From an uncultured Aliarcobacter sp. (lineage in GTDB: Bacteria > Campylobacterota > Campylobacteria > Campylobacterales > Arcobacteraceae): a DNA stretch of 64,000 bases. Positions within the stretch are counted from its first letter, which is position 1. Each line of letters begins with the position of its first letter. The position numbers and the translations under genes are program-made. The notes under the pieces were generated by a model, which was not told where the DNA came from, made no database searches, and saw only the letters and a list, made by a program, of their open reading frames with translations. Shown piece after piece: positions 1 to 64,000 of the stretch. The stretch is from the NCBI GenBank assembly GCA_963664305.2, contig CAXXLV010000002.1, positions 576,001 to 640,000 of the forward strand, written 5' to 3'.

Positions 1-1279
1 TAACACCAGCCACATTAGGACCCATCGCATGCATTAATAAAATGTTCGATTTGTCATAAAGTTGACCTTCTTTACTAACAACCCTTGCTGCCATTGGCAC
101 AGCAGATACTCCAGCTGCTCCAATTAAAGGATTTATTTGACTCTCTTTTGAACTTACTAAATTCATGATTTTTGCCATTATTACACCCATTGCAGTTCCT
201 GCAGCAAATGCTAAAAGACCAATTGCCATAATACCTAATGTCTCAGCTACTAAGAATTGCTCTGATGCTAGTTTTGAACCAACACCTAATCCTAAAAATA
301 TTGTTACAATATTAATTAATGCGTTTTGCATTGTATCAGAAAGTCTATCAACAACTCCTGATTCCCTTGCAAAATTTCCAAAACATAATGCTCCAATTAA
401 TGGTGCAGCATCTGGTAAAATTAATAAAGTTAAAGATAATACCACTAATGGAAATACAATTTTTTCTAACTTAGAAACCTTTCTAAGTGTAGACATTTTT
501 ATTTTTCTCTCTTTTTCAGTAGTTAATACTCTCATAATTGGTGGTTGAATTAGTGGTACTAATGCCATATATGAATAAGCAGCAACAGCAATAGCTCCAA
601 GTAATTCAGGTGCAAGTTTTGAAGCAACGAAAATTGATGTTGGTCCATCAGCTCCACCAATAATAGAAATTGCAGCAGCTTGTTCTAATGTAAAGTTAAT
701 TCCTGGAACAAATTGTGCTAATAACACTGCACCAACTAATGATCCAAAGATTCCAAATTGTGCAGCTCCACCTAATAATGCAGTTTTTGGATTAGCTAAT
801 AATGGACCAAAGTCTGTCATAGCTCCAACACCCATAAAGATTAATAATGGGAAGAATTGATTTGTAATACCCATACTATAAATAATTCCTAACATTCCAT
901 CATGTCCTGCCATATTTGCTATAGGAATATTTGCTAATAATCCACCAAATCCAATAGGAATTAATAATAATGGTTCAAACCCTTTTTTAATTGCTAAATA
1001 GAATAATAAGAAACAGATGAAAATCATGATGATTCTTCCATACCCTTGAGCAAAGAATGTCATCTCTTTTCCATGTGAATCTAATACACCAGCTTGCGGT
1101 TCAAACAAGGCTTTAATACCAGTTGTTGCATAAAACGAATCAACTAGTTCACCCATTGTTTTTGAATGATAAGGCTGTTTTTCTTCTGTTGGTGTTTCAA
1201 CACTTGGTGTTGAAGCAAAACTATTTAGTGCAAATGCACTAAATAGAAGAAAAATTGCTATTAATATATTTTTTTTCAT
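1..1279 (-). CDS. oadB: Na+-translocating (oxaloacetate) decarboxylase beta subunit, 3' end runs off window
   Basis: Manual translation from ATG at 1279: [23 protein letters not shown]...[39 protein letters not shown]...[12 protein letters not shown] (OadB signature); follows oadG/oadA. Confidence 0.93.
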
Positions 1280-1296
1280 TAATTACCCTCAAATTA

Positions 1297-3111
1297 TTAA
1301 CCAATAATGGCTAATGTTTGTCCTTCATCAACAGCTTGTGTATTTTCAACTAAAATCTTAGTAATAACTCCAGAAACTGGTGCAGTTATATCTATTTCCA
1401 TTTTCATTGCTTCAAGAATCATGATTTGTTGATCTTTTTCAACTCTATCACCTTCTTTTACTAAAATTTTCCAAACAGCTCCATTTACAGCAGCTGGTAC
1501 TTCAGTTCCACCATTTGAAGCAGGTGTTGAAGCAGCAGGTGCTGAACTTACTGTATTTGAAACAGGAGTTACTTGAATATCTGCATTTCCTTCAGCAATT
1601 GTTACATTAAATCTTTGTCCATCAACTACAACTGTATAGTTTCCACTAGCATTTGCCATTTTATTCTCTCCTAATTTACAATCTTTATTATCTTCACAAA
1701 CAGTATCATTTTTTCTTACATTTAAAGGTGATTCACCTTTTAAGAATGCAATTCCTTTTTCATCACAAGCAGCAGCAATAAAGATATTTTCTTCAGTTGC
1801 TTCAATTCCTTCAATTTCTAATCTTTGTTTCCAAACAGAGATTTTTTTCTTTTCATCTCTATCTGCGATATCTAAAGGATTTTCACATGTAGGTTCAAGT
1901 TTTAGTTTTTCAGCTGCAAGTCTTACTACTTCAGCATCTGGTTCAACTGGAGTTTTACCAAAGTAACCTAAAACCATTTTTCCATAACCAGGAGCAATTT
2001 GTTTCCATGGACCAAACATAACATTTGCGTATGCTTGTTGCCAATAGAATTGTGAAACTGGAGTTACAGATGTACCATATCCACCTTTTTCAACAACTTC
2101 TCTCATAGCTTTAATAACTTCTGGGAATTTATCTAAAGTTCCATTATCTCTCATCATTTGAGTATTTGCAGTTAATGCACCACCTGGCATTGGAGAGAAT
2201 GGAATTAAAGGAGAAACTTGTGTAGCTTCTGGTGGGATAAAGTAATCTTTTAAGCAGTTAGCTAATACATCTTGGTATTTTAGAATTTTATCAATTTCTA
2301 AACCACCTAAATCGTAGTTTTTACCTTTTACTGCATGAAGCATAGTTAAAATATCTGGTTGAGAAGTTCCACCACTAACAGGAGAGGCAGCTAAATCTAT
2401 ACCATCAGCTCCAGCTTCTAAAGCTGCTAAATAACAAGATACAGAAACACCAGCTGTTTCATGAGTATGAAGTCTAATATGAGTATCATTACCCACTAAT
2501 CTTCTTGCCATTTGGATTGTTTCATAAATTTTTTGAGGAGATGAAGTACCTGATGCATCTTTAAAGCATAAAGAATCAAATGGTAACCCACTATCAAGAA
2601 TATTTCTTAAAGTTTTTTCATAGAAAGGTACATCATGAGCACCAGTACAACCTGGAGGTAAATCCATAAGTGTAACAACTACTTCATGGTTAAGACCATA
2701 TTTTTTAATACATTCAGCACTATATTCAAGATTTTGAACATCATTTAATGCATCAAAGTTTCTAATTGTTGTTGTTCCATGTTTTGCAAACATTTTTGCA
2801 TGTAAGTCGATTAATTCTCTAGAACCAGTATCAAGCATTACAGTGTTGATACCTCTAGCTAAAGTTTGTAAGTTTGCATCTGGTCCAACGATTTCTCTAA
2901 ATTTGTCCATCATTTCAAATGCGTTTTCTTGTAGATAGAAGAATAAAGATTGGAATCTTGCTCCTCCACCAAACTCAAAGTGAGTTATACCTGCTTCTTT
3001 TGCAGCTTCTACGGCTGGAAAGAAATCTTTCATTAGGACTCTTCCCCCAAAGACAGATTGGAATCCATCTCTAAAAGTTGTATCCATGATATCTATATAT
3101 TTTTTAGACAT
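1297..3111 (-). CDS. oadA: Biotin-dependent carboxyltransferase with biotin carrier domain (oxaloacetate decarboxylase alpha / PycB-like)
   Basis: DTTFRDGFQS, KDASG and HTH metal motifs; C-terminal EAMKM biotinylation site; flanked by oadG and oadB. Confidence 0.88.
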   Translation of the reverse strand: MSKKYIDIMDTTFRDGFQSVFGGRVLMKDFFPAVEAAKEAGITHFEFGGGARFQSLFFYLQENAFEMMDKFREIVGPDANLQTLARGINTVMLDTGSRELIDLHAKMFAKHGTTTIRNFDALNDVQNLEYSAECIKKYGLNHEVVVTLMDLPPGCTGAHDVPFYEKTLRNILDSGLPFDSLCFKDASGTSSPQKIYETIQMARRLVGNDTHIRLHTHETAGVSVSCYLAALEAGADGIDLAASPVSGGTSQPDILTMLHAVKGKNYDLGGLEIDKILKYQDVLANCLKDYFIPPEATQVSPLIPFSPMPGGALTANTQMMRDNGTLDKFPEVIKAMREVVEKGGYGTSVTPVSQFYWQQAYANVMFGPWKQIAPGYGKMVLGYFGKTPVEPDAEVVRLAAEKLKLEPTCENPLDIADRDEKKKISVWKQRLEIEGIEATEENIFIAAACDEKGIAFLKGESPLNVRKNDTVCEDNKDCKLGENKMANASGNYTVVVDGQRFNVTIAEGNADIQVTPVSNTVSSAPAASTPASNGGTEVPAAVNGAVWKILVKEGDRVEKDQQIMILEAMKMEIDITAPVSGVITKILVENTQAVDEGQTLAIIG

Positions 3112-3116
3112 ATATT

Positions 3117-3365
3117 TTAACCCTTCAGATTTTTATGATGTTGTATTGCTGCTACTATTGCAGCCATTTTTGCAGCTTCAGTTTTTCCGTTATTTGTTAC
3201 TATTGGAGTATTATTTACTGGTTTCTTTTCTTCTTGTGGAAAAAACTTTGTTAATATTATCCCTTGTGCTTTTAGTACAAATATCATTATTGTTAGGAAT
3301 GCAAATACTACTCCCATCCCTAAAAACATAAACTTTACTGATTCTGCGATTAAGTTTACTTCCAT
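3117..3365 (-). CDS. oadG: OadG family decarboxylase gamma subunit
   Basis: MFLGMGVVFAFLTIMI TM segment, C-terminal AAIVAAIQHH; start placed at ATG 3365 behind a GGAG RBS. Confidence 0.9.
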   Translation of the reverse strand: MEVNLIAESVKFMFLGMGVVFAFLTIMIFVLKAQGIILTKFFPQEEKKPVNNTPIVTNNGKTEAAKMAAIVAAIQHHKNLKG

Positions 3366-3484
3366 ATTATTCTCCATGGTTACCACTTGTTAATATCAAC
3401 GTAATAATATATAAAAGTTGCTTTAGTAATATTTATATTTTTGATAGATTTTTACTAAATTTATAAATTTTTTGTTTTTTTTGA

Positions 3485-3580
3485 TTAAAGGATTTTATCA
3501 CCAAACTCATAAATAAATGTATCAATTATTTTAATAAATTTAATTACATTGTCTTTTGTTTTATTTATTTTCATTACCAT
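3485..3580 (-). CDS. Putative 31-aa small protein divergent from the S24 repressor
   Basis: AAGGA RBS then ATG; MVMKINKTKDNVIKFIKIIDTFIYEFGDKIL*. Confidence 0.45.
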   Translation of the reverse strand: MVMKINKTKDNVIKFIKIIDTFIYEFGDKIL

Positions 3581-3634
3581 AAATCATCCTTTTAAATAAA
3601 ATATTTCAAATTTTATAAAAAAAATAAAATACAC

Positions 3635-3663
3635 TTGAAAAATATTTCAATTTGTAATATAAT
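3635..3663 (+). promoter_or_regulatory. Sigma70 promoter with overlapping palindrome (candidate operator)
   Basis: TTGAAA(3635)-17 nt-TATAAT(3658); inverted repeat TTGAAA-AATA-TTTCAA at 3635-3650. Confidence 0.6.
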
Positions 3664-3693
3664 TATTTAAAGAATACATCAAAAGGAGTTAAA

Positions 3694-4350
3694 ATGTTAA
3701 TAGTTGATGAAATTATAGAAAAGTTAAAAGATATAATTAGTGCAGATGGAAAGAATGGAAAAGTATTTGATAAAGATGTTGCAGAATCTCTTGAATTAAG
3801 CCAAGCAAATTTTGCAACTATGAAAAATAGAGGAAAAATACCTTTTTCAAATATTTTAAACTTTTGTGCAAAAAAGAAGATATCAATTAATTGGCTTTTA
3901 TATAACCAAAATCCAGGTTCATTAGTGGATACTACTGATAAGTATTGGATTAAATACTATCCTTCTATTGCTGTTAGTGCTGGAGGTGGAGCTTATGAAG
4001 CAGAAGATAATTATGAATCTTTAGAATTACCAACATATTTTGTAAATATGTTAGGAGGAAAAGAAAATTTAAAAAATATTGATGCCATAAATGTTGTGGG
4101 TGATTCAATGGAACCAACATTAAATAGTGATAATATTATATTTGTTGATAAAACAAAAAAAGATGTGACAAGAGATGGAATTTATGCTTTTACTACTACT
4201 CATGGATTATTTGTAAAAAGAATTCAAAGACGTGTAGATGGAAAACTTGATATTATTTCTGATAATAAAGATTATCCATCTCAAATATTAAATAAAAATG
4301 ATTTAGAAATTTTAGGAAAAGTGATAAGCTCTTTTGGATTAGTATATTAA
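3694..4350 (+). CDS. CI/LexA-like HTH repressor with S24 autopeptidase domain
   Basis: N-terminal phage-CI-type HTH, Ala-Gly cleavage site VSAGGG, catalytic GDSMEP (Ser) and FVKR (Lys). Confidence 0.88.
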   Translation: MLIVDEIIEKLKDIISADGKNGKVFDKDVAESLELSQANFATMKNRGKIPFSNILNFCAKKKISINWLLYNQNPGSLVDTTDKYWIKYYPSIAVSAGGGAYEAEDNYESLELPTYFVNMLGGKENLKNIDAINVVGDSMEPTLNSDNIIFVDKTKKDVTRDGIYAFTTTHGLFVKRIQRRVDGKLDIISDNKDYPSQILNKNDLEILGKVISSFGLVY

Positions 4351-4351
4351 T

Positions 4352-5350
4352 CTAGAAGAGTGTTAAAACTTTTTCTGATTTCATAAAATATTCATATACT
4401 TCTTTATAATCAAAACCTATAATATAAATACAATTGAATTTTAAATCTTTAATTATAGGTTTTAATTTTTCTAAATCATCAATTATAATTTGTTCTTCAT
4501 CTTCTAAAAAATCTATTTTAAGAGCTGATATAAAAATTGTTTTTGCGTATTTATATTTTTCTTTTATATAGATAATTTCATCTTGATATAACTCTTTATT
4601 ATTTTGACAAATTATAAATTTATCACTTTTCCCAAATTCAATTAAATTAAGATTTTTATCTAAAAATAGGGGCTTTAAATGATAAAAAGATTTTAATTTA
4701 GAAAAATCTAAATTTTGATTAAATAAATTAAAAATTCTAATAAAATTTTTTAAATATAAGCTAGAAATCTTTAATCTTGAAAAATAATTACCTTTATATG
4801 AAAAAGAAGTTTCAAATAAAGAGTGTTCAATTAAATTGTCAATTTCATTTAAATTTATAGTTTTGTCAAAATTAAAACAATTTGGATATATTTTATCTAG
4901 ATTGTTTTTATCAGATGAAATTAAAATATCATTATTTTCAATATCATCAATAATTTTAAAAAAATTTTCTAGTTTTTGAGGTACTAATTTTATATTTTCA
5001 TCAAAATTATTTGAATAAATTTTTAATAAATCATAAGTAGCTTTTTCACAATAATAGACTTCAAGATTTTTAACTGCAAGTTTAAATCTTATTAATTTTA
5101 CGACAGATAATTCTATATTTTTAACCTTTATCCAAGCTATTTCATTATCTATTATTGGATAATTCTCTTCTAAAATTATTGCAAATGCACCATTTTTAAT
5201 TGCAAGTTCAATTTCATCTAAATTTTTAGTGATAAATAAATCACCTTCTTTAACTTTATTTACATTTGTTTTGATTGAATATATAAAAGAGATTGATGGA
5301 GAGTTTAATAAACTTCCATCAACTATATCTAAAATAGATGAAATCTGCAC
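4352..5350 (-). CDS. Conserved Campylobacterota hypothetical protein, N-terminus like a Mur-ligase N domain
   Basis: 332-aa ORF coupled to the metG stop; KVKEGDLFI...AIKNGAFAII motif. Confidence 0.6.
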   Translation of the reverse strand: MQISSILDIVDGSLLNSPSISFIYSIKTNVNKVKEGDLFITKNLDEIELAIKNGAFAIILEENYPIIDNEIAWIKVKNIELSVVKLIRFKLAVKNLEVYYCEKATYDLLKIYSNNFDENIKLVPQKLENFFKIIDDIENNDILISSDKNNLDKIYPNCFNFDKTINLNEIDNLIEHSLFETSFSYKGNYFSRLKISSLYLKNFIRIFNLFNQNLDFSKLKSFYHLKPLFLDKNLNLIEFGKSDKFIICQNNKELYQDEIIYIKEKYKYAKTIFISALKIDFLEDEEQIIIDDLEKLKPIIKDLKFNCIYIIGFDYKEVYEYFMKSEKVLTLF

Positions 5351-7308
5351 TAGCTTATTTTTGTCCCAGATTTTTTAGGAGCTTCTGGTCTTAATAATGA
5401 TAAACCATTTTCATCTTTGGCTGCCATTAACATACCTTCACTAAGCATTCCCATAAGTTTTGCAGGTTTTAAGTTTGCAACAACACAAGCTTGAGTCCCT
5501 ACTAATTCTCCAGCAGAATAATATTCTTTAATCCCAGCTAAGATTTGTCTATTTCTTCCTTCTCCTAAATCTACTTGTAATTTTAGAAGTTTTGCAGATT
5601 TTGGAACTTCAACTGCCTCAACAATTGTTCCAATTTTTAAAGTTGTTTGGAAAAATTGGTCTATAGTAATTAAATTATCATCTTCTTCTTTTTTCTCTTC
5701 AATTTTTGCAACTTTTTTTGTTTCACATTCAGCTTTTGTTTCATCTGCAACAGGAGGTTGTTCTAAAAGAATTTCTTCAATTCTTGGGAATAGCTGATCA
5801 ACTTTTGTTATAACTGTATCAGATAATAATTCTTGATTTTTTATTAGTTTATTAAAAGTTTCAGTATCAATATTCATACCTAAAGAATGTGCTATTAATT
5901 TAATTTTTTCAGGCATTACAGAATCTAAAAGTAGGGCAACTTTAGCCATAATATTTGTAATTAAAGCAACTAAAGCCATTGCTTCAGCAGTTTTTCCATC
6001 TTTCATTAGATTCCAAGGTTCATAATCATTAATTGCTTTATTAGCAATTGTTAAAACTTTCCAAATTTCTTCAAGATATCTGTTAATTTGCATATTAAAT
6101 AAGTAGTTTTCAACACTTCCTAAAATAGAATGAACTTCTTCAAGTTCTTTTGCATGGAATTTTGATACATCAACTGAACTAACTTTGTAATCAAAATATT
6201 TTCCACTCATTCCAGAAATTCTATTTAATAAGTTTCCTAAATCATTTCCTAAATCAGAGTTAATTCTATCAATTAGTGCTTTTTGAGAAAAATCTCCATC
6301 TTGACCAAATGGAACTTCTCTTAACATAAAATATCTAAATGCATCAAGTCCATAAGCATCAGCTACTTCTTTAGGATTTACTACATTACCTTTTGATTTA
6401 GACATTTTTTCACCATCTCTTGTCCACCAACCATGAGCTGCAATATGTTTTGGAAGAGGTAATTCCAAAGACATTAAAAATGCTGGCCAATAAATAGCAT
6501 GGAATCTTAAGATATCTTTTCCTACAAGTTGAACATTCGCTGGCCAGAAATCCATATTTTTATTGTCAGTCCCATATCCTAAAGCCGTGATATAGTTCAT
6601 AAGTGCATCTAACCAAACATACATAACATGTTTTGGTTCATTCATTGATTCTGGTAATTTTACTCCCCAGTCAAAAGAAGTTCTTGAAATTGATAAATCT
6701 TTTAATCCACCTTTTACAAAGTTAACTATCTCATTTTTTTTACTTCTTGGTAAGATACAATCTTCATTTTCTTCATACCATTTGATTAATTTATCTTCAT
6801 ATTTTGATAATTTAAAGAAGTAACTCTCTTCCTTTACTATTGAAGTTGGTCTTCCACAATCAGGACAGAATTGCTCATCTACTAATTGTTTTTCAGTAAA
6901 AAATGTTTCACAAGATACACAGTAAAAACCTTCGTATTCACCTTTGTAAATGTCACCTTTATTAAACATTGTTTCAAATGCTTTTTGAACACCAGCTTTA
7001 TGCTCAACATCTGTTGTTCTAATAAATTTATTATATGTTATACCAAAATCATCCCATAACGTTCTAAATTTACCAGATATTTCATCTGCATACTCTTTTG
7101 GAGTTTTACCTCTAGCTTCTGCACTTTGTGCTATTTTTTGACCATGTTCATCAGTTCCTGTTAGAAAAAATGTCTCATGACCCATAAGTCTTGAATATCT
7201 AGCTAGCATATCAGCGATAATTGTCGTATATGCATGACCAATGTGAGCTACATCATTTACATAATAAATTGGTGTTGTTATATAAACATTTTTACAAGAT
7301 TCTTGCAT
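5350..7308 (-). CDS. metG: Methionine--tRNA ligase
   Basis: YITTPIYYVN, HIGH, KMSKS, C-terminal tRNA-binding domain. Confidence 0.98.
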   Translation of the reverse strand: MQESCKNVYITTPIYYVNDVAHIGHAYTTIIADMLARYSRLMGHETFFLTGTDEHGQKIAQSAEARGKTPKEYADEISGKFRTLWDDFGITYNKFIRTTDVEHKAGVQKAFETMFNKGDIYKGEYEGFYCVSCETFFTEKQLVDEQFCPDCGRPTSIVKEESYFFKLSKYEDKLIKWYEENEDCILPRSKKNEIVNFVKGGLKDLSISRTSFDWGVKLPESMNEPKHVMYVWLDALMNYITALGYGTDNKNMDFWPANVQLVGKDILRFHAIYWPAFLMSLELPLPKHIAAHGWWTRDGEKMSKSKGNVVNPKEVADAYGLDAFRYFMLREVPFGQDGDFSQKALIDRINSDLGNDLGNLLNRISGMSGKYFDYKVSSVDVSKFHAKELEEVHSILGSVENYLFNMQINRYLEEIWKVLTIANKAINDYEPWNLMKDGKTAEAMALVALITNIMAKVALLLDSVMPEKIKLIAHSLGMNIDTETFNKLIKNQELLSDTVITKVDQLFPRIEEILLEQPPVADETKAECETKKVAKIEEKKEEDDNLITIDQFFQTTLKIGTIVEAVEVPKSAKLLKLQVDLGEGRNRQILAGIKEYYSAGELVGTQACVVANLKPAKLMGMLSEGMLMAAKDENGLSLLRPEAPKKSGTKIS

Positions 7309-7322
7309 TCTTACCTCTTTTT

Positions 7323-7529
7323 TTAAAATTCAAATCCACCGCCAGAACCTTTATTCATCGATTCATAAACAGCAATAACATATTTTTTTCTTAATTCACA
7401 TTCAAAAAATTGACTACAAGGAGTACAAGATTTTAAACTATTTGATTCTTGACAATTTTTCAATTCAACTAGCATTTTATCTAGTTTTAAATCCCATTCG
7501 TCAATTATAATTTCTTCGTGATCAGACAT
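7323..7529 (-). CDS. Small Cys-rich conserved hypothetical protein
   Basis: 68 aa, C-x7-C-x2-C-x4-C, overlaps fbp stop. Confidence 0.7.
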
Positions 7530-8364
7530 TTTTACTATAAACTTCTAAAACTCTTTTAATTTCAGTATTTGAACCAAAAAAACATGGAGTTGTATCATGA
7601 ATATGAGTAGTTTCTACTTCTAAAACTCTTTTAAATCCATCAACAGCTTGCCCACCAGCTTTTTCATAAGCTAATGCAAATGGGAAAACTTCAAATAATT
7701 GTCTTAATTTACCTTTTGGTCTATCACTTGTTCCTGGATATGAGAATAATCCTCCACCTTTTAGTAATATTTGATGAAGATCTGGAACCATACCACCAGA
7801 ATATCTTAATCTATAACCATCATTGAAAATATCATCAATTAATTGTTTATGAAATGGTGCCCAACAGTTTTGAGTAGAACCTGGAGCATTTAATTTACCT
7901 TTTTCATTTAATTTAATATTTTGAATAAATTTAAATTCACCATTTAATAATCTATACATTTTTACATCTGTTGTAGTTACAACCATTTCAACTCTTGGAC
8001 CAAATACAACATAAACAGAAGCAACTATATTTTTTGCATTAAATTCATTTTCATAAATACCAAAAATTGAACCAACTGAAAGATTTACGTCAACTAAAGA
8101 TGAACCATCAAGTGGATCATAAGCAATTAGATATTTACCATCTTCATGTAAATTAACTATAGCTTCTTGCTCTTCACTAACTATTGCTTTAATACTTGGA
8201 ATTTTTTTGAAAATATTCTCAATAATCTCATCACTTTCAATATCAAGTTTTAATTGCGTATCACCAGTTGAGTTTTCAGATTCACTTTTCCCTGTATCAC
8301 CTGTTTCAATTAAATATTTTATTTTTATAGCTGATTCTTCAATTGCTTTAATTATTTCTTGCAT
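7522..8364 (-). CDS. fbp: Class 1 fructose-1,6-bisphosphatase
   Basis: [24 protein letters not shown] motifs. Confidence 0.96.
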
Positions 8365-8366
8365 TT

Positions 8367-8864
8367 TTACACTCTTTTTGCATTTTTATTTATCCAAGAG
8401 ATTAAATCTTCTGGATTATTTAAATCTAATTTTTCAATATTGTTTGGAATATCATTTTCATCAATAGTTTCATCACAAGCAATTGCATCTGTTACATTAA
8501 AATAACTTTCATCTAATCTATCTCTAAAAATTGAAATTCTAGGAAGTTCTAAAGTTTTTAATCCTTCAACTAATAAATAATCAAAATCTTCAAAAAGTTC
8601 TATTAATTCATCAATTGTAGATGTAGATTTTTTAAATAAAGTTGTTTTATTTGGGCTTACAACTGCAACGTCAGCACCTGTTTGAGAAAATTTAAAGGAA
8701 TCTTTTCCTTCTCTATCAAACATAGCTTTATCTTTTGGATCATGTTTTACAATACATACTTTAAAACCTTGATCTTGAAGAATACTTGCAACTTTTACAA
8801 TGGCTGTTGTTTTACCACTATTTGATGGTCCTGAAAAGGCTACTACTAATCTTTTTTTATTCAT
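8367..8864 (-). CDS. mobB: Molybdopterin-guanine dinucleotide biosynthesis protein B
   Basis: [10 protein letters not shown]-loop, KHDPKD, GKDS, VEG motifs. Confidence 0.92.
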
Positions 8865-8916
8865 AAGTCGGATTTTATCTAAATGATTGTTAAACTTAAT
8901 TTACATCAGAAATATA

Positions 8917-9303
8917 TTATTCTTTTATTGTTTGTATTCTTTTAAAATCAGGATAAACAAAAGCACTAAAAGGAACAAATAAAATTAAAGTAATCCAAAG
9001 AAGTTTATTATTTTTTCTTTTAAAATTATTTTTTAAAATAGAAAATAATGAATATAACCAAACAACTATGTAATTTATTGCAAAAATTATAATAAATATT
9101 AAAATTTGAAAATAGAAAGCAAGTCCTAATAATAAGCTATTTAAAATAATTTGAATGATTAAAAGTTTTGGAGTATATTTTTCACTCATCTCTATATAAC
9201 CTGAGTTCATAATATTTGAATATGTAATTTCAGGTGAGTTTTTTCTTAAACTACTTCGTAATCTACCGTTTAATTTAATTCTTTCATTTTTAGTTTTTAT
9301 CAT
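8917..9303 (-). CDS. Hypothetical membrane protein
   Basis: 128 aa with ~3 hydrophobic segments. Confidence 0.6.
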   Translation of the reverse strand: MIKTKNERIKLNGRLRSSLRKNSPEITYSNIMNSGYIEMSEKYTPKLLIIQIILNSLLLGLAFYFQILIFIIIFAINYIVVWLYSLFSILKNNFKRKNNKLLWITLILFVPFSAFVYPDFKRIQTIKE

Positions 9304-9440
9304 AGTTAATTCTTTAGTTTATTTTATTATTTATTAAAAATTATTATTTTTTCCATCATACCATTTTTTTGTTAATTTTTTATAAAAATATTTTTTAAAG
9401 CCTTTGTAGTGTAAAATCAGACCAATAAAAGTTTGGAGAG

Positions 9441-9926
9441 ATGATGTATAAAATAGTATTTCTTTTATTTATTTCACTTTTTTTTGTTTCTTGTGGACCT
9501 AAAAATAGTGCATTTAGATATTTTGAAAAAAAAGATGTAGAAACAAGAGGTATTCAGTATACTAAAAAAGCTGATATATTAAAAGATAAAGAAGTTGATG
9601 TAATTTTTATAGCAACGTATTTAAATAAAATTGATAAAAAAATATCAGATTCAAAAAATGAAGTGTTTTTAGTATTTACATATTTTTCAAACAAAGAATC
9701 TCAAAATATAGAAGATAACAATTATCAAGTTGTTTTAAATGATAAAGAACCAATAGTTTTGGAAAAAGTAGAAAAAGATAATGAAAACTTTAAAGATTTA
9801 ATGTTAAAAAATCATTGGGGAAATTATTATTTAGTTAAATTTGACTCAATTGGAGAAACAAATTCTTTAAAATTAGAATTAAAAAATTCAGAGTCTAGTA
9901 GGGCGATACTAGACTTTGAAAAATAG
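9441..9926 (+). CDS. Hypothetical lipoprotein
   Basis: Signal peptide ending in lipobox FFVSC. Confidence 0.75.
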   Translation: MMYKIVFLLFISLFFVSCGPKNSAFRYFEKKDVETRGIQYTKKADILKDKEVDVIFIATYLNKIDKKISDSKNEVFLVFTYFSNKESQNIEDNNYQVVLNDKEPIVLEKVEKDNENFKDLMLKNHWGNYYLVKFDSIGETNSLKLELKNSESSRAILDFEK

Positions 9927-11556
9927 TAGATAGTGAAATAGGATTTTCACTATTTAAATAATTATTATAAATATAGTAATTTGCAAGAACTTTTTTACCA
10001 TACTCTCTTGTTTCTGTAAAAGAAATCATTTCCATACTTAAAAATGGTTCAAATTTTCCTTTTCCTGAAAACAGACCTTTTTGTAGTTGTCTTTTTGTAT
10101 ATCCTCCCCCACCATTGTATGCATAAGCTATAAATAAAGGATTATTATCAAATTGTTTCATTAGAGTATCTAAATGAAAACTTCCATATTTAATATTTTT
10201 ATTTGGTATAAATTGTTCATAAACATTATAATCTTCATTTAATTTTTTTGAAATATCAAGTGATAAAAATGGCATTATTTGCATTACACCTTGAGCAGAA
10301 GAAAAAGATATCGAAGATGGAATAAAATGACTCTCTTGTCTTGCTATTGAATAAATCAAAACTTGTTTATAAATATCATAATTTTTAATTACATTTCTAT
10401 AAGGAGTAATATAATATTGAGTTTTATATTTATTAAATCTTTCTAAAACAAAAGTTAAGTGAGGTAAAGTATTTTCATCAGTAAAAATTTCATAATATTT
10501 TTGAAGTTTAGCTTCGTCTAAATTTTTTTTAGTGTCTTCAACTACATCCATCCATTTAAATGCATCATAAATATCAAAAGAACTTTTTGTATTTTTTAAA
10601 TCAATATTAAAAACGATATTATCAGGTTTTATTCTATATATCTCTTTTGCATATAAAGAGTAGATGTTATTATCCCAACTTGTTGATAATTCTTGTAAAA
10701 AAGAGGTATTTTTACTTACTAAATATAACCAAAATAGAGATTTATCTTTATCAATTTTTAAATAAGATTTATTGTATGAATTTAAAAAGAAATTATAAGC
10801 TGTGTTAATATTGTCATTATTAACTGCATTAATTCCAAGTAAAAATTGTATTTGAGGTGGTAAGTCTTTGTTTGTTTCAAATAAAAATAATGATTTTTGG
10901 ATATTTGTAAGTTTTTTATCAAAAACAACATATCTCAAAAATTTTTCAAAATCTTTATCTAAAGATATTTGATTTAAAAGTTCATTTGGAATTTTTTTAT
11001 TTAAAACTTTTACTCTATAATCATCACCTAAATCAAAAAAAAGTCTCAAAAATCTTTTTACATCAGAATTCACTAATGAAGTAAAAGGATCATTTGAATT
11101 TAAAATCATTAAATCATTTTTTAAAGTAGGGTACGGGTCAAGTTTTGTTATAAAATAAGTTAAATCTTTTTTTGATAATTCTAAAGCTTCTTGTAAAGAT
11201 AATCCTAATGCAATACATTTTGAATCTTCTTGTTTTAATTGTTCTATTGTTGCTCTATAACATTTTAAGTCAATAGGAGCAGTTTTTTTATATTTTTCAT
11301 TAAAAACTTTTTTTAGTGTAGCATTTGTTCCATTGCCCATTTCATAAGCAATTTTTGCATTTTCAAATGATAAATTATCTTGATTTAAATATTGTAAAAT
11401 AAAAAAATCTTTTGCATAAGATTTTGGTTTTTGTTCGAGCCAATCTAAAGTAACTTTAAAATCTTTTTGTAAGAAATCTGTAGTGCTAATTTCATTAGCA
11501 CTAATAGATAAATTTAATAATATAGTAGCACTTAAGCTAAAAAGTTGTTTTTTCAT
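9895..11556 (-). CDS. slt: Soluble lytic murein transglycosylase (SLT domain)
   Basis: IARQES, AQGVMQIMP, AYAYNGG, ETREYGKKV motifs; signal peptide. Confidence 0.92.
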   Translation of the reverse strand: MKKQLFSLSATILLNLSISANEISTTDFLQKDFKVTLDWLEQKPKSYAKDFFILQYLNQDNLSFENAKIAYEMGNGTNATLKKVFNEKYKKTAPIDLKCYRATIEQLKQEDSKCIALGLSLQEALELSKKDLTYFITKLDPYPTLKNDLMILNSNDPFTSLVNSDVKRFLRLFFDLGDDYRVKVLNKKIPNELLNQISLDKDFEKFLRYVVFDKKLTNIQKSLFLFETNKDLPPQIQFLLGINAVNNDNINTAYNFFLNSYNKSYLKIDKDKSLFWLYLVSKNTSFLQELSTSWDNNIYSLYAKEIYRIKPDNIVFNIDLKNTKSSFDIYDAFKWMDVVEDTKKNLDEAKLQKYYEIFTDENTLPHLTFVLERFNKYKTQYYITPYRNVIKNYDIYKQVLIYSIARQESHFIPSSISFSSAQGVMQIMPFLSLDISKKLNEDYNVYEQFIPNKNIKYGSFHLDTLMKQFDNNPLFIAYAYNGGGGYTKRQLQKGLFSGKGKFEPFLSMEMISFTETREYGKKVLANYYIYNNYLNSENPISLSTIFQSLVSPY

Positions 11557-11565
11557 AATTAAATA

Positions 11566-11838
11566 TTAGAAGAATAAATTTTTTAAAAATGTCTCTAAAA
11601 AAATTAATGCAAAAATTAAAATAAGTGGAGCTAAATCCATTCCACCAAAAACAGTTGGAATGTATTTTCTTATAAATGCATAAGCAGGCTCTGTTAATCT
11701 ATAAAGCATTTGAACAATTGGATTATAAGGATCAGGTCTAACCCAAGATAGTATTGCACTTATAATTACTACCCATTTATATAAAAAGATAATACTAAAT
11801 AAAACAGTAAGAATTGAGCTTAATAATGCATCTATCAT
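11566..11838 (-). CDS. YggT family membrane protein
   Basis: [12 protein letters not shown]...LTEP...GGMDLAP. Confidence 0.93.
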
Positions 11839-13136
11839 TTTATAATTTCTCCTAAATAATTTTTAATTAAAGGATAAATATCTGAAATATTTGGACCATT
11901 GTCAACACCAGTTAAAATATATCTTAATGGTTTAAATAGGTTTTTACCTTTTAGCCCAGTTTGTTCCATTACATATTTTTTTAATTCTTCATAATCTTCA
12001 AAAAATGGTGCTTTTTGTAAACATTCTTTTAATTTTGAAAATTCTTCTTCAAAACCTTCACAAGAAGTTTTTGGTGTAAAAATTGGTGCAATTTTTTCTT
12101 TTATCTCTTTTATTGTACTAGCTTCTTCTAAGAAAATTTTCCCAAGTTTCCCAATATCAGCATCAGCAAAACCTAAAATTTTTGATAATCTCATTTCATC
12201 AAGCATTTCAATATGTTTTCTATTAATAAATCTTAATTTATCAATATCAAATTTTGCAGAACTTTTTGATACGTTTTCAATTTTAAACCACTCAATAGCT
12301 TCTTCTAAAGTAAAGATTTCAGTTGGAGTTTTATTTCCCATTAAAACTAAATAATTAGCAATAGCGCTTGGTAAAAAACCTTCTTCAATTAACCATTTTA
12401 CTGAACTTGCATCATCTCTTTTACTCATTTTTTTACCAGTTTGAGCATTTAAAATAATTGGTAAATGAACATATTTTATCTCTTTTTCATATCCTAAAGA
12501 ATTTCTAATATGTATTTGTTTAGGAGTATTTGAAACATGGTCTTCACCACGAATTACTACAGAAATATCCATTAACATATCATCAACTGCACATGCATAG
12601 TTATAAGTTGGAGTTTTATCTTGTCTTAAAATAATAAAACTATCTACATCAAATGGTGCATAATCAAAATCACCTTTTAAAAGGTCAGTAAATTTGATAT
12701 TATGTTCAGGTTTTTTGATACGAACAGTAAAAGGTGCATTTGTATTTAAAACTGTTTCATCAGATAAATTTTCACAAAAATCATCATATCTAAAAGGTTT
12801 TTTTTCACTTTCTGCTTTTTGTCTTAATTCATCAAGCTTGTCATCACTACAAAAACATGCAAATGCCTTTTTTTGAGTCATTAACTGTAAAGCCATTTTT
12901 TGATGATATTTTAAATTTGCACTTTGATAGAAAAGTGATTTATATTCAATAGAAAAAAGATTTAAAATCTCTAAAATCTCTTTATCTTTACCTTCTATGT
13001 TTCTTTCTGTATCTGTATCTTCAATTCTGATAATTAAATCTTCTTTTAATTGTTTTGATACAATATAATTAAAAATGGCAACTCTAAGGTTACCAATATG
13101 CATATCTCCTGTTGGACTTGGGGCAAATCTTAACAA
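11835..13136 (-). CDS. gltX2: Glutamate--tRNA ligase (GluRS2-type)
   Basis: [25 protein letters not shown]; short N-terminus like Helicobacter GluRS2. Confidence 0.88.
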
Positions 13137-13138
13137 AA

Positions 13139-14431
13139 TTATTTCCTTACAATTGAAAATGTTAAATTATTTATCTCATTATGAGATTTTATATATTTAT
13201 TTAAATCAGCTAATTCTAAAGTTTGAATTTTTTCTAGCTCTTTTTTAGAATAATCAGGCTCTAAACCTCTATAATATAAAGTAAAAGCTCTATTTAATCT
13301 TTGAGCTAAAGTTTCACTTCTTAATGGTTCACTTCCTGTTAAAAAGTTTTTAGCTGCTTCTAATTCCTCTTTTGTTACACCTTTTTCAACAAAATCTGCA
13401 ACAATTTGTGAAACTAATTTTTGTGCTTCATTTGCACTTTCATTTTTAGTTTGTAAATAACCATTAAAATATGTGTGAGATTTATTTATAGAGATTGAAC
13501 CATAAGCACTATAAGCTAAACCTCTTTTTACTCTAATTTCTTCCATTAATCTTGAACCAAAACCTGAACCACCTAAAATAAATGATGCAACTTTTGCTTT
13601 GTAGTTTTCCTCATCTTTTGAATCTACATTAAATGAACTACCAAAATAAATATAAGCTTGTTCAGTATCTTTTATTAGAGTTTTTTCTTCTTTTTTAGAT
13701 ATGAAATCAACTTTTTTAGCTTCTTGAGTTGTTCCAACTTTTAAAGTTTCTAAAATAGGTTTTATTAAATTTTCAAATTCATTTAAACTAAAATCCCCTC
13801 CAGCAACAATAATTAAGTTTTCTAAACATAAAGTTTTATCTAAAAAATTTTCTATATCTTTTAATTCTATTTTAGAAATAGACTCAATTGTTCCAGAAGC
13901 TGGATTTTGTAAAGCTGTATCTTTAAAAAGTATAGATTTTAATTGATTTTGTGCAACATAATCAAAGTCATTTTCTTTTCTTTTTAAGCTTCCAACTTGA
14001 ATAGTTTTTAACTTTGTTAATGTGTCATCTGTAAAATTTGGTGATTTTAATAAATCATTTAAAAGTGAAACAGCTTTTGATGCTTCTTCTTTTAAACTTG
14101 ATAATTCAATTACAAAAGTTTCAAAACCATTTGAAGTTGTTAAGGTAATAGCATTTTCATCAAGTTCTTGAGCAAAGTTTGTTGCACCTAACTCTTTTGT
14201 TCCTTCATTTAAAAGTTTAGAAGAAAGATTTACTAAACCACTTTTTTCATTGTCTTGAATATAACCAGAATTTTTAAAAACAAGTTGTAGATTTAAAATT
14301 GGTAAACTTTTTTGTTCTTCAAAAATTACTGGTATTTCAACACCTTTTATATTAATATGCTTAATTGTAGCACTCATTAAACTTCCTTGTAAAATTACTA
14401 GTATAAATAAAAAATAGTATTTTATTTTCAT
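13139..14431 (-). CDS. M16 family (pitrilysin-like) peptidase, probably a non-catalytic subunit
   Basis: [19 protein letters not shown] motif; no HxxEH. Confidence 0.88.
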
Positions 14432-14436
14432 TAGAT

Positions 14437-15510
14437 TTAGAACCTTTCTAAAATCTCGTAAGCTGTATTTCTTTTTGCTGGATTTTCACCAATATCTTTT
14501 ATTAATCTAATCATTTCATCTTGATTCATTCTATTTGCTGCACCAGCTGCTTTTACAACGTTTTCTTCCATCATTGTACTTCCTAAATCATTTGCACCAA
14601 ATTTAAGTGCTAATTGACCGATGTAAGAACCTTGTGTAACCCAAGAACTTTGCATATTTCTAAAATTATCTAAATATAGTCTTGAAACAGCTAATAATCT
14701 TAAATATCTATTTGAAGATTGAGGTTTGATTTCAGGATGTTCTTCTGTAAGTTTTGTATTTTTTCCTTGAAAAGACCACATAATAAATGCTCTAAATCCA
14801 CCAGTTTCATCTTGTAATTTTCTTAAATGTTCCCAATGTTCAATTATCTCTTCATCTGTTTCTACTGTACCAAACATCATAGTTGCTGTTGTTTTCATAC
14901 CAATTGAATGAGCAAGTCTATGAACTTCTAACCACTCTTGTGTATCCATTTTTTTAGGAGCAATTATATCTCTTACTCTATCAGATAAAATTTCAGCACC
15001 AGCTCCAGGAATTGAACTTAGACCTTTTGCTTGTAATCTTTTTAAAACTTCAAGTTTTGAAATTTTTGAAATTCTAGCAATAAAATCAATTTCAATAGCA
15101 GAAAAACCATGAATTGTAATTTGTGGATATTTTGTATGAATATGATTTACTAACTCTTCATAATAATCAATTTTTAGTTTTGGATGAACTCCACCTTGGA
15201 AAAGGATTTGTGTTCCACCAATAGCTAATAACTCTTCTATTTTTTCATCAATCTCATCAAATTTTAAAACATAAGAGTCTTCATCTTTCCCATGTCTAAA
15301 AAAAGCACAAAATTTACAATCTACCCAACAAACATTTGTATAGTTGATATTTCTATCAACTATAAATGTTGTTAATTTTTCAGGATGAAGTTCAGCTTTT
15401 TTAGCGCTTGCCATTTCACCTAATTCTAAAAGTGAAGCATTTCTTATTAAATCAAGTGCTTCTTCATTTGTAAGTCGTTTTTTTAAATCAACTTCAACTT
15501 TTTTAACCAT
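14437..15510 (-). CDS. mqnC: Cyclic dehypoxanthine futalosine synthase (radical SAM)
   Basis: NYTNVCWVDCKFCAF, PGAGAEIL, GANDLGSTMMEENVV. Confidence 0.93.
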   Translation of the reverse strand: MVKKVEVDLKKRLTNEEALDLIRNASLLELGEMASAKKAELHPEKLTTFIVDRNINYTNVCWVDCKFCAFFRHGKDEDSYVLKFDEIDEKIEELLAIGGTQILFQGGVHPKLKIDYYEELVNHIHTKYPQITIHGFSAIEIDFIARISKISKLEVLKRLQAKGLSSIPGAGAEILSDRVRDIIAPKKMDTQEWLEVHRLAHSIGMKTTATMMFGTVETDEEIIEHWEHLRKLQDETGGFRAFIMWSFQGKNTKLTEEHPEIKPQSSNRYLRLLAVSRLYLDNFRNMQSSWVTQGSYIGQLALKFGANDLGSTMMEENVVKAAGAANRMNQDEMIRLIKDIGENPAKRNTAYEILERF

Positions 15511-17762
15511 TAGAAGCTTGCTCCTAATGAGAATTCAAATGATGATGTATCATCACCTGGTTCATTATCAAGTGCTCTTGAGAAGATTAATTGTAATGGT
15601 CCCATAGGTGAAATCCATTCTAATAATGCACCAGCTCCTGATCTTTCAATATCATTAAATGTATCTTGTCCAATCATACCATAGTCGTAGAATAATCCCC
15701 ATCTCATTTTTGCACTTGGAATTAATGGGAAACTCATCTCTGCTGAATTTGCCCATAAGTTTTTATATGGGTCTGTTTTATAACCTGTTTCATTTGATGG
15801 GAAGGCATAAGATTTATAACCTCTTAATGTTTTAGGACCTCCAAGGTATAAAGAGTCTCCTTGATTAATTTGGCCATTATCAATTAAGATTTTCATTTGA
15901 GTTTTTAATCTTAATACCCAATCAAGTTCTGTTAAATCCTCTAAAGAATAGAAATATTTTAAATAAGCACTAGGTTTTATATATTTTGAATCTCCACCAA
16001 CTCCAGCATACTCAGCAGAAACTCCTGCTCTATATCCTTCTCTTGGGAAGTAATAATCATCAGTATTATCATAGTTTAGATAAGGCGTGATTGAACTTGA
16101 AGTATAATCTTGTGATTCATATTTTTCACCTAAAGCAGAATTATAAACAAAAGTAGAGTCATAATCATAATTTTCACTAACAAAATCAAGTCTATATCTA
16201 GCTCCTGCATATAGATTTCTCATTACTTCTTTTCCTAGAGCAACAGAAAAACCTTGAGTTTCTATAGTTGAATCATAAGTGTCTCTATTTATTTCTGATT
16301 CAGTACTATGAACTTCAACTTCACCATTATAATCACTATCATTAATTGCAGGATTTTTTAGACTTAATTCAAATCTATTTGTTCTTGCAGATAAATCAGC
16401 ACTTAATCCAAGAGCCATTCCTGAACCAAAAATATTTACATCGCTGATAGAACCATTTACCATGAATTTATCATAAGAACCATATCCTCCACCAAGCATT
16501 AATGAACCTGTTGGTGCTTCAGTTACTTTTACAACAATATCCATTTTTGTATCACTAACTCTTTTTTCTTCGATTTGAACATCTTCAAAGAATCTAGAAC
16601 GTTTAAGTTTATTTGTTGAATCTTTAAAATCTGTAAGATTATATAAATCTCCAGGTGCTAAGAATACATTTCTTCTAATAACTCTATCTAAAGTTCTGTT
16701 GTTTCCTGAAATTTTTACATCATTAATATAAACTTTTTTACCAGGAATTACATTATAAATAACATCAACTTTTCTTTCAGCTTCATTTTTCTTTAAATCA
16801 AATTTTACTTCTGTAAAAGCGTAACCTTGATTTGCTACTTGAGTTTTTATATAGTCTTGGTCAGCTCTTAATTTTTTAATATTAAAAGTATTTCCAACAA
16901 TTAATTTTAATTCAGGATAAATTGTTTCAGGGTCTACAATTGATGAATCTAAATATATTTTGATGTCATTTGTAGTATATTTTTCACCCTCAAAAATAAA
17001 GAAGTCTAATTTTGCTTGGTCAGATGCAAAATCAATATCTAAAAATGGTTCTTTTACTTGAGCATCTAAATAACCTTTTTCATAATACAAATCATTAATT
17101 CTTCTTGCATCATATTTTAATTGGTCAATTTTTACTTCACCATCATTTTGTCCAAACCACCAAGAAGCAAATTCTATTTCTTTATTTGCAGTAACTAAAT
17201 CAAAATCATCTTGTTCTAAATTATCAGCACCATGATAGTTTGCTTGTTTGATAATAATTTCATCACCTTTATTTACATTGAAAGTAACTTTTAATGATTG
17301 CTCATTTATTTTTTCAACTTCAGTTTCTACAACTGAGTTAATAAAACCTTCACTTTCAAGCATACTAAGAAGTTTCTCTTTAGCTTCTTTTATTCTTTTT
17401 TCCGTGTACATTGAACCTTTTTTTAATCTAATTAGATTTTTTAAAGTTTCTATATCTTCACTTCTTGACTTATAACCTTTAATATCAATACTTGCAATTG
17501 AAGGTTTTTCTTTGAAAATTAATTTTATATTACCATTTTCATTTACAATTTTAATATCTTCAAAATAACCCTGTTTATAAAAATTTATAACAGCATCATT
17601 TAGCTTATCTTCATTAAGTTCATCACCAACTTTCATATTTAAAGTTTCATCTAATATTTGAGGTGAAATCTTGTTTACATCTTTATATTCTATTGATTTT
17701 ATTGTAGTAGCGCTTAATGCTGTTGCACAAGCAAGAGATAATAGTACGACTTTATTTTTCAC
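15510..17762 (-). CDS. bamA: Outer membrane protein assembly factor BamA
   Basis: POTRA repeats, LRGY motif, C-terminal FEFSLGASF; GTG start at 17762 has an AAGGA RBS (ORF open to 17780). Confidence 0.95.
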   Translation of the reverse strand: MKNKVVLLSLACATALSATTIKSIEYKDVNKISPQILDETLNMKVGDELNEDKLNDAVINFYKQGYFEDIKIVNENGNIKLIFKEKPSIASIDIKGYKSRSEDIETLKNLIRLKKGSMYTEKRIKEAKEKLLSMLESEGFINSVVETEVEKINEQSLKVTFNVNKGDEIIIKQANYHGADNLEQDDFDLVTANKEIEFASWWFGQNDGEVKIDQLKYDARRINDLYYEKGYLDAQVKEPFLDIDFASDQAKLDFFIFEGEKYTTNDIKIYLDSSIVDPETIYPELKLIVGNTFNIKKLRADQDYIKTQVANQGYAFTEVKFDLKKNEAERKVDVIYNVIPGKKVYINDVKISGNNRTLDRVIRRNVFLAPGDLYNLTDFKDSTNKLKRSRFFEDVQIEEKRVSDTKMDIVVKVTEAPTGSLMLGGGYGSYDKFMVNGSISDVNIFGSGMALGLSADLSARTNRFELSLKNPAINDSDYNGEVEVHSTESEINRDTYDSTIETQGFSVALGKEVMRNLYAGARYRLDFVSENYDYDSTFVYNSALGEKYESQDYTSSSITPYLNYDNTDDYYFPREGYRAGVSAEYAGVGGDSKYIKPSAYLKYFYSLEDLTELDWVLRLKTQMKILIDNGQINQGDSLYLGGPKTLRGYKSYAFPSNETGYKTDPYKNLWANSAEMSFPLIPSAKMRWGLFYDYGMIGQDTFNDIERSGAGALLEWISPMGPLQLIFSRALDNEPGDDTSSFEFSLGASF

Positions 17763-17865
17763 AACTATCCTTATTTTCATTATAGTGCATTAATATATCT
17801 AAATATAGTTTATATAAATATAAAGTAGGGTATAATCCTTTAATAATTTATAAAAAGGTCGTAGT

Positions 17866-18696
17866 TTGAATATTGGAATTATTGGTTTAGGACTAATGGG
17901 TGGTTCTTTAGCAAAAGCTGTAAAAAGATATGGTATTGCAAAAAAAGTTTATGGTTTTACAAATAGTGAAAAAAATAAAAAAGATATCTTAGATTTAAAT
18001 TTAGTTGATGAATTAGTAGATTTAGAAACATTAAAAAAAGTTTCAGATGTAATAATATTAGCAATTCCAGTAGATGCAATTATTGGAATGTTTCCAAATT
18101 TTTTAGATATAGATGATGAAACAACAATTATTGATATGGGTTCAACTAAAGAGTATATAGTAAAATCTATTCCATCTGAAATAAGAAAAAATTTTATTGC
18201 AGCACATCCTATGACGGGAACAGAAAAATCAGGTCCAAAAGCTGCTATTGATGATTTATATGAAGGAAAAACGGTAGTTTTTTGTGATTTAGAAGACAAC
18301 GCTAATTTACATGTAAATAGAGCATTTAGAATTTTCCAAGAAATTGGTATGAGAATTGTTGTTATGGATAGTGACCAACATGATATTCATGCTTGTTATA
18401 TTTCTCATTTACCACATGTTATATCTTTTTCTCTTGCAAATACAGTTATGAGTCATGAAGACCCAAAATCAATCATTGCACTTGCTGCTGGTGGATTTAA
18501 AGATATGAGTAGAATAGCAAAATCAAGTCCAAGAATGTGGAGTGATATTTTTAAACAAAACAGAAAAAATCTTTTAGCTTCTATTGAAACATTTGAAGAG
18601 CAATTACAAAGTGCAAAAAGAATGGTTGAAAATGAAGATTATGAAGCTTTAGAAGCTTGGATGAAAAAGGCAAATACTTTACATGAGATACTATAA
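17866..18696 (+). CDS. tyrA: Prephenate dehydrogenase
   Basis: GLGLMGGS, HPMTGTE, SHLPH, GGFKDMSRIA. Confidence 0.95.
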   Translation: MNIGIIGLGLMGGSLAKAVKRYGIAKKVYGFTNSEKNKKDILDLNLVDELVDLETLKKVSDVIILAIPVDAIIGMFPNFLDIDDETTIIDMGSTKEYIVKSIPSEIRKNFIAAHPMTGTEKSGPKAAIDDLYEGKTVVFCDLEDNANLHVNRAFRIFQEIGMRIVVMDSDQHDIHACYISHLPHVISFSLANTVMSHEDPKSIIALAAGGFKDMSRIAKSSPRMWSDIFKQNRKNLLASIETFEEQLQSAKRMVENEDYEALEAWMKKANTLHEIL

Positions 18697-18715
18697 AATA
18701 GTATCTCTTCTTTTT
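18685..18715. terminator. Hairpin terminator between convergent tyrA and folP
   Basis: GAGATACTAT-AAA-ATAGTATCTC followed by a T-rich tract. Confidence 0.7.
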
Positions 18716-19853
18716 AATTTATATTATTTATAGCTTCAAAAACTTTTATTGCTTGATAGTGTTCTTTTACATCATGACATCTAATAATTGAAGCACCATA
18801 TCTAATAGATTCTAAATGAATTGCTAAAGTTCCAGGAAGTCTATCTACAACTTCAGTTGGAGTTATCATATTTATCATAGATTTTCTACTTGCACCTATT
18901 AATAACTCATAACCAAAATGTTTAAAGTGTTCTAAATTTTTTAAAAGTAATAAATTATGTTCTAATGTTTTTCCAAAACCAATTCCAACATCTAAAACAA
19001 TATCATCTATTCCAAAACTTTTGGCTTTTTCTATTTGATTTTTTAAATAAGTATCAATATCTAAAATTACATTTTCATAGGTTGGATTATCTTGCATATT
19101 TGTTTGATTATTTTGCATATGCATAATTACAACTTGAGCATTGTATTTTGAAGCTATTTTACAAACTTCATCATTTTCTAAACCTGTAATATCATTTACA
19201 ATTTTAAAACCATGATTTAAAACATAATCAATAACTTTTGGAGCAAAAGAATCAATTGAAAAATCAACTTTTTCATAGTATTTATTTTTATAAATAGTTT
19301 GAACTATATCTTTTACTCTTTCTAATTCAACATCTTCTGGAACAGCAAGACTTCCAGGTCTAGAAGAAACTGCACCAATATCAATTATATTAGCACCATC
19401 TTCAATCATTTTTTCAATTCTAGTTGATGCACAAGAATTATCAAATCTACTATTTTTAAAAAATGAGTCTTCATTTGCATTTAAAACACCCATTATTTTT
19501 GTTTTAAAATTTTGTTCTTTTACATAATTTTTTAAAGATTTTGCTAACTCTTTTAAACCAAAAGGTTGCGCTAACTCTTTTCTAGATAAAACTTCAAAAT
19601 GTTTAGTTGTTCCAATTAACACAGCATCTACATATTTATCACGAGCCACAATAACTCCACTTGGAACTGCTAAATCCGCACCAATAGATAAAGCATCTTG
19701 TTTTAAAATATTTGCTGCTCCAACATGTAAATCTTTTATATATAAAGTGTGAAGTTTTGATTTTTTAGATAGTATTTCTATACCACCTTTGTCACAACCT
19801 AAATTTTCATAAAATTTTTTTGTATCAGATATTGATATTTTATATGTTTGCAT
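18714..19853 (-). CDS. folP: Dihydropteroate synthase with N-terminal extension
   Basis: IMGVLNANEDSF, SSRPG, DVGIGFGK, GASRKS, RCHDV. Confidence 0.95.
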   Translation of the reverse strand: MQTYKISISDTKKFYENLGCDKGGIEILSKKSKLHTLYIKDLHVGAANILKQDALSIGADLAVPSGVIVARDKYVDAVLIGTTKHFEVLSRKELAQPFGLKELAKSLKNYVKEQNFKTKIMGVLNANEDSFFKNSRFDNSCASTRIEKMIEDGANIIDIGAVSSRPGSLAVPEDVELERVKDIVQTIYKNKYYEKVDFSIDSFAPKVIDYVLNHGFKIVNDITGLENDEVCKIASKYNAQVVIMHMQNNQTNMQDNPTYENVILDIDTYLKNQIEKAKSFGIDDIVLDVGIGFGKTLEHNLLLLKNLEHFKHFGYELLIGASRKSMINMITPTEVVDRLPGTLAIHLESIRYGASIIRCHDVKEHYQAIKVFEAINNIN

Positions 19854-19864
19854 ATAAAACCTTT

Positions 19865-20494
19865 TTAGTTTTTATTTTTTTGATTTACCAAAAATAGAAG
19901 TAGGGTAGTTAACACATTTATAGGTCTAGAATTTAATTCTAATAATTTTATTGATTTAGAAAAAAATTCTAACTCTTTTTGTGATAATTTTATTTTTTGA
20001 TTATTTACTTTTAATAAAATTGATTCAACAATATCTTTAGCTTCTTGTTTAGAAATTTTTTGATTTTCTTTTAAAAAATTATAAATATCTTTTAAATCTA
20101 ATTTATTTAGATTAAGAGTAGATTCTTGTTTTATCAAAGATTTCTTTAGATATTTGTATGGTAATCTCGAATAAATTGTTGGTAAAAGAGATGTTTTAGA
20201 ATTTGTTATTATTATAAATACAACATTTCTTGGTGGTTCTTCTAAAATTTTAAGTAAAGAGTTTTGAGCCTCTTTTCTAAAAGTTGTTCCACATAAAAAA
20301 ATATATTTTTTTTCATTTGAAGCAATATATGCTTCTTTTATTGCTTGTGTAGCTTGAGCAATTTGAAATTCTTCTTTCTCTTCATTTTTTATAATTCTTG
20401 TAGAATGCAAAGGATATTTTGGAATCAACTCATTTATAGTTGTTTCAATATCATTTACTATTAAGATAGACGAGTTTTCAATAAATTCAATCAC
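19865..20494 (-). CDS. holB: DNA polymerase III subunit delta'
   Basis: AQNSLLKILEEPP, LLPTIYSR. Confidence 0.9.
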   Translation of the reverse strand: MIEFIENSSILIVNDIETTINELIPKYPLHSTRIIKNEEKEEFQIAQATQAIKEAYIASNEKKYIFLCGTTFRKEAQNSLLKILEEPPRNVVFIIITNSKTSLLPTIYSRLPYKYLKKSLIKQESTLNLNKLDLKDIYNFLKENQKISKQEAKDIVESILLKVNNQKIKLSQKELEFFSKSIKLLELNSRPINVLTTLLLFLVNQKNKN

Positions 20495-20496
20495 TT

Positions 20497-21048
20497 TTAA
20501 TTTTCCACATTAATTTCAGCAAATAAAGAAGCACTAACTGATTTATTATATAATCTAAACATTTGTAAAAGTTTCATATCTAAAGCTTCATCGCTACTTT
20601 TTAAATTAAATGCATCTTGTTTCTCTTCATCAAATAACCATAAAAAAGAGTTTTTAGAAACTTTTGGAATAATAGCTCTTACATCTTGGCTTTTACCAAT
20701 ATACCAAAAACAATATCCATTTGGAAAAGAGATACTTAACATATCTTTTATATAAGAAATATCTTCATCTGATTTTACAGCATCAATATATCTATAAAAA
20801 GATTTAAAATCATAGTAAGGTAAAAATGGTCGATTCAATTTAGGAGAATTAATATTTCCTAAAATATACTCTAAAAACCATTCTCTCTCTTTATCCGTAA
20901 CAACAATTATAGAAAAACCTCTTTCTAATAAATTGTTTATGTTTTTAGATACTAATGGTGTCCATTCATATTTTTTTTCTTCCAACCAAGGAGATATTAA
21001 TCTATCTTCCCTGATTGTATTTACAGTCCAATTTAAAAATTCTTGCAC
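20497..21048 (-). CDS. hobA: HobA family DnaA-binding replication regulator
   Basis: PWLEEKKYEW, NRPFLP, FWYIG motifs; lysC-hobA-holB-folP synteny. Confidence 0.88.
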   Translation of the reverse strand: MQEFLNWTVNTIREDRLISPWLEEKKYEWTPLVSKNINNLLERGFSIIVVTDKEREWFLEYILGNINSPKLNRPFLPYYDFKSFYRYIDAVKSDEDISYIKDMLSISFPNGYCFWYIGKSQDVRAIIPKVSKNSFLWLFDEEKQDAFNLKSSDEALDMKLLQMFRLYNKSVSASLFAEINVEN

Positions 21049-21050
21049 TA

Positions 21051-22262
21051 TTACTTATCCAGCTCATATGCATCATGTAAAGCACGAACTGCTAATTCTG
21101 CATATTTTAAATCAATTATCATAGAGATTTTAATTTCACTTGTAGAAATAATTCTAATATTGATATTTTCATTTGCCATTGCTGTAAATGCTTTTGATGC
21201 AACTCCTGTATGAGATTTCATACCAACACCAACAATAGATACTTTACAAATAGATTCGTTGTAATCTATATTTTTAGCTTGAGGCTTAAATTGTTCCATA
21301 ACTTTTTTACAAATTTCAAAATCAGTAGTTGGAATTGTAAAGTCTAAATCAGTAGTACCATCTAATCCTCTTGTTTGAACAATCATATCAACATTGATAT
21401 TTGCATCAGCAAGAGCTGTAAAAATAGCAGAAGCAATACCAGGTTTATCAGTTACTCCATACATTCCTACTCTAATTTGGTTTTTATCTAAAGCAATTCC
21501 ACTAACAATTGGTTTTTCCATTATATTTTCTTCCTTTGTGATTAATGTACCATCAACTTCTGGCGTAAAGCTGCTTCTTGATACTAAATTTACATTTAAT
21601 TTTTTCGCCATTTCAACAGATCTGTTTTGTAATACTTTTGCACCTAAACTTGCTAATTCTAACATCTCATCATAAGAGATTTTTTCAAGTTTTTTTGCTT
21701 TTGGTTCAATTCTTGGATCTGTTGTATAAATACCATCAACATCAGTATAAATTTCACAAACATCAGCTTCAATAGCTCCAGCAATTGCAACAGCAGTTAA
21801 ATCACTTCCACCTCTACCTAAAGTTGAAACTCTTAAAGTATCTTGTGCAACACCTTGAAAACCTGCAACAATAATGATATTTCCTTCAGTTATTGCTTTT
21901 TTCATTTCTGTTGTGTCAATAGATTCAATTCTTGCTTTTGTATGAGCATTATCAGTGATAATTCCAGCTTGTCTTCCACTCATAGACATTGCTTTATATC
22001 CCATTTCATTTAAAGCAATAGATAAAAGTGCAGAAGTAACTCTTTCTCCTGAACTTAAAAGCATATCAATTTCATCTAACTTAGGAGTTTTAGAGTAATA
22101 TTCAGCATATTCAATTAATTTATTAGTTTCTCCACTCATAGCCGAAACAACAGCAATTACATCATGCCCTTCATCTTTTATTTTTTTGATGATATTTGCA
22201 ACATTTTGTATTCTATCAAGTGTACCAACACTTGTTCCACCAAACTTAAGTACTTTTAACAT
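21051..22262 (-). CDS. lysC: Aspartate kinase
   Basis: KFGGTSVG, LGRGGSD, DVDG..DPR, ACT domains. Confidence 0.97.
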   Translation of the reverse strand: MLKVLKFGGTSVGTLDRIQNVANIIKKIKDEGHDVIAVVSAMSGETNKLIEYAEYYSKTPKLDEIDMLLSSGERVTSALLSIALNEMGYKAMSMSGRQAGIITDNAHTKARIESIDTTEMKKAITEGNIIIVAGFQGVAQDTLRVSTLGRGGSDLTAVAIAGAIEADVCEIYTDVDGIYTTDPRIEPKAKKLEKISYDEMLELASLGAKVLQNRSVEMAKKLNVNLVSRSSFTPEVDGTLITKEENIMEKPIVSGIALDKNQIRVGMYGVTDKPGIASAIFTALADANINVDMIVQTRGLDGTTDLDFTIPTTDFEICKKVMEQFKPQAKNIDYNESICKVSIVGVGMKSHTGVASKAFTAMANENINIRIISTSEIKISMIIDLKYAELAVRALHDAYELDK

Positions 22263-22279
22263 TTAATTTTTTATCCTTT

Positions 22280-22777
22280 TTAAATATAACCTTCATTCTT
22301 AAAATATTTCAAAACTTGTTTATAAACAGTTCTTTTGAAAAAAGTTATATATTCATAAATATTTTTAGTAGGCACAAATTTATATTCGCTAAATTCAGGA
22401 ATTTCTGTATTAATATTTATTTTAGCGCCTTTTTTTAATTTCACTAGATAATATTTTTGTCTTTGTCCATCATAAGGATACATCCTTTTTGCAATTGCAG
22501 GAGGAAATTCATATGAAACCCAAGTAGGGTACTCTGCAATAATCTCAACATCTCTAGTTCCAATTTCTTCTTCAAGTTCCCTAAATAATGCTTCTTTTGA
22601 TGACTCACCATCATCAATTCCTCCTTGAGGAAATTGCCAAGCATTTTCTACATCAGTTCTTGAAGCAATAAATATTTCGCATTTATGAGGATATTTTGCT
22701 GATAGTACAATTGCGGCAACATTAGGTCTAAACTTTTTTTTCTCGTGGTTAATTGTATTTTCTCTTTTATCAGTCAT
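22280..22777 (-). CDS. rppH: RNA pyrophosphohydrolase (Nudix)
   Basis: RPNV, WQFPQGG...RELEEEIG Nudix box. Confidence 0.95.
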   Translation of the reverse strand: MTDKRENTINHEKKKFRPNVAAIVLSAKYPHKCEIFIASRTDVENAWQFPQGGIDDGESSKEALFRELEEEIGTRDVEIIAEYPTWVSYEFPPAIAKRMYPYDGQRQKYYLVKLKKGAKININTEIPEFSEYKFVPTKNIYEYITFFKRTVYKQVLKYFKNEGYI

Positions 22778-22832
22778 AAATATATTTTCCCTTATAATTA
22801 GCCAGATATTTTACAAAAACTAGGATTAAAAA

Positions 22833-23900
22833 TTGCTTTTATATATACACATTCCCTTCTGCGATAGTAAATGTTTTTACTGCGCTTTTAACTCATATAC
22901 TGATAGATTTTACCTAAAACAGGAATATATGAAGGCATTAAAAAAACAATTAAAATATAATTTAGATAATTATGTTTTAAAAAGAGATAAAAAAATTGAA
23001 ACAGTTTTTATAGGAGGAGGAACTCCTTCAACTATAAAAGCTTTTGAATATGAAGAAATTTTTTCGATGATAAAACCTTTTTTAACAGAATTTGCAGAAA
23101 TTACAACTGAAGCAAATCCTAATTCAGCATCTTTTGAATGGCTACAAAATATGAAAGATTTTGGAGTAAATCGTGTTAGCTTTGGAGTACAAAGTTTTGA
23201 AAATAATAAGCTTAAATTTCTAGGTCGTTCACATAATAGTAATAGTGCTATAAAAGCTATACAAAATGCAAATAGTATAGGTTTTAAAGGTATTAACTGT
23301 GATATAATTTATGGTGTTCAAGGAGACACGATAGAGAGTATAAAAAGTGATTTAGATGTTGCTTTTTCTCTTCCGATTACACATTTAAGTGCATATTCTC
23401 TTACTATTGAAGAAGGAACAAAGTTTTTTGATAGAAGTAGTGTAAAAATTGATGATGAAGAGTTGTCTTATGAGATATTTGATTATATTTCAAAAAAAGG
23501 TTTCAGTCAATATGAAATTTCAAATTTTGCAAAAAACAAAGAATCAGAATCAAAACATAATTATGGTTATTGGCAACATAAAGAGTATTTAGGAGTTGGT
23601 GCTGGAGCTGTTGGATATATTAATTCTCAAAGAGAATATCCAAGTAAAAGTATTGAAGAATATATTAATGACCCACTATTTTTTGAAATAGAAAAAATTG
23701 ATGAAGATGATGTAAAAACTGAAAAAATTTTACTTGGATTTAGATGTTCAAATGGAGTAGAATTAGAGCTTTTTAATGAAAAAGAAAAACAAAAAATTGA
23801 TGAATTAATACAATATAATAAGCTTTATATAGAAAATGAAAAAGTTTATAATAAAAACTTTTTGTTAGCTGATGAGTTAGCTTTATACATATTAGATTAA
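22833..23900 (+). CDS. hemW: Radical SAM heme chaperone HemW (HemN-like)
   Basis: YIHIPFCDSKCFYCAF, GGGTPS, YEISN, HNYGYW. Confidence 0.9.
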   Translation: MLLYIHIPFCDSKCFYCAFNSYTDRFYLKQEYMKALKKQLKYNLDNYVLKRDKKIETVFIGGGTPSTIKAFEYEEIFSMIKPFLTEFAEITTEANPNSASFEWLQNMKDFGVNRVSFGVQSFENNKLKFLGRSHNSNSAIKAIQNANSIGFKGINCDIIYGVQGDTIESIKSDLDVAFSLPITHLSAYSLTIEEGTKFFDRSSVKIDDEELSYEIFDYISKKGFSQYEISNFAKNKESESKHNYGYWQHKEYLGVGAGAVGYINSQREYPSKSIEEYINDPLFFEIEKIDEDDVKTEKILLGFRCSNGVELELFNEKEKQKIDELIQYNKLYIENEKVYNKNFLLADELALYILD

Positions 23901-23953
23901 TCTCTTAATTATTTTTATAATATAATCTAAACTTTTAAAAGGTAAATAAATTA

Positions 23954-24781
23954 ATGACGATAAAAGAAATTGTAAGAAAATATACAAATCAATTAAAATT
24001 AGTAACTCACATTCCTGCAAAAGAAGTTGAAATACTAATTATGCATCTACTAGATAAAAATGCTATTTGGCTTCATTTAAACTACAATCAGGAATTTTCA
24101 AAAGAAAAAGAACTTGAAGTTTTAGTAAAAAAAAGAGCTACAAATTATCCTTTGGAATACATTATAAATAAAGCTTCATTTTATGGTGAGATGTTCATTG
24201 TAAAAGAGGGGGTTTTAATTCCTAGACCTGAAACTGAAATTTTGGTTGAAAATGCTGTTGAAATCTTGAAAGATATTAAAGAGCCTATAAAAGTTTTAGA
24301 GATTGGAACAGGTAGTGGAATAATATCTGTAATGCTAGCTATGTTAATTGAAAATATTAAAATTATTGCAGTTGATATAAATGAAAAAGCATTAACTTTA
24401 GCAAAAGAAAATGCAATAAAACACAATGTTCAAGATAAAATTGAATTTAGGTTGAGTAATTTGTATGAAAATGTAAATGAAGATGATATCTTTCTTACAA
24501 TTTCAAATCCTCCGTACATAGCAGATGATTATAAATTACCTCAAAATGTTAAGTTTGAACCATCAAATGCACTTTTTGGAGGATTAGTTGGGGATGAACT
24601 TTTAAAAGATATTATAAAACAAACTAATGAGAAAAAAATTCCATATTTACTTTGTGAAATGGGATATGACCAAAAAACTCCTTTGGAAAACTATTTCAAA
24701 GAGTTTGAAGTTGAATCTTATAGTTTTTATAAAGATTATGAAAGTTTTGATAGAGGTTTTACTTTAAAATTTAAAAAATGA
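23954..24781 (+). CDS. prmC: Release factor glutamine methyltransferase
   Basis: LIPRPETE, GTGSG, SNPPY. Confidence 0.96.
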   Translation: MTIKEIVRKYTNQLKLVTHIPAKEVEILIMHLLDKNAIWLHLNYNQEFSKEKELEVLVKKRATNYPLEYIINKASFYGEMFIVKEGVLIPRPETEILVENAVEILKDIKEPIKVLEIGTGSGIISVMLAMLIENIKIIAVDINEKALTLAKENAIKHNVQDKIEFRLSNLYENVNEDDIFLTISNPPYIADDYKLPQNVKFEPSNALFGGLVGDELLKDIIKQTNEKKIPYLLCEMGYDQKTPLENYFKEFEVESYSFYKDYESFDRGFTLKFKK

Positions 24782-24795
24782 GAAAGGAATAAAAA

Positions 24796-26763
24796 ATGTT
24801 TAAAGAATTTGATTTAAGTAATTTAGAAAATAGTAAAGAATTATTAGAAAAGTTTTTAGATGAAAATAGAAAAAAAGTTGATGAGTTATTAAAGATAGAA
24901 AATAAAACTTATAAAAATTTTGTTTTACCTTTTCAAGAAATAGGGGAGAGTATAAATGATTTTTTAACTCCAATCTTTCATATAGACTCTGTTAAAAATT
25001 CAGAAATAACTACAAAAGTTTATGAAGAGTGTATTCCAGTTATCTCAAAATATGAAACAGAAATTTCTCAAAATGAAAACATATATCTAGCTTTTAAAGA
25101 TATACAGTCTAAAGAAAAAAGTACTTTAAATGATATACAAAATAAAGTTTTAGAAAATGAAATTAGAGACTTTAAACTTTCAGGTTGTCATCTTGAAAAT
25201 GATAAAAAGAAAAGATTAGAAGAAATAAGTCTAAGACTTAGTGAAATTTCTCATAAGTTTTCACAAAATCTTTTAAATGCTACAAAATCTTTTGAAATGA
25301 TAATTGATAATTTTGAAGATGTAAAAGAAATCCCAGCTTCTGACTTAGAATTAGCAAAATTTGAAGAAGAAGGAATTACAAAATATAAATTTACATTACA
25401 AATGCCATCTTATTTAGCATACATTACTTATGGAACATCTAGAGAAAAAAGAGAAGAAATATATAAAGCATATTGTACCAGAGCACCAGAAAATGGAAAA
25501 ATAATAGAAGAACTTTTAGCTTTAAAAGATGAAAAAGTAAAAATCTTAGGTTTTGAAAACTATGCTCAATATTCACTTGCTACAAAAATGGCTTCAAAAG
25601 AAGAAGATGTTGTTTCATTTTTGGAAGAATTAGGAAGTAAAGCTAAAAACAAAGCTAAAGAAGAACTTGAAGAGATAAAAGCTCTTGCTTTAAAAGATGG
25701 AATAACAGATTTTAGATCTAGTGATATGTCATATTATTCTGAGAAATTAAAAAAAGCTCAATATGATTTAGATGAAGAATATTATAGACCATATTTTGAA
25801 CAACAATCAGTTTTAAATGGATTTTTTGATTTTTTACATCAAATGTTTAATATCAAATTTACAAAAGCAAATACTCCTGCTTGGGATGAAAAAGTAAAAG
25901 TATATGATTTAAGTGAAGATGGAAAAATTGTTGCTAGAATTTATATAGATTTAGAAGCTAGAAAAGAGAAGCGTGGTGGTGCATGGATGAATAATTGGCA
26001 TACATACCATAGAAACTCAAATGGTGAGATCAAACTTCCAACAGCATATATTGTAGGAAACTTCCCTCAATCTACAGAAGAAACTCCTTCATTATTAAGA
26101 CATTCAGATGTTGTAACACTTTTCCATGAGATGGGTCATGCATTACATCATCTTTTAAGTAAAATTGAAGAGCCATTTGTTAGTGGAATTTCTGGTGTTG
26201 CTTGGGATACAGTAGAATTTCCATCACAATTCTTAGAATATTTCTCTTATGATAAAGATGTTTTAAAACTTTTTGCAAAACATTATCAAACAGGAGAAGT
26301 TTTAGATGATGCAGCTATTGATAGAATTATAAAAGCTAAAAATTTTCAATCTTCTTTAGCAACTGTAAGACAAGTTGAATTTGCATTGTTTGATTTTAAA
26401 CTACATCAAAAATTATACAAAACTGAAGAAGAGATACAAAATTTATTGGATTCAGTAAGAGAAAAATTCTCAGCAATGATACCTCCAAGATATAATAAAT
26501 TCCAAAATGGTTTTTCTCATATCTTTAGTGGAGGATATTCTGCTGGATATTACTCATATAAATGGGCAGAAGTTTTAAGTGCAGATGCATTTTATATGTT
26601 TATTGATTCAGGAAATATTTTTAACAAAGAGTTAGGAATTAAATATAGAGATACGATTTTAAGCCAAGGTGGTTCGTATGATATGGATAAATTATTTTTC
26701 AATTTTGCACAAAGAGAACCAAGTGTTGATTCTTTATTAAAAATTGATGGAATTATTAGCTAA
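24796..26763 (+). CDS. prlC: M3 family oligopeptidase A
   Basis: KRGGAWM, HEMGH, VEFPSQ, GYSAGYYSYKW. Confidence 0.93.
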   Translation: MFKEFDLSNLENSKELLEKFLDENRKKVDELLKIENKTYKNFVLPFQEIGESINDFLTPIFHIDSVKNSEITTKVYEECIPVISKYETEISQNENIYLAFKDIQSKEKSTLNDIQNKVLENEIRDFKLSGCHLENDKKKRLEEISLRLSEISHKFSQNLLNATKSFEMIIDNFEDVKEIPASDLELAKFEEEGITKYKFTLQMPSYLAYITYGTSREKREEIYKAYCTRAPENGKIIEELLALKDEKVKILGFENYAQYSLATKMASKEEDVVSFLEELGSKAKNKAKEELEEIKALALKDGITDFRSSDMSYYSEKLKKAQYDLDEEYYRPYFEQQSVLNGFFDFLHQMFNIKFTKANTPAWDEKVKVYDLSEDGKIVARIYIDLEARKEKRGGAWMNNWHTYHRNSNGEIKLPTAYIVGNFPQSTEETPSLLRHSDVVTLFHEMGHALHHLLSKIEEPFVSGISGVAWDTVEFPSQFLEYFSYDKDVLKLFAKHYQTGEVLDDAAIDRIIKAKNFQSSLATVRQVEFALFDFKLHQKLYKTEEEIQNLLDSVREKFSAMIPPRYNKFQNGFSHIFSGGYSAGYYSYKWAEVLSADAFYMFIDSGNIFNKELGIKYRDTILSQGGSYDMDKLFFNFAQREPSVDSLLKIDGIIS

Positions 26764-26815
26764 ATTTTGTAATAATACGGCTTTTAATAATATATACCAA
26801 CGGGGATTTAATAAC

Positions 26816-27277
26816 ATGACAAACGCAGAAACAATTTCAAAATTAAATAACGCTTTAAGTACTTTAATTAAGGCATATGAAGAACTTCAAGATGAAAATA
26901 ATAATTTGAAAAGTAGAATTAATGAATTAGAAGATGAAGTTTTAGAATTAGAAGCGGCAAAAGAAGATTTAGAGAAAAATGTTGATGAGTTTAAAAATCA
27001 TACTCAAGAAGATAAATCAAATATTAGTTCTATGTTAGGTAAAATAGAAAGTATTTTAAATAGAAAAATTGGTGATTCTACACCTTCAAGTTCAACAGCT
27101 ACAAAAGTTGAAGATAAAAAAGAAGAGGAAGAAGTAAAAGAAGAACCAAATATTTTAAATACAAATCCAAACTCTTTTGAAAATGTATTACAAAAAGAAG
27201 AAGCAAAAGAAGAATCAAATAGTAATAAAATAGATTTAAATAGAATGGCTTCTTTATTAAATGGTTTTAATCATTAA
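26816..27277 (+). CDS. Coiled-coil hypothetical protein (ZapB-like N-half)
   Basis: Heptad-rich N-half ending ISSMLGKIESIL, then an acidic disordered tail; ATG at 26816 behind a GGGG RBS. Confidence 0.65.
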   Translation: MTNAETISKLNNALSTLIKAYEELQDENNNLKSRINELEDEVLELEAAKEDLEKNVDEFKNHTQEDKSNISSMLGKIESILNRKIGDSTPSSSTATKVEDKKEEEEVKEEPNILNTNPNSFENVLQKEEAKEESNSNKIDLNRMASLLNGFNH

Positions 27278-27294
27278 TAAAAGAATTTGAATTT

Positions 27295-27573
27295 ATGATT
27301 ATTTCTGTAGATAAGGATTCTTTATTTAATATATTTGGAGTTAGTAGTTTCAATTCTTTAGAAAATAAGATTGATTCTATGGCTCCTTCATTAGTAGAGT
27401 ATCATTTATCAAATTTTTACAATTATAACAATGACAATGTATATTTTAACAAACGAGATGTTGAAGAGAGCGTTTCAATTGGAGAATACAATTTGTATTT
27501 TGATTATAATGAGAATATTTATTTAGAAGTTACTGAATCAAACTTAGATGATAATACTCAAACTCTTTGGTAA
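27295..27573 (+). CDS. Hypothetical acidic protein
   Basis: 92-aa ORF in operon order. Confidence 0.6.
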   Translation: MIISVDKDSLFNIFGVSSFNSLENKIDSMAPSLVEYHLSNFYNYNNDNVYFNKRDVEESVSIGEYNLYFDYNENIYLEVTESNLDDNTQTLW

Positions 27574-27930
27574 TTAAGAGTTTGATATTATCATATTTTC
27601 AATGCCATTACATAATCCAATATGTGGTAATAAAATAAATTCTAATTCAGGATATTGTTTTTTGAATTTTTTTATTTCACAAGGAATATCTTCTAAAACA
27701 TGTTTTCCTGCAGCTAAAAAATAAGGAAATATTTTTATTTTTTTACAGTTTTTATTTATTGCATTATTTATAGTTATAAATAAAGATGGTTCACTTAGTT
27801 CTAAAAAAGCATGAAAAACATGAAGATTTGTATTTTCATTTGACTCTTTAATTTTTTCTACAATTGTTACGATTTCATCATTTGAACTTTTCATTTTACT
27901 ACCATGAGCTACAATTATTAAAGCTTCCAT
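27574..27930 (-). CDS. CbiX/SirB family small chelatase
   Basis: IVAHGS, AFLELSEP, PYFLAAGKHVLEDIP. Confidence 0.88.
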   Translation of the reverse strand: MEALIIVAHGSKMKSSNDEIVTIVEKIKESNENTNLHVFHAFLELSEPSLFITINNAINKNCKKIKIFPYFLAAGKHVLEDIPCEIKKFKKQYPELEFILLPHIGLCNGIENMIISNS

Positions 27931-27983
27931 TCTTCCATCCTTTCTCTTAAATTAAATATTTATTTATATTACAGAAATATTAT

Positions 27984-29036
27984 TTAAAATATCTCTGTAG
28001 TTTTACGTAATCTTTCTTTATCAAAGTGTGTATAAATTCTAGATGTATTAATATCTGCATGACCTAAAGCTTCTTGAACAAGTATTAAATCATGATGTTT
28101 TGCATAAAGTAGGGTTGCAAAACTATGTCTTAACATATGTGCACCATTTTTTTCTTTTCTTATTCCTGCACTTATTAAAATATTTTCAACAATTCTACTT
28201 ATGTATGCTTGAGTTAATCTTTCACCTTTTTGATTACAAACTAACAAATCACTATTACAAACTCGCATATCTAACCAATTTCTTAAATCATTCTCAATAA
28301 TTGAGCTTTTTATCATTACAACTCTTGGTTTATTACCTTTTCCTCTAATTTGAAGTAAATAAATATTGTCTTCTTTGAACATATCTTTAATTTTTAAATT
28401 AAGTATCTCACTAACCCTAATTCCCGTATAAATTATAATTTTTAATATTAATCTATTTCGATAAGAAGTATTATCAGAAAACTCAAAAGTATCAATTGCA
28501 TTTAAAAATCTATCAATTTCATCTTTATTCATAAAAGAGGGTAGTTTTGTGCCACTTTTCCCACTTAAACCTCCCCAATTTTTTAATTCAATTTTAAATA
28601 AATATGAACTTCCATCTTCATTTTGATTTTGTTTATCTATATATGAAAATAGTGATAATAGGGCAATTCTATGGTTTTTTTTAGAGGCATCAGACAATGA
28701 GCTAGTTTCACTAGCTAAAAAATCACTAAGTAATTCTTCATCTATTTCTCTCATTGAAGCAAGTCCAAGAGTTATAATGAAATTGTATAGTTTAAATAGG
28801 GGATTAAAATATGTATTAACTCCTGCTAAACCAATATTTCTAGCTTCTTTGACTATAGTTGCTAATTCATCAATAGATTTACTTCCTTTTACTAATTGTT
28901 GAATTATTGAAGCTAATTTTTCTTTATCTGTAACTTGTCTATTTGATAATGTTGTAAGTTTATTTCTAACAAATCTTTCAATCCAAAATAAAAATGTATC
29001 GTTGAAATTATTCTTAAAATCTAAATCATATCTCAT
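27984..29036 (-). CDS. xerH: Tyrosine recombinase XerH
   Basis: TGIRVSE, GKGNK, HMLRHSFAT, LGHADINTSRIY; N-terminus LFWIERFVRNKLTTLSN resembles Helicobacter XerH; adjacent difH. Confidence 0.92.
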   Translation of the reverse strand: MRYDLDFKNNFNDTFLFWIERFVRNKLTTLSNRQVTDKEKLASIIQQLVKGSKSIDELATIVKEARNIGLAGVNTYFNPLFKLYNFIITLGLASMREIDEELLSDFLASETSSLSDASKKNHRIALLSLFSYIDKQNQNEDGSSYLFKIELKNWGGLSGKSGTKLPSFMNKDEIDRFLNAIDTFEFSDNTSYRNRLILKIIIYTGIRVSEILNLKIKDMFKEDNIYLLQIRGKGNKPRVVMIKSSIIENDLRNWLDMRVCNSDLLVCNQKGERLTQAYISRIVENILISAGIRKEKNGAHMLRHSFATLLYAKHHDLILVQEALGHADINTSRIYTHFDKERLRKTTEIF

Positions 29037-29091
29037 TTTAATCCTAATCAATTAATATATAATGAAAGTATTATATCAGAAGATATATTTA

Positions 29092-29125
29092 TTTTAGTTT
29101 GAAAATTATAGTTTTCAATACTAAT
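29092..29125. other. difH chromosome dimer resolution site
   Basis: Minus strand TTAGTATTGAAAA-CTATAA-TTTTCAAACTAAAA: inverted arms, 6-bp centre, asymmetric arms as recalled for Campylobacter/Helicobacter difH. Confidence 0.88.
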
Positions 29126-29136
29126 ATAAATTTTTA

Positions 29137-29418
29137 TTAATCTAAATTACATCCTTGGTAAATTCCTGAAATAATTCTTGAACAATATCCTGTTAAGATT
29201 GTTTTTCTTTCCATTTTAAAATTAGGATCTGCAATTAATATTATTTCTCCTAAATTAAAATCATTTATTAAAATTTTAATGTATGATTTTGATTTAGTAT
29301 AATCTAAGATTTTTCCTTTTATTGGATAATATCTAAATACTGTAGAACTATCTGCATTTAAACTGAAACTACAAAATGCAAAATAAATAGAAAATAAAAA
29401 AATAAATTTATTAAACAT
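29137..29418 (-). CDS. Hypothetical exported protein
   Basis: Signal peptide-like N-terminus ending SLNA, 93 aa. Confidence 0.6.
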   Translation of the reverse strand: MFNKFIFLFSIYFAFCSFSLNADSSTVFRYYPIKGKILDYTKSKSYIKILINDFNLGEIILIADPNFKMERKTILTGYCSRIISGIYQGCNLD

Positions 29419-29433
29419 TCTATACCTTTCTTT

Positions 29434-30024
29434 TTATTTTGAATTAATTATTAACTTATCAGCCATTTCTTTTAATCTTTTAGCATAGTCTTTTATTAAG
29501 TCATTTGTAGGAATTATTGCTTGCCAATCTAATACTTTTGCTCCAATAGAAATTGATGCTTCTTCCATATACATTCTTGCCATATAAAAACTATGATTCA
29601 TAAAATATTTTGTAGTATTATAGTTTATTAAAATAGAAGTTTTATCTAAAATTGTTTTTCTTGGAGTTGAATGAGTTTGACTATATGGCCAATAATGATA
29701 TGCTATCAACCTACTTTCAACTTTTTCAAATAATCTATTTCTATTAAATAAATCATTTCTATCAGCTACAATTACAAATGCAGTAGCTTCTTCAATTTTG
29801 TCAAGTAAATCATTCATATCATCTTTTATAACGCATTTTGTAGGACTATCACTTTTTATTAAAGTACAACATCTACATTGGGTACATTTAACAATTTTGA
29901 AATCTTTAAATTTTATTCTTTCATTTTTTATATTTAAAGAATCAAAATAATTTATGAGAAAATTTATTATATCTTCAATATTTTTATCTGATTTCTCAGT
30001 GCAATCAATTATTTTTATAAACAT
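29434..30024 (-). CDS. Flavodoxin-like / iron-sulfur flavoprotein family protein
   Basis: CTQCRCC-x9-CVIKDDM motif typical of the Isf/FMN-reductase family. Confidence 0.7.
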   Translation of the reverse strand: MFIKIIDCTEKSDKNIEDIINFLINYFDSLNIKNERIKFKDFKIVKCTQCRCCTLIKSDSPTKCVIKDDMNDLLDKIEEATAFVIVADRNDLFNRNRLFEKVESRLIAYHYWPYSQTHSTPRKTILDKTSILINYNTTKYFMNHSFYMARMYMEEASISIGAKVLDWQAIIPTNDLIKDYAKRLKEMADKLIINSK

Positions 30025-30034
30025 TTAAAAGATA

Positions 30035-31108
30035 TTACCTCTTTTTCCCTCTTGAAAAATCTATAATGTATTCTGCAATTTCATCTAAATGAACGATATC
30101 TTTTACCGCTCCTGCTTGAATTGCTTTCATTGGCATTCCAAAAACTACACAACTCTCTTCATTTTGTGCAACTGTATACGCACCATTATCATGTAATTCT
30201 TTCATTGCAATTGTACCGTCATCACCCATTCCAGTCATCATAACAGCCATCGCAGCTCCACCAACAGCATTATTTACAGATCTAAATAAAACATCCACAC
30301 TTGGTTTATGTTGACTTACTTTTTTTGTATCTAATAATTTTGTTCTATATTCATTTGCATATTTCTCAATTGTAAGATGCATATTTCCTGGTGCTAAATA
30401 AGCGTGCCCTTTTTCTAATACCATTCCATCTTTTGCTTCACACACTTCAACATCAGAATTATCATTTAATCTATGAGCAAAAGAGTTAGAAAATCCATAT
30501 GGAATATGCTGAGTAATTAATATTGGAGGTAAATCTCCTGGAAGTTTTCTAAAAACTCTTAATAATGACTCTACTCCACCTGTTGAAGAACCAATTGCTA
30601 TTAGTCTCATACCTGGAAATTTTGCTGCTCTTAATGGTATTACTTCATCTGGATGAACTTTATATTCTATATTATTTAATATCTTATTACTCTTTTTTAA
30701 AGCAGGTGGCTTTTTTAGAGTATATCTTTTTAATAAGAATGTCAAATTTAAAAGAGTATCTTTTATTCTATCTGAAAATGAGTTCATTGATTCACCAGTA
30801 TCAGGTTTTGGAATAAACCCTACTGCACCATCATCAAAAATATCATTTCCTCTTACACTTTCTCCTGATATTACAACTGCTGGCATTGGATGTAATCTCA
30901 TTAAGTTTCTTAAAAATGTAACTCCATCCATTTTAGGCATATTAATATCAATAGTTACTAAATCAGGCTCATATTCTTTGATTTTTTCTCTTGCATCATA
31001 GGCATCTGTTGCAACACCTATAACTTCAAATTCATCTATAGAATTAATCATATCTTTTATGATTCTTCTCATAGAAGGTGAGTCATCTATAACTAATACT
31101 GTATACAC
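30035..31108 (-). CDS. cheB: Chemotaxis methylesterase CheB
   Basis: Receiver domain plus GSSTGG, QH, HKPSVDVLF, TGMGDDG. Confidence 0.97.
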   Translation of the reverse strand: MYTVLVIDDSPSMRRIIKDMINSIDEFEVIGVATDAYDAREKIKEYEPDLVTIDINMPKMDGVTFLRNLMRLHPMPAVVISGESVRGNDIFDDGAVGFIPKPDTGESMNSFSDRIKDTLLNLTFLLKRYTLKKPPALKKSNKILNNIEYKVHPDEVIPLRAAKFPGMRLIAIGSSTGGVESLLRVFRKLPGDLPPILITQHIPYGFSNSFAHRLNDNSDVEVCEAKDGMVLEKGHAYLAPGNMHLTIEKYANEYRTKLLDTKKVSQHKPSVDVLFRSVNNAVGGAAMAVMMTGMGDDGTIAMKELHDNGAYTVAQNEESCVVFGMPMKAIQAGAVKDIVHLDEIAEYIIDFSRGKKR

Positions 31109-31129
31109 TTATAACATCCTACCCTATTT

Positions 31130-31807
31130 TTAGAAAAGTTCAATTTCCATTTGAGGTTCAACTTCTTTAGTATCAATACCAAATAAGTCAACACCACCAA
31201 CATATTCTTTGATAACAGGAGCTTTTGTAATCTCTTGTTGTAAATATTTTTCATCAGATAAGATTTTACTATCAGTTTCAGATTTTTGAGTAACTTTGAT
31301 AAATGTTTCAAAATTATCTGCTAATAATATTAATCTACCATGTTCACCACGAGTGTGTTCACTTACTAATTTAAAACCTTCTGATTTACAAAAATCTTTA
31401 GCAAATTCAACATTTCTAAAACCAATAGATTGGCTAGACATGTTTATTTGCATAATATCTGCACCACCAGATATTTTTGCAACCATATTATTTTTACTAC
31501 AACCTAATTTATACATTTCATTAAGCATTGCCTCAACTGAATATAATCCATATTTCATATCATCATTAGTATTGTTTGTTTTTGGTAATAAAAAGTGATT
31601 CATACCTTTTATTTTTGTATTTTTATCATAGAACATGATTGCAACACAAGAACCAAGCAATGTTTTAAATGCTATTTGATCCAAATCACTTCCAACGGCA
31701 AATTCACCACCGATTACTGTATGAGTCAAAAATCCTTTTGTTTTTTGAGTGAATCTAACGGCAGAAGTTTTTTCAATACTTCCATCTTTATGTCCAATAA
31801 CAATCAT
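31130..31807 (-). CDS. cheD: Chemoreceptor glutamine deamidase CheD
   Basis: TLLGSCVA, GMNHFLLP, KISGGA, IGFRN. Confidence 0.95.
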   Translation of the reverse strand: MIVIGHKDGSIEKTSAVRFTQKTKGFLTHTVIGGEFAVGSDLDQIAFKTLLGSCVAIMFYDKNTKIKGMNHFLLPKTNNTNDDMKYGLYSVEAMLNEMYKLGCSKNNMVAKISGGADIMQINMSSQSIGFRNVEFAKDFCKSEGFKLVSEHTRGEHGRLILLADNFETFIKVTQKSETDSKILSDEKYLQQEITKAPVIKEYVGGVDLFGIDTKEVEPQMEIELF

Positions 31808-32649
31808 ATTATTTCCTTCTCTTTAACAAAGATATTTTGCCCAACTCTTTTTACATAATGAACTAAATCTTGAGGATTTTCTGAATGTCCTAAATATAAA
31901 GTACCACCAATTTTAAGATGTTTAAACAACTTTTTTAATATTGAGTTTTGATCTTCAGCTGAAAAATAGATTAGTACATTTCTACAAAAAATTACATCAA
32001 ATTGATTTTTTGCAAAAGGATATGAAGGATCACTTAAATTCATCACATGAAAAGTAATCATTCTTTTTAATTCATCATTAACTTTTATAAGAATTTCTTC
32101 TCCTGAAAGATTTTTCTGAATTCTTCTTTTAAAAAAATTCTGAGGTCTAATCCATGATGGAAACTCTTTTGATGATTTAGAATATCTATAAATTCCATTT
32201 GCTGCATATTGTAAAACATTTGTATCTATATCAGTTGCAATAATTGATGCATTGATATTTTTACCTAACTCTTCACTAGCTTTAAATACTGTCATTGCCA
32301 TAGAATATGGTTCTTCTCCAGTTGAAGAAGCAGAACAATACATATTTATTTTTGTTCCACTATTTGCAAAAGCAGGAAGAACTCTATCTTTTAAATCAAC
32401 AAAATGAAAATCTTCTCTAAAAAAATGAGTTTTATTTGTTGTAAATGAATTGATAAATTCTGTTACATTATTCCCTTGCTCTATAGAATTTAATAATTCC
32501 ATAATATCACCAGAATATTTGCAATTTCTTTTTAATTTATCAATTCTATTTGAAATCATAATATCTTTATTCTCAGAAAGGGTAATTCCAGTTAAAGAAT
32601 AAAGAAGCTTTTTTACTTTATTATGAACATCTTGTGTCGTATATCCCAT
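31804..32649 (-). CDS. cheR: Chemotaxis methyltransferase CheR
   Basis: TTNKTHFFRE, SSTGEEPYS, CRNVLIYF, GHSE. Confidence 0.97.
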   Translation of the reverse strand: MGYTTQDVHNKVKKLLYSLTGITLSENKDIMISNRIDKLKRNCKYSGDIMELLNSIEQGNNVTEFINSFTTNKTHFFREDFHFVDLKDRVLPAFANSGTKINMYCSASSTGEEPYSMAMTVFKASEELGKNINASIIATDIDTNVLQYAANGIYRYSKSSKEFPSWIRPQNFFKRRIQKNLSGEEILIKVNDELKRMITFHVMNLSDPSYPFAKNQFDVIFCRNVLIYFSAEDQNSILKKLFKHLKIGGTLYLGHSENPQDLVHYVKRVGQNIFVKEKEII

Positions 32650-32654
32650 TTATT

Positions 32655-34745
32655 TTAAGAAGCCCTTTTTGCAGCATTCATATCTTTTTCAATTTTGATT
32701 TGTGCATTGATTATTCCAACAACATCCAGAATTAAACCAATACTTCCATCTCCTCTTACAGTTGCAGCTCCAATTCCTTGAACACTTCTAAAGTTTTTAT
32801 CAAGAGGTTTAACAACAACTTGGTGTTGATTTAAGAACTCATCAATTGATAGAGCAACTTTAGTATTTCCTGATTTAACAACAATTAACATTCCATCTTC
32901 TAATTTATCAAAGCTTTTTTCTAAACCAAATAATTGATGTAATTTTACAACAGGAATAAATTCTTCTCTTAACATTAATAAGTCTTGTGTTCCATCACCA
33001 ATTTTTTTAATCATGTCTGAAGTTGGTTGAAGAGATTCAACAATTGAACTTAAAGGTAAAATATATTTTTGATTACCTACTCTAATATCTAATCCATCTA
33101 GAATTGCAAGAGTTAAAGGTAACATAATAGTGATAGTTGTACCCTCACCTAAATGTGTATCAAGTTTAATCGCTCCACCTAATTTATGTATATTAGTTTT
33201 TACAACATCCATTCCAACACCACGACCTGAAATATCAGTAATTTGATCAGCTGTTGAAACTCCTGCTCCAAAGATTAATAAAGCTTTCTCATTTTCAGTC
33301 ATAGTGTTATATTGATTTTCATCAATTTGACCTTGTTCAAGAGCTTTTTGTGCAACTTTTTCTGAATTAATTCCTTTACCATCATCTTCAATAGTAATAA
33401 TCATTTGTCCATTTGCTTGTTCTGCTGAAATACTTATAGAACCAACTTCTGGTTTTCCAGTTTTTTCTCTTTCCGCAGGTGTTTCAATACCATGATCTAA
33501 AGAGTTTCTAATAATATGCATTAAAGGATCAGTTAATCCCTCAATCATAGCTTTATCAATTTCAACATTATCTCCATAATGTTTAAATTCTACTTTTTTA
33601 CCAAGTTTTTTAGAAATATCTCTTACAACTTTAGGGAATTTTGAGTAAATCGAATCCATAGGAACCATTCTGATACTCATAATAGAATCTTGCATATCTC
33701 TAATATGTCTTTCTAATAATTCAAGTCTTTCTAAAACAGAATTTCTTGTTTTTGTTTCGTCAATTGTTGATGAAAATTGTGTTAGCATTGCATTTGTAAT
33801 AACTAAATCTCCAACATTATTCATTAATAAATCAATTTTATCTAGATTTACTCTAATACTGTTATTATTGTTTGATACTGATTTTTTTGCACCTGCATCT
33901 TCATTATCTTCAGCTGCTACTGCTTTAGATTTTCTTGCTACTGGTGTAGATTTTTCAACAACTTCTTCTTTTTCAATAGTTGGAACAACTTTTTCTTCAA
34001 TGTCATTTGTTTGCATCACAGAATCAGGAGTTATATTTGGCATTTCATCAAAGAAACCAAAATTTTCTTTATCATCATTTGATATTTTAAAGTCACTATC
34101 TTTTGTATTTTTAGAAATTGTTTCTAAATCATCATCATAAAAACCTATATTTTCATGAACTGCATCAATATCATCATCTGCAAAAATTCCATAAGGTTTA
34201 TTTTTTGTATCCCTTTGTTCATTTAAATCATCATCAAAAAATCCAAAACTATCACTGTCTAATGTAGTAACTTCAACTTTTTCTACAACTTTTGGTTTTT
34301 CAACTTTTTCTACAACAACAGGTTCTACTTCTTTTTTTACAGCTGTTCCATTTGAATAAGATCTAATCTCTTCTAATAATGAGCTAGTCATTTGAGTGAA
34401 TGTATCTCTATCTAATTTATCTGCTACTTCAAGATCTAAAATCTCTTTCATAACATCAAGACCATCAATTAATGTTTCTGCCATTTCTGGAATAAATTCA
34501 ATTTTATGATTTCTCAATTTATCCATTAAGTTTTCAACATCATGTGTAAACTCAGCAAATAGAGCTAATTCAACAGATGCACCACTACCTTTTAAAGTAT
34601 GTACATCTCTAAAAAGTTGCCCCATCTCTTCATCTGTTAAAGTTCCATTATTCTCAGCTTCTAAAAGAACATTATCCGCTGATTCAAAAAGTTCAACAGC
34701 TTCTTCAAGAAACATTTCCCTATATTTAGAAATATCAAACGACAT
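32655..34745 (-). CDS. cheA: Chemotaxis histidine kinase CheA
   Basis: Hpt HTLKG, IRNSLDHGIE, SGRGVGMDVV, C-terminal CheW-like domain; no fused receiver. Confidence 0.97.
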   Translation of the reverse strand: MSFDISKYREMFLEEAVELFESADNVLLEAENNGTLTDEEMGQLFRDVHTLKGSGASVELALFAEFTHDVENLMDKLRNHKIEFIPEMAETLIDGLDVMKEILDLEVADKLDRDTFTQMTSSLLEEIRSYSNGTAVKKEVEPVVVEKVEKPKVVEKVEVTTLDSDSFGFFDDDLNEQRDTKNKPYGIFADDDIDAVHENIGFYDDDLETISKNTKDSDFKISNDDKENFGFFDEMPNITPDSVMQTNDIEEKVVPTIEKEEVVEKSTPVARKSKAVAAEDNEDAGAKKSVSNNNNSIRVNLDKIDLLMNNVGDLVITNAMLTQFSSTIDETKTRNSVLERLELLERHIRDMQDSIMSIRMVPMDSIYSKFPKVVRDISKKLGKKVEFKHYGDNVEIDKAMIEGLTDPLMHIIRNSLDHGIETPAEREKTGKPEVGSISISAEQANGQMIITIEDDGKGINSEKVAQKALEQGQIDENQYNTMTENEKALLIFGAGVSTADQITDISGRGVGMDVVKTNIHKLGGAIKLDTHLGEGTTITIMLPLTLAILDGLDIRVGNQKYILPLSSIVESLQPTSDMIKKIGDGTQDLLMLREEFIPVVKLHQLFGLEKSFDKLEDGMLIVVKSGNTKVALSIDEFLNQHQVVVKPLDKNFRSVQGIGAATVRGDGSIGLILDVVGIINAQIKIEKDMNAAKRAS

Positions 34746-34758
34746 GAAAGCTCCTTTT

Positions 34759-35127
34759 TTATCTACTTAATACTATATTAACTGCTTTTAATAACTGGTC
34801 TGGTACAAATGGTTTTACAATCCATCCTGTAGCTCCTGCAGCTTTACCTTTCGCCTTCATTTCATCACTTCTTTCAGTTGTAAGAACAAGAATTGGTTTT
34901 TTTGTATATTGTGGTATTTTTCTTAATTCACCAATTAATGTTAGACCATCCATATTTGGCATATTTACGTCTGTGATAATTAAATCAAAATCTGTAGCTT
35001 TTGCTTTTGCTAAACCATCAACACCATCAACGGCTTCAGTTACATCCGTATAACCACCCTCATTTAATGCATAGTTTAGCATATCTCTTAGCATTGTAGA
35101 ATCGTCTACGATTAAAAGCTTAGCCAT
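34759..35127 (-). CDS. cheY: Chemotaxis response regulator CheY
   Basis: VDDS, TDVNMPNMDG, GATGWIVKPF. Confidence 0.93.
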   Translation of the reverse strand: MAKLLIVDDSTMLRDMLNYALNEGGYTDVTEAVDGVDGLAKAKATDFDLIITDVNMPNMDGLTLIGELRKIPQYTKKPILVLTTERSDEMKAKGKAAGATGWIVKPFVPDQLLKAVNIVLSR

Positions 35128-35273
35128 ATTAGAACCCCTTAAGTTTACTTATAAAAAATTATTTTAACTATACTAACGTAAGAAATATTAATTTAGGATT
35201 AGAATTTATTATAAATTTATTATATTGATATAAAATTTGCTTAAATGGTCATATTTAGGGGATTTTAGTAGGT

Positions 35274-35301
35274 AAATTAATCCTTTATAAAGGATTAATT
35301 T
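35274..35301. terminator. Perfect 28-bp palindrome at the pnp 3' end
   Basis: AAATTAATCCTTTATAAAGGATTAATTT overlapping the pnp stop. Confidence 0.6.
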
Positions 35302-37469
35302 GAAGATAATTCTATTCTATCTTTTTTAACTTTTAAAACTTTTACTTCGATATCTTGTCCAACAGATAAAACATCTGAAATGTTATTTACTCTCTCTTTA
35401 GAAATTTTTGAAATATGTAAAAGACCTTCACCACCTTTTGGTAAAAGTATAAATGCACCAAAATCAACTAATCTTTCAACTTTACCAGTTACAATTTCAT
35501 CAACTTGATATAATTTTTCAAAATCAACATTTTTTGGAGCTTCTTTTCTTGAAGGAGCATTATTTGAAATAGTTTTAATATGTTCACAAGCATCTAAAAC
35601 ATTTTGTTTATTTTCTCCACTTACTTTTACTGTTCCACTATCTCTATCTAAATCAATTGAAACAGTGAATTTTTCAATAATTTCTTTGATTGTAGCACCT
35701 GCTTTTCCAATAATAACCATTATTTTACTTGGGTCAATTGCAAATTGTTCAACTAAAGGTAAAGCTTCACTTGGAACTATTTCATTTGCTGCTTCATTCA
35801 TAAGTCCTAAAATATGCTCTCTACCCTCTTTTGCTTGCAATAATGCTTCTTTTAAAACTGATAATTCAATTCCACCAAGTTTAATATCCATTTGTAAAGC
35901 AGTGATTCCTTTATTTGTTCCTGCAACTTTAAAATCCATATCTCCATCATGGTCTTCAAGTCCCATAATATCTGTTAAGATTGAATATTTACCATCTTCT
36001 ACAACCATTCCCATAGCAACACCTGCAACTAAATCAGAAATAGGAACACCTGCTGCTTTAAGTGCTAAAGAACCTCCACAAACTGTAGCCATTGAAGAAG
36101 AACCATTTGATTCAAGAATTTCAGAAACTAATCTTACAGTTTCATTGTAATCATCATCAATTGTAGCTTCAAGTGCTTTTTTAGCTAAGTTACCATGTCC
36201 CAATTCTCGTCTTCCTACACCAAACATAGGTTTAGCTTCACCAACAGAGAATCCTGGAAAGTTATAATGAACCATAAATCTTTCCATTGAAGTTGATTTA
36301 TCAGTTAAAACTTCATACATTTGTCCATCTTTAGGTCCTGCAATTGTACCTATAACTAATGCTTGTGTTTCACCTCTTGTAAATAAACAAGAAGAGTGAG
36401 TTGATGGTAAAATATTTGTTTCAATAGTAATTGGTCTAACATCTTTTAAACCTCTACCATCAGCTCTTACTTTATCATTTACAATCATTGCTCTTACAAT
36501 TTCTCTTTTTACAATTGAAACTGCTTCATAAATAGTGTTAAATTCTAATTCATTAGTAATACAATATTCATTTTTAGAAATCATTTTAGCAACATCTTTT
36601 AATTGAGTTGCTCTTTCACTTTTTGCAAGTTTTTTAATAGCTTCTTTTATGTCATTTGAAAAATTATCTCTAACATAATTTATTACAGACTCTTCAATAG
36701 TAAATTTAACTAATTCAACTTCAATTTTTTCTTTGCTTGAAGATTCAAAACCTTTTTCATAAGTTAAATTAGCCTCTTTTAAAGCATTTTGTGCAAATGC
36801 AATTGCTTCAACTAAAACATCTTCATCCATCTCATTTGAATTATGAATTTTAGTAAATGCTTCAATATCAACTTCAACCAATTCACTAGAAGAGATAGTT
36901 TTCATTTCAATCATTAATAATTCATCTTTAGATCCAGCAACATATAAATCTAAAACAGAATTTTCTAATTCAGCTGGAGTTGGATTAATAACTAAGTTAT
37001 TTTCTATTTTTGCAACTCTAACACCACAAACTGATTTTTTAATTGGTAAATTAGATGTGTATAAAGCAGCATTTGCAGCATTTAATGCTAAAGTTTGTAA
37101 ATCAACATCTTTGTCTGCGCTTAAAACCATAACTGTAATTGTTGTAGGATAAACATAACCTTTTGGGAAAAGTGGTCTTAAACTTCTATCAATTACTCTT
37201 GATGTTAAAGTTTCAAAATCGCTTGGTTTTCCTTCTCTTTTTATAAAACCACCAGGTAATTTTGCAGCTGCATAAGTTTTTTCTATATATTGAACTGTTA
37301 AAGGAGTAAAATCTTCACTAACAGGATTATCGAATTCACTTACAACAGTTGCTAATACTACTGCATTCCCTATTTTTGCTAAAACTGAACCATTTGCTTG
37401 TTTAGCTACTTTCTCAAATTCAAAAATCTCTTGTTTTCCATTTAATTCAAATTCACACACTGTTGCCAT
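35295..37469 (-). CDS. pnp: Polynucleotide phosphorylase
   Basis: IDRSLRPLF, RGETQ, SNGSSSMA, DMDFKVAG, KH and S1 domains. Confidence 0.98.
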   Translation of the reverse strand: MATVCEFELNGKQEIFEFEKVAKQANGSVLAKIGNAVVLATVVSEFDNPVSEDFTPLTVQYIEKTYAAAKLPGGFIKREGKPSDFETLTSRVIDRSLRPLFPKGYVYPTTITVMVLSADKDVDLQTLALNAANAALYTSNLPIKKSVCGVRVAKIENNLVINPTPAELENSVLDLYVAGSKDELLMIEMKTISSSELVEVDIEAFTKIHNSNEMDEDVLVEAIAFAQNALKEANLTYEKGFESSSKEKIEVELVKFTIEESVINYVRDNFSNDIKEAIKKLAKSERATQLKDVAKMISKNEYCITNELEFNTIYEAVSIVKREIVRAMIVNDKVRADGRGLKDVRPITIETNILPSTHSSCLFTRGETQALVIGTIAGPKDGQMYEVLTDKSTSMERFMVHYNFPGFSVGEAKPMFGVGRRELGHGNLAKKALEATIDDDYNETVRLVSEILESNGSSSMATVCGGSLALKAAGVPISDLVAGVAMGMVVEDGKYSILTDIMGLEDHDGDMDFKVAGTNKGITALQMDIKLGGIELSVLKEALLQAKEGREHILGLMNEAANEIVPSEALPLVEQFAIDPSKIMVIIGKAGATIKEIIEKFTVSIDLDRDSGTVKVSGENKQNVLDACEHIKTISNNAPSRKEAPKNVDFEKLYQVDEIVTGKVERLVDFGAFILLPKGGEGLLHISKISKERVNNISDVLSVGQDIEVKVLKVKKDRIELSSN

Positions 37470-37475
37470 AATTTT

Positions 37476-38126
37476 TTATCCTTTATTTATTTTCTCTATA
37501 TCTTCAAAACTAAGTTCTTCCAAACTATCATAATAAAAATCTATCTCTACAAAATGATCTAATTTTTTTATAAAATATAAATCATCAGCAATAGATTCAA
37601 TTGTTGGAATACTAGCTGTTGGTAAAATTGGAGTAGCTACTGAAATAGATTTTGCTTTTAGATTAATTGCAGTTTTAATACAAGCCATCATTGTAAGACC
37701 TGTATTAATTCCCTCATCAACTATTAAAACATTTTTATCTTCTAATTTTTCAATTCTCTCACCATGTCTAAATCTATTAACTTTTTTTACAATAGATTCT
37801 TCAAAAACTTGTTTAGATTTTGAATAAATGTAATCTAAACTGATATCAAATGATTTTACTAACTCCTCATGTATTAATACTTCTTCGTGCTCAGTAACAA
37901 CTGCAATTTCACACTCTTCATTATTTGGAGCATATATTTTTTCTGAAAACATAATATCAAATTTTCCATTTAATGTTTTTGCAATTATTTTAGCAATTTC
38001 AAATCCACCATAAGAACTTGAAATTACTGTCCAATCTTCTAACTTCATACTATCAATAGGTAAGATATCTAAAAGTCTATAAGCTGCAACTTCCCTATTT
38101 TTAAAATATACTTTATCGGAATTCAT
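37476..38126 (-). CDS. Phosphoribosyltransferase family protein
   Basis: VLIVDEGINTGLT PRPP-binding-like motif. Confidence 0.85.
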   Translation of the reverse strand: MNSDKVYFKNREVAAYRLLDILPIDSMKLEDWTVISSSYGGFEIAKIIAKTLNGKFDIMFSEKIYAPNNEECEIAVVTEHEEVLIHEELVKSFDISLDYIYSKSKQVFEESIVKKVNRFRHGERIEKLEDKNVLIVDEGINTGLTMMACIKTAINLKAKSISVATPILPTASIPTIESIADDLYFIKKLDHFVEIDFYYDSLEELSFEDIEKINKG

Positions 38127-40249
38127 TAGTTGTCATTTTCCATTCTATATTTTTGTTTTATTCCACCTAATGGTTTTAATAATAGAGTCATAGTTATTAA
38201 TTTTTGCTCAACACTATCTTTATTAGTTGAAGATGAAGGTATAATTTCATTTTCTAATCTTAAGTCTAAATTCCAACAATTATCATTTATATTAAAACTC
38301 ATTCCTTGTCTATTTCTAATTTTTTCTAAAAGATTATAATTTTCATAATAACTAATACTGTAATCTTTTGATATTTTATATGAAGTACTAACTCTATATG
38401 ATTCTAAATCTTCTTTATCAGTATTTGGAGTCTCTTTTGATTTATAGTATCCTAAAGTAAATGATAAATTGTCAAAAACTAAAGTATTATTAAATGTATC
38501 CTCTACAAATTGTTCATCTTGCATGTTATAAACAATTCTTCCTGATACATAACCATAATCATGATTTACTTTTACATAATTTTCTAAATTTTGTAATTTT
38601 GGATTATCTAATTCATCATAAAGTATAGATTGTGACATTTTATGATTAATAAATTGTTTTAAATTATCTTTCAAATATAAAGATTGATTTAGTGTTAAAT
38701 TAATATTTTTTTCTTCTTGAATAATAGGAAATGCTTTTAATTCTTCTTCTTTCGTTGAACCACTTACAGTTGTAATTTTATATAAATCACCTTCTTCTTT
38801 TAAATTTTTAGGCACTACATATTCAGCTCCTAAATTTATAGTATGTAAATAGTTTTCATAAGGTTTAATTAAATCGCTTCCAATTAAAACTGAAGTTCTA
38901 TTTTGAATTAAATTACCATCTTCATAAAATGTATTTTCAAAATTATTATAATCATATTTACTAACTATTGTTTTATTTTCAACAGTTAAGTACATAAAAT
39001 CATCTAAAAAATATTTTGTATAACTAATAGGAACACTTATTTCATAAATAGTTGCATTTAAACCTTCTGGTCTAGTATAATTCATTACTTTTGTATCTAA
39101 AGAATAAACTAAATTATCAAGAAATGCTTCTTTATTATATGAGTGAAAATGTACTTGTGGTAATTCTTGTAAAGTCCCACTATTGCTATCTGTTGAAGTA
39201 TCTATATAATATCTTGAATAAGCACCTGTATAATAATCAGGTGTGTTATAAAAGTAATTAATTTTTGATTCAACTTTTTTATCAGTTGATACTGAATAAT
39301 TTGATTCTTCTAATGTTAAGTATTCAACATCATTTAGATATTTTATAGCTGTATATAATCCATCAGTAGATTCTGAAGTTTCAGAATTTGCAAATATATT
39401 TCTTCTGCTATAATCAACATCTAATCCAAAATGTTCTTTATGTTCTAAAAGATTTTCTTCTCTATAATCATCATTTTCTACAAAAACACCAGATTTTATT
39501 TTTAAAAGGGAATCAGGAGAATCAGCATATCTATAATATCCATAAATTCCTTTTCCTCTTGCTGTTCTAATTTGAGGAATTAATTCTAAATCATAGTTTT
39601 GAGCAGGTGCAAAATATATTGGTTGAGCATAATAAAAACCTTCTCCTTCAGAAATTCCTAAAGTTGGAAGCAATAAACCTGTTCGTCTTGTTGTATCTGT
39701 AGGAAAACCAATATAAGGGCTATAAAATACAGGAACATCTTTTATATATAATCTTGGATTATAAGCATTCATCCATTTATTTTCTGTATCATAATCAGCA
39801 CTTGATGTTCGAATACTCCAAACAGGATCTAAACAATCACAAGAAGAAATTATCGAACTATCTAATTTTACTATCTCTTTTTCTTTATTTGACTCTTTTG
39901 AGTTAACCCAAATATTGTTACTATTTTCAAATAGAAACAGAGGATATTGATTTGATATATCATTTTTTAAATCTACAAAAGCATGTTCACTTTGTGTTTG
40001 AATATTATTATCTTTTATAATTAAAACATTATCAAATAATTCAAAAGTCTCTTTTTCTTTATCAAATACAATTTTATTTGCACTTAAATAATATGTGGGA
40101 GAATAGATTACAACATTTCCTGTTGCAGTTATAATATTATCTTTAGCATCAATATTTTGGGCAATTAATTGGAATTTTTCATTATTTATTTCTTGACCTT
40201 GCAGTAATGCAGAAGTAATTAGTAGTGAACCTATTATCTTTTTATACAT
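38126..40249 (-). CDS. lptD: LPS-assembly protein LptD
   Basis: SSCDC, PVFYSPY, RRTGLLLP, NCW; conserved purD-RDD-lptD-PRT-pnp order. Confidence 0.88.
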   Translation of the reverse strand: MYKKIIGSLLITSALLQGQEINNEKFQLIAQNIDAKDNIITATGNVVIYSPTYYLSANKIVFDKEKETFELFDNVLIIKDNNIQTQSEHAFVDLKNDISNQYPLFLFENSNNIWVNSKESNKEKEIVKLDSSIISSCDCLDPVWSIRTSSADYDTENKWMNAYNPRLYIKDVPVFYSPYIGFPTDTTRRTGLLLPTLGISEGEGFYYAQPIYFAPAQNYDLELIPQIRTARGKGIYGYYRYADSPDSLLKIKSGVFVENDDYREENLLEHKEHFGLDVDYSRRNIFANSETSESTDGLYTAIKYLNDVEYLTLEESNYSVSTDKKVESKINYFYNTPDYYTGAYSRYYIDTSTDSNSGTLQELPQVHFHSYNKEAFLDNLVYSLDTKVMNYTRPEGLNATIYEISVPISYTKYFLDDFMYLTVENKTIVSKYDYNNFENTFYEDGNLIQNRTSVLIGSDLIKPYENYLHTINLGAEYVVPKNLKEEGDLYKITTVSGSTKEEELKAFPIIQEEKNINLTLNQSLYLKDNLKQFINHKMSQSILYDELDNPKLQNLENYVKVNHDYGYVSGRIVYNMQDEQFVEDTFNNTLVFDNLSFTLGYYKSKETPNTDKEDLESYRVSTSYKISKDYSISYYENYNLLEKIRNRQGMSFNINDNCWNLDLRLENEIIPSSSTNKDSVEQKLITMTLLLKPLGGIKQKYRMENDN

Positions 40250-40679
40250 TTACTACCAACGTTTTACCAGTAATATCATGAAATGTTTTTCTTCCATCAT
40301 TAAAAAAACCAATTAAAAATCCAACATAAAAAAACATTTCAGAAAATATTCTTCCTACTGCTCTTAAAAAAGAAGAAAATACACTAACTCTTCCCCAATG
40401 ATTTGCATCAATTACTCTTATTTTAGCCACGATTTTACCTATTGTTGCACCATAATACCAAACAAAAAAAGTATGATAAATTACTTTTAGGAAAATTAAT
40501 GGCATTACTAATTCAGCTTTCATAAGATACATTAATGCATCTGCATCATCACTTAGTGCATAAATTTTTTCCCAAAATATAATCATAATGATTAACGTAA
40601 CAAGTAAATCATCTATTACATAAGCAAATGCACGAGAACGCATTGATGCTAATTGAAGATTATTTGTATTATTTTGCAT
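40242..40679 (-). CDS. RDD family membrane protein
   Basis: RAFAYVIDD, GATIGK, FHDITGKTLVV. Confidence 0.92.
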   Translation of the reverse strand: MQNNTNNLQLASMRSRAFAYVIDDLLVTLIIMIIFWEKIYALSDDADALMYLMKAELVMPLIFLKVIYHTFFVWYYGATIGKIVAKIRVIDANHWGRVSVFSSFLRAVGRIFSEMFFYVGFLIGFFNDGRKTFHDITGKTLVVNV

Positions 40680-40687
40680 TTAAAGAA

Positions 40688-41953
40688 TTACTTTAATGCT
40701 TGATAAGCAATATCTGTTCTACATTTTTTACCTGCAAAATGTACTTGTCCACATAAAGCATAAGCTCTATCTCTTGCTTCTTTTATTGATTTACCAAATC
40801 CAACACAAACAAGTACTCTTCCACCAGTTGCCATTAATTTATCATCAATTTTTTCAACACCTGCATAAGAGATATGAGAATTTTGAAGTAAATCTTCATC
40901 AACTATTTCATCAACAATAATTTCAGCTGGTGTACTTGAACCATATGGATAATTTCCACTTGCCATTACAACACCTACACCAAACTCATCTTTTATTTTA
41001 ATATCTAATTTATCAAGTTGTTTAGTTGCACCTTTATAAAATAATTCAGATACAGGAGTAGCTAAAAGTGGCATTAAAATTTCACACTCAGGATCTCCAA
41101 ATCTTACATTATATTCTAAAATAATTGGCTCACCTTTTACTACCATTACTCCAATAAAAAGTACACCTTCAAAAGGTGCACCTTCATTTTGCATCCCTTT
41201 TAAAGTAGGTTTGATTACTCTTTCTTCAATTTTTTTATAAATTTCATCATTTACTAAAGGAGTTGGAGCATATGCACCCATTCCACCAGTATTTGGACCA
41301 GTATCTCCATCACCTATTCTTTTATGATCTTGAGCAGCTGGTAAAACTTTATAGTTTTCTCCATCGCAAATTGCAAATACTGATAATTCATACCCATCTA
41401 AATACTCTTCTACAACAATAGAAGTTCCAGCGTCACCAAAAGCTGCTCCACTTAACATTTCACTTGCAGCTTGTTTTGCTTCATCTTTTGTTTGTGCAAT
41501 AATTACACCTTTACCTGCGCATAAACCATCTGCTTTTACAACAATTGGTTCATTCATTGTATCTATAAAATCAAAAGCTTCTTTTTCATCAGAAGTTTCT
41601 ATAAATGCTGCTGTTGGTATGTTATATTTTTTAAGTATATTTTTCATATACACTTTTGAACCTTCAAGTTGAGCAGCTGCTGCACTTGGTCCAAAAATAG
41701 TTAAACCATTTTCTTTAAATATATCAACAACACCATCTACTAAAGGAGCCTCTGGTCCTACAATAGTTAAATCAATAGAATTATCTTTTGCCCATACTGC
41801 TAGTTGATTATAATCTTTTATATTTATGTTTGTACCTAATCTATCAGTTGCACCATTTCCTGGCATAAAATATAGGTTATGAGCATTTTCTTTGTATATT
41901 GCTAATCCAATAGAGTATTCTCTACCACCACTTCCTAGTATCAATATATTCAC
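40688..41953 (-). CDS. purD: Phosphoribosylamine--glycine ligase
   Basis: [31 protein letters not shown]. Confidence 0.98.
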
Positions 41954-41980
41954 GATAATTCCTTGTAATGTTTTTAATCA

Positions 41981-42166
41981 AATAAGATACCCAAGTAGTC
42001 GTTAACCATCAAATGGCCCACATAAGCCACAAATTGCAGGCAAGTGCAGATTTTAGGAGCGAGAACGCAATGAATCGCTGCACACCATCTGACTACAACT
42101 GCCCGCGAAAATTATTTATTCGGACCCACAACAATGGAAATCTCGAACTACTTAGATTGTCTTATT
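41981..42166 (-). ncRNA. ssrS: 6S RNA (purD-upstream RNA of Campylobacterota)
   Basis: ~186-nt GC-enriched intergenic segment whose ends base-pair (AAUAAGA/UCUUAUU, UCUAAGUAGU/ACUACUUGGG; G-U pairs favour the minus strand); CATAAT -10 just upstream; known location upstream of purD. Confidence 0.85.
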
Positions 42167-42170
42167 TTAT

Positions 42171-42824
42171 CTAATTATGATTAAAATTGAGTTTAAAAAA
42201 ATTTTGCTTTGCAAGTTTTATACATTCATCAACTGATGTTTCTAAACTTATTTCATATTTAACATCTTTTGGTAGGTATTTTGCAGTTGTTTTTCCAATT
42301 ACAATTGCTTTATAAGAATCTTTCCATGAATACTGTTTGAAGAAACATTCAATTGTTGAAGGAGAAGTAAAAATAAATATAGAATTATCTTCCAAAACTT
42401 TATTTGATTCTTTACAAGAAGTCTTATATGTAACAATTTCATCAACAAAAATACTATTTTCTTTTAAGATTTTTGGTAAATCAGAAACAGTTTTTAAAGC
42501 CTTTATATATAAAGCTTTTTTATCTTTTAATAAAGGTATCAATTCATATGCAAAATCATTTCCATGCCCAGAATTACCAACAAATGATATTTTACCACCT
42601 AGGTTTTTAACAATATTTGCAGTTTTAGGAGCAATTGCATATGAAGGAATATTTTTCCAATCTTTATTAAATGAATCTAAAGAATAAATAGCATTTTTTG
42701 AAGTAAATACCAATGCATCATATTTATTCAAATCAATTTGTGATTTTAAAAATTCTATTTGAAAAACTTCTAAATTTTCAATACCCTCATATCTTTGAGA
42801 GTTAAGTAAATAAATCTTAGCCAT
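42171..42824 (-). CDS. hemD: Uroporphyrinogen-III synthase
   Basis: VFTSKNA, IFTSPST, IGKTTA. Confidence 0.9.
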   Translation of the reverse strand: MAKIYLLNSQRYEGIENLEVFQIEFLKSQIDLNKYDALVFTSKNAIYSLDSFNKDWKNIPSYAIAPKTANIVKNLGGKISFVGNSGHGNDFAYELIPLLKDKKALYIKALKTVSDLPKILKENSIFVDEIVTYKTSCKESNKVLEDNSIFIFTSPSTIECFFKQYSWKDSYKAIVIGKTTAKYLPKDVKYEISLETSVDECIKLAKQNFFKLNFNHN

Positions 42825-44388
42825 GAATTAATTCATATTTTTGTGTATAATTTATTGCATCATCTAAATTTGAATACATTCTAATCTTTTTAAACACGTT
42901 ATCATTATCTACAGATAGGATTTTTCTTTTATGTCTATATCTAAGAACTAAAATTATTTCCAAATCTTTACTTTTGAATTTTTCAATAATCTCTTCCAAA
43001 GTAAATATTGCAGAAATATCAAAAAAAGATACATTTTTACAATCAATTATAATTTTTTTACAATTCTTAACTTTTTCTAATTTATCTTCAAGAAATGCAG
43101 CAGTTCCAAAAAATAAAGAACCATTAACTTTTATAATTTTTACATCTTGGTTTTCTATATCAATGTCAAAAGATACTTTTGAACGTGCAGTTTTTATTTG
43201 AGTATTTCTTGAAACTTGATAAACAGCCATAATAGAAGAAATTGTAATTCCTACACCAACAGCCATGATTAAATCTACAAATACAGTTAGTAAAAAAACT
43301 GTAATCATAATAATTAAATTTTGTTTTGTAATTTTTGTTAAAACTTTTAAAAATTTATAATCTAAAATATCAAAACCTACTTTTACTAAAATTCCAGATA
43401 ATACTGCTAATGGAATTTTTGAAGCAAGAGGAGCTAAAAATAAAACTATTAATAAAAGTGTTATTGAATGAACCATTCCTGATAGTTTTGTTGTTGCTCC
43501 ACTATTAATATTTATTACTGTTCTCATTGTTGCCCCTGCTCCTGGGATTGCACCAAAGAAAGAACAAATGGCATTTCCAATTCCTTGCCCAATCAACTCT
43601 TTTTTGGAATCATGTTTTGTTTTTGTTTTAGAATCAGCAACAACAGAAGTTAAAAGAGAATCAATAGAAGCTAATAAAGCTAAAGTAATAGACAATGTTA
43701 AAATAGTGCTTAGTTTTAAAATATCAAAAGATATTGGTAAAACAAAATCAGGTAATCCCATAGGAATTTCACCAATAACTTTTACTTGAAAACTTAAAAA
43801 TATAGATAAAAATGTCATTGAAACAAGAGCAATTAAAGCTGGAGGTATAATTTTTGATATTTTTTTAGGAGTTAAAAACATAATAATCAAAGTAAGAGTA
43901 GCAAGAATTACTGCTTCATAATTTATTTTTCCAAAAGTATCAAGTAAATGAGTTACTGTGTAAATAATAGAAGTATATGAATCAACACCTAAAAAAGGAT
44001 TGATTTGTAAAATAATGATAATAACACCAATTCCACACATAAAACCAGAAATTACTGGATAAGGGATATATTTTATCCATTTACCAATTCCTACTATTCC
44101 AAAAGATATTTGCATCAAACCAGCAAGGAAAACGATAGTCATAACAGTAGAAAAATCATTTGGAAAAGCTGCAATTGCAGATGCAAAAACAACGGTCATT
44201 GGTCCAGTTGGACCTGAAATTTGAGTTGGAGTTCCTCCAAATAAAGCAGCAAAAAAACCTAAAATTATAGCACCATATAATCCAGCAATTGCACCTGCTC
44301 CACTTGCAACACCAAAAGCTAAAGCTAATGGTAAAGCTACAACGGCAGCAGTTATTCCTGCAAAAATATCATTTTTAACTCTATTCAA
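42817..44388 (-). CDS. SulP family anion transporter with STAS domain
   Basis: DIFAGITAAVVALPLALAFG, ISGPTGPM, STAS GSLFFG/DISA. Confidence 0.94.
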   Translation of the reverse strand: MNRVKNDIFAGITAAVVALPLALAFGVASGAGAIAGLYGAIILGFFAALFGGTPTQISGPTGPMTVVFASAIAAFPNDFSTVMTIVFLAGLMQISFGIVGIGKWIKYIPYPVISGFMCGIGVIIIILQINPFLGVDSYTSIIYTVTHLLDTFGKINYEAVILATLTLIIMFLTPKKISKIIPPALIALVSMTFLSIFLSFQVKVIGEIPMGLPDFVLPISFDILKLSTILTLSITLALLASIDSLLTSVVADSKTKTKHDSKKELIGQGIGNAICSFFGAIPGAGATMRTVININSGATTKLSGMVHSITLLLIVLFLAPLASKIPLAVLSGILVKVGFDILDYKFLKVLTKITKQNLIIMITVFLLTVFVDLIMAVGVGITISSIMAVYQVSRNTQIKTARSKVSFDIDIENQDVKIIKVNGSLFFGTAAFLEDKLEKVKNCKKIIIDCKNVSFFDISAIFTLEEIIEKFKSKDLEIILVLRYRHKRKILSVDNDNVFKKIRMYSNLDDAINYTQKYELIHG

Positions 44389-44406
44389 GGAAAAACTCCT
44401 AAAAAT

Positions 44407-45873
44407 TTATTTGTCTCTTTCTAAATACTCTTCATCACCCATTTTATCATTTTTACCACGTGCAATAACGTGAATTGGAGTTCCTTCAAAATTGAATTGT
44501 TCTCTTAAGAAGTTGATTAAATATCTTTTATACGTAAAGTGTAAAAGACTTGGTTTATTCATTACAAGAGCAATTCTAGGCGGTCTTGTACTAAATTGCG
44601 TTGCATAATAAATTCTTAAATAAGCACCATTTGGACTTGGAAGTGAATGTCTAATTACTGCTTCTTCAATTACTCTATTTAATTGAGAAGTTGGAATTCT
44701 TTGTGTATAGTTATTGAAAATTTCAATAATTTTATCTTTAAGTCTTTCTATACTTCTTCCCGTTTTTGCTGAAACTGCAATAATTGGAGCATAAGATAAA
44801 AATCTAAATCTTCTTCTGATTTCCTCTTCAATTTTTTGGAATGTATCCATATTTTCATCCCATTTATTTAAAACAATAATTGTTCCTAATCCATATTCAT
44901 CTACTAATCCAGCAATTTTTTCATCTAAATCAGTAAGTTCTCTTGAAGCATCTAAAACAACTAAAGCCATATTTGCTTTTTCTAACATCTCTTTAGTTCT
45001 CATTAAAGCATATTTTTCAATACCTTCAATACTTCCTCTTCTTCTTAATCCAGCTGTGTCAACGAAAGTAATTTGTTTTTCTTTAAATTCAAATGATTCA
45101 TCAACGGGGTCAATTGTAGTTCCAGCAATAGGAGAAACAACTGATCTTTCTTCTCCTAATATTGCATTTAATATTGAAGATTTCCCAACATTTACTCTTC
45201 CTATAATTGCAACATTGATTTTGTTTTCATCAATTTCAGCAACTTCTTCTTTAACAAAATCTTCATCTGATTCTAAAGAATAATCTTCTTCATCGTCAAA
45301 ATCAAAATTTTCTTCTCTCTCTTTTCTTAAAGCTTCTGCTTCTTCTCGGGCAACTGTTTCAAGATTAACAGGAAGATGTTGATAAATCCATTCAAATAAA
45401 TTTTTTGTTCCTCTATTATGAGAAACTGAGATTCCAAAAAGATTTTCATCTCCAATACCAAACTCAAAAAATTCCCAAAGTCTTTCTAATTCTTTATCAT
45501 TATCAATTTTATTTACAACTAGGGCTAATTCTTTCCCTAATCTTTGAAGCTCATAAAATAATTCTTTATCCTTATCATCTGGTATATTTTTACCATCAAC
45601 CATAAAAAGTATTATATCAGCCTCTTTTGCTGTTTCTATAGCTTTTCTTTTTACATTTGAAAAAATGGCATCATTAGTTTCATCGATACCACCAGTATCT
45701 AACATTAATGCTTTTCTATCCATAATTTCAATTTCATGTTTTCTAATATCTCTTGTAGTTCCAGCCATATCCGATACAATAGCAATTCTTTTATTTGCAA
45801 TTCTATTAAATAGTGATGATTTTCCTACGTTTGGTTGCCCTATTAGTGCAATCTTTTTTAGTGTTTTATCCAT
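44407..45873 (-). CDS. der: Ribosome biogenesis GTPase Der
   Basis: Two GTPase domains (GQPNVGKSS, GRVNVGKSS), acidic linker, KH-like C-terminus. Confidence 0.98.
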   Translation of the reverse strand: MDKTLKKIALIGQPNVGKSSLFNRIANKRIAIVSDMAGTTRDIRKHEIEIMDRKALMLDTGGIDETNDAIFSNVKRKAIETAKEADIILFMVDGKNIPDDKDKELFYELQRLGKELALVVNKIDNDKELERLWEFFEFGIGDENLFGISVSHNRGTKNLFEWIYQHLPVNLETVAREEAEALRKEREENFDFDDEEDYSLESDEDFVKEEVAEIDENKINVAIIGRVNVGKSSILNAILGEERSVVSPIAGTTIDPVDESFEFKEKQITFVDTAGLRRRGSIEGIEKYALMRTKEMLEKANMALVVLDASRELTDLDEKIAGLVDEYGLGTIIVLNKWDENMDTFQKIEEEIRRRFRFLSYAPIIAVSAKTGRSIERLKDKIIEIFNNYTQRIPTSQLNRVIEEAVIRHSLPSPNGAYLRIYYATQFSTRPPRIALVMNKPSLLHFTYKRYLINFLREQFNFEGTPIHVIARGKNDKMGDEEYLERDK

Positions 45874-45910
45874 AAATATTTTAAATCCTAAGTTTTTTTG
45901 TTTTTTAAAT

Positions 45911-45943
45911 AAAAAAAGGTATTAGCATTATAGCTAATACCTT
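45911..45943 (-). terminator. Rho-independent terminator of hpf
   Basis: AAGGTATTAGC-ATTATA-GCTAATACCTT with a U-tract on the minus strand. Confidence 0.8.
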
Positions 45944-45965
45944 CATTAAATAAAAGAGGTTTATA

Positions 45966-46508
45966 TTAATATAATCCAAATTTACCAGCAACTGAACTTT
46001 TATATAAAACTCTCATATTATCATCTTTATCAATAAATACTTTGAATAAAGCGTCTGATGCCTTTAAATCTTCTAAAGCTTCTTCAATATCTATTGGTTT
46101 ATAAGATGTTAATCTTACAGGAGTAATTTCGTCTTCAAATTTCTCTAATTCTAATGCAATTTTATCTTGAATTTCATTAGCTTCAACTTCAGATAATTTA
46201 GTAGCTTTATGAGCTGCAATTTTATCATGATGTCTTCTTAATACTTTAGATACTCTATCAACTGCAATATCAATTGCAGCGTATAAATCTTTATCTTTTT
46301 GTTTTACAACAATAGTATCTAAATGAGCAATATTTAAAGTGAATTCAAAAGAGAAAGCTTTTTTACCATGTTTTTCATCTTGTGAAATAATTGAGTTTAC
46401 AGAAATAATATCTAAATTATATTTTTTAAACACTTCTACTGAGCTATTAATGTAATCTTTGATCGCATCTGTTAATTCTATGTGTCTTCCTACAATACTT
46501 GTATTCAT
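45966..46508 (-). CDS. hpf: Ribosome hibernation promoting factor (long HPF/RaiA)
   Basis: GRHIELTDAIKDY, DLYAAID, C-terminal KP..EEA domain. Confidence 0.94.
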   Translation of the reverse strand: MNTSIVGRHIELTDAIKDYINSSVEVFKKYNLDIISVNSIISQDEKHGKKAFSFEFTLNIAHLDTIVVKQKDKDLYAAIDIAVDRVSKVLRRHHDKIAAHKATKLSEVEANEIQDKIALELEKFEDEITPVRLTSYKPIDIEEALEDLKASDALFKVFIDKDDNMRVLYKSSVAGKFGLY

Positions 46509-46657
46509 AACATACTCCTTAATTATAATTTATTTATTCTAACATAAAAAACATAAAATGGGTAATATTCTCTATAAAATAACACTTGTATAACCTTGTA
46601 AATGGAGAGAAATTTTGATAATTTTTTGAATTCTTAACAAATTACGCTTAGAAAAGA

Positions 46658-47509
46658 CTAAGCGTAATTAAATATAGAAGAATTTGAGTTTGAAAGGTTT
46701 TTAACGTAACTATTTAGTTCACTATTATTAGTTTGATTATTCATCATTTGCATAATATTTTTAAAGTTACTTAAATCTAAATTCTCTGAAGGATTTGAAC
46801 TATTAGATTTTATAGTATCAAGTAATAATTTTACAGTATCTTTTATAGTTGAATTATCAGCTGTTTCATTAGATATTCCTAATGCAGCATTTTTTTCTTC
46901 TTGAGATACAATACCATCTTTATTAGTATCAAGTTCATCATATTCTTCTTCATCAGTTGACGCTGCTGAACCACCACTTCCTCCACCTTTAGGTGGTGGC
47001 ATTGATGCTACAGATTCAGAAGAAGAGCTATTAGTTACTTGATTATATGCACTTGTTAACTCGTCTGTTGAAATTGAACCATCACTATCAGTATCTAATG
47101 CAGAAAACTCTTCATCACTTAAGATTGAAACTTCACTTGCACTAAGTAATGAATCACCATCACTATCATAACTTGACATTATCATAGAACTAAACTCATT
47201 TGCTTGTTGACTAGTTGGTGGTTCAGGCATTTGAAGGCCTAATTCAGATATTAAACTTTCAAATTCTTCTTTTGAAGGCATTTCTCCATCAAAAGAAGAT
47301 AATTTACTATCTATTGCACTTGCAATTTCATTTTGAGTAACTAGTCCATCACCATCACTATCAAGTGTAGAAAACTGTTCTTCACTAACACCTAATTCAT
47401 CAATACTCAAAGATGAATCAGAATTAGTATCACTATTTTTAACTATGTCTTTTGAAATATTACTTATAGGAGACATCATACCTATAGAACTATACGAAGA
47501 AATTGTCAT
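46658..47509 (-). CDS. Multi-EF-hand Ca2+-binding protein
   Basis: Loops DTNSDSSLSIDE, DSDGDGLVTQNE, DSDGDSLLSASE, DTDSDGSISTDE, DTNKDGIVSQEE; Ser-rich N-terminus, no Sec signal. Confidence 0.88.
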   Translation of the reverse strand: MTISSYSSIGMMSPISNISKDIVKNSDTNSDSSLSIDELGVSEEQFSTLDSDGDGLVTQNEIASAIDSKLSSFDGEMPSKEEFESLISELGLQMPEPPTSQQANEFSSMIMSSYDSDGDSLLSASEVSILSDEEFSALDTDSDGSISTDELTSAYNQVTNSSSSESVASMPPPKGGGSGGSAASTDEEEYDELDTNKDGIVSQEEKNAALGISNETADNSTIKDTVKLLLDTIKSNSSNPSENLDLSNFKNIMQMMNNQTNNSELNSYVKNLSNSNSSIFNYA

Positions 47510-47529
47510 ATTATCCTCCTTTTTTTAAA

Positions 47530-47561
47530 ATCCTATTCTTTTAAAGTAAATAATGGGTAAC
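47530..47561 (-). promoter_or_regulatory. Direct-repeat box plus -10 (EF-hand gene promoter)
   Basis: GTTAC-CCATTA-TTTAC-10 nt-TAGGAT. Confidence 0.72.
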
Positions 47562-47568
47562 AAAATTA

Positions 47569-48906
47569 TTAAGAATCACTAGAACCTTCAATAATTAATT
47601 TTAAAGATGAAAATGCTGTTTCCATTTGCGTAATCAATACCGTATATTCTGCAAATTGTGTAGACATCTGTTCATATTTTTCATCTAATTTATCAGAAGC
47701 TGTTTCATAATCTTCATTTAATGAGTCAATTTTGTCGTTTAATTTATCTTCATAAGTCGTAAAAAGTCCATCTAAGGAATCTAATGAATCTAAATAAGTT
47801 TTCAATTTTGTTCCAATACCTTCTTTTTCTGCATAACCAACAAATAATTCTTTTAAATCATCATAATTATCACTGACAGCTTCTGTTAATTCTGTAGAAT
47901 CAACATTTAAATAACCATCTGTATCAAAAGATATTCCATATTTAAACAGACTCTCTTCATTATCTAATCCATAACTTCCAAATAAAATCTCTTTTATACT
48001 ATTCATCATTGATTTTAAAGTACTTGAATCAGAAATTATTGCTGGGTCATCTTCATCACCCAAAATATAAGAATTTACTAAATCAACTAAATCATTGTAT
48101 TTATCAGCTACATCTTCAATTGTTGATACTAATGTACTAGTATCTCTTTCCATAGTAATTGAAGAATCACCAGTTGTAGTAGCAGTTATTATTAAACCAT
48201 TAGCCATTGTTACTTTATTTGATGAAACATCATAAGAAATACCATCAATTGTTGCTTGCATATTTTGTGCTGTTAAAACATGACTATCTTCTTCTTCAAA
48301 TCCTAAATCTATATCTGTTTGAGAAATAGAAATTGCATTTGATTCTCCAGTTTCAGCACTTTTTATTACAAGTCTATATGAATCATCACCAACTTGTTCT
48401 AAACTTGCTTCAAAATTTGAGTTATAACCCATTTCAGTTACCAAACTTTCATAAGTTTTTCCATCAGTTGAAAAATCATAACTTGTATCTCCAACAGTAA
48501 TAGTTATTGTTCCTGAATCCATTGTAGCTGTTGTATCTGAAATTGTATTTGATTGATATACATCTTTTTGTGCTAATTGACTAACACTAACACTAATTGT
48601 CCCCGGAGTTAATTTACTTGAATCAGTTGCATCAAAAGTTACAGAATCACCTGATGTTGTTGCACTTATTTCATCAAACACATTAGTTCCACTTGTATAT
48701 AAATCAAAATCGTCAACTAAATCAAGTAGTTCTAAAACCATAGTTTCAATTTCAGTTAATGCATCTAATTCAGCTTGTGTATCATCAATTTCATCAGTAA
48801 TTGGGTCTAGAATAGATGTACTTTCTGCTGTTTTTAATTTAGTAATTAAATCTGAACTTAAATCTACACTTCCTGAAGTTCCGAGTCCTAAAATTCCATC
48901 TGCCAT
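47569..48906 (-). CDS. fliD: Flagellar filament cap FliD homologue (acidic)
   Basis: LGLGTSG..LITKL..AE N-terminus, VSQLAQKD, RLVI.S..TG, AQ..IDGI, L...Y..M..QF C-terminus. Confidence 0.88.
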   Translation of the reverse strand: MADGILGLGTSGSVDLSSDLITKLKTAESTSILDPITDEIDDTQAELDALTEIETMVLELLDLVDDFDLYTSGTNVFDEISATTSGDSVTFDATDSSKLTPGTISVSVSQLAQKDVYQSNTISDTTATMDSGTITITVGDTSYDFSTDGKTYESLVTEMGYNSNFEASLEQVGDDSYRLVIKSAETGESNAISISQTDIDLGFEEEDSHVLTAQNMQATIDGISYDVSSNKVTMANGLIITATTTGDSSITMERDTSTLVSTIEDVADKYNDLVDLVNSYILGDEDDPAIISDSSTLKSMMNSIKEILFGSYGLDNEESLFKYGISFDTDGYLNVDSTELTEAVSDNYDDLKELFVGYAEKEGIGTKLKTYLDSLDSLDGLFTTYEDKLNDKIDSLNEDYETASDKLDEKYEQMSTQFAEYTVLITQMETAFSSLKLIIEGSSDS

Positions 48907-48916
48907 TTTATATCCT

Positions 48917-50515
48917 TTACATTGCTAATAGCGTTTGAAGCATTTCATCAACTGCAGTTATCACCTTTGCATTTGCTTCATATGCTGCTTGAAATTGAAG
49001 AAGATTTATCATCTCCTCATCTGAATCTACTTTTGTAAGATTGTTATATGTTGTTTCCAAAGAATTTACTATCGTATTTTGAGATTCTAATTTAAAGTTA
49101 TTATTTTCTACGTTTGAAGAAACTGTAACTAATAAGTTTTGATAAAACTCACTAAATGAAGTATTTGAAGTTGAACCAATAGTTAAATTTGTTGCCCACT
49201 GAATTTCAGATAGGTTTTCTAAGTCATTACTGGTTAAAGAGCTTACATTATCAGAAATAAAATTTAATGTATCAACATTTGAACCAGTAAATAGAGGCGT
49301 ATTACTACTTGAATTAACTAAATCAATTAATGCACTTGCAAATTCATCTAAACTATCTTTATATGAATATATATTTGAAGTTGAAGTTGTAAGCTCTTGG
49401 GTTATAGCCTTTAAAGAACCACTTGTTAGAGATAAACCATTATTATAAACAGCTAATGAAACATTATTTTCAGCTTCAACAGAAGTTGCACTTTTTGATA
49501 TTTCACTACTATTTACAGAAATAGCAATATCAAAAGCCCCCTCTTCTCCTTCAATATTTGATTTAATAATTAAATTATTACTTGAATCAAGATACGCGTT
49601 GTAATTTGAAAAATTTGAGTTTGAATTAATTGCATCAATAATTTGCTGTTTTAATTCATTTTCATCTGTTCCACTAACATTTGCACTTAATGTTAATGAT
49701 GTAGTATTATTTAAAGAAATAGTAATTTCATCTCCATCACTAAAGTTACTATCATCTAAAGAAGATGAAGTATAAATATCTTTTTGTGCAATATTTTCTT
49801 CATTTATACTTACTTCATGTAAATTTGTATCATTAAAAATTACATTTACTCCTGCAATTTTTAGGTTATAAGTATCACTATCTCTATTGATTTCTATATC
49901 AACATAATTTGATAACTCTTTTTCTAAAGCATCTCTTTTATCAAGTAAATCATTTGTTTCACCACTTTGTTGCATCTGTTTATTAAGATAGACTATCTGT
50001 TCTAAAATATCATTTACACTATCAACTTGATCTTGTAATTGTGTATTTAAACTCTCTAAGGTATCATCTAAATCACTGTTTAATGATTGTAAATTATTTA
50101 CTAATAATTGAGATTGAGTTGATAATTCATTTTGATAAATTAAGTTTGTAGGTTCTTCTCTTAATGATTCAATTGAATTAAAAAAGTTACTTAACGTTGT
50201 TGAAAAACCACTACTATCAGCTTCATCAAACATTATTTCAATACTACTTAATATAGTGTCTTCTTGTTCATAATATGAAGCTAAACTACTTTGCGCAACC
50301 AATTTATCATATAAATAACTATTTGTTGTTCTAGTAACTCCATCAAATGATACTCCATTCCCAATATTATCTTCTAAGCTATTTAATTCAGAAGTATTAA
50401 CAACTCTTTTTACATAACCATCTGTATTTTCATTTGCAATATTATTAGAAGTTACATCAACAGAATATTTTGAGGCATCAAGACCACTTTTTGCGATGTA
50501 TAAAGAATTTATCAT
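48917..50515 (-). CDS. flgK: Hook-associated protein FlgK homologue
   Basis: SLYIAKSGL..VTSNNIANENTDGY, NDLLDKRD, VDSDEEMINLLQFQAAYEANAKVI. Confidence 0.93.
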   Translation of the reverse strand: MINSLYIAKSGLDASKYSVDVTSNNIANENTDGYVKRVVNTSELNSLEDNIGNGVSFDGVTRTTNSYLYDKLVAQSSLASYYEQEDTILSSIEIMFDEADSSGFSTTLSNFFNSIESLREEPTNLIYQNELSTQSQLLVNNLQSLNSDLDDTLESLNTQLQDQVDSVNDILEQIVYLNKQMQQSGETNDLLDKRDALEKELSNYVDIEINRDSDTYNLKIAGVNVIFNDTNLHEVSINEENIAQKDIYTSSSLDDSNFSDGDEITISLNNTTSLTLSANVSGTDENELKQQIIDAINSNSNFSNYNAYLDSSNNLIIKSNIEGEEGAFDIAISVNSSEISKSATSVEAENNVSLAVYNNGLSLTSGSLKAITQELTTSTSNIYSYKDSLDEFASALIDLVNSSSNTPLFTGSNVDTLNFISDNVSSLTSNDLENLSEIQWATNLTIGSTSNTSFSEFYQNLLVTVSSNVENNNFKLESQNTIVNSLETTYNNLTKVDSDEEMINLLQFQAAYEANAKVITAVDEMLQTLLAM

Positions 50516-50524
50516 AATAAACTC

Positions 50525-50899
50525 CTAATAGATTCTTTTTACATCAACAAAATCAATAAAAGTTACAGTATCATCTAAAATATATTTTTTTTCTAAAGCA
50601 TCTATTCCTAGAACTTCATGACAAACTAAATATATTTTATTATCTTTTGTTGTTTGAATTGAACTAACATTAAATTGTCTAAAACCTCTTTCACCATTTC
50701 TTAATCTACCATCTTCAACAACTCTGTCAATAATATTTACAATATTTGTCATAGTTAATAAATTCATTGATTTTTGTAATTGAATTACCATTGATTCTAA
50801 ATTATCAAAATTTGTATTTTGATAATTATTCATAAAATAGCTATAACACTCAATTACTTGTGATTCTAGTCCTTTTATATCCATAATATTATTTTTCAT
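50525..50899 (-). CDS. Truncated FlgD-like (Tudor-type C-domain) protein
   Basis: Aligns by eye with the neighbouring FlgD C-region; ATG at 50899 behind an AAGGA RBS. Confidence 0.7.
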   Translation of the reverse strand: MKNNIMDIKGLESQVIECYSYFMNNYQNTNFDNLESMVIQLQKSMNLLTMTNIVNIIDRVVEDGRLRNGERGFRQFNVSSIQTTKDNKIYLVCHEVLGIDALEKKYILDDTVTFIDFVDVKRIY

Positions 50900-50912
50900 T
50901 TTCAATCCTTTT

Positions 50913-52046
50913 TTAACTTAAATATTTAACTAATGACAAGTTATTTACTTTGTTGATAGTTGAGTATAAAGCTGTATATGTATTTTCTAAAGCTTGAGAT
51001 TCAACAGCAAGTGCAGTTAAATCTGCTGCACCAACTGTTTCTTGTAAAATGCTAAAGTTTGTTAATTTTGTTTGAACAATTGATTCATAGTTTTCAATTG
51101 AAGCAGTTCTTATTCCAAGTTTTGCATGAGCTAAATTTACACTATCGTAAATATCTCCAATTTTATCAACGTAACTTGATAAAATAGAATCTGCTTCATC
51201 TTCAGTTATTGAATTACCATTAGAATCTTGTTGTTTTAACGCATTTATAACTTCATCTAAATCATCAAAAACTGAGTGTTTTGATGTTAAAGAAGTTGTT
51301 CCAGTGTTAGTAGTTGTAAAAGTTCCATCTCCATTATCTGTAATTGATAGAGCTGTTTGTGAACTATCCCCATTTAAATATAATCCATTATAAACACCAT
51401 CATTATCAGTATCTAATAATTTATATTGATTACCATCTTTATCTAGAATAATTTCATTTTCTTCAAATGTTAAATTTTCACCAGTTTGTGCTGTTTGATT
51501 TGTATAATATAGAAGCTCAATACCATTTAATCCTTGATTATTATAAGTATTTGTTTCAACATTAATTGTTTTATTGTCATTTGTTGATACATAAGAAATT
51601 CTTCCAGTTGTTTCATCTTTTACAAAAGGTTGTGTTGTTACACTATTTCCAGAAAAAAGGTATTGATTACTTGCACTACTATTTGCAAGCGAGTATATAT
51701 AATCTTTAATAGATTCTAATTCATTTGCAATAGTTTCTTTATTATCACTATCAGTTGTATCTGTAGATGCTTTTAAAATCAAAGATTGAGCTGATTCAAG
51801 AGATGTTTTTATACTTGAAACGGCTGTATCACTTGTCGTATTAAATGAATTAGATGATTGAATTCTATCTAAGATTGAACTATAAGAATTAACACTATTA
51901 TTTATTGATAATAATTGATTATACTTTGAAGAATCATCGCTACCATATTGTAAAGCTTCATTACTACTTAATCCATAAGTTACTTTTTCATTTCTACTAT
52001 TTAATAGACTTAAATTGTACATAATAGTATTTATTGAACTAACCAT
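50913..52046 (-). CDS. flgL: Hook-associated protein FlgL homologue
   Basis: Flagellin-type N-terminus with SDD, IANEL, LAN...YLFSG; C-terminal SLVKYL. Confidence 0.85.
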   Translation of the reverse strand: MVSSINTIMYNLSLLNSRNEKVTYGLSSNEALQYGSDDSSKYNQLLSINNSVNSYSSILDRIQSSNSFNTTSDTAVSSIKTSLESAQSLILKASTDTTDSDNKETIANELESIKDYIYSLANSSASNQYLFSGNSVTTQPFVKDETTGRISYVSTNDNKTINVETNTYNNQGLNGIELLYYTNQTAQTGENLTFEENEIILDKDGNQYKLLDTDNDGVYNGLYLNGDSSQTALSITDNGDGTFTTTNTGTTSLTSKHSVFDDLDEVINALKQQDSNGNSITEDEADSILSSYVDKIGDIYDSVNLAHAKLGIRTASIENYESIVQTKLTNFSILQETVGAADLTALAVESQALENTYTALYSTINKVNNLSLVKYLS

Positions 52047-52059
52047 AATAAACTCCTAA

Positions 52060-54030
52060 TTATCTTTTTAGACCTATTAATGTTGTTAGAATTTCATCTG
52101 CTGTGGTAATAGATTTTGCATTTGCTTCAAAAGCTCTTTGAAATACCATCAAATTAACTAAACTCTCACTCAAATCTGCTGTACTTAATTCTAAAGTTTC
52201 ACTTTCAACTGATACACCATTATTATTATTTACTGCATAGATTGGATTTCCACTCTCTTTAGTTGCAGCTAATAGATTATTTCCTATTGACTCTAATCCT
52301 ATATTGTTTGTAAATTGAGCAATTGCAACTTGTCCGATAACAAAATCAACTCCGTCTTGAGTCATAGTTATTATTCCACTATCATCAACTGAAAATTCTC
52401 CAAAAGATGAATCAGTTAATCCTAAAGAGCTTAGATTTAATTGTAAAGAAGACAAAGAAGTTGTTTGATTTACAGTTGAAATAATTTGCATAAATTCTGC
52501 ATTAGCACCACTATTTCCACTTGCATCTTGATTTCTTTCTTTTGTATAAACAGTTCCACCATCATCAAACTCAATTACACCCGAGAATTCTTCTCCAGGA
52601 TTTTTTGCTTCAATAACTAACATTCCATTTATTGTTTTTGCTTCAACTTGAGTTTGTAAATCTGCATCTGTATTTATTTTTGAAATCAAATCTTGAATAG
52701 CACTATTGTAATCTGTAAGAGTGTTATCACTTGTTACTGTAACACCATTTAAAGTAAAAGATATTGTATCTCCAACATCGAAACTTAAAATATTTCCATT
52801 ATCATCGCTAATAATATCTGCAGCTTCATATACATCTTGTTGAGTACCAGCTACTGCATCTCTTAGTGCTTCCATTGCACTTTTAACTGCTGCTTCACCA
52901 GTTCCTTCAACAGCATTTGTTAGAGTTGTTTTTGTTCCAACTTGTTCTGTTGTTCCTGAAACTTCAGCTAAATCACCAAGTGTAAATGATGTTCCTGGAA
53001 TTATTGAATCTATTTTTATTGCACCATTTAAAACATCAACATTTGAGGTACTTGCACTATTTGTTGAATCAACTGTATAAGCTTTTAATCCAGTAATTTT
53101 TGAAATTTCATCAGCTAAAGATTTATATGTTGCTACCCTACTTGCAAGTACATTATATTCTTCATCAGTTGTTACACCAGATGTTGTAATCCCTGCTGCA
53201 TCCATTTCTGCTTTAAATGAATCTGTTGCCGTAGTAGTTACATAATTTTGTGTAATTTTATTTCCATCAACATATACGTAAATTTGATCACTTTCACTAT
53301 CTAATAAACTTGTTCCTGTATTTGGATAATCTATTAGTGTTGTTTGAGCTATTGATGTACTACTTGACTCTTCTGGATTTTCAGCATAACTTTCTAAAGC
53401 TTTATTATAATTAGTAATTAATGCTTCAATATCAGAGATTTTTGCAGATTGTGTCTTTATTCCTGAACCTGAAAGTTCAGTTGAGTCACTTTTAGCACTG
53501 GTAGTATAATCAGACATTTTTGCAGCATAAGTTTGGATTTTATTTGAAAATTGAATTACTTGATTTCCTGCAATTTCACTAAAAGCATCAGTAAAATATG
53601 TTAGATTTGAATTTGTAGAAGTAATATCAGATGATGGATCAATTGTACTAATTGCCCATCCTTGAACTTCATTTCCAGAAGCATCTTGTAAAGTTCCATT
53701 TTCTCCCATTCTAAAATTTCCAGCTCTTGTATAGTAATTTTCAGATGTTCCACTAAAGTTTTTATTTGATACAACAAAAAAACCATCTCCATCAAGTGCT
53801 AAATCATAAGATGAACCCGTTAAATTTAAACTTCCTTGTGTATATTGTTTTTCTGCATTTGTAACAGATGAACCTTTTCCTATACTGTCTTGATACATCA
53901 AATCAGCAAAAGAAACTCTTGATGCTTTATATCCAACAGTATTTACGTTTGCAATATTATTTGACTCATTATCTAAAGCTGTTTGCTGAGAAGAAAGTCC
54001 TGCAATTCCAGTCCATAATGCACTAATCAT
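52060..54030 (-). CDS. flgE: Flagellar hook protein FlgE homologue
   Basis: SNNIANVNTVGYK, DLALDGDGFF, YTRAGNF, LELSTADLSESLVNLMVFQRAFEANAKSITT. Confidence 0.92.
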   Translation of the reverse strand: MISALWTGIAGLSSQQTALDNESNNIANVNTVGYKASRVSFADLMYQDSIGKGSSVTNAEKQYTQGSLNLTGSSYDLALDGDGFFVVSNKNFSGTSENYYTRAGNFRMGENGTLQDASGNEVQGWAISTIDPSSDITSTNSNLTYFTDAFSEIAGNQVIQFSNKIQTYAAKMSDYTTSAKSDSTELSGSGIKTQSAKISDIEALITNYNKALESYAENPEESSSTSIAQTTLIDYPNTGTSLLDSESDQIYVYVDGNKITQNYVTTTATDSFKAEMDAAGITTSGVTTDEEYNVLASRVATYKSLADEISKITGLKAYTVDSTNSASTSNVDVLNGAIKIDSIIPGTSFTLGDLAEVSGTTEQVGTKTTLTNAVEGTGEAAVKSAMEALRDAVAGTQQDVYEAADIISDDNGNILSFDVGDTISFTLNGVTVTSDNTLTDYNSAIQDLISKINTDADLQTQVEAKTINGMLVIEAKNPGEEFSGVIEFDDGGTVYTKERNQDASGNSGANAEFMQIISTVNQTTSLSSLQLNLSSLGLTDSSFGEFSVDDSGIITMTQDGVDFVIGQVAIAQFTNNIGLESIGNNLLAATKESGNPIYAVNNNNGVSVESETLELSTADLSESLVNLMVFQRAFEANAKSITTADEILTTLIGLKR

Positions 54031-54069
54031 TTTTAATCCTTTATAATTAATAGTGATTCCACTTATTTA

Positions 54070-54101
54070 ATCATAAAGGTTTAGGGTAAATTTAGGGTAT
54101 C
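54070..54101 (-). promoter_or_regulatory. Direct-repeat box plus -10 (flgE promoter)
   Basis: GATAC-CCTAAA-TTTAC-10 nt-TATGAT. Confidence 0.72.
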
Positions 54102-54122
54102 TAGAAAATAAATAGTTTTAAT

Positions 54123-54155
54123 AATTTACTAACCGTTGGTAACAGTTAGTAAATT
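54123..54155 (-). terminator. Hairpin at the flgD 3' end
   Basis: AATTTACTAAC...GTTAGTAAATT inverted repeat overlapping the stop codon. Confidence 0.55.
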
Positions 54156-54898
54156 TTGGTAATATTATTGTAAGAAATAGTTTTTGCTTCAGTATCATAA
54201 GCTGTTGCCGTATCTTCTGTATATGCAAGTGCTAAGTTACTTTGTGAAATAGATGAAGAACCATTACTAACAGAAACAACTAATTGATAATTTCCACTTG
54301 TATTTTGAACTACACTTGCAGTCATTCCTGATGTTTGCGAAATTTCTGTTGCTAATTCATCATAAGTTTTATTATAAGTTGAATATGTATAGCTATTTCC
54401 ATCACTATTTGTTAACGTAATTGAGCTATCTTCATTTGTTGAATCAACAACATCTGAACCACTCGATACTTCATCAAAATAATATACATCATAATAACCA
54501 GATAATTCATAAGCAGTTAAAGTAATTTCTCCATCATTCATGGATACTGAGGAAATTCTATATTGTTTATTATTACCTTCATCATCTGTATCCCCATTTT
54601 CTACGATATTTCCAATTAATGATGCAGAACTAGAAAGTGCTGATTGTTCAAAAGTTGATTGTAAAGCTTCCATTGCTTCTACTGTAGCTGTACTTGCTTC
54701 TAAATTTGATAATTGAAGTTGAGTATCAAGCATTGTTGAAGAATCAACTGCACTTGTTGGATCTTGAAGTTTTAATTGTGTTAGCATCAATGTAATAAAA
54801 TCAGAACTTTCTAATTGATCATTACTAACTGCTGAAGTGACTGTATTACCATAAGCATCTAATGATGAGCTTGTTGTTATCGAACTTGTAGTTGACAT
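54146..54898 (-). CDS. flgD: Hook capping protein FlgD homologue with FliD-like inserted domain
   Basis: DFITLMLTQLKLQDP...D...MLDTQLQLSNLE, ASLIG. Confidence 0.9.
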   Translation of the reverse strand: MSTTSSITTSSSLDAYGNTVTSAVSNDQLESSDFITLMLTQLKLQDPTSAVDSSTMLDTQLQLSNLEASTATVEAMEALQSTFEQSALSSSASLIGNIVENGDTDDEGNNKQYRISSVSMNDGEITLTAYELSGYYDVYYFDEVSSGSDVVDSTNEDSSITLTNSDGNSYTYSTYNKTYDELATEISQTSGMTASVVQNTSGNYQLVVSVSNGSSSISQSNLALAYTEDTATAYDTEAKTISYNNITKIY

Positions 54899-54928
54899 AT
54901 TATACTCCTTAATGGTATAGAATAAAAA

Positions 54929-54981
54929 ATTCTAACTATATGGAGTAAATATAGGGTATTAAAGAGTAAATAAAAGGTAAC
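54929..54981 (-). promoter_or_regulatory. Tandem direct-repeat boxes plus -10 (flgD promoter)
   Basis: GTTAC-CTTTTA-TTTAC-5 nt-AATAC-CCTATA-TTTAC-10 nt-TAGAAT. Confidence 0.75.
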
Positions 54982-56303
54982 TAGTTATTAATATTGATAT
55001 AAAAATGATGATAACCATCAATATATTTATATTCAAGTTTATAATTATGAATTTTGATAATATTATTTGAAATATAAAGCCCAAGCCCTAAACCACTTGT
55101 TGCAGTTTCATAGTCATGATTAAATGGTTTATAATATTCTTCAATATCTTTTGTTAGTTTTTCTCCTTTGTTAATTATTTCTATTGAATTTTCTTCAATG
55201 ATGATTTTAGGTTCTTCTTCTAAACTATATCTTATTGCATTATCAATTAAATTTTTTATAGCAATAGAAAATAGTTCAAAATCTGCATTAATTTTTAAAT
55301 CAGCTTTATCTTCTATTTCAATAGAATGTTCATCTAATAACAAAATATCAAAAGATTGATCAACTAATTCAATGATATGATATTCATTTTTATTTAGAGT
55401 AATTTTGCCAGAAGTTAATTCTTCTATTTTTGCAAACTCACTTAATAAATATTCTAGTCTTTGAAAGACCCTAATTAATATATATTTTCTTTCACTATCT
55501 TCATAAAAATCTGTAATTAATTTACCTTTTGTAATAGGTGTTTTTAATTCATGCATTATGTTTCTTAAAAAAAGATTTCTTGAATCTCTCAACTCTTTTA
55601 GCTGTTTTAATGCATTTGAAAATTCTCTTGTAAGTTCAGAAATTTCATCTTTCCCATTTATTTTTGTAGTGATTTTGAAGCTTCCTTTTGATAGATTAAT
55701 CATATCTTCTTTTAAACTAAGAAGAGGTCTTAATTTTTTTCTAATAAATAGGAAAAACCAAATTAATGAAATATTAACTACACTTAAAACAACTAACCAA
55801 AAATACTTAAACTCATTCTCTTTTAATTCATCAATTAATAATATTTCATGTGGCTTAGGTCTTAATTTAAAAAAAATAGGTTCTTCAAATCTTTCAAATA
55901 GTGGTTTTTCTGGTGGAGGAGGCATTTTTCTAAAATCAGGAAATTTAGGATTAAAATGTATATATTTAACACCATTTAACATATACGTATCAATTGGAGC
56001 TTCATCATCTATTTTTATTTTTTTATAATTTGATGTTAATAAATCTTCAAAACTTTTCTCAGATAATCTCATATCAAATACTGAGATTTTATCATTTATC
56101 TCTTGTAATGATGCATTCTTCATATTTAAATCTTCTACAATTCTAACTGTTGACATATATCTTTTTACTTCTAATAAAGAGTAAGTTTTACTATCTACAA
56201 TAAATTGTATAGTTATAATAATATTAATAATTAAGAAAATAGAAAAGAAAAAAAGTTTAATTTGAAAAAATATAGAATCTTTTTTATTGATTAACCAATT
56301 TAT
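54981..56303 (-). CDS. Two-component sensor histidine kinase (HAMP-HisKA-HATPase)
   Basis: HELKTP, NLIDNA, GLGLGL; frame is open upstream of ATG 56156 through a TM helix to ATA at 56303 (start uncertain). Confidence 0.9.
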   Translation of the reverse strand: MNWLINKKDSIFFQIKLFFFSIFLIINIIITIQFIVDSKTYSLLEVKRYMSTVRIVEDLNMKNASLQEINDKISVFDMRLSEKSFEDLLTSNYKKIKIDDEAPIDTYMLNGVKYIHFNPKFPDFRKMPPPPEKPLFERFEEPIFFKLRPKPHEILLIDELKENEFKYFWLVVLSVVNISLIWFFLFIRKKLRPLLSLKEDMINLSKGSFKITTKINGKDEISELTREFSNALKQLKELRDSRNLFLRNIMHELKTPITKGKLITDFYEDSERKYILIRVFQRLEYLLSEFAKIEELTSGKITLNKNEYHIIELVDQSFDILLLDEHSIEIEDKADLKINADFELFSIAIKNLIDNAIRYSLEEEPKIIIEENSIEIINKGEKLTKDIEEYYKPFNHDYETATSGLGLGLYISNNIIKIHNYKLEYKYIDGYHHFYININN

Positions 56304-56970
56304 AACCTACTCCTCTAATTGATAATATATATTTTGGTTTTTTTGTGTCTTCTTCTATTTTTGCTCTAACTCGACCAATTAAAACATCAATACTTTTATA
56401 TGAGCTTTCATATTTTATAGAATCAACATTAGAAAGTAATTCTTCTCTTGAAACAACAAAACCACCTTTTTGAATCATATATTGAAGTATAAAATACTCA
56501 GCATTTGTTAAATCAAGAAGTTCTTCATCTTTATATATTTCCATTTTAGATTCATCAAAAGTAAATATTTGTTTTTTATTTAAAGGAGATTCTTTTTCAA
56601 TAATTTGATGATTACATCTTTTTAAAATAGATTTTATTCTAAGTATTAATTCTTGTGTATCATATGGTTTTGGCATAAAATCATCAGCTCCATAAGAAAA
56701 ACAAGCAATTTTATCACCTAAATATGACCTTGCAGAAGAAATTATAATTGGTAAATCAAATTTTTGTCTAATTATTCTACAAACTTCTATGCCATCAATA
56801 TTTGGCAATGATAAATCTAATATTACTAAATCATATTTTTTTAAAGAAAGTGCAGATATTCCAAGCTCTGGAGTATCATAATTTGTAACAATTATGTTAT
56901 ATTGGCTTAGATATTCAGTTAAAATTCTAGCTAGTTCTGTATCATCTTCAATCATTAAAATATTAATCAA
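56284..56970 (-). CDS. OmpR/PhoB-family response regulator
   Basis: IEDD, DLSLP..DG, KPY, winged helix SIDVLIGRVRAKIE...RGVGY. Confidence 0.95.
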   Translation of the reverse strand: MINILMIEDDTELARILTEYLSQYNIIVTNYDTPELGISALSLKKYDLVILDLSLPNIDGIEVCRIIRQKFDLPIIISSARSYLGDKIACFSYGADDFMPKPYDTQELILRIKSILKRCNHQIIEKESPLNKKQIFTFDESKMEIYKDEELLDLTNAEYFILQYMIQKGGFVVSREELLSNVDSIKYESSYKSIDVLIGRVRAKIEEDTKKPKYILSIRGVGYKLVNQ

Positions 56971-56996
56971 ATTTTTACTCCTTATTTACTTTTTGA

Positions 56997-57028
56997 ATTA
57001 TAGTATATCAATGTAAATAAAAAGTAAC
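56997..57028 (-). promoter_or_regulatory. Direct-repeat box plus -10 (response regulator promoter)
   Basis: GTTAC-TTTTTA-TTTAC-10 nt-TATAAT. Confidence 0.75.
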
Positions 57029-57034
57029 AATTTG

Positions 57035-59269
57035 TTAAATCAAGATTTCTCGATTTCCTTTGGCATTTACTTCTGATAAAATTCCAGTTTGTTCTAACTG
57101 TTCAACAATTGTTGCTGCTCTATTGTATCCAATTCTAAGTCTTCTTTGAATATATGAGATTGAAGTTTTTTTCTCTGTTAAAACAATCTCTTTTGCATCT
57201 TCATATAATTCATCAAGTTCAGCTAAATCTGAATTATTTGAATTTCCACCACTAGATGAAGAAACTCCTGAGTTTCTATCTTTTATAAAGTTCATATCAT
57301 AAGAAACTTCTCTTTGGTCTTTTAAAAACTCTACAACTTTTTCAATTTCAGATTCTGTCGACCAAGGCGCATGAATTCTCACTAGTCCAGACATTCCAGG
57401 AGGTGTAAATAACATATCTCCCCTTCCTAAAAGAGATTCAGCACCCATTGAATCTAAGATGATTTTAGAATCTATTTTTTGCCCTACTTTGTATGATAAT
57501 CTACTTGGTAAATTTGCTTTAATAAGTCCTGTAACAACATCAACGGATGGTCTTTGAGTTGCAACTATTAAGTGAATTCCAGAGGCTCTTGCCATTTGTG
57601 CAAGCCTTGCAATTGAATATTCAACATCTTTTCCACTTGTCATCATTAAATCTGCTAACTCATCAATTACAACAACTATATAAGGCATTGTTTCATAACC
57701 TTCATTTTTAGCTTTTTCATTGTAATTCTCAATGTTTTTTGTTTTTGTTTTTGACATTAATGTATAACGTCTTTCCATCTCACTAACCATATTTGCTAGT
57801 GCATTTATTGCATCACTTGCTTTTGTAATAACTGGAGTTAAAAGATGTGGAATATCGTTATACATTGAAAACTCAAGCATTTTTGGATCAATCATCACTA
57901 ATCTTAAATTATCTGGTGAATTTTTATAAAGTAAAGATAAAATCATTGAATTTATTCCAACTGATTTTCCTGAACCCGTTGTTCCAGCAATTAAAAGATG
58001 TGGAAGTTTTTTTAAATCTGTGATAAATGGTTTACCAACAATATCTTTTCCTAAAATCATTGTAAGTGGTGAAATAGAATTTTGGAAAATTTCACTTTCT
58101 AACATCTCTTTTAGATATATTGTTTGTGTATCTTCATTTGGAACTTCAATTCCCACAACATCTTTTCCAGGAATTGGAGCTTGAATTCTTATTGTTTGAG
58201 CTTTTAAAGCCATTGCTAAATCATCTTGAAGACTCAAAATTTTTGAAACTTTTACATTTGGTGCTGGTTTAAACTCAAAAGTTGTTACAACTGGACCTGT
58301 ATAAGTTCTTACAACATCACCTTCAATTTTAAACATTGCAAGCTTATCTAATAAATCTCCAATTTTTTGGTCAATAAAAGATTCTGAAACTTTTGATTTA
58401 TTATCTTTTGGAGGATTTTGAAAAAATGATGTTGGAGGTAATTCAAAATTTTTTGGTTTTTCTGTTTTACCTACTTCAATTTCTGCTAAAAGCTTTTTAT
58501 TTTCTTCCAACTCATCTACAATAATCCCATGAGATTCTACAACTTGAATATCTTTTTCAAAATCATCACTATCAAATAAAGAAGATTCATAAATATTTGT
58601 ATCTTTTATTTCTTCTATATTCTCATATATTTCTGGAGTTATAGTTGCAATATTTGTAGTAGTTTCCTGTTTTATCTCTTTAACTTCAGGAATAGTTTTA
58701 GTAAGTTTTTTATCTATACTCTTTAAAACCTCTTTAGTTGTCTCTTCAACTCTTTTTTCTCTTCGTTTATTTTCAATTCTTTTAATATCTAAACTATTTT
58801 TTAATTTAATTTTATTCTTTAATTTTTTTAAATCTTCAATATCAAAATCTGAATTTTCAAATAAAACTAAAAATGAGATAATAAATCCAACTAAAACAAA
58901 GAAATAAAGTCCAGCACGTCCAATCACTGGGCTTAAAGAATCAACTAAAATATTTCCAATTTCTCCTCTTGAATAAGGATTTTCAATAACTAAAGCTTGG
59001 AAAATCAAACAAACAAAAAGTAATAAAAATACAACTAATATATTTAGTATTAAATCTTTTTGGTCAATATTTTTTTTGAAATTAATCATATAAAGTGGAA
59101 AAATCAATAGTAATAAATATATATAAGATAAATATCCAAAATATTTATGAGAAAAATCAGAAAATAAATATCCAACATTTCCCACAATATCTTTTCCACT
59201 TTCAAATGTAGAAAATTGAAAATAAACAATAATAAATAAAATAATTAGGGATATAATTTTCTTAGCTAT
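57035..59269 (-). CDS. ftsK: DNA translocase FtsK
   Basis: GTTGSGKS, IDPK, DELADLMM, ATQRPS, gamma domain QRRLRIGYNRAA; frame open to ATA at 59269 (ORF track start GTG 59185). Confidence 0.96.
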   Translation of the reverse strand: MAKKIISLIILFIIVYFQFSTFESGKDIVGNVGYLFSDFSHKYFGYLSYIYLLLLIFPLYMINFKKNIDQKDLILNILVVFLLLFVCLIFQALVIENPYSRGEIGNILVDSLSPVIGRAGLYFFVLVGFIISFLVLFENSDFDIEDLKKLKNKIKLKNSLDIKRIENKRREKRVEETTKEVLKSIDKKLTKTIPEVKEIKQETTTNIATITPEIYENIEEIKDTNIYESSLFDSDDFEKDIQVVESHGIIVDELEENKKLLAEIEVGKTEKPKNFELPPTSFFQNPPKDNKSKVSESFIDQKIGDLLDKLAMFKIEGDVVRTYTGPVVTTFEFKPAPNVKVSKILSLQDDLAMALKAQTIRIQAPIPGKDVVGIEVPNEDTQTIYLKEMLESEIFQNSISPLTMILGKDIVGKPFITDLKKLPHLLIAGTTGSGKSVGINSMILSLLYKNSPDNLRLVMIDPKMLEFSMYNDIPHLLTPVITKASDAINALANMVSEMERRYTLMSKTKTKNIENYNEKAKNEGYETMPYIVVVIDELADLMMTSGKDVEYSIARLAQMARASGIHLIVATQRPSVDVVTGLIKANLPSRLSYKVGQKIDSKIILDSMGAESLLGRGDMLFTPPGMSGLVRIHAPWSTESEIEKVVEFLKDQREVSYDMNFIKDRNSGVSSSSGGNSNNSDLAELDELYEDAKEIVLTEKKTSISYIQRRLRIGYNRAATIVEQLEQTGILSEVNAKGNREILI

Positions 59270-59279
59270 GATAAAGCCT

Positions 59280-60227
59280 TTATTTTAATAAATTTGAAAT
59301 TTTTCCTTGTAATTTAAGCCATTGTCTATGCTCAAATAAAGGGAAACCTGCCCAAGATTTTTTTGGTTCAGTAATTGTTTTTGTAACACCACCACGAGCT
59401 GCAATTGTAGTAAATGGAGCTATTTCTAGATGTCCAGCTGTTGCACTTTGTCCACCCATTACAACATAAGGATGAAGAGTTGTTGAACCTGATAATCCAA
59501 CTTGAGATACTAAAATACAACCTGAACTTATTTTACAATTATGTCCAATATGAACTAGATTATCAATTCTAACACCGTTGTCAATTTTAGTTGTTTTAAA
59601 TACAGCTCTATCAATAGTACAATTTGCACCAATTTCAACATCGTTTCCAATTTCAACATTACCATTTTGATAAATTTTTATATATTTACCATCTTTAGTA
59701 TTTGCAAATCCAAAACCATCACTTCCAACAACAGTTCCTGCGTGAATAATACAATCATCACCTATTTTACAATCTCTATAAACTGTCACATTTGGGTAAA
59801 TAATAGTATTGTTTCCAATTTTTACATTATCACCAATATATGCACCAGCCATAATAGTACAATCACTTCCAATAACAGAATTTTTACCAATATAAACATT
59901 TGGCATAACTTTTGTACCACCACCAATTAATGGTTTTTCACCATCCATTTCTATAACATTTGGTGCAAAAAGTTTACTAATTTTTGCTAACATTAAATAT
60001 GGTTCATCACAAATTAAAGCAATAGTATTTTCTGGAACTTCACTTGAATTTTCAAGTGTAACTAAAACTGCTGCTGCTTTTGTATTTTTTAAATCTGATA
60101 AATATTTTTTATTTTCTAAAAAAGTAAGTTCAAACTCTGTTGAATCTGTTAATGTATTTAAACCAGTTATCTCTTTGTCACTATTTATATTTAAACCAAT
60201 ATAATTTGCAATTTCTTGAAGAGTCAT
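59280..60227 (-). CDS. lpxD: UDP-3-O-acylglucosamine N-acyltransferase
   Basis: GSDGFGF, DVEIGAN..IDR, IDNLVHIGHN, hexapeptide repeats. Confidence 0.97.
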   Translation of the reverse strand: MTLQEIANYIGLNINSDKEITGLNTLTDSTEFELTFLENKKYLSDLKNTKAAAVLVTLENSSEVPENTIALICDEPYLMLAKISKLFAPNVIEMDGEKPLIGGGTKVMPNVYIGKNSVIGSDCTIMAGAYIGDNVKIGNNTIIYPNVTVYRDCKIGDDCIIHAGTVVGSDGFGFANTKDGKYIKIYQNGNVEIGNDVEIGANCTIDRAVFKTTKIDNGVRIDNLVHIGHNCKISSGCILVSQVGLSGSTTLHPYVVMGGQSATAGHLEIAPFTTIAARGGVTKTITEPKKSWAGFPLFEHRQWLKLQGKISNLLK

Positions 60228-60264
60228 TTTTATCCTTTAATTAGGATAAGATAAGAAAAAATTC

Positions 60265-60762
60265 TTATCTTTCCATAGCTACAATACCACTTCTTACAAC
60301 TTCAAGTGGATTGAATTTTTGCATAACTTTAATAAAATTCATAATTCTTGCTGATGAATCAGTAGCACTTACGATAATTGCTTCATCTGTAACATTTTGA
60401 ATAGCTCCATGATATGCTCTTGCAATTACATCAATGTCTGATAAATTATTATCTATTGAAAATTTCATTAAAACTGTATCTTTTTCAACTACATTTTTAT
60501 GTTCATTTACTTTTAATACAGGAATTAATTTATTTAATTGTTTTACAATTTGGTCAATCACTCTTTTATCACCAGTTGTTACAATAGTCATTCTTGAATA
60601 TGGACTTTCAGCAATCGGAGCAACAGTTAATGAGTCAATATTATAACCTCTTGCTGAAAATAATCCAACAATTCTTGATAAAACATTGTGTTCATTTAAT
60701 ACAACTACAGATATTACTTGTCTTGTAGTTTCACTATCATAATAATGATTGAAGTTATTCAT
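60265..60762 (-). CDS. ilvN: Acetolactate synthase small subunit
   Basis: VLSRIVGLFSARGYNIDSL, QIVKQLNKL. Confidence 0.95.
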   Translation of the reverse strand: MNNFNHYYDSETTRQVISVVVLNEHNVLSRIVGLFSARGYNIDSLTVAPIAESPYSRMTIVTTGDKRVIDQIVKQLNKLIPVLKVNEHKNVVEKDTVLMKFSIDNNLSDIDVIARAYHGAIQNVTDEAIIVSATDSSARIMNFIKVMQKFNPLEVVRSGIVAMER

Positions 60763-62459
60763 TATTTTGCTCCTTCAATTAATGTCATTTCATTTAACGC
60801 ATGTCCATTTGGAACCATTGGTAATACCTCTTCATTTCTTGCAACAACTACTTCAATCATTGCAGGTTTTTTCTTTTCTACAGCATCTTTTAAAGCTGTA
60901 TCAAATTCTTCTTTTGTTGTAACTCTATAACCTAATCCACCAAATGCTTCAACTAGCATTTTAAAGTTAGGTTGAGCTGATAAATCTGTTTCAGATAATC
61001 TATTTTCATAGAACATTGTTTGCCATTGTCTAACCATTCCTAAATAGTTGTTATTTAAAACGATATTTATAACTGGTAAATCATATTCTACACAAGTCAT
61101 AAGCTCTTGAATGTTCATTAAAATAGAACCATCTCCAGTAAAGTTTATAGTAACTTTATCAGTTCCTTTAACTGCTCTTGCTACACCCATAGCTGCAGGT
61201 AATCCAAATCCCATAGTTCCTAAACCACCACTTGTAATCCATTGTCTTGGATATGAAAATGGATAAAATTGAGCTGTCCACATTTGATGTTGACCAACAT
61301 CTGTAGAAATAATAGCTTTATCCCCTAAAAGTTTTCCTACCCTTTCTATTGGCCATTGTGGTTTAATAACTTCATTTGAATCAAGATATCTTAAAGGTTC
61401 TTTTTCTCTGTAATCTTTTAATAAATCAACCCAGTTAGTATAATCATTAAACTCATTCTCTTCGATAGCTTCAATCATAGCTTTAACTGTAACTTTTAAA
61501 TCTCCAACGATTGGATAATCAGGAACAACTAATTTTGCAATTGAAGTTGGGTCAATGTCAACATGAATAACCTTTGCTTTTGAAGCAAACTCATCAAGTC
61601 TTCCAGTTACCCTATCATCAAATCTTGCACCTAAAGAGATTAATAAATCTGTTTCATAAGCTGCCATATTAGCTGCAAATTCTCCATGCATTCCTAACAT
61701 TCCAAAAAATAATGGATTTTCATCACCCATTACTCCTCTTGCCATTAGAGTTTCAACTGCTGGAATATTTAATTTTCTAGCTAATTCTCTAATTTCAAAT
61801 GCACAATTTGATAATATTGCTCCACCACCTACATATAAAAGAGGTTTTTTAGCATTTGAAATTGCTTCCATTGCTTTTTTTAATTGTCTTTTATTGTAGT
61901 TTACTGTTGGTTTATAAGTTGGTAAATTTATTTCTTCTGGATAAATAAATTCTGCAACTTGTGCCGTAATATCTTTTGGGATATCCACATGAACAGGTCC
62001 TGGTCTTCCAGTACTTGCTATATGAAACGCCTCTTTAATAATTCTTGGTAAATCTTCAATTTTATTAACTAAATAGTTATGTTTTGTACAAGGTCTTGAA
62101 ATTCCCACTGCATCAATTTCTTGGAAACCATCTGTTCCAATAATTGCTGTTGGAACTTGTCCAGAAATAACAACTAAAGGGATAGAATCCATATAAGCAT
62201 CTGCTATTCCTGTTATTGCATTTGTAAATCCAGGACCACTTGTAACAATAGCAACTCCTGTTTTACCAGTTGCTCTTGCATAACCTTCAGCTGCAATTAT
62301 TGAAGCTTGTTCATGTCTATTTAGAATGTGTTGAAAATAGTTTTGTTTATATATTTCATCATAGACGTTCATAATAGCGCCTCCAGGGTATCCAAATACT
62401 ACTTCAACCCCTTCTTGATGTAATGATTCTACAACCATTTTTGCGCCAGTCATCTTCAT
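60762..62459 (-). CDS. ilvB: Acetolactate synthase large subunit
   Basis: [23 protein letters not shown] ThDP motif. Confidence 0.97.
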
Positions 62460-62641
62460 AATAATTCTCCATTGTTCTAAAAATAAGTATTTATTTTACA
62501 AAAACTATGATTAAATTACCTTTTGATTATCTATTTATTTTATAAATTTAGCTACATCTAATTAAAAAATATCTATATAAATGAATAATTATTAAAAAAA
62601 TTAGCTATAATAAATTAAAATAATAATTTGAAGGAGCCCAA

Positions 62642-63445
62642 ATGGATGTAAATGCAATAAATAATAATTCTATATCAAGTTTAAACACTTCATCATCTTC
62701 TTCTTTACAACTAGAAAAAACCTCTCAAAGTGGTAGGATTAATAATTCTGAAAAAGATGCATTAAGTTTAAGTATCAGTGATTATAATAAACAAAGAGAT
62801 GAACTTTCTTTAAATATTCAATCATTTAATGATGGAATTGCAATATCAAAAATAGCTCAAAATGGAATATCAAAACAACAAGAATATTTAAGTAATGTTC
62901 AAGATAAACTTCAAAATATTAATAATTTACAAAATAAAAATGATATAAAACAAAGTATCAATGAAGATTTAAGAAATTTTAATCAAACTGCATATGAAAC
63001 AAAATATAAAAATGATAATTTATTAGTTCAAAATTATTATGATGACAAATCAACTATTGATATAAATACAAGTACTGGAAATTTTTCTGTTGAAAAAACA
63101 AATACTGCAACTTTCGCAAATGATATTTTTGAAACAGTAAATAATAGTGATTTAAATAATCCAGAAAACGTTTCAAATGCTTTAAATAAAGTTTCAACAG
63201 CATCATCTCAATTAAACGGATTATCTGAACAATTTTCACAATTTAGTAAACAATTAGAAGAAAAAGCATTAGAAAATATAAAAGAGCAAAATAATTTATA
63301 TAAAGAAAATCAAATGAATAAACCAAAAGATTTTGGTAGAGAATCAACTGATTTTTCAAAAGCAAATATTAATGCAAATGCAGGATATTTAGCAGCTTCT
63401 CAAGCAAATATCGTTCAAGCACAAAGTGTAAAAGTTATAGGTTAA
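62642..63445 (+). CDS. Short flagellin-like protein (FlaC-like)
   Basis: NDGIAISKIAQ (flagellin N-helix) and DFGRESTDFSKANINANAG..AASQAN (flagellin C-terminus); TATAAT and AAGGAG upstream. Confidence 0.75.
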   Translation: MDVNAINNNSISSLNTSSSSSLQLEKTSQSGRINNSEKDALSLSISDYNKQRDELSLNIQSFNDGIAISKIAQNGISKQQEYLSNVQDKLQNINNLQNKNDIKQSINEDLRNFNQTAYETKYKNDNLLVQNYYDDKSTIDINTSTGNFSVEKTNTATFANDIFETVNNSDLNNPENVSNALNKVSTASSQLNGLSEQFSQFSKQLEEKALENIKEQNNLYKENQMNKPKDFGRESTDFSKANINANAGYLAASQANIVQAQSVKVIG

Positions 63446-64000
63446 TTTTTACACTTTGTCAAACAATAGTTTATAGCAACACCTTCTCTTAGTCCATCAT
63501 CTAAAACTATTGATTCTTTTTTATTTAAAACTTCAAATATTGTTTTATAAATAAAAATTCCAACTTCAATAAATTCAACTCTACCACGACCAACAAGTCT
63601 TGTTATCTTTTCTTTTGAAGAATTTTTAAAAATATCTAAACAATAACTCAAATCTTCAAGATTTACTGTTGCACCATTTACAATATTTCTATCATATGAA
63701 AAGAAATCTTGTCCTAATTTAATAGCTGCTATTGTTGTTGGAGTTCCAGCAGTTGCAACAAAACTATAATTTGATAGATCTAAATTTAGTGAATCTAAAA
63801 ATTGTTTTATTTCTATTTTTTTATTTTCTAAATCATTATGTAAATCATGAGTTTTTAGAAATTTTTGAGTCATAGTAACAATACCAAAATCAAAACTTTT
63901 AGCTTTATATTCATCTTTTGTATTTACAATAATTTCAGTTGACCCACCGCCAATATCAAGAAGTATAAAGTTATCAGAATTAATTTTTTCTCTTTTTAAA
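63442..64000 (-). CDS. Ppx/GppA family phosphatase, 5' end outside window
   Basis: LDIGGGSTE upstream of the ORF-track start, ATAGT, GLREG. Confidence 0.9.
   Translation of the reverse strand, partial: LKREKINSDNFILLDIGGGSTEIIVNTKDEYKAKSFDFGIVTMTQKFLKTHDLHNDLENKKIEIKQFLDSLNLDLSNYSFVATAGTPTTIAAIKLGQDFFSYDRNIVNGATVNLEDLSYCLDIFKNSSKEKITRLVGRGRVEFIEVGIFIYKTIFEVLNKKESIVLDDGLREGVAINYCLTKCKN

Follow-up and report, generated by a model that had tools for sequence, protein, structure and literature searches.

A putative two-component-regulated alternative hook, junction and cap cassette for a single flagellum in the Arcobacteraceae

A nine-gene block in an uncultured Aliarcobacter is read here, with moderate confidence, as an interchangeable, two-component-regulated cassette of alternative hook, junction and cap proteins belonging to the same single polar flagellum. 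Within the window (the whole stretch of 64,000 nucleotides that was analysed), ORF calls and Pfam and NCBIfam profiles place on the minus strand, at 46658-56970, genes for a response regulator (RR), a sensor histidine kinase (HK), FlgD, FlgE, FlgL, a small protein termed orf126, FlgK, FliD and an EF-hand protein, with ftsK (57035-59185) and hpf (45966-46508) on either side, which confirms the single-strand arrangement described in an earlier note on this DNA. As that note had also stated, known flagellin, rod, ring, export-gate and chaperone families are absent from the block according to the same profiles. No published description of such a cassette was found in the literature.

The five axial proteins, all encoded on the minus strand, are paralogues of a canonical set in this genome, in which flgL, flgE, flgE2 and flgD lie at C1 (236-259 kb) and flgK-fliD at C2 (1.72 Mb); the anticipated second set thus exists. 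The hook-cap protein FlgD (250 aa, 54146-54898; PF03963, 37.5 bits) is FlgD-like in its N-terminal part, where residues 5-144 are 40% identical to canonical FlgD, and resembles the FliD head domain over residues 120-241 (blastp E values of 6e-8 for FliD_c and 4e-7 for module FliD). The hook protein FlgE (656 aa, 52060-54030; TIGR03506, 195 bits against a cut-off of 70) is 49.5% identical overall to canonical FlgE, with 78-84% identity at the termini (D0) and 48% in the middle, and in a phylogenetic tree all module FlgEs form a single clade (SH-aLRT 96) placed within the FlgE clade proper. Of the hook-filament junction proteins, FlgL (377 aa, 50913-52046; Flagellin_N, 33.3 bits against 26.6) shares 35% identity with the FlgL encoded beside flhA and has TIGR02550 as its best NCBIfam match (111.9 bits, under the cut-off of 127.2), and FlgK (532 aa, 48917-50515; TIGR02492, 258.4 bits against a cut-off of 170.75) is 36% identical to its canonical counterpart. 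The filament cap FliD (445 aa, 47569-48906; FliD_C, 98.8 bits; FliD_N, 45.8 bits) shows 43% identity to canonical FliD, and its database orthologues carry one name only, "flagellar filament capping protein FliD."

The two sets also differ in composition. The axial proteins of the module and the EF-hand protein contain 2.4-5.6% Lys plus Arg (K+R) and have a net charge of -7 to -15.5 per 100 residues, compared with 6.1-10.5% and -4 to -6 for the canonical paralogues of the same genome, which puts figures to the acidic, Lys/Arg-poor character noticed earlier. When the 2109 ORFs of at least 150 aa are ranked by K+R, module FlgD (2.4%) stands at rank 2, FlgK at 8, the EF-hand protein (4.2%) at 10, FliD at 21 and FlgE at 25; the only other comparably K/R-poor, acidic ORFs of the genome encode giant proteins, between 577 and 3801 aa long. 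Across genomes, the K+R ranges of module FlgE (3.6-5.9%, n = 10) and canonical FlgE (6.4-8.9%, n = 10) do not overlap, and the proposed comparison of the two sets separates them by composition and charge as well as by the FlgE tree.

Module-type FlgD was found in 28 of the 184 genomes of the family (6 of 22 genera) and in none of 377 genomes of other families. In two members of the same genus (G010 and G002) the module is absent and ftsK adjoins hpf directly, and the nine genes therefore correspond to a single indel, being gained or lost as one block. Synteny across the family, a check that had been suggested, revealed ftsK and hpf as flanks, with the same gene set, in 14 of the 16 loci examined; in genus g22 (L031 and L032) the module is rearranged and lies elsewhere in the genome, yet RR-HK-EFh still stand beside the six other genes. 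This block-wise presence and cohesion after relocation, together with a box common to four promoters (described below), substantiate the proposed link between the module and a two-component system of its own.

In three complete genomes of relatives (G088, G103 and G105) the main flagellar cluster lacks flgL, flgE, flgE2 and flgD, the order there being FlhA-FliI and unk109-FliN. The only FlgE, FlgD, FliD and FlgL-like genes of these genomes are those of the module, while each still has three flagellin genes; the earlier expectation that the module genes would not be a genome's only copies thus holds for the present genome and fails for these three. In four further genomes (G084, G029, G183 and G037) FliD was found only as the module type, and others appear to keep mixed module and canonical sets, although several of these calls come from fragmented assemblies (G171, 160 contigs; G183, 60; G037, 130). 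Because the sole-copy genomes keep flagellins and others appear to retain mixed sets, the module is probably an ordinary-function hook, junction and cap set compatible with shared flagellins, and in relatives this spare set can apparently replace the usual one. A single FlhA is encoded in this genome and in each of nine other module-bearing genomes tested; the module must therefore rely on the export apparatus and basal body that the cell already has, as had been supposed. In the complete genome G001, which lacks FlhA and canonical FlgE, the module is decaying, as dependence on a basal body predicts: its flgK and flgE carry ORF insertions, and orf126 is missing.

The regulatory pair comprises an OmpR/PhoB-family RR of 228 aa (56284-56970, minus strand; Response_reg, 84 bits; Trans_reg_C, 70 bits), whose orthologues, 64-95% identical, are present in every module locus examined, and an HK with HAMP, HisKA and HATPase_c domains, the ATG-started ORF of which spans 54981-56156 on the minus strand and matches the NCBIfam family ArsS_fam_HK (NF038389; 340.8 bits against a cut-off of 250). 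The HK has two transmembrane segments and a periplasmic loop of roughly 100 aa. Its frame is open upstream to about 56285, and this stretch encodes the first transmembrane segment, which aligns with TM1 of relatives but contains no in-frame ATG, GTG or TTG; the start codon is accordingly uncertain, and the sensor is possibly impaired in this genome.

The promoters of RR, flgD, flgE and the EF-hand gene have in common a conserved direct repeat with an 11-bp period and a [T/A]TAC(C) half-site. In a PhoB-like layout, all four boxes in the window stand exactly 10 nt ahead of a TAnnnT -10 hexamer. On the minus strand, the RR promoter (56997-57027) comprises the box TTACTTTTTATTTAC (57013-57027), 10 nt and TATAAT (56997-57002); the flgD promoter (54929-54980) comprises ATACCCTATATTTAC (54945-54959), 10 nt and TAGAAT, with an extra repeat from 54980; the flgE promoter, serving flgE-flgL-orf126-flgK-fliD (54070-54173), comprises ATACCCTAAATTTAC (54086-54100), 10 nt and TATGAT, with extra repeats at 54152-54173 inside the end of flgD; and the EF-hand gene promoter (47530-47560) comprises TTACCCATTATTTAC (47546-47560), 10 nt and TAGGAT. 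A regular expression ([TA]TAC-N6/7-TTAC) sought within 150 nt upstream of genes in 19 loci matched upstream of RR in 17, of flgD in 14 (the window's own flgD site, from which the expression was built, matching by construction), of flgE in 13 and of the EF-hand gene in all 16 loci having that gene, compared with a total of 4 in 152 cases for ten further genes in those loci. The rearranged loci of g22, which have flgE as the leading gene, also keep its box. Genome-wide, the box followed by 9-11 nt and the hexamer gave 29 matches, 11 of them intergenic, including the four module promoters. Control by the two-component system would not be uniform, since in the sole-copy genomes the box upstream of flgE is gone and that of RR degenerate; the single flgD of these genomes retains a perfect box, followed after 10 nt by TATAAT. 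In addition, paralogous RRs of the present genome (50% identity for the best and 47%) could recognise similar boxes.

Taken together, these features suggest a mechanism in which the cassette would supply the hook cap FlgD, the hook FlgE, the junction proteins FlgK and FlgL and the filament cap FliD, which would be exported by the cell's one flagellar type III apparatus, be added to the existing rod and bear the shared flagellins, such that both hook types may be built on the same basal body. The membrane sensor kinase and the OmpR-family RR would set cassette expression, with the RR predicted to bind the boxes and activate PhoB-like class II promoters at which the 11-bp-period repeat takes the place of the -35 element, with 10 nt between its end and the -10. 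Four units would respond, namely RR-HK (autoregulation), flgD, flgE-flgL-orf126-flgK-fliD and the EF-hand gene, whose product may be exported alongside the axial proteins. In genomes with two sets, a signal would then trigger a hook, junction and cap with another surface chemistry, more acidic, with about half the Lys/Arg and more Ser/Thr.

The closest regulatory likeness within the same class of bacteria is FlgS/FlgR of Campylobacter and Helicobacter, a two-component system over sigma-54 hook and rod genes, including the hook-stage flgD, flgE and flgK. FlgR belongs to the NtrC-type activators of sigma-54 and FlgS resides in the cytoplasm, whereas the module has an OmpR/PhoB-type RR and a membrane kinase of the ArsS family; its promoters combine direct-repeat boxes with -10 hexamers, and neither GG-N10-GC nor sigma-28-like motifs occur in its five intergenic regions; and its predicted regulon is a duplicate cassette and not the sole set. 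It is nonetheless conceivable, if unlikely, that the system is an assembly checkpoint, replacing in this family the FlgSR/sigma-54 step of other Campylobacterota. It would then be no environmental switch, but would respond to completion of the basal body by activating hook-stage operons, of which the module is a second set and in some species the sole one. The perfect box kept by the only flgD of the sole-copy genomes agrees with this, as hook-cap synthesis there should need the RR. However, 156 of the 184 family genomes lack both module and RR-HK, and most of these bear flagellar genes, which rules the system out as a general checkpoint; the kinase with its periplasmic loop is unlike FlgS, and this genome encodes a protein with a sigma-54 DNA-binding domain.

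The interchangeable cassette likewise differs from other known arrangements. In PhoB/OmpR-type class II promoters (the "pho box"), 11-bp-period repeats replace the -35, with about 10 nt left between them and the -10; the putative RR-binding boxes of the module share this layout but not the pho-box sequence. FlgE2 of Campylobacterota, here in tandem with canonical flgE and in a separate clade (SH-aLRT 100), likewise adds a hook-family gene to a single flagellar system, but it is a single gene in the main cluster, whereas module FlgE comes with cap, junction proteins and regulator. The lateral flagella of Vibrio and Aeromonas are a second flagellar system, and fla1/fla2 of Rhodobacter sphaeroides are described as dual systems (PMC6180460); these also provide a second, separately regulated set of structural genes per genome but are complete, each having an export gate, rings and a motor of its own, in contrast to the module, whose flagellar genes are distal axial ones in a genome with one FlhA. 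A partial distal gene set with its own dedicated regulator is found in the RpoE6 cluster of Azospirillum brasilense (flgK-flgL-fliD-fliS-fliC2), which modifies one polar flagellum; it is reported to have an ECF sigma/anti-sigma pair, a minor flagellin and FliS, without hook or hook cap (PMC12826043), whereas the module has both of the latter, a two-component system and an EF-hand protein, and no flagellin.

The EF-hand protein itself (283 aa, 46658-47509, minus strand; EF-hand_7, 63.9 bits against a cut-off of 30) is predicted by AF2 (mean pLDDT 66) to have two domains of paired EF hands, a linker that is disordered and, at low confidence, a helical C-terminus. Since its composition matches the axial set and a hydrophobic N-terminal (Sec) signal is absent, it is probably a co-exported flagellar type III substrate. 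Non-structural substrates of the flagellar type III apparatus are known in Campylobacter (FlaC and the Cia/Fed proteins), and the module protein is comparable in being small, acidic, devoid of a Sec signal and encoded with flagellar genes; its EF-hand repeats are similar to those of the type III Ca-binding effector family XopAW (NF041410), though at 77 bits the match is partial and under the cut-off of 120. Together with the invariable box upstream of the gene, these properties might suggest that it is the main product, a Ca2+-binding effector or matrix factor released through a flagellar conduit that the axial paralogues have remodelled for it. This is improbable, as the gene was found in 12 of 16 module loci of one set and 2 of 3 of another, the loci where it was not found including L022, L024, L029 and, in the second set, L094, and the axial set therefore persists without it.

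Equally doubtful is that the module is an old duplicate drifting neutrally to loss, with no special role and a two-component system that regulates something else; its patchy distribution, the decayed copy in G001 and the loss of either set are compatible with drift, but 6 genera have intact ORFs, four promoters keep their boxes, the shift in composition is maintained with no overlap between the two sets, RR-HK was never seen at the ftsK/hpf locus without the module, and elsewhere in the genome the box architecture hardly occurs. Slightly less probable still is the distinct, flagellin-less appendage envisaged earlier (a FliD-capped, hook-like fibre on the host basal body, perhaps adhesive or Ca2+-binding), to which the missing flagellin gene, the very acidic composition (matched only by giant proteins) and the co-regulated EF-hand gene would lend themselves, but which is disfavoured by the flagellins kept in the three module-only genomes, by hybrid retention patterns implying that parts interoperate with canonical ones, and by the roles of FlgK and FlgL in joining, and of FliD in capping, a flagellin filament.

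Lastly, orf126 (126 aa, 50525-50905, minus strand), to which no Pfam or NCBIfam family could be assigned, had been called FlgD-like, a description that receives modest support. Its sequence gives weak matches to FlgD proteins of relatives, and its AF2 model (pLDDT 80) pairs a helical hairpin with a FlgD-type Tudor-like barrel, without the FlgD N-terminal export/D0 region. FlgD hook-cap chains are its top VIA-align structural matches (7bhq_A, Z 6.9, rmsd 1.7 over 62 residues; then 3c12_A, Z 6.2), both scores lying in what VIA-align rates as the middling range. With 11.9% K+R and 2 Cys, orf126 is a cytoplasmic-looking protein.

The nine minus-strand open reading frames (ORFs) of the module, at window positions 46658-56970 between ftsK (57035-59185) and hpf (45966-46508), agree in identity and coordinates with the earlier note according to ORF calls, Pfam, and NCBIfam, and within the block neither family collection gave a match to flagellins, to rod, ring, motor, or export components, or to any known chaperone family. 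The response regulator (RR) is of the OmpR/PhoB type, with a receiver domain (84.3 bits) and a winged-helix Trans_reg_C domain (70.2 bits; Pfam), and the histidine kinase (HK) exceeds the cut-off of the ArsS-family equivalog model NF038389 (340.8 vs 250 bits; NCBIfam); ArsS of H. pylori serves in acid sensing. FlgE exceeds the Pfam cut-offs for PF00460, PF22692, and PF06429 (rod/hook, D1, and C-terminal D0) and that of TIGR03506 (195.3 vs 70.25; NCBIfam), FlgK that of the equivalog TIGR02492 (258.4 vs 170.75 bits; NCBIfam), and FliD those of FliD_N (45.8 vs 24.8 bits) and FliD_C (98.8 vs 25.4 bits; Pfam). The closest named database protein to the module FliD is an Arcobacter ellisii annotation (95% identity), and all of its named matches are labelled FliD or hook-associated protein 2. 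FlgL passes the Pfam cut-off for Flagellin_N (33.3 vs 26.6), its best NCBIfam match, TIGR02550, lying under the cut-off (111.9 vs 127.2 bits). FlgD is matched in its N-terminal region by PF03963 (37.5 vs 27), and its C-terminal body has no Pfam match. Residues 120-241 of this protein (54146-54898, minus strand) resemble the FliD head domain (31-37% identity, E 6e-8 and 4e-7), such that its C-terminal half is FliD-head-like rather than a recognisable FlgD body, and beta-alpha-beta insert motifs like its own are visible by eye in the module FlgE and FlgK. The ATG-started HK frame is devoid of the first transmembrane segment; upstream (56157-56290, minus strand) the frame stays open for approximately 43 more codons that encode this segment and align with relatives. 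No ATG, GTG, or TTG occurs there, and the additional frame starts directly after a TAG where same-genus relatives have Leu, which would imply either a non-canonical start (ATA or ATC) or an impairment in this strain.

The canonical counterpart on which the earlier note's reading depended is present in the same 2.78-Mb genome, which is assembled in two contigs (C1 and C2): flgL, flgE, flgE2, and flgD lie on C1, and flgK-fliD on C2. The main flagellar cluster (C1, ~234-266 kb) runs from flhA, flgL, fliI, flhB, and fliR to flgC, fliE, flhG, flhF, motB, and motA, and onward through flgE (708 aa), flgE2 (489 aa), flgD, fliN, fliH, fliG, fliF, and flgB to flgG; a second cluster (C2, ~1.72 Mb) extends from fliQ to fliL, flgH, flgK, fliD, and fliS, and flagellin genes occur at C1:561.8 kb, C1:563.2 kb, and C2:406.9 kb. 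Module and canonical proteins are 49.5% (FlgE), 43% (FliD), 36% (FlgK), and 35% (FlgL, over the full length, against the copy adjoining flhA) identical, and the two FlgD proteins share 40% identity over the N-terminal 140 residues. In FlgE, identity reaches 78% over the first 60 residues and 84% over the last 50, versus 48% in the middle; this terminal conservation fits polymerisation on the same rod.

Relatives of this organism are informative about the relationship between the two sets. The complete genomes G088, G103, and G105 have flhA-fliI and unk109-fliN junctions in the main cluster, which consequently lacks flgL and flgE-flgE2-flgD, the rest being in place; their only FlgE, FlgD, FliD, and FlgL-type matches are those of the module, and each genome has three flagellin genes. 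The module thus supplies the only copies in these three genomes and not in the genome under study, where the canonical set is present. Another relative (G084) has FliD and FlgL of module type only, with a 989-aa FlgE elsewhere; in G029, G183, and G037 the only FliD detected is of module type, and G171 yielded a canonical FliD and no canonical FlgE at E <= 1e-30 (G171, G183, and G037 being fragmented assemblies). Hybrid sets therefore seem to occur, and since either set can also be lost, both sets appear to build the same organelle with the same flagellins. The earlier note had proposed a flagellin-less, hook-like fibre on the host basal body; the loss of either set, together with the three flagellin genes kept by the genomes in which the module stands alone, argues against it. 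A complete second flagellar system of the lateral or Flag-2 type is ruled out by the single FHIPEP (FlhA) match in the genome and the absence of export, ring, and motor families from the module, which has no export gate, rings, or motor of its own. The module is probably a two-component-regulated, interchangeable alternative cassette of hook cap, hook, junction, and cap proteins for a single flagellum, accompanied by a co-regulated EF-hand protein. Exactly one FlhA was likewise present in the module genomes tested (ten, including this one), the single exception being the complete genome G001, in which neither FlhA nor canonical FlgE was found; its module locus (L039, G001:C1:1547500-1565500) is decaying, in that flgK and flgE contain foreign ORFs (454, 132, and 187 aa) and orf126 is missing. 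An ORF in the window (62642-63445, plus strand; 267 aa) was considered as a module-specific flagellin and dropped, because it also adjoins ilvB in the module-less genomes G010 and G002; its Flagellin_N score (25 bits) is under the cut-off of 26.6, and it recalls short secreted flagellin homologues.

The acidic, Lys/Arg-poor make-up described in the earlier note was borne out by comparison with the canonical paralogues. The module axial proteins and the EF-hand protein contain 2.4-5.6% Lys+Arg, 23-32% Ser+Thr, and no Cys, at a net charge of -7 to -15.5 per 100 residues, versus 6.1-10.5% Lys+Arg and -4 to -6 per 100 residues for the canonical paralogues of the same genome; the RR, HK, and orf126 products (12-14% Lys+Arg) resemble ordinary cytoplasmic or membrane proteins. 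The difference is conserved between genomes, the Lys+Arg content of FlgE being 3.6-5.9% for module and 6.4-8.9% for canonical copies (n=10 each) without overlap, and such a halving points to selection on an exposed surface, be it by proteases, ions, or glycosylation, which is testable. The observations of the earlier note stand in full and its interpretation in part, the second set and the composition having held and the flagellin-less fibre not. Among 2109 ORFs of at least 150 aa, the only others as strongly acidic, Ser/Thr-rich, and low in Lys+Arg are giants of 577 to 3801 aa; ORFs of this extreme composition lie at C2:1-11406, C2:1779845-1780411, C1:988723-995376, C2:866822-872767, and C1:204844-206577, and presumably all are secreted surface proteins.

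The nine genes form one unit. The genomes G010 and G002, of the same genus, have hpf directly after ftsK with no module between. Of 16 loci surrounding orf126 homologues, 14 have the arrangement ilvN-lpxD-ftsK-[RR-HK-flgD-flgE-flgL-orf126-flgK-fliD-(EFh)]-hpf-der-sulP, EFh being the EF-hand gene, those cut by contig ends keeping it as far as their sequence goes. The two loci of genus g22 hold all nine genes elsewhere, reordered as fliD-orf126-flgK-flgD-flgL-flgE and divergent from RR-HK-EFh; among the loci examined, L022, L024, L029, and L094 yielded no EF-hand gene, and L026, L030, and L032 are truncated by contig ends. A census of the Arcobacteraceae with the module FlgD as query was bimodal: full-length, module-type matches (E <= 3e-58) occurred in 28 of 184 genomes (14 in genus g1, including this genome; 9/25 in g10; 1/2 in g3; 1/6 in g19; 1/11 in g21; and 2/5 in g22), fragments in G037 and G106, and the remaining matches were to the N-terminal part of canonical FlgD (E 1e-20 to 1e-38). 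In a class-wide sample, none of 377 genomes from 13 other families matched at E <= 1e-40, nor did the 23 other Arcobacteraceae genomes in that sample. A scan of genome contigs with an orf126 alignment pattern returned 10 loci, mostly from Aliarcobacter, Halarcobacter, Arcobacter, or Arcobacteraceae metagenome assemblies, one being titled 'bacterium' and one 'Candidatus Paceibacteria bacterium'. In a FlgE-family tree of 92 rows (62 cluster representatives of at least 470 aa plus sequences of this genome and its relatives, omitting five FlgE2 rows cut by locus ends; LG+G4 'quick', whose starred branches are less trustworthy than in a careful run), the 11 module FlgEs form one clade (SH-aLRT 96) that groups with the canonical FlgE of g22 (SH-aLRT 93, unstarred) and lies outside the separate FlgE2 clade (SH-aLRT 100). 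As the module clade falls inside the FlgE radiation that holds the canonical FlgEs of the family, the module looks like an old within-family duplication rather than a distant import. The family offers a natural experiment, comprising canonical-only, double, module-only, and seemingly hybrid species, that bears on the interchangeability of axial parts and the matching of hooks to rods and filaments.

The regulatory regions of the module share a distinctive architecture. TTAC half-sites recur at an 11-bp period upstream of flgD, and a two-half-site expression has 13 coding-strand matches in the 64-kb window; eight of these fall in the module, each within or beside the stretch that precedes RR, flgD, flgE, or the EF-hand gene. 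Each of these four promoters has a 15-nt box, [T/A]TAC-N7-TTAC, a spacer of exactly 10 nt, and a TAnnnT hexamer, all on the minus strand: RR (57013-57027, TATAAT), flgD (54945-54959, TAGAAT), flgE (54086-54100, TATGAT), and the EF-hand gene (47546-47560, TAGGAT). Across the window and 19 related loci, the 150 nt preceding the gene contain a match to the box expression in 17/19 cases for RR, 14/19 for flgD, 13/19 for flgE, and 16/16 for the EF-hand gene, as against 4/152 for lpxD, ftsK, HK, flgL, orf126, flgK, fliD, hpf, der, and sulP together; in the g22 loci it is absent before flgD, there not a first gene, and present before flgE, which is. Genome-wide, the box followed after 9-11 nt by TAnnnT has 29 matches, of which 11 are intergenic and four of these are the module promoters; a version with four half-sites has two matches, both of them within the module, the first being the site from which the pattern was drawn. 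Activator-dependent promoters of the PhoB/OmpR type carry direct repeats of 11-bp period that abut the -10 element at about 10 nt and are bound by the phosphorylated RR. The four module promoters share the sequence layout of this PhoB-like, class II type, which is conserved in relatives, and we infer that the adjacent RR binds the boxes. Two loci in which the module stands alone (L092 and L094) have a perfect flgD box with 10 nt and TATAAT, a plain TATAAT site in place of the lost flgE box, and a degenerate RR box; their FlgL is 454-455 aa long, and orf126 is absent.

Unlike the FlgSR-sigma-54 hook-gene regulon, with its NtrC-type RR and -24/-12 promoters, the module has an OmpR-type RR, and neither the sigma-54 (GG-N10-GC) nor the sigma-28 consensus occurs in its five intergenic regions. 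Scanning for generic sigma-70 promoters and terminators told little in DNA so rich in AT, giving 94 promoter-like sites where 82 were expected. The flagellar gene hierarchy of the host lineage is reportedly without the usual regulators, and the four near-identical promoters offer a response-regulator regulon that is immediately open to direct testing. According to PMC9321776, Arcobacter has lost RpoN; a protein with a sigma-54 DNA-binding domain (165.6 bits; 429-aa frame) is encoded at G000:C1:749514-749972 in this genome. Contigs X11 and X13, from one wastewater RNA library, are 90-99% alike to parts of the module (fliD, flgE, the RR gene, and the fliD/EF-hand junction), although DNA carry-over is possible and the contigs give no transcription level; two other matching runs are probably DNA.

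The EF-hand protein (283 aa) contains an EF-hand pair domain (PF13499, 63.9 vs 30; Pfam) and scores 77.1 bits against the XopAW type III calcium-binding effector model NF041410, short of the cut-off of 120 for that family. Its orthologues have in common a pair of EF-hands at the N-terminus, the conserved segment MPSKEEF, a Pro/Gly/Ser linker, and a conserved C-terminal region that ends in Y-A; they also share a further EF-hand pair and a single EF-hand, except in g22, where both are missing. The AF2 model (pLDDT 66) is confident for the EF-hand domains only, the rest being disordered, and displays no axial-type D0 helices of any confidence. Given a composition like that of the exported paralogues, a sequence with no hydrophobic N-terminus, and the shared box, export by the flagellar apparatus is the most economical guess.

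The 126-aa orf126 product has no Pfam or NCBIfam match. Its AF2 model (pLDDT 80) comprises two helices followed by a four-stranded barrel, and the best rows of a structural search are FlgD hook-cap chains (7bhq_A, Z 6.9, rmsd 1.7 over 62 residues; 3c12_A, Z 6.2; 7eh9_B, Z 5.3; 4zzf_A, Z 4.9), with unrelated BAH and Tudor domains scoring close behind and Z below 8 being middling; Foldseek against the PDB returned nothing at E <= 0.001, BAH domains forming its top rows. Weak sequence matches (E 1e-4 to 1e-8) are to canonical and module FlgD genes of relatives, and the protein has a cytoplasmic composition and is without the FlgD N-terminal region. A predicted complex with canonical FlgD (score 0.02-0.03 vs a mark of 0.32) is evidence neither way. 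Homologues occur in 21 module genomes, those of g22 (E 1e-10 to 1e-11) inside module loci: every genome in which the two FliD types were both found has orf126 (20 of 20, counting one whose canonical FliD is a 66-aa fragment), as does one (G183) of the seven in which only module-type FliD was found. As the genomes are related, this co-occurrence is a lead rather than a statistic; it suggests a role only where two sets coexist.

A fuller reading, which joins a cue-driven swap of distal parts to EF-hand export and to orf126 as discriminator, is unlikely to hold as a whole. An external cue, possibly Ca2+ or another ion, would trigger the sensor pair; the cell would refit its one flagellum with acidic, Lys/Arg-poor isoforms of hook cap, hook, junction, and filament cap; the multi-EF-hand protein would leave through the same channel; and the non-exportable, FlgD-core orf126 product would keep the two sets of cap and hook unmixed. 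If true, this would amount to a programmed 'distal-part switching' of the flagellum that goes past flagellin switching. Alternative flagellins are well known, as are complete second flagellar systems, and the known kin of the module are flagellar parts that exist in alternative forms, dual systems, and hook genes under two-component control. In the literature covered, including PMC9321776, 10.1101/775932, PMC6477937, PMC6690266, and PMC10336517, no description was found of a self-regulated duplicate that is confined to hook cap, hook, both junction proteins, and filament cap and uses a single basal body together with the shared flagellins. The text supplements of PMC9321776 gave no flgE, fliD, flgK, or EF-hand match, and its other supplements may show the arrangement.

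Two further features of module loci were observed in relatives. Contigs C8 and C11 of G022 carry two identical copies of the module orf126, flgD, and fliD, for which a real duplication and an assembly artefact are both possible. Finally, in some members of g10 (L092, L093, and L023), an RND efflux operon (OEP, HlyD-like, and AcrB, the last at 474 bits) lies between the EF-hand gene and hpf.

Follow-up and report, generated by a model that had tools for sequence, protein, structure and literature searches.

A predicted PhoB-style operator at four promoters of an OmpR-family regulator, an accessory flagellar cassette, and an EF-hand gene in Arcobacteraceae

The pho box, the operator of the Escherichia coli response regulator PhoB, ends 10 bp from the −10 element. 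As described in excerpts of the work on it, it consists of two 11-nt direct repeats to which the protein binds head to tail (PMC4415409, PMC3348028), and it overlaps the −35 region (PMC3348028). Among the Campylobacterota, passages of one paper report that Helicobacter pylori ArsR represses its own operon (PMC9449129), and positive autoregulation is therefore not a given in this lineage. Flagellar gene control in Arcobacter-type bacteria is an acknowledged gap: portions of the A. butzleri genome paper state that RpoN, FliA, and FlgRS are absent and suggest a completely novel system (PMC2147049), portions of a 2022 comparative study describe no DNA-binding regulators in or near the flagellar loci and give the regulators as unknown (PMC9321776), and Arcobacter species are reported in these portions to lack FlgRS, RpoN, and FliA (PMC2147049, PMC9321776). 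The open-access literature that was searched yielded no paper describing the regulator-box-cassette system presented here.

We analyzed a 64,000-nt stretch of DNA (the window) in which a first-pass annotation had claimed that four promoters share the element RWTAC-N6-TTTAC-N10-TANNAT. All four were present, to the nucleotide, on the minus strand, as was a second box that it had listed upstream of flgD. The promoter of the response regulator (RR) and histidine kinase (HK) operon reads GTTAC-N6-TTTAC-N10-TATAAT (56997..57028, minus strand), and the 64-nt gap between ftsK and the RR gene holds little beyond this box, the −10 element, and a Shine-Dalgarno sequence. Upstream of flgD, the proximal promoter is AATAC-N6-TTTAC-N10-TAGAAT (54929..54960, minus strand), and the distal box, GTTAC-N6-TTTAC (54966..54981, minus strand; GTTAC-CTTTTA-TTTAC), begins at the HK stop codon, the two boxes together forming four repeats phased 11/10/11. 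The flgE promoter, GATAC-N6-TTTAC-N10-TATGAT (54070..54101, minus strand), has a box closely similar to that of flgD, and a small conserved hairpin follows it in the flgE 5′ leader. The fourth site, GTTAC-N6-TTTAC-N10-TAGGAT (47530..47561, minus strand), precedes the EF-hand gene. Between the ftsK stop codon and the EF-hand gene there are four real noncoding gaps (59 to 115 nt), each with one site; in 4/4 sites the period is 11 bp and TANNAT follows at a distance of 10 nt. The −10 elements finish 20 to 39 nt ahead of the start codons, and a Shine-Dalgarno sequence is found at each of the four starts. A terminator scan found none inside the cluster, and Rfam gave no matches in 45000 to 60000 at E ≤ 0.1.

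The full pattern matched the window 4 times, always on the minus strand, where 0.01 matches were expected (100 dinucleotide-preserving shuffles; mean 0.01, maximum 1, none with 4 or more). Across the whole genome (2,780,884 bases) it again matched 4 times, all inside one 9.5-kb cluster, while the shorter RWTAC-N6-TTTAC matched 66 times, 5 of them in the cluster. The genome-wide frequency check that the first-pass annotation had proposed thus shows a motif that is not at background and is restricted to the cluster (4/4 genome matches). A matrix was derived from 54 distinct orthologous sites, window excluded (lowest training site, 20.7 bits); under it, the four window sites reached 29.3 to 36.3 bits and the fifth-best genomic match 14.2 bits. 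Four other complete cassette-bearing genomes each had 4 matches at the locus plus 0 to 2 elsewhere, and a control pattern read backwards matched those four genomes 1 to 3 times.

The RR gene (56284..56970, minus strand, TTG start) encodes a receiver domain (PF00072, 84.3 bits) and a winged-helix Trans_reg_C domain (PF00486, 70.2 bits), which bears out its earlier assignment to the OmpR family. Read by eye, the translation contains the acceptor Asp (LDLSLP), an acidic pair (EDD), the Ser of IISSA, and the Lys of MPKPY. Its full-length matches include the structures of KdpE, RegX3, BaeR, and MtrA (E values of 1e-33 to 3e-30), and its DNA-binding domain matches PDB 2k4j (E value of 2e-26), labeled a putative regulator in the results table, which we take to be the ArsR DNA-binding domain. 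The RR failed the PhoB equivalog models (TIGR02154, 127.3 bits versus a cutoff of 296.2; NF053854, 125.5 versus 270) and the CtrA model (134.6 bits versus a cutoff of 350), and it lacks a Sigma54_activat domain (PF00158). The adjacent HK gene (54981..56291, minus strand) encodes an ArsS-family sensor kinase (NF038389, 340.8 bits; cutoff, 250) that, by sequence reading, spans the membrane with two helices around an outside loop of ∼100 aa. The open reading frame caller started this gene at the ATG at 56156; the frame is open further upstream, where it encodes a conserved N terminus with the first membrane helix, and the homologous start codon is ATG in loci L012, L014, and L017 and ATC (56291 to 56289) here, overlapping the RR stop codon.

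Downstream lie flgD2 (54146..54898, minus strand), a hook-cap paralogue whose product is 44% identical over 116 aa to the main-locus FlgD, and the flgE2-flgL2-orf126-flgK2-fliD2 operon (47569..54030, minus strand; 7 to 13 nt between genes), whose products are paralogues of those of the main-locus hook, junction, and filament-cap genes; orf126 encodes a small protein with a best ESM Atlas score of 0.84, which is a lead only. Second copies were found of flgD, flgE, flgL, flgK, and fliD only; by Pfam annotation and in the two main loci, the basal body, export apparatus, and motor were found in single copies, with no second set. We conclude that flgD-flgE-flgL-orf126-flgK-fliD is a second, accessory hook, junction, and cap cassette and not the main flagellar set. 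The main flagellar loci (C1, ∼234 to 266 kb; C2, ∼1722 to 1732 kb) contain no motif site, and a box-bearing flagellin was not found, as none of the three flagellin genes has a site. A strong orf126 match occurs in 19/184 genomes of the family, about a tenth; an RR orthologue occurs in 44/184, all 19 genomes with strong orf126 matches are among those 44, and 0/140 family genomes without an RR orthologue have a strong orf126 match. The idea of a master switch for Arcobacter flagella was considered and rejected, given main loci and three flagellin genes without a site and a strong orf126 match in only 19/184 genomes.

The other check that the first-pass annotation had proposed, on orthologous regions, also came out in its favor: across Arcobacteraceae, these regions retain the boxes at the RR, flgD, flgE, and EF-hand promoters. 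A loose pattern matched 21/22 loci in which the RR is 64 to 88% identical, and these 22 loci gave 58 plus-strand matches at promoters and 2 minus-strand matches. The latter, in L019 and L020, were dismissed, since they lie inside the coding sequence of a MoxR ATPase (peptide FTPDLLPSDI). Loci with more distant RRs had the loose pattern in 2/58 cases, with one match each. A box of at least 12 bits was found upstream of RR in 27/29 loci, of flgD in 16 of the 21 loci having that gene, of flgE in 18 of 20, and of the EF-hand gene in 18 of 19, counts for which the matrix was trained on L001 to L022, so that L163 to L169 and the window are the independent rows. The nineteenth EF-hand locus, L166, has a full site of 33 bits that was found separately; a good box is absent at RR in L011 and L169, at flgE in L012 and L168, and at flgD in L014, L015, and L017. 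Control upstream regions (HK, flgL, flgK, and fliD) never scored above 6.9 bits, and only 39 of 5.56 million genomic positions reached 12 bits. These conservation and co-occurrence counts are confounded by shared ancestry, the loci being kin.

The positions conserved in an unanchored alignment of 16 flgE upstream regions (mean column identity, 59%) are AC in the first pentamer, TTT in TTTAC, the −10 element, and the Shine-Dalgarno sequence. Orthologous flgD sites retain a TTTAC 10 nt upstream of the proximal box. Across genera the pentamers, the −10 element, and the N10 distance between them are constant in orthologues, and the sequences of the N6 and N10 spacers and the flanks vary. The association of box and RR also holds through three different gene orders. 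In L163 and L164, from another genus, the RR gene is divergent from flgE-flgL-flgD-flgK-fliD and the flgE promoter carries four phased repeats; L167, from the same genus, has ftsK-RR-HK-EF-hand with boxes at both promoters and without flagellar genes; and the distant relatives L019 to L022 likewise have RR-HK-EF-hand with boxes and without flagellar genes. We conclude that the motif is real, that this cluster has its only genomic copies, that these lie at promoters and are maintained by purifying selection, and that the motif accompanies the regulator.

With a probability of roughly 0.7, we predict that the shared element is a PhoB-style operator of the adjacent OmpR/PhoB-family RR, paired with the ArsS-family membrane kinase, and that it activates RpoD promoters. 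The phosphorylated RR would bind as a head-to-tail dimer on two pentamers 11 bp apart, [G/A][T/A]TAC(C/T) and TTTAC. The second, promoter-proximal one stops 10 bp short of the TANNAT −10 element, which would place the dimer over roughly −38 to −23, where it may replace the missing −35 element and recruit RpoD polymerase, as PhoB does at pho boxes. The 11-bp direct repeats, the fixed N10 to the −10 element, and the position over the −35 region all agree with the OmpR/PhoB-family geometry claimed earlier. Four units would be driven: RR-HK (positive autoregulation), flgD2 (two tandem boxes), flgE2-flgL2-orf126-flgK2-fliD2, and the EF-hand gene. Which protein binds, whether it activates or represses, where transcription begins, and what signal is sensed are inferred. 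Public RNA-type libraries from wastewater offer only assembled contigs covering parts of the cluster, and such contigs cannot show starts, strand, or level; most are 90 to 95% alike and therefore come from relatives.

Occupancy of −38 to −23 could just as well obstruct polymerase. The same RR on the same boxes might then act as a repressor, blocking RpoD at otherwise constitutive AT-rich promoters until a signal relieves it. Campylobacterota promoters are often functional without a −35 element, which counts for repression, as does the overlap of the boxes with the core promoter. The negative autoregulation reported for H. pylori ArsR (PMC9449129) points the same way. We nevertheless consider repression unlikely: direct repeats with an 11-bp period overlapping the −35 region are the geometry of PhoB-type activators, the fixed 10-nt distance across genera is predicted by a face-of-helix contact with polymerase whereas occlusion needs none, and the extra in-phase upstream repeats (flgD; flgE of L163) resemble multibox activated promoters.

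Another transcription factor, for example, a paralogous OmpR-family regulator, might bind the boxes, the adjacent RR being a bystander; the genome does encode paralogues 47 to 51% identical to this RR, each with its own kinase. It would be surprising, however, for a bystander to have the box at its own promoter in nearly every locus (27/29), for boxes to occur only where its orthologue does, and for the association to outlast three gene orders. The recognition-helix stretch KS(I/V)DV(L/M)I(G/S)R(V/I/L)RxK is near-invariant in 24 RR orthologues and differs in three paralogues of the same genome, which also speaks against this improbable alternative. The helix by itself is no predictor of the motif, however: the recognition helix of an RR from Sulfuricurvum (L024) is very similar, yet no box lies near that RR.

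The first-pass annotation had assigned these promoters to sigma70 rather than to sigma54 or sigma28, and the sigma factor content of the genome upholds this. A 635-aa RpoD is the one Sigma70_r2 protein, FliA was not found, and RpoN is present; the sole strong PF00158 protein is of the GAF-AAA-HTH type and lacks a receiver domain. The four promoter gaps contain no GG-N10-GC and no sigma28-like match, and inspection by eye upstream of the flagellins revealed no convincing sigma54-like elements. It is very unlikely that the repeat is instead a promoter element read by a sigma factor itself, as an unusual −35 element or through an alternative sigma factor, with no activator. TTTAC does resemble part of a −35 hexamer, and a generic sigma-70 scan placed shifted hexamer pairs at 2/4 sites (57030 to 57002 and 54962 to 54935; 9 of 12 matches), but that scan returned 94 promoter-like matches versus 83.4 expected and is uninformative at 27% G+C. 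Neither pentamer lies 16 to 19 nt from the conserved −10 element (the spacers would be ∼9 or ∼20 nt), RpoD and RpoN are the only sigma factors found, and the joint conservation of two pentamers in phase suggests a dimeric protein. That the likeness is a relic of promoter duplication at cassette assembly, without present function, is scarcely credible even with four promoters within 9.5 kb and very similar flgD and flgE boxes, as the pentamers and the −10 element stay fixed across genera while spacers and flanks change, and genomes in which the cassette is never seen at this site still have boxes at their RR and EF-hand promoters.

The EF-hand gene (46658..47509, minus strand) encodes an acidic protein of 283 aa with several EF-hand loops; a signal peptide was not evident on reading the sequence, and the protein matches only other EF-hand clusters in the ESM Atlas. 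Regulator, kinase, and EF-hand gene form the conserved core, where the boxes stay in relatives without the flagellar genes. The regulator itself and the EF-hand gene are the oldest predicted targets, and the cassette lies between the two-component system and the EF-hand gene. A wider reading, doubtful as a whole but possible, is that the ancestral job of the ArsS/OmpR-type system was to control the EF-hand calcium-binding protein, and therefore that it may sense calcium or another envelope cation. Operons, each with its own box, would then have been inserted repeatedly between the system and its EF-hand target: some Arcobacteraceae carry a full spare hook-cap, hook, junction, and filament-cap set there, and others have an RND efflux operon. 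Cells with the cassette might thereby respond to an environmental cue by rebuilding the extracellular parts (hook, junction, and cap) of their single polar flagellum, with basal body and flagellins unchanged. If true, this would be signal-dependent remodeling of flagellar parts, not a second flagellum.

The locus offers a concrete candidate regulator-operator pair located directly at flagellar structural genes in Arcobacteraceae, and the list of four promoters with clear point mutations makes it testable. It leaves the main flagellar loci, where the box is absent, unexplained. The partial duplication is itself unusual, comprising only extracellular parts without flagellin, under predicted two-component control and tied to an EF-hand protein, and one may ask what use a cell has for a hook, junction, and cap set that can be switched.

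The closest known systems include PhoB and the pho box, which the locus resembles in its two direct repeats of 11-bp period over the −35 region of a sigma-70 promoter, as described for E. coli (PMC4415409, PMC3348028), in the tandem extra boxes at some promoters, and in the box at the regulator's own operon. It differs in that the conserved core is a pentamer rather than a heptamer, the kinase is of the ArsS family, and hook genes and an EF-hand protein take the place of phosphate genes as the predicted targets. With the acid-responsive, OmpR-type ArsRS system of H. pylori, also of the Campylobacterota, it shares a kinase passing the NCBIfam ArsS-family model; the regulon here is tiny and local, however, a role in acid response is not implied, and whereas ArsR is described in the excerpts as repressing its own operon (PMC9449129), the autoregulatory site here has activator geometry. 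Like FlgS/FlgR with RpoN in Campylobacter and Helicobacter, this two-component system is positioned to activate flgD, flgE, flgK, and similar genes of the hook stage, but FlgR is a sigma-54 activator, whereas the RR here lacks the corresponding domain and faces promoters with a TANNAT −10 element and no GG-N10-GC; unlike in FlgSR, the kinase is, from its sequence, a membrane protein. CtrA and FtcR/Rem of Alphaproteobacteria are likewise OmpR-family winged-helix regulators of flagellar genes at sigma-70-type promoters, and in Rhodobacter sphaeroides the second flagellar set (fla2) is also driven by CtrA. These regulators control whole flagellar hierarchies, whereas the RR here appears limited, among flagellar genes, to an accessory cassette for hook, junction, and cap. 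Dual polar and lateral flagella, finally, also pair a second structural gene set with separate environmental control, but what is duplicated here is only FlgD, FlgE, FlgL, FlgK, and FliD, accompanied by a small unknown protein.

The minus-strand gene order around the predicted regulon is lpxD, ftsK, the OmpR-family response regulator gene RR (56970-56284), the ArsS-family histidine kinase gene HK (ending at 54981), flgD, flgE, a flgL-like gene, orf126 (encoding an unknown 126-amino-acid protein), flgK, fliD, a gene for a 283-amino-acid EF-hand protein, hpf, and der. Gaps of 7 to 13 nt separate the genes of flgE-flgL-orf126-flgK-fliD, which therefore form one operon. The cluster has four true noncoding gaps, of 59 to 115 nt, and each holds one copy of RWTAC-N6-TTTAC-N10-TANNAT, with 20 to 39 nt from the end of the -10 to the start codon and a Shine-Dalgarno sequence at each start. 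The first-pass annotation had placed these four sites, and an extra flgD box, at positions that were all confirmed. In the window (G+C content, ~27%), the full pattern occurs four times versus 0.01 expected, and at least four matches arose in 0 of 100 shuffles; the whole 2.78-Mb genome holds four matches, all of them these sites, which bears out the annotated motif at genome scale.

The flgD -10, TAGAAT, lies within an inverted repeat, TAGAAT-N5-ATTCTA (54911-54934, minus strand), that recurs in several orthologues. Directly past the predicted flgE start site is a small hairpin (54045-54065, minus strand), for which alignment of flgE upstream regions revealed compensatory variation among orthologues (AGTG..CACT, GTGA..TCAC, and GATG..CATC); it may be a 5'-end stabilizer, and its location is consistent with the predicted start site. 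Across the flgD stop codon runs an 11-bp inverted repeat (54123-54156, minus strand) that has GTTAC in its loop and a weak T-rich run after it. Ten of 16 orthologues retain CTGTTAC past the stop, and the repeat may form a hairpin with an attenuating role between flgD and the promoter of flgE.

A search with RR as the query yielded 80 loci. The loose pattern TAC-N6-TTTAC-N10-TANNNT matched 21 of the 22 loci with RRs 64 to 88% identical, so that the predicted motif also held in orthologous regions. All 58 plus-strand matches at these loci fall at RR, flgD, flgE, or EF-hand promoters; two minus-strand matches, within MoxR coding sequence, were rejected as chance. Loci with more distant RRs gave one match each at 2 of 58. 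A position matrix built from 54 distinct orthologous sites, window excluded, scored the window's four sites at 29.3 to 36.3 bits, and the genome's fifth-best match reached 14.2 bits, below the weakest training site (20.7 bits). A box-only matrix at a threshold of at least 12 bits (background, 39 of 5.56 million genomic positions) placed a box upstream of RR at 27/29 loci, flgD at 16/21, flgE at 18/20, and the EF-hand gene at 18/19, and none upstream of HK, flgL, flgK, or fliD (maximum, 6.9 bits); these counts are partly circular for the training loci, L001 to L022 (L004 and L005 being duplicate contigs from one assembly), and not circular for L163 to L169 and the window. The nineteenth EF-hand locus was mis-anchored in this count, and its full site scores 33 bits. 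When 16 flgE upstream regions were aligned without anchoring, the pentamer cores, -10, and ribosome site were kept, versus a mean column identity of 59%.

Whole-genome runs in the same genus used a slightly relaxed pattern, which gave 5, 6, 4, and 5 matches in four other complete cassette-bearing genomes, four of each in the locus; a fifth genome, without the cassette, had three, two of them at the RR and EF-hand promoters. A control pattern read backwards gave one to three matches per genome. We conclude that the cis-element is real, conserved, and locus restricted. One record titled as a Candidatus Paceibacteria metagenome-assembled genome (L002) carries the entire Arcobacteraceae-type locus, its proteins being 73 to 88% identical to those of the window (88% for RR), and this contig is probably mis-binned.

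The genome carries a full flagellar gene set of Arcobacter type, with two large loci, one at ~234-266 kb of contig C1 (flhA, fliI, flhB, fliR, fliK, flgC, fliE, flhG, flhF, motAB, two flgE-like genes, flgD, fliN, fliH, fliG, fliF, rod genes, and cheY) and one at ~1722-1732 kb of contig C2 (fliS, fliD, flgK, flgH, fliL, fliQ, flgI, and fliM), and three flagellin genes. The window's FlgD, FlgE, FlgL, FlgK, and FliD are 34 to 50% identical to the main copies and make up a second set, which covers only the hook cap, hook, junction, and filament cap. A FlgE tree of 45 rows (from a quick search and rooted only at the midpoint) unites the cassette copies in a single clade inside Arcobacteraceae FlgE (SH-aLRT, 100; stem length, 0.44) and groups the genome's main FlgE with the other main FlgE sequences from the genus. 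The genome matrix scan found no box in either main locus or at the flagellins. An open reading frame of 267 amino acids at 62642-63445 (plus strand), ~5.7 kb from the cluster and without a box, had no Pfam match at 1e-6 and a weak Flagellin_N match of 25 bits, under the cut-off.

At E ≤ 1e-75, 44 of 184 family genomes have an RR orthologue. Strong orf126 matches occur in 19 of the 184 (11/44 in this genus, with the genome itself counted), an undercount of the cassette, which L011 and G093 carry without orf126; all 19 belong to the 44 with an RR orthologue, and the remaining 140 include no strong match. Beside main flgE genes in other Arcobacteraceae genera lie open reading frames of 160 to 230 amino acids with weak homology to orf126 (E, 1e-4 to 1e-11), for example, at G080:C1:66681-66950 and G164:C2:55854-56132, and orf126 may belong to an uncharacterized hook-associated protein family.

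At one locus of the same genus (L167), lpxD-ftsK-RR-HK-EF-hand occupies the same chromosomal place without flagellar genes, with boxes at both promoters. Distant family members L019 to L022 (RR, 64 to 66% identical) likewise keep RR-HK and the EF-hand gene, each preceded by a box, and scans of these four genomes gave background counts except at the RR and EF-hand sites. In another genus (L163/L164), RR is divergent from flgE-flgL-flgD-flgK-fliD, and the flgE promoter again has four repeats, in 11/10/11 phase, the last of which stops 10 nt short of TAGAAT. From these gene orders, the pair that stays constant is RR with the EF-hand gene, and the hook cassette, on this comparison, has joined them in at least two gene orders; the pairing may point to a calcium or cation signal. 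L020 and L022 carry an RND efflux operon (AcrB-like pump and outer membrane factor; ~11980-17570) between HK and the EF-hand gene, preceded in L020 by a degenerate box, GTTAT-N6-TTTAT-N10-TATAAT (11937-11983), with T replacing C in both pentamers. At the L019 to L022 RR promoter (~9965-10003), the -10 ends only 5 nt before the ATG, a spacing that may make the regulator's transcript leaderless.

HK passes the ArsS-family model. Its reading frame, called from the ATG at 56156 (minus strand), is open upstream through 56157-56291, where it overlaps the RR stop and encodes a conserved N terminus (LINKKDSIFFQ...) and first transmembrane helix; a supposed 127-nt RR-HK gap was rejected, the stretch being HK coding sequence. 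The homologous start codon is ATG in L012, L014, and L017, ATC in the window and L001 to L008, ACG in L015, and ATT in L016, which suggests a noncanonical start or translational coupling, with kinase levels kept low.

RR combines a complete receiver domain with a winged-helix domain, the latter close to PDB 2k4j, which we take to be Helicobacter pylori ArsR. The most constant feature among loci is the box at RR's own promoter, and the shared element very probably serves the adjacent two-component system as its operator, in PhoB fashion. We estimate a probability of roughly 0.7 that the local RR would activate the box-bearing promoters. Repression by the local RR is unlikely. Binding of the boxes by another factor is likewise improbable: the recognition-helix stretch hardly varies among 24 orthologues and is different in three paralogues of the same genome, an argument that is weak because a similar helix also occurs in a Sulfuricurvum RR that lacks a nearby box. 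The pentamers are misplaced for a -35 hexamer, with spacers to the -10 that would be ~9 or ~20 nt. As for sigma factors, the genome shows only RpoD and RpoN, with one sigma-70-family protein and no FliA or ECF factor found; its sole strong sigma-54 activator is a single GAF-AAA-HTH protein without a receiver domain (RpoN and activator loci, C1:749514-749972 and C1:732658-733158), and GG-N10-GC is absent from the four promoters. Arcobacter butzleri differs, being described as without RpoN and with seven ECF factors.

Excerpts of two papers (PMC2147049, PMC9321776) describe Arcobacter as lacking RpoN, FliA, and FlgRS, with flagellar regulators unknown and no DNA-binding regulator in or near the flagellar loci. 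The open-access literature searched contained no description of this system; supplementary gene arrangement figures for all Arcobacter species (PMC9321776) might show the cassette. The box and regulator do not account for regulation of the main flagellar loci. For Arcobacteraceae, the locus provides a putative regulator and operator on flagellar genes, the first such pair open to testing, and would reveal a switchable spare hook set.

Pho boxes lie 10 bp from the -10, and in Campylobacter jejuni the sites of PhosR and DccR consist of directly repeated pentamers, also with an 11-bp period. The OmpR/PhoB-family geometry claimed in the first-pass annotation agrees with excerpts on PhoB (PMC4415409, PMC3348028), in which pho boxes are direct repeats of 11-bp period, bound head to tail and overlapping the -35, a geometry that the window's sites share.
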